64,000 nucleotides of DNA. It comes from Antechinus flavipes (taxonomy: Eukaryota). Positions within the stretch are counted from its first letter, which is position 1. Each line of letters starts with the position of its first letter. Below, one piece after another: positions 1-64,000 of the stretch. The stretch spans positions 187,736,001-187,800,000 of the forward strand of contig NC_067402.1 of NCBI RefSeq assembly GCF_016432865.1, in the 5' to 3' direction. Both the position numbers and the translations under genes were made by a program. A model generated the notes under the pieces. That model searched no databases. It was not told the DNA's origin and was given only the letters and a program-made list of their open reading frames with translations.

Positions 1-369
1 CTATTCTCTTGGCCAAAGAATTCATCAAAAAGTGTCTTGCCTCCTTACAATTGAGTTCCTGCAAACTGAGGGCATCCATTGAAAAAACTTGACTAAGTTT
101 CAAGTCTTTCCAATATGATAAAAGCTCATAATGTTTATTTCCTCTAGCTTAATATTTGAAAATTTCCATACCACAATGAGGCAATGGAGTAATCCTTCAG
201 AAACAAAAGGATTAAAAAGAAAATAGAAAAAGATACAAAATTAAGAATACTGGCAAGAGCCACCAAAAGTCTCTTAGTACAAAGGCCAATTTAGACCTAC
301 TGAATTTAAAAATGGGTAGAGAAATGTATACCTACAGAATGTATTCTTCCTATTCTAAATACCACCCTA

Positions 370-15457
<15,088 letters not shown>

Positions 15458-15599
15458 TCACTGTGCAGAGGAGGGGGGGAGGGGGGAAGAGAGACAGAGA
15501 AAGAGAGAGAACAGTCAGTGACGTGCACTGTCCCTGTCCCCCTCCCCCACCCACCCCCACCTATTCTTTCCACCCACCACCCCACAACCCCCCCACTCC

Positions 15600-16760
15600 C
15601 TTTGCCACTTGGGCCAGACAGCAAAACCCACTTCAGCTGAACTTCGTTCTTCAGCGTTTCGGGGTGGAAGGGGGAAGGGTCCGGGATCATACTCGCTCCT
15701 CGTAGGGGAGGCTAGGGCCAAAGGTGGGGCAGGGCCAGGAAGGAAGGAGCCCTCCCCTCCTCCAGGACCAAGCGGGCATTGTGGTGGGAGGACAGCTGAG
15801 GGCCATGGGGAAGAAGGGGCCTGCGCTGAGCGGGCTGAAGGGGAGGGCTGCGAAGGGGCGATTCGCGAAGGCAGAAGGTCACTGGGGGGCGGGAAGGGGC
15901 TGCTCCCGGACGCCGGGGAGGGGTCAGTCTCCACAGAGGGCAGCTGATTCCGGGAGCTCTTCAGTTTTTCCAGGGAGCCAAGGGAAGGGGGCGGGTGGAG
16001 TCTCCAGACTTGAGCACGGTCCGGAATGGGGAGCAAGGGGTGGGGTGAGGGTCTGGGGACTAACCTAGGGGAGGGGGCTAAGCCACGTGTCCCGGGGAAC
16101 AAGCTAGCAAAGGGCAGCAGAGGAGTAAGCGCCTGATATAATAAAAAGCCGCCCCTTCCCCACTGTCCTGGAGGGTGGAAGGGCCTCACAGAGGTCCGAG
16201 AAGAAGCCTCGAAGCCCTGAGTGGGGGAGGGCTCTGCTCCCCCCGAGTCCTTAGGGGACCGAGGGGGGGGTAGCCAGCCGGTTTTGAAGGGGCTTTTAGC
16301 GCGAGAGGGGAGGGGACCCCTCGGGGAGTTTCTCAGAAAAGCAGTGTGTGTGTAGGGGTCTTTCCTCGGGGACCCCGCCCCCTCCTCACCCCGGAGCCGC
16401 GGGGTCCAGCTCTATGTAGCTCTCGCTCCCACTCCAGCTCCTCCTCGCCGCGGCCGAAGGGGGGAAAATGGCTCCGGCTCCGGCTTCGCCTCTTAAAGGG
16501 CCCGAAACACCGGCCGGGAAATCCCACAGCCCAAGCCCCGCCCCCCCGCGGACAGCCCATAATAACCCCAACCAACTCCAACCCTCCCCAGTCCCCTTCC
16601 CCCCACCCTCCACCTTCCTCCCTGGGTCTCCCCGGCAACGCCCGCCCCCTCGTCGCCTAGGCAACCACTGGCCCCGCCCCTTCATCGCTCGCGCGCGCGT
16701 GTCACCGGAGCAACCGCCCACCTCCCGGACATCCCATAATACTCGTGGACTCCCCCACTT
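15600..16760 (-). promoter_or_regulatory. CHD4 CpG island / core promoter
   Basis: High GC and CpG density. YY1-like AAAATGGC at about 16466-16473, TTTAAG TATA-like element (minus) at about 16493-16498, GC boxes, three RFX X-box-like sites at 16626-16714. Confidence 0.8.
16390..16490 (-). other. CHD4: CHD4 non-coding exon 1 (5' end approximate), splicing to exon 2 acceptor at 15460
   Basis: Donor CCGGG|GTGAG at 16390/16389 and acceptor GCACAG|TGACTC at 15461/15460. The junction GCGGCTCCGGG-TGACTCGGGCC matches the human CHD4 5'UTR as I recall it. Confidence 0.75.
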
Positions 16761-17527
16761 CCATACACATGTATGCCAGAGTTAGGGACATCCCATAATA
16801 CTCAGTTCCTTTGCAACTCAACCCTTTCTCCCCAAACATCCCATAATAACCATTCTCCTGCCAACTTCCCCACTCTAACCCCCCAGGATTGACATCCCAT
16901 AATGATCCCTCTCACCCCTCCCTCTCCATGGCCATCCCATAATAACCACCCCTCCCAGCACTTCAGCCTTACATCCCATAATACTCACCCCCCATCCCCC
17001 ACAGACATCCCATAATAACCACCCTCAATCCACCCCCAGTTTGACATCCCATAATATCCACCCTCGCCCTCTGCAACAACGGCCATTCAGGGCCCCTTCC
17101 CACACACATCCCATAATAACCAGTCTCCCCCCTTTCTATAAAGACATCCCATAATAACCAGCCCCCTGGTAGCAACCCCCAGCCCCTCCAGGCTAGTATC
17201 CTCTAATAGTCTCACCACCACCATCCCTATCCTTTACACTCACCCTGTAGTCTAGCAGCCCATATAATCACCCCTCCCCTATATGCAGATGTCCCATAAT
17301 GATCAGCACCCTCACTGTTACCCCACAGATGGACATCTAATCACCTCTTCTCTCAAAACATCCCATAATAATACAAGTCTTCCACTCCAATCCAGATATC
17401 CCATAGTAAACACCAGGGGCAGCTGGGCAGCCAGACATCCCATAATAAGCCCAGAAACAACCTAGTGTCACATCCCATAATATCTCGCCCCCCCCCAATA
17501 CCCTTCCAGCCAGGCAGCCCATAATAT
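16551..17527 (+). repeat. Homotypic motif array A: 16 copies of CCCATAAT (consensus ACATCCCATAATA) with non-homologous C-rich spacers
   Basis: Exact cores start at 16556, 16733, 16792, 16840, 16896, 16936, 16975, 17009, 17048, 17110, 17148, 17293, 17362, 17439, 17474, 17518. Degenerate copies at about 17198, 17258, 17332, 17397. Confidence 0.95.
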
Positions 17528-17617
17528 TCACATTCATACCTCCCCCATCTCCAGACACACAGTCCATACTAATCATCGGGAGCAGTGAGGGTGAGGGAGG
17601 CTACCCACACTGTCCAG

Positions 17618-17620
<3 letters not shown>

Positions 17621-17676
<56 letters not shown>
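17621..17676. repeat. (AC)28 microsatellite
   Basis: Direct reading. Confidence 0.95.
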
Positions 17677-17679
<3 letters not shown>

Positions 17680-19399
17680 CCACCCCACCCTGAGCCAGAG
17701 CTATCCTGGAGTGATAGTCTCTGATGGCCTACACCCTGGCCTCCTAACTCTAATCTCCAATACTCAGAAAGAGATCACCTGGAGCCCCACCCGGATATAT
17801 GGAAAATTGGAGACTCCTAGACTCCAAATCCTGGTGAGGCTTACCAACCCATGACACCTTCCCAGGTAGATGAGCCACTTTCATGGAGCTTACTAACTCT
17901 TAGGCTTTCCCATGATATTCACAGGGCCCAATGCAAAGACTATCACATAAAACTCCAGCTGGCTCTCTTCCCTACCCTCAAGCCCTGGGGACTTGTTCCT
18001 CAACATGCCTAAGCAACTCCTATCTCTTATGTGGACTGAGGCCCCTCCATACACGCCCAGGAGTGGGTACTTTACTGCTCACCAGAATCCTACAATGCAC
18101 TAATTAATTCCTCTGACATTATTGTAACATTGTACTAGGCCTGGAAGGATCACCAAAATGCCTTGCTTGCCCTCAAAAAGCTAACAATCTAGCAGAGGAT
18201 GAGAGGTACACAAATAACCATAATGCCTCTGATAAATTTATATCAGATACTATGAGAGTGCAGTACAAAGCACTGTGGGAGTTCTGAGAAATAGATAATT
18301 TCACAAATCAGCTGGGATTTTCAATATCACAAAACCAATGGTAACTAATTCTCAGCAATGATCGCCAATAAGAAGTCCCTGATGGCTGTCATTCAAGGGA
18401 AGTTCCAGAAAGACTTCACCTAGATTCAGGTTAAGGTAGCCTGTTAGTCATATTAAGAAACATTTATGTTCATCTCTTCAGAGTTTCAGAATTTTAAAAT
18501 ATTAACATTTTCCTCAGGATACTCACTAAAATCCCCTAACATGCTATATAGTCCTACTACACACTACATTTTTGATAGTATTCCTTCTTTTTTAATGACT
18601 TTCCCATTATATCTCAAAACGCTTCTTGTCATTCCCATTCAACTAGTCCACCCTCAAACTCTATCTGTCCCTGCTTTTCTAGGATAATCTATGTTATTCT
18701 CCATCCTTTCCTTCACATGCATCACCATCCCATCAAACTTTTTCACCCTAGAGCTACTGTAACAAGTGGCACTTCTACCTACTATATAAATAGCCATCCT
18801 TGTGAACTGATTGTTCCTACCCCCTCTTCCAACCCTGAAAACCATGCTTAGAAAATATCTGAGGCCTCTTCTTCACCCCTACCTAGTTCCTTTTGCTTTT
18901 CAGAGGTCCAACATGCTGTGCTTGGGCTTTTCTTCCATATCTCATCAAATCTTTTTGTTTCTACCTGAAAAACATTAATCCCCAGAGAAATACCCCCAAA
19001 TAAGCAGGATTTGGACTTTTTGTCTTCAGCAAGCTTTCAATAGCTTTGTACCCTAAACCGAGACTTTTCTCTCAATCTCTGTATTGACTTCAGAAAGTCT
19101 GCTCTCCTGAATCTAAACACTGTGGAAGATATTAATGGTTAAACAGAAGCAGGGCTTCTTCCACCAAAATGCATTCTCATAATAGGCTGCTAATTCACCA
19201 TTTTTCCCCTTAAATTCCAGGCTCATTTCCCTATACACACAGGTATTCTTATCTAATCCGAGAATTGATGGTTCAGAAAAACTAGCAAAGATGTATTTTC
19301 CATTCCCACAACTTTCACTTATATCTCTTCTAAGCCCCTCAAACCACAAAGTATCTCCTCCTCTCTCTTGAAGCCAATTTCTCCTTTAGAAAGACAGAG

Positions 19400-20830
19400 C
19401 AGTCACAGAATCTCATAGTTAAAAGGAACCTTCACAGCTCTTTAATCCAATCAGTACTTGAACACAAATCTCCTCTGCATCAGACCTGGCAGATCAATGT
19501 TCTGCTTTTACATGTGAGGGGAAGCTCACTACTTGTCAAGACAGACCATTCCATTTTTACATATCTCTAATTTTTAGGAAGCGTTTTTCTTATAGAGATC
19601 CTAAATCTGTTTCTTTCCAACATGTACCCTTTGCTCCTTCTTCTAGCCTCAGGAGCCAAGCAGAAAAATTTTAATCCCTCTTTCACATGACACCCCAAAA
19701 TAGTTATATCCCATCCTGCCTACTATGTTTTCTATTTTTCAGACTAAATACTGGTAGTTCCTTAAACCAGTTTTCTTATGGCAGTCTCAATATCCAAGTC
19801 ACCCTACTTCAAGTCACTCCTGCTTGTCTAGATCTCATCCAAAAATGCGATGCAAATAGTCCAGAAGTCATCTGACTAGGTCAGAAAGTAGTGCCAACTA
19901 CTTTTTTTTTTTTTTTTCCTGAACACTGTGCCTCTTTAATGCAACAAGGATAGCACCAGTTTTTATGGCTGGCTGTCACACTTATGACTCATATTGAGCT
20001 TGAAGTCCATTAAAACCCCTAGATCTTTTTCTAATAAACTGCTGATTAGCAGGTATTTTTTGTCTTGTACTTGTGAGTTGATTTCTTAAAAACTCAAGTA
20101 TAAGATTTTAGATATATTTCTGTTGAATGGCTGAATAAATTGTGGAACATTAATGTAATGCAATACTATAGTGCAATTAAAACTGAGAAGTGTGAGGAAT
20201 ACAAAGAAATCTGGAAAGATTTTTTTAAATAATGCAAAATGATTTTTAAAAAAGCAGAACCGAAAGAATAGAGTATATACATAATGGCCAGATGATACAT
20301 GAGAAAAGTATATTATGGCAGAAAGCAAAAAGTTATACTATTTTATACAATGAAATTAAATTATTTAAATATTATTAGTCAAAAAGCATATTTAAAGAAT
20401 TGTATTATGCATGGTATTGTTTATAATTATATTTTTAAATATATTCTATTAAATTGTGTCATTAGATTCCACATAATATTCCTATCTATTGAGATATTTT
20501 TGGATCCCAATTGTCATATAATGTGTACTCCTTTCAGCTTTCTATCATCTACAAATTTGATAAGCATGCCACCTATGCCTTTTTTCTAAGTAACTGATAA
20601 AAATATTAAATAGCATAGAGTCAATGACAGATATCTGGGATGCTCCACTAGAGATCTATCTTCAAGTCATTGAATCATTGGGTTGATTGGAACTTTCAAC
20701 TGTGAGATTAGTCATTCAAACAGTATTGAATCTACCTCACCATATTCATATAATCCATATTTTTTCAACTTGTCCACCAAGGTAACATGAGAGACTCTGT
20801 TAAATGCCTTTATCAAAAAACAGTCAGATA
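19400..20830 (-). mobile_element. L3/CR1 LINE fragment, interrupted by an L1-like piece at about 20150-20290
   Basis: CR1-type antisense text (CTCACTAC...CAGACCATTCCATTTT, CAAATTTGATAAGCATGCC, TTGTCCACCAAGGTAACATGAGAGACT). Confidence 0.6.
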
Positions 20831-21034
20831 CTAGGAATATTATCTTCCCCTTATTCTAGATCCCTAAATAACCTTGTTCCTCTCTGGGCTTCAATTTACC
20901 TTCCCCTAATATCATCACACCCATCCATTTCTTCCCATATACCTAAGATACAAGATTGTTCTTTCAGTGTTTAATTCAATTAAAAAGACATTCGTTAAGC
21001 ACTTGGTGCTGAAGATATTTTAAGATTTTTAAGG

Positions 21035-21224
21035 CTTCTTAAGCTTTTCTCATTCATAACCCTTTTTTGCCAGAAAAAATTTTTGCATGACCCCAGGTAC
21101 ATAGGTATATAAAATAAGTATATAAATAAAATATTTAGTGATAATTAATCATAATTTTGTGACCCTCACATTCAGTTTTATAAGATTTCAAATGGGTTCA
21201 CAAACCACAGTTTAAGAAGTTGGG
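21035..21224. mobile_element. hAT/Charlie-like MITE, shorter copy
   Basis: CTTCTTAAGCTTTT...CACAGTTTAAGAAG ends, flanked by possible 8-bp TSD TTTTAAGG (21027-21034 and 21225-21232). Confidence 0.5.
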
Positions 21225-21549
21225 TTTTAAGGTACTATGCTCATTGCTTGGGATAAAAAAAAATTGTCTCTGCACTCAAGAATCATATATCTTCTTAAAA
21301 AGATAAAACAATATGGAAATATTTTTAAAAGAATTGCACATATTTATCCTATATTACATTGCTTACCGTCTTGTAGAGATGGAGAGCTAAAGGAATGAGG
21401 GAGAAAATTTTGGAACAAGGTTTTGCAAAGGTAAATGTTGAAAGTTATCTTTGTGTGTATTTTGAATGTTTTGAAAAAAAGTTTAAAAGATAAAACATAT
21501 ATACATACAAAACATACCAAAAAAATAAATACAGGATAATTTGAAGAGG

Positions 21550-22690
21550 GAAAAAATACCAACTAGAAGGGTGTAAGTTAGAAGAGGCATCAGAGAGCAG
21601 ATGGTACCCTAAGTTGAACCCTGAAGGAAGATGAGCATAAGAAAAAAACCTAAATGAGGAGGAAAAGCATTCTGGGCTTGTGGGATGATTCTGAGAGAGG
21701 GGATAGAAAGCCAAACACAAGGTAATAGTTGTTAGGCTTGTTTGGCTGAAACATAAAGTACATGAAAAGTATTACAAAAAGAGTTTGAAAGTTCAATGGG
21801 ATTCAGAGTGTAGAAAATCTCACATGCCATGCTGAAGAGCTTGTAATTTCATTGCAAAGGAAACAGACCCACTGAAGATATGGTCAGATGTATTTTAGAA
21901 ATATTAACTTGGCAGCTGTGTGAAGAGTGGTTTGAAAAAGACTGGAAGAAGAGATATCAATTTGGAGACTATTGCAGTTGTCCTAGTCAGAGGTAAGAAA
22001 AGCTGAACTAGGGAGGTGGTGGGATGAATGATGAGCAGTGGAATTAATGAGATGTGGAAGCAGAGCTGAAAAACAAAAACAAAAAAACCTTGAGAAATGA
22101 TTGAATATAGAAAGTAAAAGCGAAGGCAGAGTGGAAGATGATTTTTGGGTATTTTGGATATGTGCTACAAAAATTATTAAGTCTGGAAAGAAGAAAATGT
22201 TTGGAGTAGCAGGGAATTTGAGTTGTAGATAGGACATTCAGGTGGTAATACCCAACAGGCAGTTGATGATTCAGGACTAGAATTCAGGGAAGAAATTAGG
22301 TCTGGATATATAGATGTTGGAGTTATCTGTTATACAGATGGCAAGTTACCCATGAGAGAAGATGGAATCTGAAAACTAAGACTATGGAAAGTGAAGGGAA
22401 GATGGCTTAGAATAGAAACCTAGGGACTCCTGCAGTAGGGAGAAAAAGAACAGGAGATACAAATGAGATTGAGAAAGATTAAATTAAACACACAGGAGGA
22501 AAATCAGGAAAGATGGTTGTGTCAGGGAAGCTAAAAAGGGAAGAGTATCAAAAAATGGAGGTCACCAATGCCAGAAATTGCAGAAAGACATCAGTTAAGT
22601 TGATTGAGAGCAGAAATTTCTTGTTCTGTTTGTGTGTCCCTTAGGGCAATATCTTACATATAGTGGATGTTTAATAAATATTGATTGAAC
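21550..22690 (-). mobile_element. L2 LINE fragment
   Basis: Purine-rich antisense L2 pattern (GGATTCAGAGTGTAG, GGACATTCAGGTGG, TTTAATAAATATTGATTGAA). Confidence 0.55.
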
Positions 22691-23199
22691 TTAATGGGGG
22701 GGCACAGAAAAAGTAATCTTGCAGAAAACAATTTCAGTCATGAATTCTAACCAAACCAAGTGATTTTTACCTGGAATGTCCTTGAATTCTTGCTTATGAA
22801 TAAAAAAACTGGCCAGTTTTACTGTACATCTTCCTCTTTCTCACTCATTCCTCATGGATGTTCCTACTCACACACATACATACTGTAAGTAATACAGTAG
22901 TCATTTTATTTTTCTATCTTTTATTAAATATTCATTTCTCTTTAAACAGATCATTGTTGTTTTTTCTCCTACAGTTCTTTTCTGAGTATGCCTCATCTCT
23001 ATCACTATCCTGACCTTGAATTGAAGGAAACCCTGGAAGTATTTATTGATGCAAATAAAAGATACATCTACTTCAATTAGCCAATTCTACCATCATCTCC
23101 TCAATATTTGGTTGACAAGAAATAGAAGCAGAAACTTACCAGTGCCCTGCTACCAATGCCATGCTCAGATATCAAAAGACCCTGGAGGTAGAGTCCCCT

Positions 23200-23440
23200 T
23201 CTTCTTGTTGTTGTCTGACTCTTTGTGACCCTGTGGACAATAATATGCCAGTGCTGCCAGAGGGTTTTCCAGGTAAAGATACTAGAGTCATTTCCCATTT
23301 TCTTCTCCAGTGGATTAAGGCAAATAGAGATTAAGAGATTTACCCAGAGACACACAGAGAATAAGTATCTGAGGCCAGCTTTAAACTCAACTCCTCCTGA
23401 CTCCAGGCCTAGTGCTCTATCTACTGAGCAACCTAGCAGT
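23200..23440 (-). mobile_element. Mar1-like CORE SINE
   Basis: RTE-derived tail (GTCTGACTCTTTGTGACCC, GATACTAGAGTCATTTCCCATTTTCTTCTCCAG) plus tRNA-like head. Confidence 0.65.
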
Positions 23441-24580
23441 CTCTTAGTTATATCGATAGCCTACAGTTGGAAAACTCTCATTTCCTGCTCATATCATGCC
23501 TGTGATTTTGAGCCCCATCTACTATGGAAAAACTCTTCACAGGAGCATACTCCTTGATATTCATTACATTTACATATACTGTTTCCAGCATTATTCAGCA
23601 AATGCCTCTCCTTTGAAGTATCCTCCATCCATTTATATATCCCCCATCCATTTATATAAAACTAAATGCTTATACTTTTTCACTGTCATCTATCAGGCCC
23701 CAGGACATCAACCTTTCTCAAGGAGTTCAATACCTGGTTTAAAATCTTCCTTTCTAAAATGTAGACACCTGCCTTTTTACTTGGGAACCTCCAGATTTAC
23801 ATTGATGTTAACTAGAACACACTAATCCATTCATTTACCTCTTAAATTCCCTGGCCTATGTTCTTAGATCACCTTAGCCACCCACTGGAGTAATCACTTC
23901 TGAGATCTCATGATTAACTATTCTAATTTTTATGATCTTAGACTGAAATTTCTTCACTATGATCATAATCTATCTTTATAGAAGAGAAGAATTATAGAAT
24001 TCCTTTGTCTCACTCCTCCTAAACTTATTTTTCATTCTCATTAAGACTTCAAGACTTTCCCTTGTTACATCAGTCTACTATCCCTTGTTGAGTTTCACTT
24101 TCCTCTCTTGACAGTATTGACCAGAATAATAGCTAGGGTGAGGAACTGAGGTTTTCCAGACATGATGCTTTAAATTCTGACATTTATTTTGAAAAGACAT
24201 GTTTAGGAGTTTTCCCAAACAGCTCAATTATAAGGTGTAAAGAGATTACCTAAATAACTTGACCACAAAGAGTGAAGAAGTTCATCAGTCTATCTGATCA
24301 GGCATTGGCCACTGGATGAAGGTAACTGACTGAACTCAGGCAACTTCCTTTGATTGGCTGCTCTAGGGAACTCAAACTTTGAGTATGAGTTGAGAATATC
24401 TCAGAGAGAATTCCATATTAAGAAATAACTGAATTTTGCATTTAACAAAAATAATTAGATAAATTTGATACTTCCTTTTCCTCAGGTATACCTCAACACC
24501 TCTAATGTGCTCTTTTTCAGCCTAGTTCCATTTTGTTCCCATGGATAGCAGACACCCCTCTCATTCCTTAGAGCAGTTTC

Positions 24581-24746
24581 TTTTTCTTTTCTTTTTTTTT
24601 TTAATAATAGTTTTGTTTTCAAAACACATGCAAAGATAGTTTTCAAATTCATCCTTGCAAGACTCTGTGTTCCAAATTCTTCTCCCTCCCTCCCTACCTC
24701 CTCCCTTTAGACAGCAAGTAATCCAATATAGGTTAAATATGTTAGC
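24581..24746 (-). mobile_element. Short L1 3'-end fragment with poly(T) tail and TSD
   Basis: T-rich tail at 24581-24603 followed by marsupial L1 3'UTR-like sequence. Direct repeat AGCAGTTTC at 24572-24580 and 24747-24755. Confidence 0.7.
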
Positions 24747-25119
24747 AGCAGTTTCAAAGTATTTCTGGGATTCATTCACTAGGATTTGTTTCCTGGGCTC
24801 TGCAATTTGTCATCATTCTTCCCTTGATCAACTGGTTGTGTTTTACTACATGCAAAATAGGTATCTTTTGTGTTGTTAGCCCTAGAAGCCAAAATAGCTA
24901 GTTAACTCTCTGATCTTGGCACGACACTGGTTATCCAATTCAGCTCTACAATGTCTTCTGCCCTTGAATGCTTTGCCTCTTCATCATTTACTACTCACAG
25001 ATTGCTAAACTTTGACTCAGGTTATCCTCACAATTCCCATTGTCTCTAAGTGCTGCTAGAGAATGTTATATGACTATACTGATTAGGTCCTTTTTTATGA
25101 ATACTCTTTCTTAGTGATC

Positions 25120-26920
25120 TCATCAGTTTCCAAATATTACATTGTCATCTCTAAAACAAATGATTTCCAAGTCTATATATCCAGCTCAAATCTCTCTCCT
25201 GAGCTCTAGGCCTGCTTCACCAACTGTTTTTTGGACACTCCCACCTGAATATCCTACCAGAACCTCAAACTCAACATGTTTAAAATGGAATTATCATCCC
25301 CTCTAAACTATTTCCTCTTTAAAACTTTTATTTTTGTTGAAGTTACAATTATCATTCTTTTCTGCTACTTCTCTACTACATAGCCAACTAACTGCCAAGT
25401 CTCCTTGATACTATAGCCATACTTCTATCAGTCCCCTTCTCTACAAACACATTGTCACTATTCTACTTTAGATCCCTATTAACTCTAATTTGACCTACTG
25501 CAAAATAGCTTCCTACATGGAAAATTTTTCTTCTTTCCTATGCTGCTGGTCTCTAAGCAAGCCTGGAACAAATAAAGCAAGTAAGGCAACATCCCAGCTT
25601 CATTTTGCAGACCTTTTCTTGTTGAACATCTTTCATTCAATTCAATAACAACCAACAAATTCTTGTAGGTTCTGATGAAACAAAGACAAAACTGATGTTT
25701 ACCAAATGATGATTACCATTCTCCTTGACCTCTTTATAGCCTTTGACACTGTTGGTCACTACCAATGTTTGATATTCTCTTTTCTTGACCATTTCTCCTC
25801 CTATTTATGTGACCATACCTTCTCTAACTCCTTTGCTGGACCGTCCTTCAGGTACATCCTCTAACCATAGTTGTCTCTCAGAGTTCTTGTCTTGGCTGTC
25901 TTCTTTTCTCCCTCTATGGAACTTTACTTGATGATCTTGTTAGCTTCTATGAATCTAATTACCATCTTTATGCTGATGATTCTCAATCTCCCTATCCTGC
26001 CCTAGACTCTCTGCTGATCTCTGATCTCACGTGTCTATCTGCTTTTCAGACATCTTGAACTGATTGTCAGAGGTTTTAACTCAATGTGTCCAAAATTAAA
26101 TCCATTCTCTTTCCCTCTAAACCTCTTCACCTCTTTTCTAATTCCCCTATTACTGTTGAGGGCAACACTATCTTCCTAATACCTCAGGTTACAATCTTGA
26201 TGTTATTCTCGACTTCTCACTATGTCTCATCCCTCACATCCAACCTGTTGCCAAATCCTCTCAATTTCATCTTTGCAACAACTCTTGAATATGGCCCCTT
26301 CTCTGACACAGCCACTTGTCTAGTACAGAAACTCATTTCCTCACCTCTGGACTACTTCAATAGCCTGTTAGTGTGCTTGCCTTTCTCTCCCCATTCTAAC
26401 CCATTCTACATTCAACCAACAAAGTGATTTTCCTAAATGGAATGTCAGACCATGTCACACACATCCCTCCCCCCACCCTCGACACGCTCAATAAACTCTA
26501 GTTTATTTTAACCTGCCTCTAGGATCAAATGCAAATCCTTTGGCCTTCAATGTTCTTCATAATCTAGTCACCTCCTACTTTCCAGTTTTACCTTCCCATT
26601 TATACTTTTCTGCTCTAGGCATTTCCCCACATCTAAGATGCTCTTCCTCTTCTCCACCTTTTGGCTTCCCTAGTTCACTTCAAGTCCCAATTAAAATCCC
26701 CTTTTCTACAGTAAGCCTTTCCTAATCTCTCAATCCTAGTGCCTTCCCTCCTTAATTATTTCCTATTTATCTTACATATAGCTTGTATGTACATATTTGT
26801 TTGCTTTTTCTTCCATTAGATCTTGAGCTTCTTGAATTCAGGGACAATCTTTTGCTTTTTGTATCTCTAGTACTTAGCACAGTCTACCATATACTGGGTG
26901 TTTAATAAATATCTATTGAC
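25120..26920 (+). mobile_element. L2 LINE fragments
   Basis: CTCAAACTCAACATG, GACCTTTATAGCCTTTGACACTG, and 3' end TTTAATAAATATCTATTGACT. Confidence 0.6.
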
Positions 26921-28441
26921 TAATTGCTCTCAGGAAAATTATATTCTCTTATACATGTTCATGGGTAAGAAAATGCAATATATTTTGAGGAGAAAATTAA
27001 GCACTCACAACTAAAGGGATGAAAAAAGGTTTCAAAGAGATGTTTCCTGAGCTGATGCTTGAAGGTAGAGAAGGAGATTAAGAATAGGAAGTAAGAAGGG
27101 AGTGCATTCTAGAAATGGAGGAAAGAGTTTGCAAAGGAAAAGAGGGAAGAAGAGATGGAATGCCAAGGGGATAGTAGTCTCATTTGGCTTAAATGTAAGA
27201 TATATGAACGTATTTGAAAAGGTGGTGGAGTTGAGGTTATGATGGGCTTTAAACAATAGGCTAAAGAGTTTATATTTATCCTGGAGGCAAGAGAGCTATT
27301 GAGGATTTTTAAGTAGGATAGGATACATGATCAAATGTATGTTTTAAGAGCATTTGGCTATTGTATGACGGATGAATTGTCAACTAGAACAAGGTGGGCC
27401 AATTAACAGGTTTCAATATAGGGTCAAGAAGTATATATTTGTATATGTTGGTTGTTTGTGTGTATATATTGTGTTGTGTTGTGTGATTTCTCTTTATCCC
27501 TCTTGTTTCCTCCTTGTTATCCTAACCCCATGATACTCTTAGGATAAATTATAAATCACCAGTGTGATTGGTCCCTAGAGACAGAGGAGGATAGTCCTCT
27601 GTCTAATATACCCAGTCAAGTAGTAACTCTAGCTGGTTACCTTAGAGTTCTATCTTCTTCCCATAGGACAGAGGAGAATGAAATGAGGAGAACACTCAGA
27701 AAAGGTTGAGAATGGGATCTAGAACTCATATATCCTAATACTCATCTTCTTAATCCTTCTTTTAGTTGAGGATGATAGTCTGTTCATAAGAGGAAAGGAA
27801 TCCAATCATTTTCCCATCTCCCCTACAGTAAACTGACTTGGAAGAGTACCTGTCTCTTTGTACCCTGATGAGGTCATGGGAATGGGCAGTATGCGGCAAC
27901 CAGTTATGCCTGAGGGTAGGGTCAAATGGATAGGTGGCTGACCCAGTCCTAATAATATCGAACTCTTTTCATATAAATTGCAGCTCAGGGAAGATACACA
28001 AGCAGACTACTCCACATACACTCCAAAGTTCATCATTTAGAACCTAGGCCGAGTTGGCGGATGGGAAAGGAGAGAAGGAGCCCATCAGTCTGGGTGCTTT
28101 CCAGAATTATCTACCCAGACTCTTTGCTAAGCTAGGAACAGAATCTAGGTGTCCACGCTTGGACTACATTGGCACGAGACTGGAGGAGATGGGGCTGGAG
28201 AAGGAGGGCACGGTGAGAGTGAGGGGAGTGGGGGAGGGAAAAGGTCCCTTTTTCAAAACTGCCATCTCAAAGGAACTTCTAGATTCCTCTTACCAGGATG
28301 CTAGATCCGACTCTAGGTGTCTCCCCACCCACTCCCCAAATAGTTTTCAACTTCTCGACTCTCTTCTCCTTCCTTCTCTCAATTTCCTCTTTCTTTCCTA
28401 AGCTTCACCTACCCAGAGCAGCCCCACCCAGCTGTGCTGGG

Positions 28442-29375
28442 CACATCCCATAATAGTCAGCCTTCTTTCCCCCCTCCCCTCCAAAAAGAGGCGGTCATCC
28501 CATAATAGCCACCCACAGGAGACATTCCGCGGTGACCGCCCCCTCCCTGCGGAGCTGCCGGGAGCCGCCATCCCATAATAGTTGTCTGCCTGTTTTACTG
28601 GTTACTGCTGTGAAGGGAACCGGAGAGGAAGAGAGGGGAGGGAGAAGCAGCAAGGGTCTCCCCTGGTGGGGGGGTGGGGCAGTAGAAGGCTTAAGCTGAG
28701 GGGTGGTGACAGGTAGAGGGGAATGATGTACAGGTGGTGGGGAGCGACACGCTAGCCCCCATTACTTTGGAATGAGAGCCTCCCCCCCACACCCAAGGTG
28801 GCGACTTGTCAGAGAAACTGCTGGGGCAGTTTAAAAAAGGAAGAAAAACCGAAGTGTTTGGGGAGGGGGGGACTGGTTATCAGGTGTTCCCCCAAGAAGA
28901 CAATGGTTTGAGTGAAAGGGTTGACCTTAGAGAGTGAGGGGGGAGGGGCAAAGAAGAGCTTTCTTATCCTCCCCACTCTGCACCATCATCCCATAATAAT
29001 CCTTCAACCCCACTCCCCCTCCCACACACACACCATCCCATAATATTTCCCAGAGAGGCAGTCCTGCAGTAGGTACAAAGAAGCATCCCATAATAAGCTT
29101 CCCTACCCCACCCATTCCACTCACCAGGCTACCCCCACCTCGGTCACATGCAGTCAGTGCCAACTCCCCCCTGCTCCCCCCTCTGGCCACCAAAGGCCTT
29201 GCCAGCCCATAATACTCCCTCCTCCCCCTTCCTCCCCCCTTCCCACCCCGCACCCCTTCCTCCTGCCTCCAGTTGGATCTGAGCCTCACCAGCCCATAAT
29301 ATTGGCCAGTCTCCTAAGGCTGCTCCAGCCCATAATACTCTCCATGTCTCCTAAGGCCTCTCCATCCCATAACAT
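28442..29375 (+). repeat. Homotypic motif array B: 9 copies of CCCATAAT (consensus CA(T/G)CCCATAATA) plus one CCCATAAC variant
   Basis: Exact cores at 28447, 28499, 28572, 28990, 29037, 29087, 29206, 29293, 29329; variant at 29366. Same strand as array A. Confidence 0.93.
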
Positions 29376-32300
29376 TGCCAGAAGCCTGACCTGTGGGCCA
29401 AATCCCAAGTCTGTTCCACACATCTCAGCTGTGTCAGCACTGGTCTGTCTCCCTCCCCTCCCTTCCATCTTCCCTCAATCTAGCTCACCCTTTTCCAGAC
29501 TCTTTCCAATCGTTTTGTCCCAGACTGCTTCCCCCACCCCCAATTCTCAACTTATTTTTGTCTTGATCCTGGATATATCACTAATGTCCTTCATTACCCT
29601 TTCTCCCTAATCTGGTTCTCAGATTTTTTTTCCTTTCACACACACACACACACACGGAAAGTAAAATTATACCAGAGGGCAATAGGGCATTTACCTTGTG
29701 GCTCTTAGAATAACTGCTTCAGGGAAAGAGGCTGCTGTACCTAAAAACTTTCATTAATGACCTGACATCACACTACTTTGCTTGGCCTGCTTTGCACACT
29801 GTTCCCCAAGCCTGAATTTTCAATATTGGATATGCCCCCCCTCTTTTTTTTTTTTAAACTACAGGAAGTCTTAGTTTTTCCCCAGAAATACTTGTTTGAT
29901 CATCCCCATGTTGTGAGGTATCAAGCAAGGAATGTATCTTTAGGATTCTCAACTTTTTGCAACATACTTTTCCTTTGTTGGTCTGGGGCAGCCTCCCCCC
30001 CCCCTTGGGGCAACTATAATGCAAGCCACCCCTTCACCATTAACTTCTGTAGGGTATCAGTTGTTTGCAATGCATCAATACCTCTTGGGATGGAAAGACC
30101 TAGTGTGATGGAATGAGCCTGAGATTTAAGAATCAGAAGACTTGGATTTGAATCTCATCTCTCTCATTTCCTGTGTAGCCTTGAACAAATTGCTTAATGA
30201 GCCTTAAGTTTTCTTACCTGTAAAATAGGCATATAATTCATAGGATCTTTACGAGATAACTTATGGAAAACTGCTCCATAAACAAGAATTACTTTTAGCT
30301 TCCATAAAGTTCAGACTTCTTTGTCAGGCATTCTAGGTCTTTCACAGTTTGGTACCACTGTATTTGTCCAGCCATATATCACAGAATATGTTTTGGAAGG
30401 ACCCTCAGAGGACACCTAGGTCTACTTACCTATCTAAAAAGAATCTACTCCACAACCTGCCCAACAGGTAATTATCAAGCCTTTGCTTAGAGATCTTTAA
30501 TGAGAGGAACCTACTCCCTCCTGGGCAGACCATGCCACTTGGAAAAAAACAGCTCAGATAACTAGAAATTTTGGCCTTATACACTTAAATCTGCCTGTCT
30601 GAAACTTGTATCCTTTACTCCTCATTCTGCCTTATGAAGCTTAGAGGACCTTACAGGTCAATTACCTCTTCCATAAGCCAGTCCTAAAAATACAAAAAGA
30701 CAACTATTTCTCTTGTCTCCATGTCTCTTTTCCTGAATGAACATCTCAGTTCTTTCAATGAATCATCAAACACATACACTAGACCACTAAGTAATATTTT
30801 CCACAGGGTATGGTGCAGTTTGTTCCTAATAGTTGCAATGTTTTCCTTTTCTTTCTTACCTATTGATTAGTTCCATCCCAATTTTAAAATTCAACTCAAA
30901 TGGCTCTTCCACTTTGAAGTCTTTGCTCTTCTCAGAGTTCTTGATTTGGCTTTGTCCCTTTCTAATGCATTTCTGGTGTGTTGTAAGTTTCTTGAGAGTT
31001 TTTACTGAATTTTACATTTCTCTACTATCTAAAATGGTCATCTGCATATAGAATGTATTTAAATATTTGAATTAATAATTTTCCTCAAATTTTTACTTTA
31101 GAGAATAGATGCTCTTATTCTCTCCTTCTTTTAGAGAACATTATTGGCTAATGAAAAATGGAGACAGATTGTTGGCCTGTGTTCAGTGGAGATTGCTTAC
31201 CACCCATCCACCCCTCACCCCCACAATTCAATGTGGGACCATTCCAGAACATTTTTCTTGTGTTCTGTGGACTAAGTCTATATTTTTGATGACTCTTTTC
31301 AGAGAGTAGGTAGGGAACTATCACACTAATTTAGGTTGCTTTAGTTTGAGCTCACTAACCTCTAGAGAAACTCAAATGTGTAAAGCAGTCCTCACCTAAA
31401 TGGACTTCACTTAGTTCATGATTAGATCAAGTTTATGTTACAGGGAAGAGGAATCTGGGTATTTGTATGTATGTGGGTGACAAGTGCTTGAGACAGCTTA
31501 CTCATGCTTATTTGCATAAAGGGATATGTTCATACAAAATTGAAGGCAGAATTAGGGGCAGGGATAGAGATGGATGTACAGAAGGTTATTTCAAGAATAC
31601 AATTAGGAGAAAAAATGGAAGGGCACCCAGAGCACAACAGGGAAACTGTGGAGGAGGAGGAGGAGTCCCTTCATACAAGTATAATTGAGATAATCTTCCT
31701 TCAGATTTTATTTCTGATGACATTCAAAGATTAAGATGTGAGAATCATAGGATCATGGATTCAAACCTGATAAGAATTATAAAAGAGCCCCTCTCCCCTC
31801 CTCATTTTATAGATGAAGAATCTGAGATCCTAAGTCATATAGTGACAGAAATAGGATTTGACTTAAGTCATCTGCTGACAAATACAGGGCTCTTTCCTCT
31901 GCATCATTAAGAAAGCAGTATAAGAAAGCAATATAACTGATTTCTGAGCTGGAATTAGGGAAGAAAATTCAGTCCTTTAAAAAGGAATTAAAAGCCTCTA
32001 GGCACCTGAAGATGAGCAAACAGAGGATTCAAGGATGGGAGACCCACCTCCACTTTCCCTATGAAAAAAGTCCCTCCCACCAATAGGGGCAGTTCAGAGG
32101 GCGAGGGGCTCCCAGTGCCCCATACTTTATCCATTTCATTAGATTTCTTGGCCATTCCTTTTCTTCCCAGTTAGTATCATTGACACTAATGGAAATTAGT
32201 GCTATATTAGTGCTATATGGAGCTCATATAGCAAAAGCAGCCCACATTTTTGTCATAGGAGCTTGCACTGTCCCTAGAAAGACACCAAATCTGGTTCTCT

Positions 32301-33337
32301 GTGGCAGGATGAGAGCCATCAAGGGCACTAACCACCAACCATCCCCCTGCTTTAACACGAGAGAGCCGGCAGAGAAGTCTGAGCCAATTCTCCAGTTTGG
32401 CCACCAGGGGTCATTTTATCCTTAAAAATCAAACCGTTTGTTAATGACCTCGAAAGGACACGCAGGAGACCCTAAACAATGACACACAGACAGAAATACA
32501 TACACACTGGGTAACACGTACATAAAAATATACACATTAAAAAACCAAGTGGTTATACAGAAGCAGAAGATACATGCAACATCTTTGTTGCTCTGGTTGG
32601 AATCTTCTCCCAGGGTGGGTGGGGGGATGCTAGTGTGTGGGTGGTGTGGCAGTGGGGGCAGGGAGTGTGTCAGCAATCCAAGAAGCCCAGAGCACTGCCT
32701 CACATGGAAATATTCTGCTTCCTGTCTCTCCTTCCCCCACCCGCCGTATTAAAAGCCCCCATTCCTCCCTTCCTGCTGGGCTCCCCTACTCCATATTTCA
32801 GAATAAGCTTGTGACATGGGGCATTTCCTTCTTTCATTTCTCCTGTGGTTCTCCCTTCCTACAAGCTGGGTCAGCCAATAAGCTCCACCCTACTGCTCCT
32901 GGTTTCTCCTCCCCACCTCCAAATATCTCCTCGATGACTCGGGAGATTCTACTATCATTGCCTCATTTCTTTGTGTTAAACATTGTCCTCCCTGTAATCC
33001 TATTTTAAATCTTTAAATAACACAGTACCTCGAGTTTGGGATTGGGGATCATGGGTGTTGTATAGTTCTCACTCAGATAAGGCAAATGCGTTGATCAGGT
33101 CGTTTTTGTTCTTTTTAAAGGTAGAAGAAATGTGGTAGATGAAGGCATAGGTATTTGTGACAGATGTGAGAGGAGATCAGAAACTCTGATAACTTCTCTA
33201 TGTCACAGTTTTGCCACAAACCAACCATGACCTTGTCCCACTGCCCCATGTCAGAGTTTAAGAGGTAGATTATTCTAACTTCACACCAAAAAGAAAGTTG
33301 ACTCCGTAGAGAAGGAGAATCATTTCCTACCTTCAAT

Positions 33338-33343
33338 TTTATT
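33338..33343 (-). terminator. Candidate LPAR5 polyadenylation signal AATAAA
   Basis: First canonical hexamer I found 3' of the LPAR5 stop (about 415 nt). Confidence 0.3.
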
Positions 33344-33756
33344 AGTCGATGACTCCTCCATCCTTCCCTACCACCCCACTCCTACAAAACAAAATAAAGG
33401 GATCTAAGGCCCAGTGGTATGAGGAAGCATACCTTGCAGAAAAAATTCTAGTGAGGAAGCTTTTCAGCAGACTGTTCAACTGGGTAACTTCAAATGGGCC
33501 AAATTCAGAACTTGGCATTCAGGTTTCCCTATCTTTGGGCAGAGGAAAGAGGAAAGGATTTCTCCTCCTCTTTAAGAAAGACGGTTCTATAGCACTCCTT
33601 CTTTATACTTAAGACTTTGTTTGTTCCTGGAAATAAGAGCCAAGATTGAAAGCTGAGTCTGGGTACCTATCCTGTCTCCACACTACCTTGATCATTTACA
33701 ATCTCATAAAGTGCATGAGATTGGAGTTGGAGGGGAAATCCAGCCAGTGTTTCTGC

Positions 33757-34863
33757 TCAGATAGTTGAATCTTTGATGGGTTGAGTGAAGGACTTTTCCA
33801 GAGGTGTAGGTGAGAGCAGTTCACAGTGAGAGGTGTCCTCAACATTAGTGGAGAGAGTACCACTTTCCCGTTGCCTAGGTAGTCCCTGAGATCCATTGGC
33901 AGATCTGACTTTTACCCATCGTGTAGTTCCCAGGTCTCGTAGGGTGTTTCGGAAGCCCTCTGCACTGAAATAGTACACAAGGGGATCTAAGACACAGTTG
34001 GCACTAGCCAACACTACCATCACCACCAACACCTGGCGCACCTTGTCCCGGGCTTCGGAGCTGGCATCTACCAGCTTTCCCCTAAGCAGCCCATACACAG
34101 CCAGGGCCGTATTGTAGGGCACAAAGCACAGGAGGAAAATGACCAGGTTAGCCAGCAGGAGGCGCACCGTTTTCCTGCGTCTTTCACTCCTGGTGGTGCT
34201 GGGCCGGGCCAAGGTCCAGAAGACCCGACTGGAAGAGTAGATCATGGTTATCAAGGGCAGTATGAAACCCAGCCCTTCAGCAAGAAGTACCAGCGGCAGC
34301 AGCTTGCCCTGCCACAACTTCTCACTGAAGCTCTCGAAGCACAGGTTGACAGTGATGTTCTCATAATAGCAAGGTGAGGGAGCATGAACCCGAGCAGCAG
34401 GCACAGCACACACCAGGATCAAAGCCCAGACCCCCAGGCAGAGCAGTCTTGCCACCATAGGCCTGCGTAGGTGGCGGAGCCGCAGCGGGTGGACGATTGC
34501 AACATAACGATCCATATTGATGAGGGCCAAGAAAATGCAGCTGCCGTACATATTCATCTGGAAGGCAGCCCCTGCTGTCTGGCACAGGAGGTCGGGAAGG
34601 GGCCAGTAGTGAAGAGCGTAGTAGGATATCCGCAGGGGCAAGGAAAGGGTAAAAAGCAGATCGCTAGCTGCCAGGTTACACATGTAGACACTGACCACCG
34701 AGTGGACCTGTAGGGCTCGGAGGAACACCCATAGTGCCAAGGCGTTGAGGGGAAGACCAGTGGCAAGCACCAGACTGTAGCCCACCAGGTGCAGGCGGTG
34801 GAAAAGTCGATAGTCAGGACACGCGGGGATATCAGGGCCAGTGGAGGTGGAGTTGGCCGACAT
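33757..34863 (-). CDS. LPAR5: Lysophosphatidic acid receptor 5 (GPR92), 368 aa class A GPCR, single coding exon
   Basis: ORF begins MSANSTS...[19 protein letters not shown]. Seven hydrophobic segments, MDRY and DPLVY motifs, sequence matches LPAR5 and position is syntenic. Likely acceptor TTTCAG|GTCCCC at 34999/34998. Confidence 0.97.
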
Positions 34864-37800
34864 TTCCCCAACAAGTGGGCTAAGCTAAGGACATTATCCC
34901 TCAAGTTGGGCGGGAAGGGCCAGGGACAACCAAGATGGAGTAGAGGAAACAGGGAGAAGCCAGAAACTCCAGTGCTCCTCTTTTATTACAATGGGGACCT
35001 GAAATGTGAAAGGAAGCCCAAGTTCAATAGCCAGAAAGAATAAACACATATGCATATCATATCATATACAATAACTGAAGCAACTGCAGGAAGTGGGACT
35101 TTTTTCAGTAGTTCCCCCCCACCCCCCACCTCCTCAGGAAGTCCTGAAACCATCCCACTACTTTTTCAGGTTAGCCTAAATCTGTACTCAGATATAATTG
35201 ACTTCTTCCTTACCATCCTGCTTCCCCTTTTTCCCTCTTAATTCAAGCCAGAATTTTTCTTGAACACATACATAATTTTGTCCCTTATTTATAAAGTCTT
35301 CTGAGCACTTAAGTACTCAGTTTACAATCTCCTCGTAGGTTGATGAGCACTCTTTTCATTATAGCTCTATAAAGTTTCTCCAATTAGATATAAGCTCTTA
35401 AGGAGTTCATCTTCTATTTTTCTACATTTCCTATTTCCACAGTCCCTTATCTAACAGTGCTCTCCCTTTAGTAGGTACTCAATGGTATATGCTAAATTGA
35501 TCAAAACATCAAGACACAACTGTTACATCCTGCCAGAGACTTATCATGTCAATTAACCACAGCTTAACATTTTCGCAAATGTTATGTCACAATTATATAG
35601 AAGATTCTGAAAGGCTTTGTATAATCCAATTTTCCTTCCACTCTCCATTCCAATTGAGAGGACTTTATATGCCTTTCCTATAGAATAGCTCTCAAAATAT
35701 GTTACCACTCCTAACACTTTAAAGGTTAGATAATAATTGTAAAGTACTTAGTACAGAGTCTGGCACATAGTAAGTACTATATAACTGTTAGTCATTATTA
35801 TTATATATTCTACTAGTCCCTCCCCAAAAGCCATTAAGCTTGTAAGCACTCTGTTTGGCTCATAGTAGCCATTTAACAAATACTAATTGATTAGGCACAT
35901 AAATGAACTAGAGGAACTTCTATTTTAAAAACAAAACTAATTTTACTACCTCCTCCCATATAGTTGGTTTGGAGAAGCAAAACAACCAGCCCACCATGGA
36001 TCTTTTTTTTGTATATTGGAATTCTCTGGGTTTTCTGAGTTCTGCCCCTTTTCCAACCTCCTTTAATTTAACCCTACCCTATCTTCCCCGTCCCTTTCTC
36101 TGACTTGATTAGTCCCTAAGGCCTACAGTGGGATAGATGGGCACTGGGCCAAGCCAAATGGGAAAGAGAAGGAAACTGAAATGGGTGGGGGAGGAAAAGG
36201 GAATAGGTAGGGAGCAGTTGAAATCTGCCATCTCAAATCAATACATCTGTTGAAAGGAGAAGGCCCTGTATGTATTTATGGGGGAGGGGGAGAAGGAAAG
36301 AGAGAGGGTGTGGGTAGGAGAGGGAACAGAGATAGAACAGCTGCCCTAGATCACAGTCCTAGGGCCTCGTTTCATCAGACATCTGCAACCAGGGGAAAAA
36401 AGATAGACCTACAGATACAAAGAATGAGTATACGAGGGAGAGAGACGCAGTAACAAGGACATATATAGTTAAACTCAAGCCTAGTAAAATATACAGACAC
36501 ATGAAACAGGGGACACAGAGATGATCAATTAGCAAGTATTTATTGAGTATTGACCCTGAACCCAGCCTTGTGCTAGAATCTCTAAAAGTATGTGGTCTGT
36601 GCCCTTGAAGAGCTTACAAATACACAAAGATACGGACATACATACACACAATACACACTCTCATACCAACAAAAATACACAGAAAATGCAACTGATACAT
36701 ATTCAATACAGTAAAGTAGATTTATGCCCTGTTGGACACACTGACTCCTCCTGAGTAATTTTCTCCCAAGTCACCTAGACAGATTCCAGTATGCAGCCAC
36801 CCTCCTTTAAACCTCCTATGCTCTCTCCCCTCTACATCTCCCACTTTTAACCCCAGCCCCAGGCATCTGTCTTCTCACCTGTCCTGTAGCTCTCTGTGAT
36901 CCATCTCAGTGCCCTCTGAGCTGGGCTGGGCTCTGCACATTGCTGAGATAAGCAAGGAGGGCAGGGTTGTCCTATGCAGCAGACAGGAAGTATGAGAGAG
37001 ATTGCACAGGCCCAAGAATTCCTCCATTCCCCCCCTACATACACATTTGGTACCCCATTGGTTGATGGTTATTGGCTGGTGGTGGTGGTGGGGAGGGAAG
37101 GAAAAGGAAGAAGAATTTCTGGGCTGAGGTGAGAAGCAAGAAGACATGCACATATGTCAAAGAGAAATAGAAAATCACTTTCCTCAACTTCCTCATTTCC
37201 AAAAGAAGTGCCACTAACTCATCTCTACTGGCACAAAATCTCAGTCACCCCTCTGACTTCTCCTCATTTAACTAATTACCACCTCCTATTCATGAGTCTT
37301 AAAAGGACTCTCTCCTTCCTATACTTTAGGAATTACACCTCTCTCCCCAACAACTATCTAGATATCAGTGGGTTTGAGAAAATGCTCTGTAAACATTAAA
37401 GTATTCTATAAATATGAATTGTTATAATTACCATATTATGGGAAGGATTAACTTTCTGTTAACTGAGTTCTGAGGCAGCTATCTTCTCTTTAGCTCCATT
37501 CTGTAGCCTCTTGGTGAAGGGAGGCTAAAGAATCAGAAGATTCTTAGTGTCTTGATGTTTACTGATATCTTACCACCCTAACAGATAAGTTTTTGTTCTG
37601 CCAGTCTTCAAACTCTACTCTAGTGGTTTAAAACTATTGCCTTTGGTTTGAGTTCAAAGAAATTATAGAACATACACAGCTGCCTATCCAACCTGATTGG
37701 TGTTAAGCTATCTGTCTGACCCCCTGAATATCTGGCTTCAGACAACCTGAAGCTTAAGGAGGACAGCTTCATTTCTTTCTTTCTATCACCTAAACATCTT

Positions 37801-38597
37801 TGTTATTGTTCTCCTCTTCCATTAGAACTTAAAGAGCTAAGCCTGAGTCCAGGTCTTTTTTTTTTTTTTTTTTAAGGCAACTCAAAGGACCTAAGTGTGG
37901 CTCTTAGCTCTGATGCTTACTGTGTGCCTTGGGCAAGCCACTTACTGTGTTTGGACCTCAGTTTCCTCATCTGTATATGAGAATTTGGGACAAGATTGTC
38001 TCTTAAGTCTCTTCCAGAGAAAGCTTTTAAGTTTGCTAGTCATTCTGATATCTCTTTTGGCCAACTTGGACACAGACCATGGTTCAGCCTCCTGAGAAGT
38101 GGCCTCCACTGCTTCCTGGATGTCACACATGCTTCCTATTCCTATTTTTAACAGCTCAGACAATAAATAATCAACAAATTAGAATGGCTAATTTGGTTCA
38201 TGAAGCATGACTTTTATGAGAATATGTGTGGTTGATATGATGCCTGTAGTGAATGTCAGGTCAGGTCAGCCCCTATAAAAGGCCAGCTCAGCTCTTCAAT
38301 GAAAGTTTCAGTGGCTTTCTTCTCCTTGCAATGTCTCCAGCTATTTCTGCTTTGCGCACTCAGCTCTCACATAGTTTCTCCCTCCAATATGAGTAAGTAT
38401 GAAAAGTCTGTGTCTTGCGATGTTTCTGAATCCCAATGTTTCCATATAGAATGAAGATATATGTCCCTAAGACTGGTGAATTTGTCTGATGGTACAAGGG
38501 TAATCTAGTGTAATGAAAGAGCAAAGAATCTGAATCTAGAAAATTAGGATTTGAATTCTGTCATTTACTTGTCTTGTAACTATAAACAAGTCCTTTC

Positions 38598-39282
38598 ATA
38601 TTATTGTTCTGTAAGGAACGACCAGCAGGATGAATACAGAGAGGACTGGCGAGATTACATGAACTGATGCTAAGTGAAATGAGCAGAACCAGGAGATCAT
38701 TATATACCTCAACAATGATACTGTTTGAGGATGTATTCTGATGGAAGTGGATCTCTTCGATAAAGAGAGCTTTAATTGATCAAAGATGGACAGAAGCAGC
38801 TACACCCAGAGAAAGAACACTGGGAAATGAATATAAACTGCTTGCATTTTTGTTTTTCTTCCCGGGTTATTTATATCTTCTGAATTCAATTCTCCCTGTG
38901 CAATAAGAAAACTGTTCAGTTCTGCACACATATATTGTATCTAGGATATACTGTAACCCATTCAACATGTAAAGGACTGCTTGCCATCTGGGGGAAGGGG
39001 TGGAGGGAGGGAGGGGAAAATCGGAACAGAAGTGAATGCAAGGGATAATGCTGTAAAAAATTACCCTGGCATGCGTTCTATCAATAAAAAGTTATTAAAA
39101 AAAAAAAAAAAAGAAAAGTTGGAACTTTAGAAAATTATCTCCATAACCTGAAAGACCAAAAGTCAAAAACTGCCTTTATTACATGTGCCTTCTACATGTG
39201 AGCCTCACTACCATTGTATTCTTAAATTTGAGCTCACTTTTCCCAAGGATAAATATTGTGTTGTTTAAAAAAAAAACAAAAA
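38598..39282 (+). mobile_element. 5'-truncated young marsupial L1 3' end with poly(A), extra 3' segment and second A-tail, inserted in a MIR
   Basis: L1 3'UTR ...TTACCCTGGCATGCGTTCTATCAATAAAAAGTTATT followed by A16 (39097-39112). 14-bp TSD AAACAAGTCCTTTC at 38584-38597 and 39283-39296. MIR halves lie on both sides. Confidence 0.85.
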
Positions 39283-40417
39283 AAACAAGTCCTTTCTTAT
39301 CTGTAAGCCTCAGTTTCCTTATTGATGATATTTATCCTATCTAGCTCCTATGGTTGTCATGTAGAAAACACTTTGTTAAGTGAAATATAAATATGAAATC
39401 ATGATGATTAGCTTTTTTCTAGGTTTTCCCCACCTGTCCTTATCTCCATTTTCTTCAAGGTCAGAGTTCAGGAACAAGGTAGTTAAGGGCACAGACTGCA
39501 AAAAAAAAAAAAAAAAAGAGAGAGAGAGAGAGAGAAAACGAACGTGCGAGAGACACAGAGGCAAGTAGACACAGAGACTAGTCCTATGCATAGGCAAGAG
39601 AGAAAACCATCTACATGGCAGGCTTAGACCATATGCCATAAAACCATATCTTCCCCCAAATCTCATCTTCATGACACTTCCCCTATTAGTTACTTTTGAG
39701 TCAGGCCTCCCAGAGAGATACCCCTAGAGGGATAGTATATTGCTATCAACCCAGGTAACCAAAAGGATCTTAGGGGAATAGAACAGATAAGTGAGTTTTG
39801 ATTGGGGATAGTGAGATGGGAAGAGAGTGCCCAAGTACAGAGCACTGACCCAGGAAAGTGGAGCTGGGTGGGGCAATGCTAATGGAAAACTCTGAAAAGT
39901 TTAGAAAGCTGTTAAAGATTTTGGGCATTAAGAAGAAGATAGAAGCAGGCAAGTGGGACAGGGAAGTCAAAAGAACTGTGCCTAGTTAAATGACCCACAG
40001 GAAGAGATCTACAGAGGGGGCTTTTCCTATGGAGGATACAGATACAGATCTCAAAACTTCTGGGCCTGACTGGCCCTATTCATTATGAATGCTAGTTTCT
40101 CTTGGAGTTGTAATTCATCCAAAACCATTCACAGGACCAGAGGCCATCATCATCTTCCCCTCTCACCCCCATTCTCGGGGAGCCTGTGTGTACCACTAGG
40201 GAGTACGCCCCCCTGCCAGTGATACCCCCATACCTGTGTTCACCACTGCTGTGCCGACACCTGGTGCTTGCTTCCGCTGCACTCTCCAAGCTGGGCTGGT
40301 AGGACCTGCTCTAGAGGCAGGTTTCAACACACCCACCCTAGCATATCCTGGCATGTCCTTTTCCTGCTCATAGCTCTTAAGTGATCCCAAGCAGGGAGGA
40401 GGGAGAGACATATTTAG

Positions 40418-40531
40418 ATGCACACACAGGAATAGATACATTCATACACAGGAATAGATACATGCACACACAGGAAGAGATACATGCAAACAAAGGAATA
40501 GACACACACGGAAATAGATATGCACACACAG
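40418..40531. repeat. 22-bp minisatellite ATGCACACACAGGAATAGATAC, about 5 copies
   Basis: Units start at 40418, 40440, 40462, 40484, followed by partial copies. Confidence 0.85.
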
Positions 40532-41039
40532 ACCTGCCTCTCCCTGCCCATCAAACACTGTCTTTCCCCGCCTTCAGATAACTCCTCCACATACACACTA
40601 AAATTTTTTTTCTGGGAAGACTGCCTGATGTACCCACTTTGCAGGCACCAAATGAATAATAAGCATCGCTTCTGATTCTCTTTGCATTTACCCTCATGTC
40701 ATTCCTCCTCTGACAGTGTCTCCTCCTTTTTTTTGGATCTGTAAGATTGCTTAGCACTAGAATAGAACTCACTTCTCCCCAGTGGCTCTTACACTGCTGG
40801 TATTCAGGAAACACCAGAGGTTAATAAAAGGGAGTCACACCAATATACACACACACGACGAGGGTGGGACAATGATCCCATGAGGAGGCTGGGCAAATAT
40901 CAGAGTAGAGTTTCTTAGAGCAGGTAAAATAGGAGTTCCCTGAAAGGACCAGTGATCCAATGTCCCTTTGCCCCCAACCTCAGCTCCCATAGATTGAATC
41001 ATCTTTATGGAAATTATTCCTCCATGTATTTATTCAGTC

Positions 41040-41212
41040 CATTCTTTCCTTTTTTCTTTTTTTCTCCCTTGAGGCAATTGAGGTTTCTGAGGGACAACCT
41101 ATCCAGGATCACACAGTTAGATATTAAGTATTAAGATATTTGAGGTCACATTTGAACTCAGATCCTCCAGACTTCAGAGTTGGTGCTTTATCCACTGCAC
41201 CACATAGCTCCC
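41040..41212 (-). mobile_element. Older WSINE1-like SINE
   Basis: GAGGCAATTGAGG...TTTGAACTCAGATCCTCC...TCCACTGCACCACATAGCTCCC. Confidence 0.6.
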
Positions 41213-42115
41213 CTTTCTATCCTGAATTCTAGTCTCTCATTCCCAACCGCCAAATGTATATTTCAAACTGGGTGTCCCACAGACATCTCAAACTCAACAT
41301 GTCCAAAAAGGAACACATAGCTTCCCCTTCAGCCCCATGAGTCTTGTACTGTTGATCTATTGCCAACATATCTCTTGTATCTATTTCCTTTATTCTTACC
41401 AAAAAGAAAAAGAAAAAGGAAAAAAATGAGAGATGACCTCTCTATGTTGCCCATACTGGAAGCTCTGAGTTTTGATTTGTGGTCCTCAGCTCCAGGGGGC
41501 TTGCTAGATTAATGATGGATTTAATTAAAACTATCAGGTTTTTTCCCCCTCCTATCAGTTTTGATTATTGTAGCTCAGACCCAGCAGCTCAAGAGCTGGG
41601 ATTATAGGTGTCTATCACTGGAGCTAGCCCTGCCCCCTTCTTGGCACTCACATTGCTACTAGTCTACCTTAGGTCCTAAGCATTGCTCAGCTGGATTACT
41701 GCAATGGATCTGCTTCAAGACTGCTCAATCTCTGTATCTCTAGTGCTTAGCCCAATGCCTGATTTACAGTATGTTTTAATAAATGCTTCTTGATTGAATG
41801 ATTACACAGAACACACTAAAGACTCTTGGGCTGCCTAGATTTAAGAACAGACACCTTTAGACATCATAGATATGTAACGTTCCCAACCACAGTTTCAGCA
41901 GAATCCAAGATCTGTTTCAATTACAACCTCCAAATTTACTCAGACTTTCAACTTCCAATGGCAGGAAGTTGCTTCCTTTATGTCCCATGGAAGAGACAGG
42001 TTTTCCCTCTGTAACAACATATATACAACATGTGCCATAGGCTTCCCAGGATTTTTGTGTAGTGCTAGGACCAAGGGATAATAGATAAAATGGGATCCAA
42101 GATTGAAAATAAATA

Positions 42116-42121
42116 TTTATT
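42116..42121 (-). terminator. Candidate ACRBP polyadenylation signal AATAAA
   Basis: tttatt on plus strand, about 315 nt 3' of the ACRBP stop. Confidence 0.45.
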
Positions 42122-42436
42122 TAGAGGCACCTTTTTGGGGAGCACAGGTATAAGGCAGGTGAATTTCCTCATCAAAATAACAAATGTCCTTCTCTGTTGC
42201 CTCACTTCCAAGAACAATGGGAGAGTGGGGTCAGGGACCAAACGACAAGAGGTTAGACAGATGGACTGGCTGAGGCCAGATTGAGGGACAAGGATCTTGC
42301 TGAGGGACCAAGAGAGATGGTATGCTTGAAGGAATGAGGCTGGAGAAAGAGTTGGGAGTGGGTAAGCTTAGAGAATGAAGAACACTGGAGTGAATCCAAG
42401 TGACCATAACCTCTGCTATCTCCTTGGTTTCCAAGT

Positions 42437-52836
<10,400 letters not shown>

Positions 52837-53879
52837 GGCCCTGGAGGCTCGGCTGCCTGACGCCCACGCGAGCCTCCTACCTCACCCGCCAGCTCTCAAC
52901 CGGTCCCTAACAGAGGAAGGAGAGGGCGGGGCCGAGAGAGGAGGGGCGGGGCCTACGAGACCAGAGGCGTGGCCTTGGAGACAGAAGGGGGACCGTCTCG
53001 AGAGCGGGGAGGGCGGAAGAAGGCGTGGCCTGTTGGAACATAAAGGAGCTACCCCAACCCCCCCCACCCCCTCGGCGGTGCAAGAGAAAGAACAGAGAAG
53101 GGGCGGGGCCTGACCTGGAGAAGATGGAGTAAGGCGGGAAGGCGCCGGGCCTAAACCATACTAGGGCGTGGCCGGGAATTGAGGGGTCGAGGACGGAAGC
53201 CTGGCACCGCTTCGTACAAGAGGAGGAAGTGGGTTTCACAGTAAAGGGCGGAGCCCGAAGACTGGGAATGCGTGAGAGGAGGGGCAGGGAAGAGTTGGGA
53301 TTAGAACTCAGAAGGTAGGGTAATTAATACAAATTTTATAATAATGATATTAAAATAATTATAATCAATACCGATTTTAGAGGGATTCTCTTTTGGTTGA
53401 GAACACCACCATAGACAGGGTCAATCCACCAAAGTCGGAGTCATCAAATCATTTGCCATGTCTTGTCAGTGCCATCTGCAGGTAGACCTTCAGACCCTCC
53501 GTTACTTTCCAATCTGATTATTGCAACAGTTTTCTGACTCCCTCCCTCTTCGAGCCTCCTTTGTCTTGAAGTTGTAGATTTCTTTAAGGACCTTGCCTTA
53601 AATCTAAATTCTCATTGATTGGCCAACAATAAGTCCCAGGCCAAGCCCCACTTGGTCATTGATTGGGCCCTGATAAGAGTGAATGTAAAGAACAATTGTT
53701 TCTGTTTTGACCGGAATCCTAGCGGGTCGTTCTTTTACAGATTGATTTTTGTAAATTTTTTATTTGACAAGATAAAAGAGGCAATTCTTTACCTCATTTC
53801 TTACTTAGCCGTAATAGCCAAATGGGCCCTGTCGTACTCAAACTGAGACCTGCTAAAGACTGCATACAGAGTTATCTCC

Positions 53880-54041
53880 AGTTTTGTTTTTTTTTTTTTT
53901 TTTTTTTTTGCTGAGACAATTGGATTTAAGTGACTTGCCCAGGCTCGCAAAGCTGGGAAGTGTTGTGTCTGAGGTCAAATTTGAACTCAGGTCCCCCGAC
54001 TTCAGAATTGGTACTCTTATCACTGCACCATTTAGCTGCCC
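53880..54041 (-). mobile_element. WSINE1-like marsupial SINE nested in an RTE-related SINE (about 53400-54200)
   Basis: Poly(T) followed by TTTGCTGAGACAATTGG...AAGTGACTTGCCCAGG...CACTGCACCATTTAGCTGCCC. Flanks carry the RTE-type tail GGTGACTTTGCACAGCC...GAAGGACAAATGAC. Confidence 0.7.
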
Positions 54042-54875
54042 AGTCCTGATCATAGCTTGCCTAGATTCGGTTGGCAACTGGAGGAGAAATTGAAGCTGGT
54101 GACTTTGCACAGCCTTTCCTCACTTAAAATCTAATTCATATGCAACCATGGTATCACTCCTCCTACTATGGACCTCTTGGAGAATGAAGGACAAATGACA
54201 ATGCTCTATACAGCTCCAAAAACAATCTTCACAAGGCACAAGTCTATTTTATTCCCCTGCTCAAAAATCTTCAATTACCCTGGAGGTGCCAGAAACACCT
54301 TTGATTTATTACATGATTTTGAATTGATTTTTGGTCGTGTTCAGAAACCCTTTACTCTGCTGCCACATTTTTCATGATTCTCACATTCCATTATGGGACC
54401 CCATATGGAGTGTTGATCCTTACATCTAGGCTCAAAAAATAGCTTGACATTTAATGACCTTCACAATTTGACCCCAAACTGCCTTTCTGACCTTCATTCA
54501 TATTCTATTAATCTCCTTCACATTATATTCCAAATCAAACATTTCACCATCAACTTCTGGGTATCTGCAAGCATTCCCCATGATTGGTATACAGTAGCTA
54601 TTAACTTTTCCTCATGACCTTTTATTTACTTCAAATCTTTGTGCCAATCATCTATGAAATCTGTAGTGATCCTGTTATCTTCTCTTTGTATTTGTATAGC
54701 AGCAATAAGGTGCTTAAAAGGATGGACCTGAATTCATCAAAAGTTGATTTCAAATCCTGCCTCACATTTACCAGGTCTTATTCTAGGCAAGCCAATTAAT
54801 CTTTTAGTCTTAGTTTCCTCATTTGTAAAATGAGGCTAAAAGTGCTTACTCATGGGTGTGAGAATGTGAGATAAT

Positions 54876-54902
<27 letters not shown>
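54876..54902. repeat. (AC)13 microsatellite
   Basis: Direct reading. Confidence 0.9.
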
Positions 54903-54906
<4 letters not shown>

Positions 54907-55114
54907 GCAAACCTTAAAGTATTACAGAATGACCAGCTATTATTACATCCTCCAGAACAGACAACTCCTTGAGAGCAGAACCAATTTCATTTGTCATTGT
55001 GTCTGTCCCCCAAGCCTAGTACCATGTCTTATATAAAGCACTTATGTTTGTGAATTTGAAAATACATTCCCCTTCACCAACCCATATTACTATCAATGTA
55101 TGATTTCTCAAACT

Positions 55115-55445
55115 TTTTCTTCTTAAAATTTTTCCATTCTCGATCCCATTTTACCTGAGAAATTTTTATGCAGCCCCATCTCAAATCTGAGCCAAGGTGC
55201 TTCTGACAGTTTTCATGCATGCACAATGCGAAGTACACACATTGTGTGTTCAGAAGGCTGTAGTGAAGTTGTTCGATGCAATATGGGTAAATGCTATTAG
55301 AAACACCTATTTATTACATGAGATTTTGAATTAAGTTTTGGTTGTTGTGTTCAGAAATCTTTTACCACTGACAAATTTTTCATGACCCTCAAATTCCATT
55401 ACGTGATCTCATATGGAGTCGTGACCCAGAGTTTAAGAAGCTTTG
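55115..55445. mobile_element. hAT/Charlie-like non-autonomous DNA transposon (MITE)
   Basis: Terminal inverted repeats CTTCTTAAA (55119) and TTTAAGAAG (55432-55440). Related copies at 21035-21224 and 54300-54420. Confidence 0.55.
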
Positions 55446-56005
55446 ATTTAGTAGATGTCCTGGGAAGTTGTTCAAGGAAAATAGAGAATAAATGATTTGC
55501 CCACCCAAGGTCACTGTGCTAACAAGTCTGGGGGGGGGGGATTTTAACTTGGGTCTTTCCTCAACCTTACCATGCTACCTCTATTGAATAACACATTTAT
55601 GTAGATATATTTAAATATGTACTTTAGATGGGATCTGTTCTAATCTTAAGGGGTTGAACACATCATAAACTAGGGAGTCTGATGGAAAGAGTACTGAACT
55701 GAATTAGAAATCCTAGCGTTCATATCTTGGGATGCTGCCAATTGCTGGCAGTGGAATTTTGGGCAAACCACTTAATTTAAGCCTCAGTTTCCTCATCTGT
55801 AAAAGAAACAATAAATGCACTCTGTCAGTTATAAATTTCAAAGCACTAGATGGACATAAGCTTTTAGGATAGCAAAGCCCAGGAATGTGAAGTCATATTG
55901 TTTCTCCTCCTATGGCTTGAGGCTATGAAAGAGGGAGTCAAGTATTATAATGGCCCATATTCCTAATTTCTCCTCAATAAATACAGCAGGCCAGATTTCA
56001 TTACT

Positions 56006-56011
56006 TTTATT
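56006..56011 (-). terminator. Candidate ING4 polyadenylation signal AATAAA
   Basis: tttatt on plus strand, about 530 nt 3' of the ING4 stop. Confidence 0.5.
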
Positions 56012-56539
56012 CTCCCACCCACTCTACCTCCCTCCAATACACACAAGCCTAAAAACTCCCTTGTCACAGGGCAGAAGGTGACCCTACAGAAAGGGCCCTA
56101 CAAAAAGATGAAGTCCAAGGAGAGAAGGAAGATCAACATACCATAGCCCCCACCATGGGGGGGAAGGGAGGCGCCCCTATACTGCTGTCCCACTCCCTAT
56201 ATACAGTGAGGGAAGTAAAAAGGTATCCCTCCAAGATACAGCACCAACCTCAGCATGGAGGCAAAGGGGAAGTGGGGATGACCCCTCCTCCACCAACCCC
56301 AAGAAGGAGAAGGTGATGTTCTAAAGGAGGGCACATACCACCCACCCTACTGCAGTTCAGATGCAGCCTCAGCACCAAGAGTGTGTATGTGTGTGGGGGA
56401 GGAAGGGGGAGAAGGGAGTGACTTCTCTGTACCAGCCCCCTTCTCCCCCTGAGTTCCAACACCCCAACACAGGATTTCCACCCCATGCCCAAGCCCAGGT
56501 GAGAAGAGATGAAATTATGATGACATCCAAGGTCTTTGT

Positions 56540-59500
56540 TTATTTCTTCTTCCGTTCCTGAGAGCACCGAGGGCAGAACCTAGGGAGGAGGTGACAAAGA
56601 GAAACAGATAGATTAAAAGAATATGGGAAGAAACTCTTCTCAAATTTAGTCCAACATTCAGACTCAGGATGCCCTTAGCCATAAACTCACCATTTCCCTC
56701 GAGGCTTGGTTGTTAATCCAACACAGGCAAAGTGGAACCACTCAATGGAACACTGAAAGAACGTAGGAAAAAGAAGCAAAATTAAAATGAGGGAATTAGA
56801 ATTATTTAACTTATTTTACATCTGTCTCCCTGAAAAATATCCTCAAAAAAACTGGGTGGGGCTGGGCTAATTCTGATTACATTTCAAGCACTCAACTGCT
56901 TCGGAGTTCTGGTCATTCTTGCCTTTTTTCATCTTATCCTAATCCTTCTCAACCTTTTAGAAAGTAACATCTTCTAAAAGGGAAACAGCAGATGGTGAAT
57001 GCTTTCCTAACAAGATCTATTTCAGTGTTTGTGGGTAAGAAGTCACAGCCTTCTTCTCATCTCCTCCCTCTATCACTGCTCCCTGGCATTCCATTCTACA
57101 GATAAACTGGCTCTCACATCAGGGTTGTCACAGCCAATCATCTCCCCATAGGAAACTTGGTGGCAAAGGCAGTAGGTAGGTTCATTGGGATCCACTGGCA
57201 TATCCAACACATCTGAAGGGTGGACACTGCCAAAAGTCACTGAGGGCATACCATATTCAGGGCTTCTAAAAAAACAAAAACAGGTAATGGCATATGTTAT
57301 GATAATGGCATATGTGATGACCTTTACATATAACAGGAGATTTGGGGATTAGGATGGAGTTAGGAAGAATTATCTTCTATTTTAGACACAAATATTGGGC
57401 CACTTTGTAAGGAAAAAAAGTAGAAGACGTGGAGGAATGGAGGTAAGGATTTCGGTAAGATGAACTCACGTGCGCACAAATTTCAGCTTCTTCTGGGCAG
57501 CCTTGGGAGCCTCCTCATCTGAATTCTTACCCTTAGAACGAGCACGGGCAGCTTTCTTCTCCTTCTGAACCCGGCCTTCTAGGAAGGAGGGGGAAAGCCA
57601 GGAGGCAAGGGGACCAAAAAATAGGTTAAACCCTTTTTGGCTTCTCTATTCCTTCTGACCCAATTGACCTGTTCTTCATTCTCTTAATCACAGAATTTAA
57701 AGATGGAAGAAAAAAAATCAACTACCTTCACCCAATCCCCTTACCTCAAGTTTTTCTAATAAGGAAATTGAGACCCAAGATTACATAGGTATTAAGTAGC
57801 ATATAGTATCTAACCTACTGTCTTCTGACTTCAAATTCATTGTAATATGCTACTTTTATTAAGCCCTCCTCCCTCCTACCTCCCAGAACCCTGTCCCATT
57901 CTCCTCACTCTTTTTTCCTTTGCTGGAAGAGCTGTCATAGTCACTTGACTCAATCTGTTTCTCTTTTAGATCAGCCTCAAAACGGGCTAGATCTGTGTCC
58001 AGTCTTCGAATATGCTTATCCACCTAGGAGCAGGGTAAAGGGCAAGAAGAAAAGACAGGAAGATGAGAGACTAGAAAGGATGAAACTAATCATAAGAAAA
58101 ATTCTGGACCCAAAACAGATTCCACAAGTCCCCAAACCTATAAAAATTCCCCAAACAGTTGAGAAGCCTAAGACCCTTGTGGAATAAATGGAAAGGTAGA
58201 GAGAACACGTGGATCCTAGCCATACCATCTCATAGGTCTGCATGGCGAGCTGCACCTTGTCATCCCCAAATTCCTTGCATTTGCCGTAGGCTTCCTGGAT
58301 CTGCTTAAGTAATGCCAGCTTTTCCTCTGAGTTGAGGCTGCGGGCGCTACTCATATATTCAGTGGCCAGCTTGTCAATTTCTGCTTTCAGGTCTACAATA
58401 GAGACAGAGGCCTGGTCACAATGCCCCCCACCCCCCAAAGTTGATTGAACATATTCCCCCTTGACCCTTTCCATTCAACCTCATCAAATTAAAAGGCACA
58501 GAATATTGGAGGAGAGGTTGAAATACTACTTGGACTAAACTTGTGGCTCTACTGGTACAGGAAACTCTCACATAAGAAAACACACAGGTTAGCATGTAGG
58601 ACACTGGAACACTTAACTGGGAAGTTAAATGACTTTCCCAAATTTACATAGCCAAGAATGATAAAGGTGATGCCATCAGCATTTCTACCCACCAGGTATA
58701 GCAGAAGCTGAAATTTAACATGGAGGTATCTCCCTTTCTACAACTTTTCTATCTTAGGCATACTTGTGAGTTTTTGGTAGTCGTAGATGCTGTTCACAAA
58801 GCCTGTCACTGTTTGCATGCCTCAACAGCTACTTTATGTCTTTTCTCAAAAACTATCTACCCTAGTCAAGTTATTGGTGATCCATTCACTGTTACTCTTC
58901 TTGGTGATTAATCCCTGTGCCTCACTGAATGCATATCTTGTGCTCAACCTGCTTCCCACTCTACTTAAGTTAACCATTCAGTGACTTGGTTGGGCATTCT
59001 ATTGTCATCTATCAACTAGGCCCACTAGAATATACTAAAGCAAAATGGCTTGGAGACTGGTGGCATTCCAACTTATTATTGATGATCCTGGTTTGCCATT
59101 TGTTCCTTGGTAGAGCTCATTGAAACTGCTCATGAGATGGATTGAGTTGACTACAACAGGTCCGGGTCTTGAACTGGGCAGAACCAGTGCTCTGTAGATC
59201 TTCAGTTTGGTACGGTGATTCATTCTATGTTTGCACTACATTTCATCTGTCAGTTTCCCAAAAAAACATATTATGAGGCATGCAAACAATGACATGTTCT
59301 CTGACATCTCTTCTTGTTGTGTGCACTTCAAAAGTCAGGATTGGATTACAGAGAAAACAAGTCAATCCCCAGCATTCGGCTGCTCCCGGATGACTATTTC
59401 AGGACTTTTGATGTTGTGATGAATTAACTATGATGTCTTCCCAATGGGACTTGATCACAAGCTTGCAGATCACTTGTTATTTCTTGAGCAGGACTATATA

Positions 59501-60988
59501 AAAGAGAAAAGACTGTACCTATTACACAATCCTCTACTGATAAGGCACTATCAACTCTGATGAGACCAACCTGACCATCGGGGAGTAGCCTCAGGCTCCA
59601 AGTGAATTTCTCAGGGCAGCCAAACTTGCTCAAGAGTTGCCAGAATGCAGGTCCACAGATGATATCTAATACTTCTGTAAGGTCGAAGAATACAGTGTAG
59701 AGGTCTTGTTGTTAATCTCTGTGCATTTTTTTCAGTATTTGCCATGAAGCAAAGATTATGTCTGCCAACATGAGTTGCAGTCAAGGCCATAATGTGAATT
59801 CTGTGGCAGTATGACTGATAATGAAGTGTAGCAGAAGTATTCTGGAAAGGGCTATACCCCCAAAAAGATGCAACTATAGTTGAAACCATAAGATTTTCTG
59901 ACTTTCTTCTTCAGGATGGTAATGAGGTTAGTGTCTTTGAACTCTTTAGCTCTTTCCTCAACACTTCATTTGTCGAGGAAAAATTGGTGCTGATATCTAG
60001 CTACCATTACCCTCCCTTCATAAATTTCAGCAGGTAAAGTGAACAGAAAAGCAACAGTAGTACCCTGTTCATCAGATTGTACAATCAAACACCAAACTGA
60101 AGAATAAATCATCATTCACTCTAGACACAGATAAATGTACACCTCTGTCTGTACGCACCCTCTGTTCTCTGGTCTAGGTCCCGCATGAGCTGGAAGTTTC
60201 TCTGGAGCTCAAAGGGGAGGTTTTCAATACCTGGGGGGAAGAAGAGGCTGTGAATTCCTGGAGGTCATGGGGTTCCCTTGTGTCCCCACAACCTACAAAA
60301 CCTCAAACTGGACCTTGAACCCTGGCAATAATAGTAGTGATCCAAATCTGGCAGAAAAGGATTAATTACAAAAAGTCCTACCAATCAAACCTGACTAGCA
60401 CCAGGTCCTTTTTGGTGGAAAGGGGTCTCAAATCCATGAGGAAAGGAGCCTCAGTCCTTTCTTGTTTGGTAGTTACTGTCCTCCCTTCACTCACTTAAAG
60501 GGGAGGATGGACAGGCTGGAGGGAGGAGCCACTGGAGGGTCTATTCTTCTAAGAAAAAGGAGATCAGTGAATTTCACGGTTACAGACTGGCTGACAGGTG
60601 GGACACTTGGCCAAGCCAGATCAACACAGTGCACCCCAGCCTGAAATTAAGTGTCCCCCGACAGTCAGGATCCAAGACAATCCTCTTACTCCCCTCCCCA
60701 GCCGACACTACTGAACTTCTCCCAAACCCAAACCGATCAAGCCCACCTTAGCGGCCCCTCTCAGGGCTGACATCCATCAGCTGCCGCAGACCCCGCACCC
60801 AGCACCCCGCCCCCACTCCTCCCCTCCCCTCCTTTCCTTTCTTCTCAGTTGTCTCTCTCCCCCCGCGGGCCCACCGATGTGCGCATGTCCCATCTCGGCT
60901 GGGCCCTGCACCCGCGCTAAGACTGCCGACCCAACACCCGCAACCTCTTACTGTCCAGATAATGCTCCAAGTACATTCCCGCCGCCAT
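56540..60988 (-). CDS. ING4: Inhibitor of growth family member 4 (PHD-finger subunit of HBO1 complex), 249 aa, 8 exons
   Basis: Exons (minus): 60952-60988 ([12 protein letters not shown]), 60159-60230, 58226-58392, 57909-58023, 57470-57578, 57118-57265, 56691-56752, 56540-56579 ([12 protein letters not shown]). Total 750 nt, all phases compatible. Confidence 0.98.
58950..59890 (-). mobile_element. Decayed RTE-clade LINE reverse transcriptase fragment in ING4 intron 2
   Basis: Broken minus-strand ORF remnants SKFGCPEKF and [13 protein letters not shown] are typical of RTE RT. Confidence 0.75.
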
Positions 60989-61300
60989 CTTGAAGCAAAA
61001 CAAAGCAACTTCCGGTCCGTTCCCGGAAGTGATAGACGACCTTCCAGGGCTCGAGCTTATCCCAGAGACAAGGCCTCTTCCGCCCTTAAAAGGAGGAGGG
61101 GGGGAATTCCGCCCTCAGTGTGTTTCTAGCCCGGGCACTTCCGCCCATTATCTTCACCTTCCTTTCGGAGGAGAGACCTCCCTGTTGCACTTAGAGAGGT
61201 GGTGTAAGCTTCGGTTCCGCCCTCACCTACTGATGCCCCTCGGTTTGGGACTGGAGGAAGAGGAACAACGTCACTTAGGCTCGCCATTTTGAATTAAATT
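60750..61300 (-). promoter_or_regulatory. ING4 CpG-island promoter
   Basis: CpG-rich. YY1-like AAGATGGCGGC over the start codon, ETS/GABPA sites ACTTCCGG (about 61008) and CCGGAAGTG (about 61023), further GCCATTTT at about 61283. Confidence 0.8.
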
Positions 61301-61609
61301 CCCTGATTCCACTCCTCTTCAGAAAGGAAGATACTTTTAGAAATCCAAAAATCTGTGTTTTCCTTCTAGTTGCTTAAAAAAAAAAAAAAATTCGCACCTA
61401 ATTTCTCATTAATGTGCGGTGTAGAGGGGAGAGGGACGGGGAGCGAAGGAATTATGTCCTTTTTATTTCTTGCTTCCATCAATCTCTTGGGAGGAATAGG
61501 GGAGCAATCAGGAAATGGGGATGGGGCCCTAACCTTGGAGGGATGGGGATGGGGCATTAACTACGAGTCTCACCTGCGTCGGTGCCTAGGCCGCAAAGGC
61601 GGCCAGGTA

Positions 61610-61800
61610 GTGTGTTGTGAATAGAGTAGCAGGCTTGGAGTCGGGAGGACGAGTTCAAATCCGAATGTGTCTTGTCTCAGCCTCAGCTTCCCAATCTGTA
61701 AAATGAGGATAGTAATGAAACCTACCTCACAGGATTGTTGTGAGGATCAAATGATATGTGCAAAGCGCTTTGCAAACCTTCGCTCGTTAAACGTATTATT
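61610..61800 (+). mobile_element. MIR SINE (CpG-retaining, next to ING4 island)
   Basis: GCCTCAGCTTCCCAATCTGTAAAATGAGG...CCTACCTCACAGGATTGTTGTGAGGATCAAATGA. Confidence 0.75.
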
Positions 61801-62218
61801 GCGATGGCATCATTCATAGCTCCTCTCTGCCCAGCTTCAATCCTTGAAGGATCTAAGTTACCCAAAGAGCACGTCTCCCCTCAAAGCCTGGTACTTTATG
61901 CTTCTCACTTTAATCCTAATGTGTGAGGCTAATTTTCTCTGCTGGTTCGAGTGCAATTATATAAGAAAGTCCATCTAAGCAGGCTGAATAACAGTACTCG
62001 GTGACCTGAATGCACACAACACCATCCTCACCGAGTCTGCCTTTTTGCCCACAATTAAGAGCAAGGAAAGAAATGAATGATAATTCCTGGTCCCTGTTAG
62101 GGCATGAAAGAACTCAATTTACTGATGACAGTTCAGTCAACAACATCATCTTTGATGGCATTTTTAATCAGCATATACTCTCCAGAGAAAATATGTAATA
62201 ATCCCATTTCCCAATTTA

Positions 62219-62379
62219 TTTATTTATTTTTGCTGAGGCAGTTGGAGTTAAGTGACTTGCGCAGGGTCACACAGCTAGAAGTGTCAAGTGTCTGAGGTCA
62301 AATTTGAACTCAGGTCCTCCTGATTTCAGGGCTGCTCTATCCACTGCACCACCTAACTGCCTCCTCCCCGTCCCCCCAC
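62219..62379 (-). mobile_element. WSINE1-like marsupial SINE with TSD
   Basis: TTTGCTGAGGCAGTTGGAGTTAAGTGACTTG...CCACTGCACCACCTAACTGCC. 11-bp TSD TTCCCAATTTA at 62208-62218 and 62380-62390. Confidence 0.8.
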
Positions 62380-63559
62380 TTCCCAATTTAAATAAAAATT
62401 ACCACAGATCATGACAGCACAGAAATCTAAGGACTAAACACCTTTTGGATAGGTGTAGCGATAGTACTCCAAACTTCTAGTAATTATAACTTTCCTGGAC
62501 CAGGAAAGAACATCAGAAGATCCAAATAAAAAATCTATTTCTACTGCTGGTGCAAGAATGTGGGTTTTTTGTTTTGTTTTTGTCCTAGTTAATCAGTATA
62601 TGGAGTTTGCATCAAACTATTTCACATATATTCTCTCTTGGTCCAAAGGAAGGGGCAAACCAAGAGAAATTTCAGAGATGCTTATACATCTACTTCCAAA
62701 CTAAAGGGGGCACTGTTTGGTTAATCATCTACATTGTACTAAGTAGTGGACCATGTTAGCTTTTTTTCCCCCATAGGGAGAGACTAGTATAAAAACTCTT
62801 ATTACCTACTACCAAGGGGTATTTTGTTGTTAGAAATCTTATAGTGTTTCAGGAATATTCAGCAATCACCATACCAGGGCCCTTATGCTGTATCAAACAA
62901 ATGGGTATGCATCTCATCAATTTATACCCAGCCAACTACCCCTCTCATTTCTCTACCCTGACCTTAGTTCATTTCTCCATTGCCTCTTGCCAAAGTAATG
63001 TTGAAATAGCCTCTAGGACAGTCTTCTCACCTCATTTTGTTTTCTTTCTTCTCCTTCCAACTGAGAAATTTATCTTACATTTATGGTTATTTAATCCCTC
63101 TCAATGCATAGATCTAATTTCCATTAAGGAAAAAAAAAAACCTTCATAAGCTCTTATTGGGTAAAGTTCTATATTTGGACTGGAGGACTAAAGATCAATC
63201 CCATCTCTAAATAAAGCCTGTATGACCTTGAAAAAGTCATATAATCTCTTGGGGCCTTAGATGCCTCATCTCTTAAATAAAGAGCTTCCAAGATTCTTTT
63301 CAGCTTGAAATCTATAATCTCACTACAGAATAAATTTAGTCTAGCATTCAAGCAAAAATAATATGTACAGATAAATCTTTAAGGTTTATAGGGTACTTTT
63401 CACATAACCTTGTGAGGTAAGGAATGTATAGTCTTCCCATTTTACATAAAGAAAACTAATATTCAGAGATGTGTTGACTTTTTTGGAAGGTCACACAGTT
63501 AATGACAGAGTCAAACCTTGAACCCAGATCACTCCTCTATTAAATAAACTTCAGTGGAC

Positions 63560-64000
63560 CGTAGTGCCAAATCAAATGTAAATTTTTCTGTTTGGTTTTT
63601 TAAAACCATTCACATACTAACTCCTATACTTTATGGCCCAGCTAAACTGACTTACTGTTTCTTGCACAAGATATTCCATCTGCCATTTTTGTACATTTGC
63701 ATTGGCTTTCTAGAATGCCTAGAATGTGCTTCGTCCTCAGTTCTGCCTCATAGAATCTCTTGTCTCTTTCAAAACTCTGCTCAAGTGCCATCTTCTACAA
63801 GAAATCCTTCTCTGATCCCTTAAAAGGTACTATTCTCTCTCCCCTCATAAAAATTACATTGTTTATTTTTACATATTATATATGCTTATTTATATAATTT
63901 GTTATCTTTCTTGATACAATGTAAATTCCTTGAGGACAGAGACTTTTTTTTTTTTTAATCTTTGTATCTCTAGTGCCTAGCACACACTTGACACAAGGAA
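63560..64000 (+). mobile_element. L2 3' fragment
   Basis: TGTAAATTCCTTGAGGACAGAGAC...GTATCTCTAGTGCCTAGCAC. Confidence 0.55.

What the first reader, a model, noticed from the sequence alone, without database searches (positions are those of the whole stretch)
16551..17527. Dense same-strand array of ACATCCCATAATA with unique spacers abutting the CHD4 promoter
Seen: 16 exact CCCATAAT cores and about 4 degenerate ones in under 1 kb, all on the plus strand, most 34-77 bp apart. The spacers are C-rich and share no obvious homology. A given 8-mer is expected about once per 65 kb per strand, and I saw only a handful of isolated copies elsewhere. A tandem repeat would homogenise whole units; here only about 13 bp is kept, which points to selection on the motif. 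Inference: a homotypic binding platform for an unidentified DNA- or RNA-binding protein that controls CHD4, the NuRD ATPase, possibly an autoregulatory dosage circuit. The motif only partly resembles the ZNF143 SBS core (TTCCCANAATGC) or HOX/CDX (CCATAAA), and I cannot assign it to a known factor.
Basis: partly seen in the sequence, partly recalled or inferred. Interest (0 to 1): 0.85.

Follow-up and report, generated by a model that had tools for sequence, protein, structure and literature searches.

The report
ZNF410 binding-site array at CHD4 promoter
The repeated CATCCCATAATA motifs upstream of CHD4 are real and under selection, but they are the marsupial copy of an already published system: the docking array through which the zinc-finger protein ZNF410 switches on its single target gene, CHD4.

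Summary
There are 16 exact CCCATAAT cores at 16556-17525, all on the + strand; the window holds 30 against 3.15 expected. The gene is CHD4, on the minus strand. The 12-mer CATCCCATAATA is the published ZNF410 motif. In human and mouse, ZNF410 occupies essentially only two motif clusters at CHD4 (16 promoter and 11 upstream-enhancer motifs) and activates only CHD4. By the published scan rule (up to 2 mismatches) this window has 16 motifs in the promoter cluster and 10 in a second cluster at 28444-29374. All 26 point the same way, antisense to CHD4. I fetched LPAR5-CHD4 intergenic DNA from platypus, echidna and dog. Both clusters align motif by motif: 14 of 16 proximal motifs match platypus, and 10 of 10 distal motifs match dog. 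Motif columns are far better conserved than spacers (0.91 against 0.60, p = 5.5e-18). The neutral decayed-minisatellite rival is therefore rejected, although short local duplications exist. No evidence supports an autoregulatory circuit. The same scan had already noted the second array on this window (s1-204754), and nothing on other DNA. Verdict: already known. Minor additions are monotreme and marsupial orthology, a wider inter-cluster gap in this lineage, and invariant spacer blocks.

The parts
16553..17526 (+). Proximal (promoter) ZNF410 motif cluster. It has 16 matches to CATCCCATAATA at up to 2 mismatches, 12 of them exact, all on the + strand and so antisense to CHD4. Motif starts: 16553, 16730, 16789, 16837, 16893, 16933, 16972, 17006, 17045, 17107, 17145, 17359, 17397, 17436, 17471, 17515. 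A 3-mismatch copy sits at 17290.
   Evidence: 14 of 16 motifs align to a platypus motif.
16971..17063 (+). Short run of locally duplicated units inside the proximal cluster (period 34, 2.6 copies, 81% matches). This is the only part that Tandem Repeats Finder calls a tandem repeat.
   Evidence: The repeat families show 34-39 bp spacing and 60-76% identity in the C-rich flanks.
17397..17408 (+). Probably dead motif copy, TATCCCATAGTA. It carries A11G in the crystal numbering, inside the key AA dinucleotide.
   Evidence: A11G blocked ZNF410 binding in EMSA (10.1101/2024.02.24.581901). Dog keeps AA at the aligned site.
16440..16549 (-). Conserved CHD4 core-promoter or exon-1 block next to the first motif. 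It is almost identical to platypus over about 100 bp.
   Evidence: invariant runs at 16440-16484, 16486-16527 and 16535-16549.
15400..16750 (.). CpG-island-like segment over the CHD4 5' end (GC 0.66, CpG observed/expected 0.49, rising to 0.77-0.93 at 16400-16799). The array beyond 16750 is CpG-poor (observed/expected 0.10).
15286..15382 (-). First coding exon of CHD4, starting [20 protein letters not shown]. The 3' boundary is approximate.
   Evidence: ORF 15209-15382. Further CHD4 exons are confirmed against PDB 6ryr and Pfam.
28444..28580 (+). Distal cluster, CHD4-side sub-cluster. Three exact motifs lie within 137 bp (starts 28444, 28496, 28569).
   Evidence: They align to three exact motifs in dog, platypus and echidna.
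28987..29095 (+). Distal cluster, middle sub-cluster. Three exact motifs (starts 28987, 29034, 29084).
29203..29374 (+). Distal cluster, LPAR5-side sub-cluster. Three CAGCCCATAATA copies (29203, 29290, 29326) and one CATCCCATAACA (29363). The last three are 36-37 bp apart (Tandem Repeats Finder period 37).
   Evidence: The CAG (T4G) variant sits at orthologous positions in dog, platypus and echidna.
33757..34863 (-). LPAR5 coding sequence, the upstream neighbour. It anchors the conserved gene order and was used to fetch orthologous loci.
   Evidence: E = 1.2e-171 to LPAR5, PDB 20zx. (99% identical to Sarcophilus harrisii LPAR5).

Best explanation
The array at 16553-17526 is the marsupial orthologue of the proximal (promoter) cluster of ZNF410 binding sites at CHD4. 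The array at 28444-29374 is the orthologue of the distal cluster, called the '-6 kb enhancer' in human. Shown in human and mouse, and inferred here: ZNF410 is a five-finger C2H2 protein. Each molecule reads one ACATCCCATAATA site on double-stranded DNA, with base contacts on ATCCCATAAT. A single site is not enough for productive occupancy. Only the dense, co-oriented clusters at CHD4 recruit enough ZNF410, in a cooperative way that is probably nucleosome-dependent, to keep the two elements accessible. The two elements then raise CHD4 transcription additively. Selection therefore acts on each 12-bp site, on site number and on orientation, and the C-rich spacers drift faster. Shown here: the motif's identity, density and orientation, its position next to CHD4, and motif-by-motif orthology with selective motif conservation across monotreme, marsupial and eutherian. 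Inferred: that a ZNF410 orthologue binds these sites and activates CHD4 in this species.
For: The motif equals the ZNF410 ChIP-seq 12-mer CATCCCATAATA. Human counts are 16 promoter and 11 enhancer motifs, and only three 3-kb windows in that genome hold more than 2. Here the counts are 16 and 10 by the up-to-2-mismatch rule of PMC9976917, against 7.4 expected for the whole window. All 26 motifs are on one strand; same orientation is reported for vertebrate CHD4 orthologues, and reversing motif orientation reduced or abolished reporter activity and ZNF410 binding. The conserved block in this window, positions 1-12 at 81-100% with invariant CCCATA, coincides with the crystal base contacts A3-T12. 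The key AA dinucleotide is intact in 25 of 26 motifs. The gene is CHD4 and the gene order is CHD4-LPAR5-ACRBP-ING4. Orthologous loci: platypus has 10 and 15 motifs, dog has 11 distal motifs plus the start of the proximal cluster, and echidna has 8 distal motifs, all antisense to LPAR5 and CHD4. Distal spacings are nearly the same: window 52, 73, 418, 47, 50, 119, 87, 36, 37; dog 59, 73, 467, 46, 51, 119, 39, 86, 36, 37. Identity of motif columns against spacer columns is 0.98/0.70 (dog, distal), 0.95/0.43 (platypus, distal) and 0.91/0.60 (platypus, proximal), with p from 1e-14 to 1e-30. Deleting the human proximal or distal element lowered CHD4 mRNA by about 32% and 20%.
Against: No binding or expression data exist for this species. 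I could not check that its genome encodes a ZNF410 orthologue with the conserved finger array; the literature says only that ZNF410 is highly conserved among vertebrates. The two clusters are 10.9 kb apart here, against 3.8 kb in dog and 2.7 kb in platypus, so the distal element sits about 12 kb out, not 6 kb. One proximal motif carries A11G, which kills binding in vitro. The last distal motif carries T12C at a contacted base. The full proximal cluster could be compared only with platypus. Other marsupial assemblies could not be fetched.
Confidence: 0.92

Rival explanations
1. A neutrally decaying minisatellite. A roughly 38-bp unit was amplified in tandem, and the 12-13 bp core looks conserved only by chance or mutational bias. 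It has no function.
For: Tandem Repeats Finder calls short local arrays (period 34 at 16971-17063 and period 37 at 29283-29372, 81% matches). The repeat families extend into the flanks at 60-76% identity with recurrent 34-39 bp spacing. Spacers are slightly more alike than shuffles (z = 5.8 and 3.7). Some motifs therefore probably arose by local unit duplication.
Against: The excess spacer similarity is tiny (13.4 against 12.0). In cluster 1 adjacent spacers are no more alike than distant ones (13.7 against 13.4). With the core masked, the two clusters share nothing significant with each other or with the rest of the window. The motifs are individually orthologous in platypus, echidna and dog, so the array predates the mammalian radiation. 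Motif columns are conserved far above spacer columns. The human arrays are functional.
Confidence: 0.02
2. A binding platform for a different factor, such as ZNF143 (SBS core TTCCCANAATGC) or a posterior HOX/CDX protein (CCATAAA), rather than ZNF410.
For: I did not test this against matrices.
Against: The conserved block is exactly the 12-mer CATCCCATAATA with sharp edges. It matches the ZNF410 ChIP motif, which is nearly identical to the SELEX motif, and the crystal contacts. Position 12 is A in 93% of copies, and the …ATG variant (G at that position) occurs at only two sites. ZNF410 knockout nearly closes the human elements.
Confidence: 0.03
3. The motif works at the RNA level. Upstream antisense or enhancer transcripts read from the + strand would carry repeated CAUCCCAUAAUA, acting as a platform for an RNA-binding protein, or as part of a CHD4 autoregulatory dosage circuit.
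For: All motifs lie on one strand, which an RNA-level signal would require. The human elements carry enhancer-RNA and CAGE signals according to 10.1101/2024.02.24.581901.
Against: Strand uniformity is already explained at the DNA level: reversing motif orientation in reporters reduced or abolished ZNF410 binding and activity. No Rfam family matches the window. No paper read reports RNA binding or CHD4 feedback. ZNF410 dependence accounts for the human elements' accessibility.
Confidence: 0.03

Closest known systems
ZNF410 (Zfp410) homotypic motif clusters at the CHD4 promoter/proximal enhancer and -6 kb distal enhancer (Lan et al. 2020/21; Vinjamur et al. 2020/21; Kaur et al. 2023; bioRxiv 10.1101/2024.02.24.581901)
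   Same: The 12-mer is identical. There are two clusters between the CHD4 transcription start and the LPAR5 3' end. Motif numbers are about the same (16 and 10 here, 16 and 11 in human). All motifs are co-oriented. Each sub-cluster has at least 3 motifs. The key AA dinucleotide is kept. The distal cluster is orthologous motif by motif with dog, a species in which these clusters were described.
   Different: The species is a dasyurid marsupial, with no binding data. The inter-cluster gap is 10.9 kb, so the distal element lies about 12 kb from the start site, not 6 kb. It has one distal motif fewer than dog: a 39-bp unit is absent. One proximal copy carries A11G and the terminal distal copy carries T12C.
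ZFP64 binding-site cluster at the MLL (KMT2A) promoter
   Same: It is a homotypic cluster of sites for one C2H2 zinc-finger protein at the promoter of a chromatin-regulator gene, giving near-dedicated control. Both 2020 papers cite it as the nearest analogue.
   Different: The factor, motif and target gene differ. ZFP64 has thousands of additional peaks. This comparison comes from the papers only and was not tested here.
GALNT18 intron 1 cluster of six ZNF410-like motifs (human)
   Same: It is the only other human locus with more than 2 ZNF410 motifs in 3 kb.
   Different: Every copy carries A10C, which abolishes activity. The arrays here keep A10 and A11 in 25 of 26 copies.
ZNF143 SBS / posterior HOX-CDX sites
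   Same: They share the sub-string CCCA.AAT or CCATAA.
   Different: The conserved footprint here is the full ZNF410 12-mer. The flanks needed for ZNF143 (…AATGC) or CDX (…ATAAA) are absent.
Ordinary minisatellite
   Same: There is head-to-tail same-strand repetition, with some young duplicated units (period 34 and 37).
   Different: Unit length is not constant (34-177 bp). Spacers are unrelated. The copies are individually orthologous across mammals and are not homogenised within a species.

Membership tests
ZNF410 homotypic motif cluster at CHD4 | Sites match the ZNF410 motif CATCCCATAATA (ChIP-seq and SELEX; scan rule of up to 2 mismatches) | tested here: met
   16 matches (12 exact) at 16553-17526 and 10 matches (6 exact) at 28444-29374. 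The window total is 36 against 7.4 expected.
ZNF410 homotypic motif cluster at CHD4 | Density far above the genomic norm (more than 2 motifs per 3 kb, which in human occurs only at CHD4 and GALNT18) | tested here: met
   The 3-kb bins hold 16 and 10 motifs; all other bins hold 0-3. Uniqueness across this whole genome could not be tested.
ZNF410 homotypic motif cluster at CHD4 | One cluster lies directly upstream of the CHD4 start site and a second lies several kb further upstream | tested here: met
   CHD4 is identified on the minus strand. The first motif is about 5-25 bp from the conserved promoter block. The second cluster lies between CHD4 and LPAR5. The distance is about 12 kb, not 6 kb.
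ZNF410 homotypic motif cluster at CHD4 | All motifs are in the same orientation | tested here: met
   26 of 26 are on the + strand. The motifs are also all on one strand, antisense to LPAR5 and CHD4, in platypus, echidna and dog. Published.
ZNF410 homotypic motif cluster at CHD4 | Bases contacted by the fingers (A3-T12) and the essential A10-A11 pair are preserved | tested here: met
   The contacted positions are 81-100% conserved among copies. AA is intact in 25 of 26; the exception is 17397.
ZNF410 homotypic motif cluster at CHD4 | Orthology with the clusters described in eutherians | tested here: met
   Distal: 10 of 10 window motifs align to dog motifs, 9 of 10 to platypus. Proximal: 14 of 16 align to platypus and 4 of 5 to the part of the dog cluster captured. 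The full eutherian proximal cluster was not retrievable.
ZNF410 homotypic motif cluster at CHD4 | The genome encodes a ZNF410 orthologue with the conserved five-finger DNA-binding array | not testable with these tools
   Only this window is available, and no tool-derived ZNF410 sequence was in hand. [quoted passage not shown]
ZNF410 homotypic motif cluster at CHD4 | ZNF410 occupancy of the arrays, and ZNF410-dependent accessibility and CHD4 expression | not testable with these tools
   This is experimental. It has been shown only in human and mouse cells.
Minisatellite (neutral tandem repeat) | Whole units of constant length are similar to one another | tested here: not met
   Unit lengths range from 34 to 177 bp. 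Tandem Repeats Finder detects only 2.6 and 2.5 copies locally. Spacer similarity is near the shuffle level.
ZNF143 SBS | Core TTCCCANAATGC, with G-C following AAT | tested here: not met
The base after AAT is A in 93% of copies, and the base before CCC is T preceded by A (…CATCCC…).

The most novel reading that the evidence does not exclude
The deeply conserved non-motif blocks inside the arrays may be docking sites for the unidentified cofactors that the 2024 preprint invokes to explain cooperative, orientation-dependent ZNF410 binding. They are 28519-28549 GAGACATTCCGCGGTGACCGCCCCCTCCCTG, 29066-29081 GCAGTAGGTACAAAGA and 29173-29191 GCTCCCCCCTCTGGCCACC, all invariant in dasyurid, dog and platypus. 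On this reading the 'homotypic' cluster is really a fixed heterotypic grammar, kept motif by motif since before monotremes split from the other mammals.
Probability: 0.3. Interest if true: 0.45.

Novelty: already known. Interest (0 to 1): 0.2.

Why it matters
ZNF410-CHD4 is the textbook case of a transcription factor with a single target gene. Its specificity is encoded entirely in two dense motif clusters. For biology, this window adds only modest points: (1) both clusters are orthologous motif by motif in a marsupial and in monotremes, including the weaker CAG variant at fixed positions; (2) motif number is held (16 and 10) even though about 7-8 kb more DNA than in dog or platypus separates the clusters in this lineage; (3) several spacer blocks are as conserved as the motifs and could guide a search for ZNF410 cofactors.

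Tried and rejected
(1) Neutral minisatellite. I tested it with Tandem Repeats Finder, the repeat finder, spacer-against-shuffle alignment and core-masked BLAST, then with orthologue alignment. It is rejected as the full explanation, though local unit duplications are real.

(2) Dispersed repeat or segmental duplicate. The masked clusters have no match to each other or to the rest of the window.

(3) RNA family. Rfam at gathering thresholds found nothing in the whole window.

(4) Transposon content of the 10.9-kb inter-cluster interval. Ten ORFs gave no Pfam hit, and only trivial tandem repeats were found. What fills the interval is undetermined.

(5) Other marsupials (brushtail possum, Gracilinanus, bilby) and elephant. 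The loci were located but no DNA was served because the files are too large.

(6) Sauropsids (turtle, woodpecker, crocodile). There is no cluster within 10 kb downstream of LPAR5, but CHD4 is not within those loci either, so the result is uninformative.

(7) The supplement of PMC9976917 (Fig. S3C, vertebrate arrays) is not held, so I could not see whether marsupials or monotremes were already shown there.

(8) Mapping the window's sub-clusters onto human 'peak3-5' and the 'switch motifs'. The papers' text does not give coordinates, so I left the assignment open.

Full report
**Observation.** The sequence at 16551-17527 is as described. CCCATAAT occurs 30 times in the window against 3.15 +/- 1.87 expected from dinucleotide-preserving shuffles. 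Sixteen exact copies lie at 16556-17525, all on the + strand. The shared core is longer than 8 bp. ACATCCCATAATA is exact 11 times, and CATCCCATAATA is exact 12 times and matches 16 times at up to 2 mismatches. Several decayed copies sit in the two long gaps. Motif starts are 34-69 bp apart for 14 of 16 intervals. Spacers are C-rich (0.30-0.64 C) with strong strand asymmetry (GC skew -0.58). The same scan noted this separately (s1-204754).

**Surroundings.** Minus-strand ORFs below 16.4 kb translate to CHD4. They match human CHD4 (PDB 6ryr) over residues 178-270 and 418-499, and they carry CHDNT, two PHD fingers, SNF2 and Helicase_C domains. The protein start [20 protein letters not shown] is at 15382. 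A CpG-island-like segment covers 15.4-16.75 kb. Further upstream, all on the minus strand, lie LPAR5 (33757-34863, E = 1.2e-171 to PDB 20zx), an ACRBP-like exon near 52 kb (identified from the ORF translation by my own recollection of the protein, not searched) and an ING4 exon at 58.0-58.5 kb. This gene order is the one I recall for human 12p13.31. The LPAR5 protein is 99% identical to Sarcophilus harrisii LPAR5, so the window comes from a dasyurid marsupial.

**Identity of the motif.** CATCCCATAATA is the 12-nucleotide motif derived from ZNF410 ChIP-seq, almost identical to the SELEX motif (bioRxiv 10.1101/2020.08.31.274324). ZNF410 occupies essentially only CHD4 in human and mouse erythroid cells. 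[quoted passage not shown] Only three 3-kb windows in the human genome hold more than two motifs (10.1101/2020.08.31.272856). Kaur et al. (PMC9976917) state that densely clustered ZNF410 boxes occur upstream of CHD4 orthologues across vertebrates, 'always in the same orientation'. They scan with up to two mismatches to this 12-mer, and that is the rule I applied. It gives 16 and 10 motifs here, all 26 on the + strand, antisense to CHD4.

**Footprint.** Across the 27 copies, positions 1-12 are 81-100% conserved and CCCATA is invariant. Flanking positions fall to 33-59%. The crystal structure places base-specific contacts on A3-T12 of ACATCCCATAAT, and that stretch coincides with the conserved block. 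The 2024 preprint (10.1101/2024.02.24.581901) shows that A10G or A11G abolishes binding and that A13G is tolerated. Here the AA pair is intact in 25 of 26 motifs. The exception, 17397 TATCCCATAGTA, carries A11G and is probably a dead site. The …ATG variants carry the tolerated A13G.

Tandem Repeats Finder calls only two short local arrays: period 34 with 2.6 copies, and period 37 with 2.5 copies. Spacers are only slightly more similar than shuffles (13.4 against 12.0). In cluster 1, neighbouring spacers are no more alike than distant ones. The repeat families extend 60-76% into the C-rich flanks with recurrent 34-39 bp spacing. With the core masked, the clusters match neither each other nor the rest of the window. 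Some sites therefore probably arose by local unit duplication, but the array is not a homogenised or simply decaying repeat.

**Orthologues.** LPAR5 is a single-exon gene about 4.4 kb from the distal cluster, so I fetched LPAR5 loci with 10-kb flanks.
- Platypus has 10 distal and 15 proximal motifs.
- Dog has 11 distal motifs plus the first 5 of the proximal cluster, which is cut by the locus end.
- Echidna has 8 distal motifs.
- In all three species every motif in the clusters is antisense to LPAR5 and CHD4.

Distal spacings read from the CHD4 side are:
- window: 52, 73, 418, 47, 50, 119, 87, 36, 37
- dog: 59, 73, 467, 46, 51, 119, 39, 86, 36, 37
- platypus: 49, 83, 293, 51, 117, 36, 38, 33, 34

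The alignments show motif-by-motif orthology, including the CAGCCCATAATA variant at fixed positions. Identity in motif columns against spacer columns is as follows (Fisher p from 1e-14 to 1e-30 for these three comparisons):

| Comparison | Motif columns | Spacer columns |
|---|---|---|
| Distal, window vs dog | 0.98 | 0.70 |
| Distal, window vs platypus | 0.95 | 0.43 |
| Proximal, window vs platypus | 0.91 | 0.60 |

Fourteen of 16 proximal motifs, and 10 of 10 (dog) or 9 of 10 (platypus) distal motifs, have an aligned counterpart. The arrays therefore predate the split of monotremes from other mammals and are under site-specific purifying selection. Turtle, woodpecker and crocodile loci did not reach CHD4 within 10 kb and are uninformative.

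**Mechanism.** The following is established in human cells. ZNF410 loss nearly closes both elements. Deleting the proximal or distal element lowers CHD4 mRNA by about 32% and 20%, additively. Disrupting a single motif has minimal effect. Binding within a sub-cluster is cooperative in cells, and reversing motif orientation reduces or abolishes binding and activity. Carrying this over to the marsupial locus is an inference, supported by the conservation above. An RNA-level reading is not needed and has no support.

**Differences and minor new points.**
- The clusters are 10.9 kb apart here, against 3.8 kb in dog and 2.7 kb in platypus. The interval is AT-rich, with no recognisable transposon ORFs.
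- The dasyurid lacks one 39-bp distal unit that dog, platypus and echidna have.
- The last distal motif carries T12C, where dog and platypus keep T.
- Several non-motif blocks are invariant in dasyurid, dog and platypus. They are candidates for the cofactors postulated in the 2024 preprint.

**Verdict.** The finding is already known, and interest is low beyond the modest comparative additions.

Noticed in passing
window 28444-29374: This is a second co-oriented cluster of 10 ZNF410 motifs in three sub-clusters (3 + 3 + 4), split by a G-rich 406-bp spacer. It is the orthologue of the human '-6 kb' distal enhancer and was already flagged by the scan as s1-204754.
   Followed up: yes
window 28519-28549, 29066-29081, 29173-29191: These non-motif blocks are invariant in dasyurid, dog and platypus and sit inside the distal cluster: GAGACATTCCGCGGTGACCGCCCCCTCCCTG, GCAGTAGGTACAAAGA and GCTCCCCCCTCTGGCCACC. 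The first contains CATTCC, which from memory resembles a TEAD/MCAT core. They are candidate cofactor sites.
   Followed up: partly
window 17527-28443: The inter-cluster interval is 10.9 kb here, against 3.8 kb in dog (L002) and 2.7 kb in platypus (L001). It is AT-rich (GC 0.24-0.43). No Pfam hit was found in its ORFs, so the origin of the extra 7-8 kb is undetermined.
   Followed up: partly
window 17397-17408 and 29363-29374: These are lineage-specific lesions in otherwise conserved sites. TATCCCATAGTA carries A11G, which blocks binding in published EMSA. CATCCCATAACA carries T12C at a base contacted on both strands, whereas dog and platypus keep the consensus at that last distal motif.
   Followed up: partly
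window 46980-46997: An isolated CAGCCCATAATATTGGCC lies between LPAR5 and ACRBP. It shares an exact 18-mer with the distal-cluster copy at 29290 and has no neighbouring motifs. It may be chance or a relic.
   Followed up: no
window 12831-12842: A weak single motif, CATCCCACAATG (2 mismatches), lies in what appears to be CHD4 intron 2. Vinjamur et al. report a weak (about 10-fold) ZNF410 peak in human CHD4 intron 2.
   Followed up: no
window 16440-16549: The CHD4 core promoter or exon-1 block is almost identical to platypus over about 100 bp. On the CHD4 strand it contains GGGATTTCCC and GCCATTTT, which from memory resemble NF-kappaB and YY1 sites.
   Followed up: no
window 16500-17999: The array spacers show a strong C-over-G strand asymmetry (GC skew -0.58, almost no G on the + strand). 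The same is seen in the platypus array. No explanation was found.
   Followed up: no
window 17621-17676: A perfect (AC)28 microsatellite lies about 95 bp beyond the last motif of the proximal array.
   Followed up: no
L003, L005, L006 (turtle, woodpecker, crocodile LPAR5 loci): No ZNF410 motif cluster and no CHD4 first coding exon lie within 10 kb downstream of LPAR5. Either the intergenic distance or the gene order differs from mammals.
   Followed up: no

What the first reader, a model, noticed from the sequence alone, without database searches (positions are those of the whole stretch)
28442..29375. Second array of the same motif about 12 kb upstream, same orientation, in a CpG-containing patch
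Seen: 9 exact cores in two sub-clusters (28447-28579 and 28990-29336) plus a variant, consensus CA(T/G)CCCATAATA. They sit in GC-rich sequence that retains CpGs, amid otherwise TE-filled AT-rich DNA. Flanks differ from array A, so this does not look like a segmental duplication. Inference: two separate elements near CHD4 use the same motif code, either paired promoters or an enhancer-promoter pair bridged by one factor.
Basis: partly seen in the sequence, partly recalled or inferred. Interest (0 to 1): 0.75.

Follow-up and report, generated by a model that had tools for sequence, protein, structure and literature searches.

The report
Marsupial CHD4 distal enhancer, ZNF410 sites
The second motif array is the marsupial copy of an already published element, the upstream CHD4 enhancer made of clustered docking sites for the zinc-finger protein ZNF410, so the finding is real and strongly conserved but not new.

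Summary
There are nine exact CCCATAATA cores plus one variant at 28444-29374, all on the + strand, against 0.73 expected by chance in the whole window.

The 12-mer CA(T/G)CCCATAATA is the published ZNF410 binding motif. In human and mouse, ZNF410 binds two motif clusters: the CHD4 promoter and a "-6 kb" distal enhancer. Its only measurable target there is CHD4.

The window carries CHD4, LPAR5, ACRBP and ING4, all on the - strand. Array B lies between the CHD4 start and the LPAR5 3' end, 10.9 kb beyond array A.

I fetched orthologous loci through LPAR5. The same ten sites occur with nearly identical spacing in three other dasyurid assemblies, Dromiciops and koala. Dog has eleven sites and platypus ten. 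Spacers inside the site blocks are also highly conserved, while the flanks are not.

A and B share only the motif, so B is not a duplication of A.

The enhancer-promoter reading is right but already known, and looping ("bridging") is not shown. Small additions:
- site-for-site conservation in marsupials and a monotreme;
- a T-to-C change in site 10 shared by every marsupial sampled;
- a nearly invariant CpG-bearing spacer.

The scan had already filed array A of this same window as the ZNF410 array.

The parts
28444..29374 (+). Array B as a whole. It holds ten ZNF410-type 12-mers on one strand and is the orthologue of the mammalian CHD4 distal ('-6 kb') enhancer.
   Evidence: sites; orthology and constraint; published system
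28444..28455 (+). Site 1, consensus 12-mer.
28496..28507 (+). Site 2, consensus 12-mer.
   Evidence: identical in all 6 compared species
28508..28568 (+). Spacer between sites 2 and 3. It is almost invariant from platypus to dog and carries most CpGs of the patch. It is a candidate cofactor site (inferred).
   Evidence: invariant columns; CpG o/e 0.59 in 28442-28600
28569..28580 (+). Site 3, consensus 12-mer. Sites 1-3 correspond to human 'peak3' (inferred).
28601..28980 (+). G-rich linker between the sub-clusters. It is less conserved and its length is 407-467 nt in therians and 293 nt in platypus.
28987..28998 (+). Site 4, consensus 12-mer.
29034..29045 (+). Site 5, consensus 12-mer.
29084..29095 (+). 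Site 6, consensus 12-mer.
29203..29214 (+). Site 7, CAG- variant. The G is at 15-bp position 4, which ZF4 reads only weakly.
   Evidence: (structure text)
29290..29301 (+). Site 8, CAG- variant. It is the first of three sites spaced 36/37 nt apart, corresponding to human 'peak5' (inferred).
   Evidence: (120-bp probe)
29326..29337 (+). Site 9, CAG- variant.
29363..29374 (+). Site 10, variant with T to C at 12-mer position 11 (15-bp position 12). The change is present in every marsupial sampled, while dog and platypus have T.
16553..17526 (+). Array A, the partner cluster next to the CHD4 promoter. It has 14 exact cores plus 3 variants on the same strand.
   Evidence: earlier finding s1-204735
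370..15457 (-). CHD4 exons within the window. The start codon is at 15382-15380. CHDNT, two PHD, chromo, SNF2 and helicase-C domains were found exon by exon.
33757..34863 (-). LPAR5 coding exon. Array B ends 4.4 kb beyond its stop codon.

Best explanation
Array B is the orthologue, in a dasyurid-like marsupial, of the mammalian CHD4 distal enhancer, called the '-6 kb enhancer' in human and mouse. It is a homotypic cluster of ten binding sites for the five-finger protein ZNF410. All sites lie on the strand opposite the CHD4 sense strand. They form three groups of 3, 4 and 3 sites. The mechanism is taken from the human and mouse experiments. ZNF410 binds the clustered sites cooperatively and keeps the element accessible. 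Together with the promoter-proximal cluster (array A), it raises CHD4 transcription additively. Shown here: motif identity, enrichment, single orientation, position between CHD4 and LPAR5, site-by-site orthology with dog and platypus, and strong purifying selection on sites and spacers. Inferred: that marsupial ZNF410 binds here and that the element drives CHD4.
For: The motif equals the published ZNF410 12-mer. There are nine exact cores plus one variant against 0.73 expected per window. All 24 12-mers in the window are on +. The gene order is CHD4-LPAR5-ACRBP-ING4, all on -, and B lies between the CHD4 start and the LPAR5 stop. The human layout is 16 promoter motifs plus 11 motifs at -6 kb, and no comparable ZNF410-bound cluster exists elsewhere in the genome (a 6-motif cluster in GALNT18 intron 1 is not occupied). 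The same orientation is published for vertebrates and for human. Orthologous loci carry the same ten sites. Spacings are 55-60/73/407-417/47/50/118-119/86-87/36/37 in Sminthopsis, devil, a third dasyurid assembly, Dromiciops and koala; the window has 52 and 418 at the first and third intervals. Dog has the same series plus one extra site, giving 11, the published eutherian number. Platypus has a 3+7 distal array. Identity to the window for motif/spacer/flank is: Dromiciops 100/98/54%, koala 100/97/71%, dog 98/81/48%, platypus 94/59/28%. Spacer versus flank gives p<=1e-26 in all four. Motif versus spacer gives p=8.5e-07 in dog and 1.8e-14 in platypus. The AA dinucleotide that is essential for binding is intact in all ten sites.
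Against: The ZNF410 gene of this genome was not examined. CpG content is not that of a CpG island. Site 10 carries a change at a base pair that ZF2 and ZF1 contact directly, so it may bind weakly. The distance to the promoter array is 10.9 kb, against 3.8 kb in dog and 2.7 kb in platypus. No didelphid DNA could be fetched, so 'all marsupials' is not shown.
Confidence: 0.93

Rival explanations
1. Array B is a second (alternative) promoter, for CHD4 or for an unannotated transcript, rather than an enhancer.
For: The GC content is locally raised and there is a small CpG-retaining stretch at 28442-28600. A few runs labelled RNA hold 5-29% of the sampled words of 27800-29800.
Against: CpG o/e over the array is 0.19, the same as the window mean. 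The human and mouse orthologue is described and tested as an enhancer. Rfam and tRNA scans are empty. ORFs over the array have no Pfam hit.
Confidence: 0.04
2. Array B is a neutral repeat, either a degenerate minisatellite or a recent duplicate of array A, with no function of its own.
For: Part of it is a tandem repeat: 29283-29372 has period 37 and 2.5 copies at 81%. Array A contains a period-34 stretch.
Against: A and B share only the motif. The sites and their spacings are kept from platypus to dog to marsupials while the flanks decay. There are 0 substitutions in 108 motif positions among the marsupials compared.
Confidence: 0.01
3. The element mainly serves another purpose at this position, for example as a 3' regulatory element of LPAR5 or as a domain boundary, with ZNF410 sites as a by-product.
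For: It lies only 4.4-5.3 kb beyond the LPAR5 stop codon. That distance is more stable across species (3.5-5.8 kb) than the distance to array A. The spacers are conserved beyond the ZNF410 motifs, so other proteins probably bind.
Against: In human cells, loss of ZNF410 or deletion of the clusters lowers CHD4, and CHD4 is reported as the only direct target. Deleting the distal enhancer alone lowers CHD4. No test of LPAR5 is available here.
Confidence: 0.02

Closest known systems
Human/mouse CHD4 '-6 kb' (distal) enhancer, a homotypic ZNF410 motif cluster (Lan et al. 2020/2021; Vinjamur et al. 2020/2021; Xu et al. 2024 preprint)
   Same: It has the same 12-mer motif and the same single orientation. 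It sits in the same place, between the CHD4 start and LPAR5. It pairs with a promoter-proximal cluster in the same way. The site series matches dog one-to-one, and dog is a species for which the conserved pattern is published. The grouping into three sub-clusters is also the same.
   Different: It has ten sites rather than eleven, because the eutherian site 39 nt after site 7 has no counterpart. It lies 10.9 kb from the promoter array instead of about 4 kb. The last site carries a T-to-C change at a base pair contacted by ZF2 and ZF1. Binding and activity are untested in any marsupial.
CHD4 promoter-proximal ZNF410 cluster (array A of this window, 16553-17526)
   Same: Same motif, same strand and C-rich spacers. 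In human and mouse the two published clusters corresponding to A and B are bound by the same factor.
   Different: The spacers and near flanks are unrelated: A prefers GA before the motif and A(C/T)CA after it, while B prefers C before and a T two bases after. A abuts the CpG-rich promoter (GC 0.61, CpG o/e 0.38) and B does not. The human paper reports that the distal cluster is the better conserved of the two in mammals.
ZFP64 motif cluster at the MLL promoter, and the unbound six-motif cluster in GALNT18 intron 1
   Same: Both are homotypic clusters of one zinc-finger protein's sites that concentrate the factor on one gene. The ZNF410 papers cite them as analogues.
   Different: They involve a different factor and motif (ZFP64). 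In GALNT18 each motif carries an A10C change that kills activity. Array B keeps the critical AA in every site.

Membership tests
ZNF410 homotypic motif cluster / CHD4 distal enhancer | Sites match the ZNF410 consensus 12-mer defined by ChIP-seq and SELEX | tested here: met
   Six sites match exactly, three have G at position 3, and one has C at position 11.
ZNF410 homotypic motif cluster / CHD4 distal enhancer | The critical AA dinucleotide (15-bp positions 10-11) is intact | tested here: met
   All ten sites keep AA.
ZNF410 homotypic motif cluster / CHD4 distal enhancer | Dense clustering, more than 2 motifs per 3 kb. In human only three windows exceed this: the two CHD4 elements, which are bound, and GALNT18 intron 1, which is not | tested here: met
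   Ten sites lie within 931 nt, with a chance expectation of about 0.005. Uniqueness within this genome is not testable from one window.
ZNF410 homotypic motif cluster / CHD4 distal enhancer | All motifs share one orientation, the same as in the promoter cluster | tested here: met
   24 on +, 0 on -. Published as a general feature.
ZNF410 homotypic motif cluster / CHD4 distal enhancer | Position upstream of CHD4, between the CHD4 start and LPAR5 | tested here: met
   CHD4 domains were found exon by exon on -. LPAR5 was named through its cluster members. ACRBP and ING4 lie beyond it.
ZNF410 homotypic motif cluster / CHD4 distal enhancer | Sequence orthology with a eutherian distal enhancer | tested here: met
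   The window's aligned sites 2-10 correspond one-to-one with dog sites (site 1 was left out), and the site blocks are 85-89% identical against 52-57% in the flanks. No human sequence was used.
ZNF410 homotypic motif cluster / CHD4 distal enhancer | ZNF410 occupancy (ChIP-seq or CUT&RUN) | not testable with these tools
ZNF410 homotypic motif cluster / CHD4 distal enhancer | Open, H3K27ac-marked chromatin and a measurable effect on CHD4 expression | not testable with these tools
   Known only for human and mouse cells.
ZNF410 homotypic motif cluster / CHD4 distal enhancer | A ZNF410 orthologue with conserved DNA-reading residues in the same genome | not tested
   Only this window is available, and no tool gave me a ZNF410 sequence to search with. 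A paper reports ZNF410 as highly conserved among vertebrates.

The most novel reading that the evidence does not exclude
The element may be more than a row of ZNF410 sites. It may be a fixed-grammar module. Site spacing is held to within 1-2 nt for most intervals over roughly 160-180 million years (dates from general knowledge). Spacers inside the blocks are almost as constrained as the motifs. The 61-nt CpG-bearing spacer between sites 2 and 3 is nearly invariant from platypus to dog. This points to obligatory, still unidentified partner proteins, which the human study says are needed for cooperative binding. In addition, marsupials carry a fixed T-to-C change at a directly read base pair of the site that, by inference, corresponds to the human 'switch' motif. 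The switch logic may therefore differ in marsupials.
Probability: 0.4. Interest if true: 0.4.

Novelty: already known. Interest (0 to 1): 0.18.

Why it matters
ZNF410 is the textbook case of a transcription factor devoted to a single gene. It reaches CHD4 through two motif clusters. The axis is studied as a drug target for re-activating fetal haemoglobin. Recognising array B as the distal cluster explains the finding completely and removes it from the list of unknowns.

The new content is modest. The distal cluster is conserved site for site, with its spacing, in Australidelphian marsupials and recognisably in platypus. The published comparison used four eutherians and reported no conservation of number or spacing in bird, frog and fish. 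The conserved spacers and the marsupial-fixed change in the last site give concrete positions for anyone looking for ZNF410's missing cofactors or testing the 'switch motif' model.

Tried and rejected
- **ZNF143/Staf.** My first reading was a half-site cluster for ZNF143/Staf.
- **RNA genes.** Rfam and tRNA scans of the window were empty.
- **Coding potential.** ORFs overlapping the array (28054-28401 +, 28927-29289 -) have no Pfam hit.
- **Duplication of array A.** blastn with word size 7 finds only motif-sized matches.
- **'TE-filled' surroundings.** ORFs of 75 aa or more in 17.6-28.3 kb have no Pfam family. The interval has no similar copy elsewhere in the window. So this is not verified, though a proper repeat library was not available.
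- **Reads.** The look-up of sequencing runs listed holders in about ten coded organisms. No transcription or population data were obtained.
- I left them out of the window rows in later local alignments and took the motif by reference from the copy at 28987-28998.
- **Missing DNA.** No DNA was served for Trichosurus, Gracilinanus, Macrotis, Loxodonta or Monodelphis. The deepest marsupial split (didelphids) is therefore untested.
- **Turtle.** The Mauremys locus has no array within 10 kb of LPAR5, which is uninformative.
- **Human sequence.** No human sequence was fetched or compared.
- **CHD4 exons.** They were searched one by one by reference and never joined.

Full report
**Observation**

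The region 28442-29375 holds nine exact CCCATAATA cores. They start at 28447, 28499, 28572, 28990, 29037, 29087, 29206, 29293 and 29329, all on the + strand. One further variant, CCCATAACA, starts at 29366. Dinucleotide-preserving shuffles of the whole window give 0.73 matches on average and never more than 3.

With three more bases on the 5' side, the sites read CAT- six times, CAG- three times, and CAT...ACA once. The 12-mer CA[TG]CCCATAATA occurs 24 times on + and never on - in the window. Information content is near 2 bits over exactly twelve positions and low on both sides.

Array A (16553-17526) has 14 exact cores and 3 variants on the same strand. A and B share nothing beyond the motif. 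blastn with word size 7 gives only motif-sized matches, the longest 73 nt at 70%. So B is not a segmental copy of A.

The patch is GC-rich, 0.56 against 0.37-0.41 nearby. It is not a CpG island. CpG observed/expected is 0.19 over the array, the same as the window mean. It reaches 0.59 only in 28442-28600.

**Context**

Minus-strand open frames from 370 to 15457 carry CHDNT, two PHD fingers, a chromodomain, SNF2 and helicase-C domains. I searched them exon by exon, by reference, and never joined them. The start codon is at 15382-15380.

The 368-aa ORF at 33757-34863 (-) is a rhodopsin-type receptor. Its 90%-identity cluster holds LPAR5 of Sarcophilus harrisii and Sminthopsis crassicaudata. ACRBP exon 1 (51963-52388, -) and ING4 (58016-58474, -) follow.

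The window is therefore the CHD4-LPAR5-ACRBP-ING4 block of a dasyurid-like marsupial. I did not identify the species. Array B lies 10.9 kb beyond the far end of array A, about 13-14 kb upstream of the CHD4 ATG. It is 4.4-5.3 kb beyond the LPAR5 stop codon.

**What it is**

I checked this in the literature.

- The ChIP-seq-derived ZNF410 motif is this 12-mer.
- In human erythroid cells, ZNF410 occupancy is concentrated on two motif clusters: the CHD4 promoter with 16 motifs and a '-6 kb enhancer' with 11 motifs. No comparable ZNF410-bound cluster exists elsewhere in the genome. The same holds in mouse.
- Deleting the clusters or ZNF410 lowers CHD4 by roughly 55-80%.
- The two elements act additively. 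ZNF410 keeps them accessible. The distal enhancer forms three ChIP peaks (peaks 3-5), and the three motifs of peak5 act as a 'switch' for the whole element.
- All motifs have one orientation, in human and upstream of CHD4 orthologues across vertebrates.

**Orthology and selection, tested here**

Using LPAR5 proteins as handles, I fetched 21-kb loci for these species:
- Sminthopsis;
- Sarcophilus;
- a third dasyurid assembly;
- Dromiciops;
- koala;
- platypus;
- dog.

All five marsupial loci hold the same ten sites on the same strand. Their spacings are 55-60, 73, 407-417, 47, 50, 118-119, 86-87, 36 and 37 nt; the window has 52 and 418 at the first and third intervals. They carry the same three CAG- variants and the same T-to-C variant in the last site.

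Dog has the same series, 59, 73, 467, 46, 51, 119, [39], 86, 36 and 37, with one extra site. That gives eleven, the published eutherian number. Platypus has a proximal array of 15 sites and a distal array of 3+7 sites, 2.7 kb apart.

In a seven-species alignment, identity to the window is as follows:

| Species | Motif positions | Spacers inside site blocks | Flanks |
|---|---|---|---|
| Dromiciops | 100% | 98% | 54% |
| Koala | 100% | 97% | 71% |
| Dog | 98% | 81% | 48% |
| Platypus | 94% | 59% | 28% |

Spacer versus flank gives p<=1e-26 in every case. Motif versus spacer gives p=8.5e-07 for dog and 1.8e-14 for platypus. Among dasyurids there are 0 changes in 108 motif positions, 0.3-1.0% in the spacers of 28987-29375, and 5-10% in the flanks.

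So the element is under strong purifying selection. The motifs are the most constrained part at long range.

**Mechanism**

Shown here:
- the sites;
- their single orientation;
- the intact AA dinucleotide that binding requires;
- the conserved architecture.

Inferred from the human and mouse experiments:
- ZNF410 fingers 1-5 read each site;
- clustered sites are occupied cooperatively and keep the element open;
- the element adds to the promoter-proximal array in driving CHD4.

'Bridging' of the two arrays by the factor is not shown. In human cells, blocking ZNF410 binding at one enhancer did not change its binding at the other.

**Small additions**

1. *Sub-cluster correspondence (an inference).* The human peak5 core holds three motifs in a 120-bp probe and sits at an end of the distal enhancer. 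Of the two ends, only sites 8-10 fit: they span 85 nt, while sites 1-3 span 137 nt. So 29290-29374 probably corresponds to peak5, and site 10 to its critical 3' motif. The figure with the human distances is not held here.
2. *Site 10.* It has C instead of T at 15-bp position 12. The crystal structure describes this base pair as contacted by Q264 of ZF2 and Y238 of ZF1. The C is present in every marsupial sampled, while dog and platypus have T.
3. *CAG- variants.* They change position 4, which ZF4 reads only by a weak hydrogen bond. They are shared with dog at sites 7-9, and two of these three sites (7 and 9) are also unchanged in the platypus alignment.
It is a candidate site for the unknown cofactors the human study invokes.
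5. *Sites 8-10 as a tandem repeat.* Sites 8-10 are a period-37 tandem repeat, and the 36/37 spacing is shared with dog and platypus. Part of the array therefore arose by tandem duplication before mammals radiated (inference).
6. *Distance between arrays.* It is 2.7 kb in platypus, 3.8 kb in dog and 10.9 kb here.

**Limits**

The call still counted. I replaced them by N in the window rows of my local alignments and took the motif by reference from the copy at 28987-28998. Site 1 therefore rests only.

No expression, chromatin or binding data exist here for this species. The didelphid branch is therefore untested. No human sequence was fetched or compared.

None of the four ZNF410 papers I searched for the words names a marsupial, and the one also searched for 'platypus' does not name it. 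They do claim conservation across mammals or vertebrates in general.

**Verdict**

The feature is real, non-random and strongly conserved, and it is fully explained by a published system. It is the marsupial copy of the ZNF410-bound CHD4 distal enhancer. Its novelty class is 'already known', with minor comparative additions.

Noticed in passing
window 27518-27675: An element of about 160 nt, 0.9 kb on the CHD4 side of array B, aligns with dog (73% over 165 nt). It contains a two-mismatch relic of the motif at 27524-27535. The relic is also present in Sminthopsis, Dromiciops and koala, and in another two-mismatch form in dog.
   Followed up: partly
window 46979-46997: A lone 19-mer in the ACRBP region is identical to array-B site 8 with its immediate flanks (29289-29307). 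This is too long to be expected by chance once the motif is given, but the similarity does not extend further.
   Followed up: partly
window 37431-37442 (-): A lone one-mismatch 12-mer lies on the opposite strand upstream of the LPAR5 coding exon. It is also present in the Sminthopsis and koala loci but not in devil or Dromiciops.
   Followed up: no
window 17700-28400: The AT-rich interval between the arrays (GC 0.29-0.39, CpG o/e 0.07) has no similar copy elsewhere in the window and no Pfam hit in its ORFs. Its last 4-5 kb aligns with other Australidelphian marsupials. It is therefore old marsupial DNA, not visibly recent transposon insertions.
   Followed up: partly
window 28456-28495: The spacer between sites 1 and 2 is 52 nt here, against 59-60 nt in the other dasyurids, koala and dog, 55 nt in Dromiciops and 49 nt in platypus. 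It is the only interval inside a site block whose length varies.
   Followed up: no
L006 (platypus), reverse complement 2037-3109 and 5806-6551: The platypus locus holds both ZNF410 arrays within 4.5 kb: 15 proximal and 10 distal sites, all on one strand. The CHD4 gene call starts about 0.9 kb from the proximal array.
   Followed up: partly
L008 (Mauremys reevesii): There is no ZNF410-type array within 10 kb on either side of the turtle LPAR5. This fits the published remark that number and spacing are not conserved outside mammals, but it may only mean the array lies further away.
   Followed up: no
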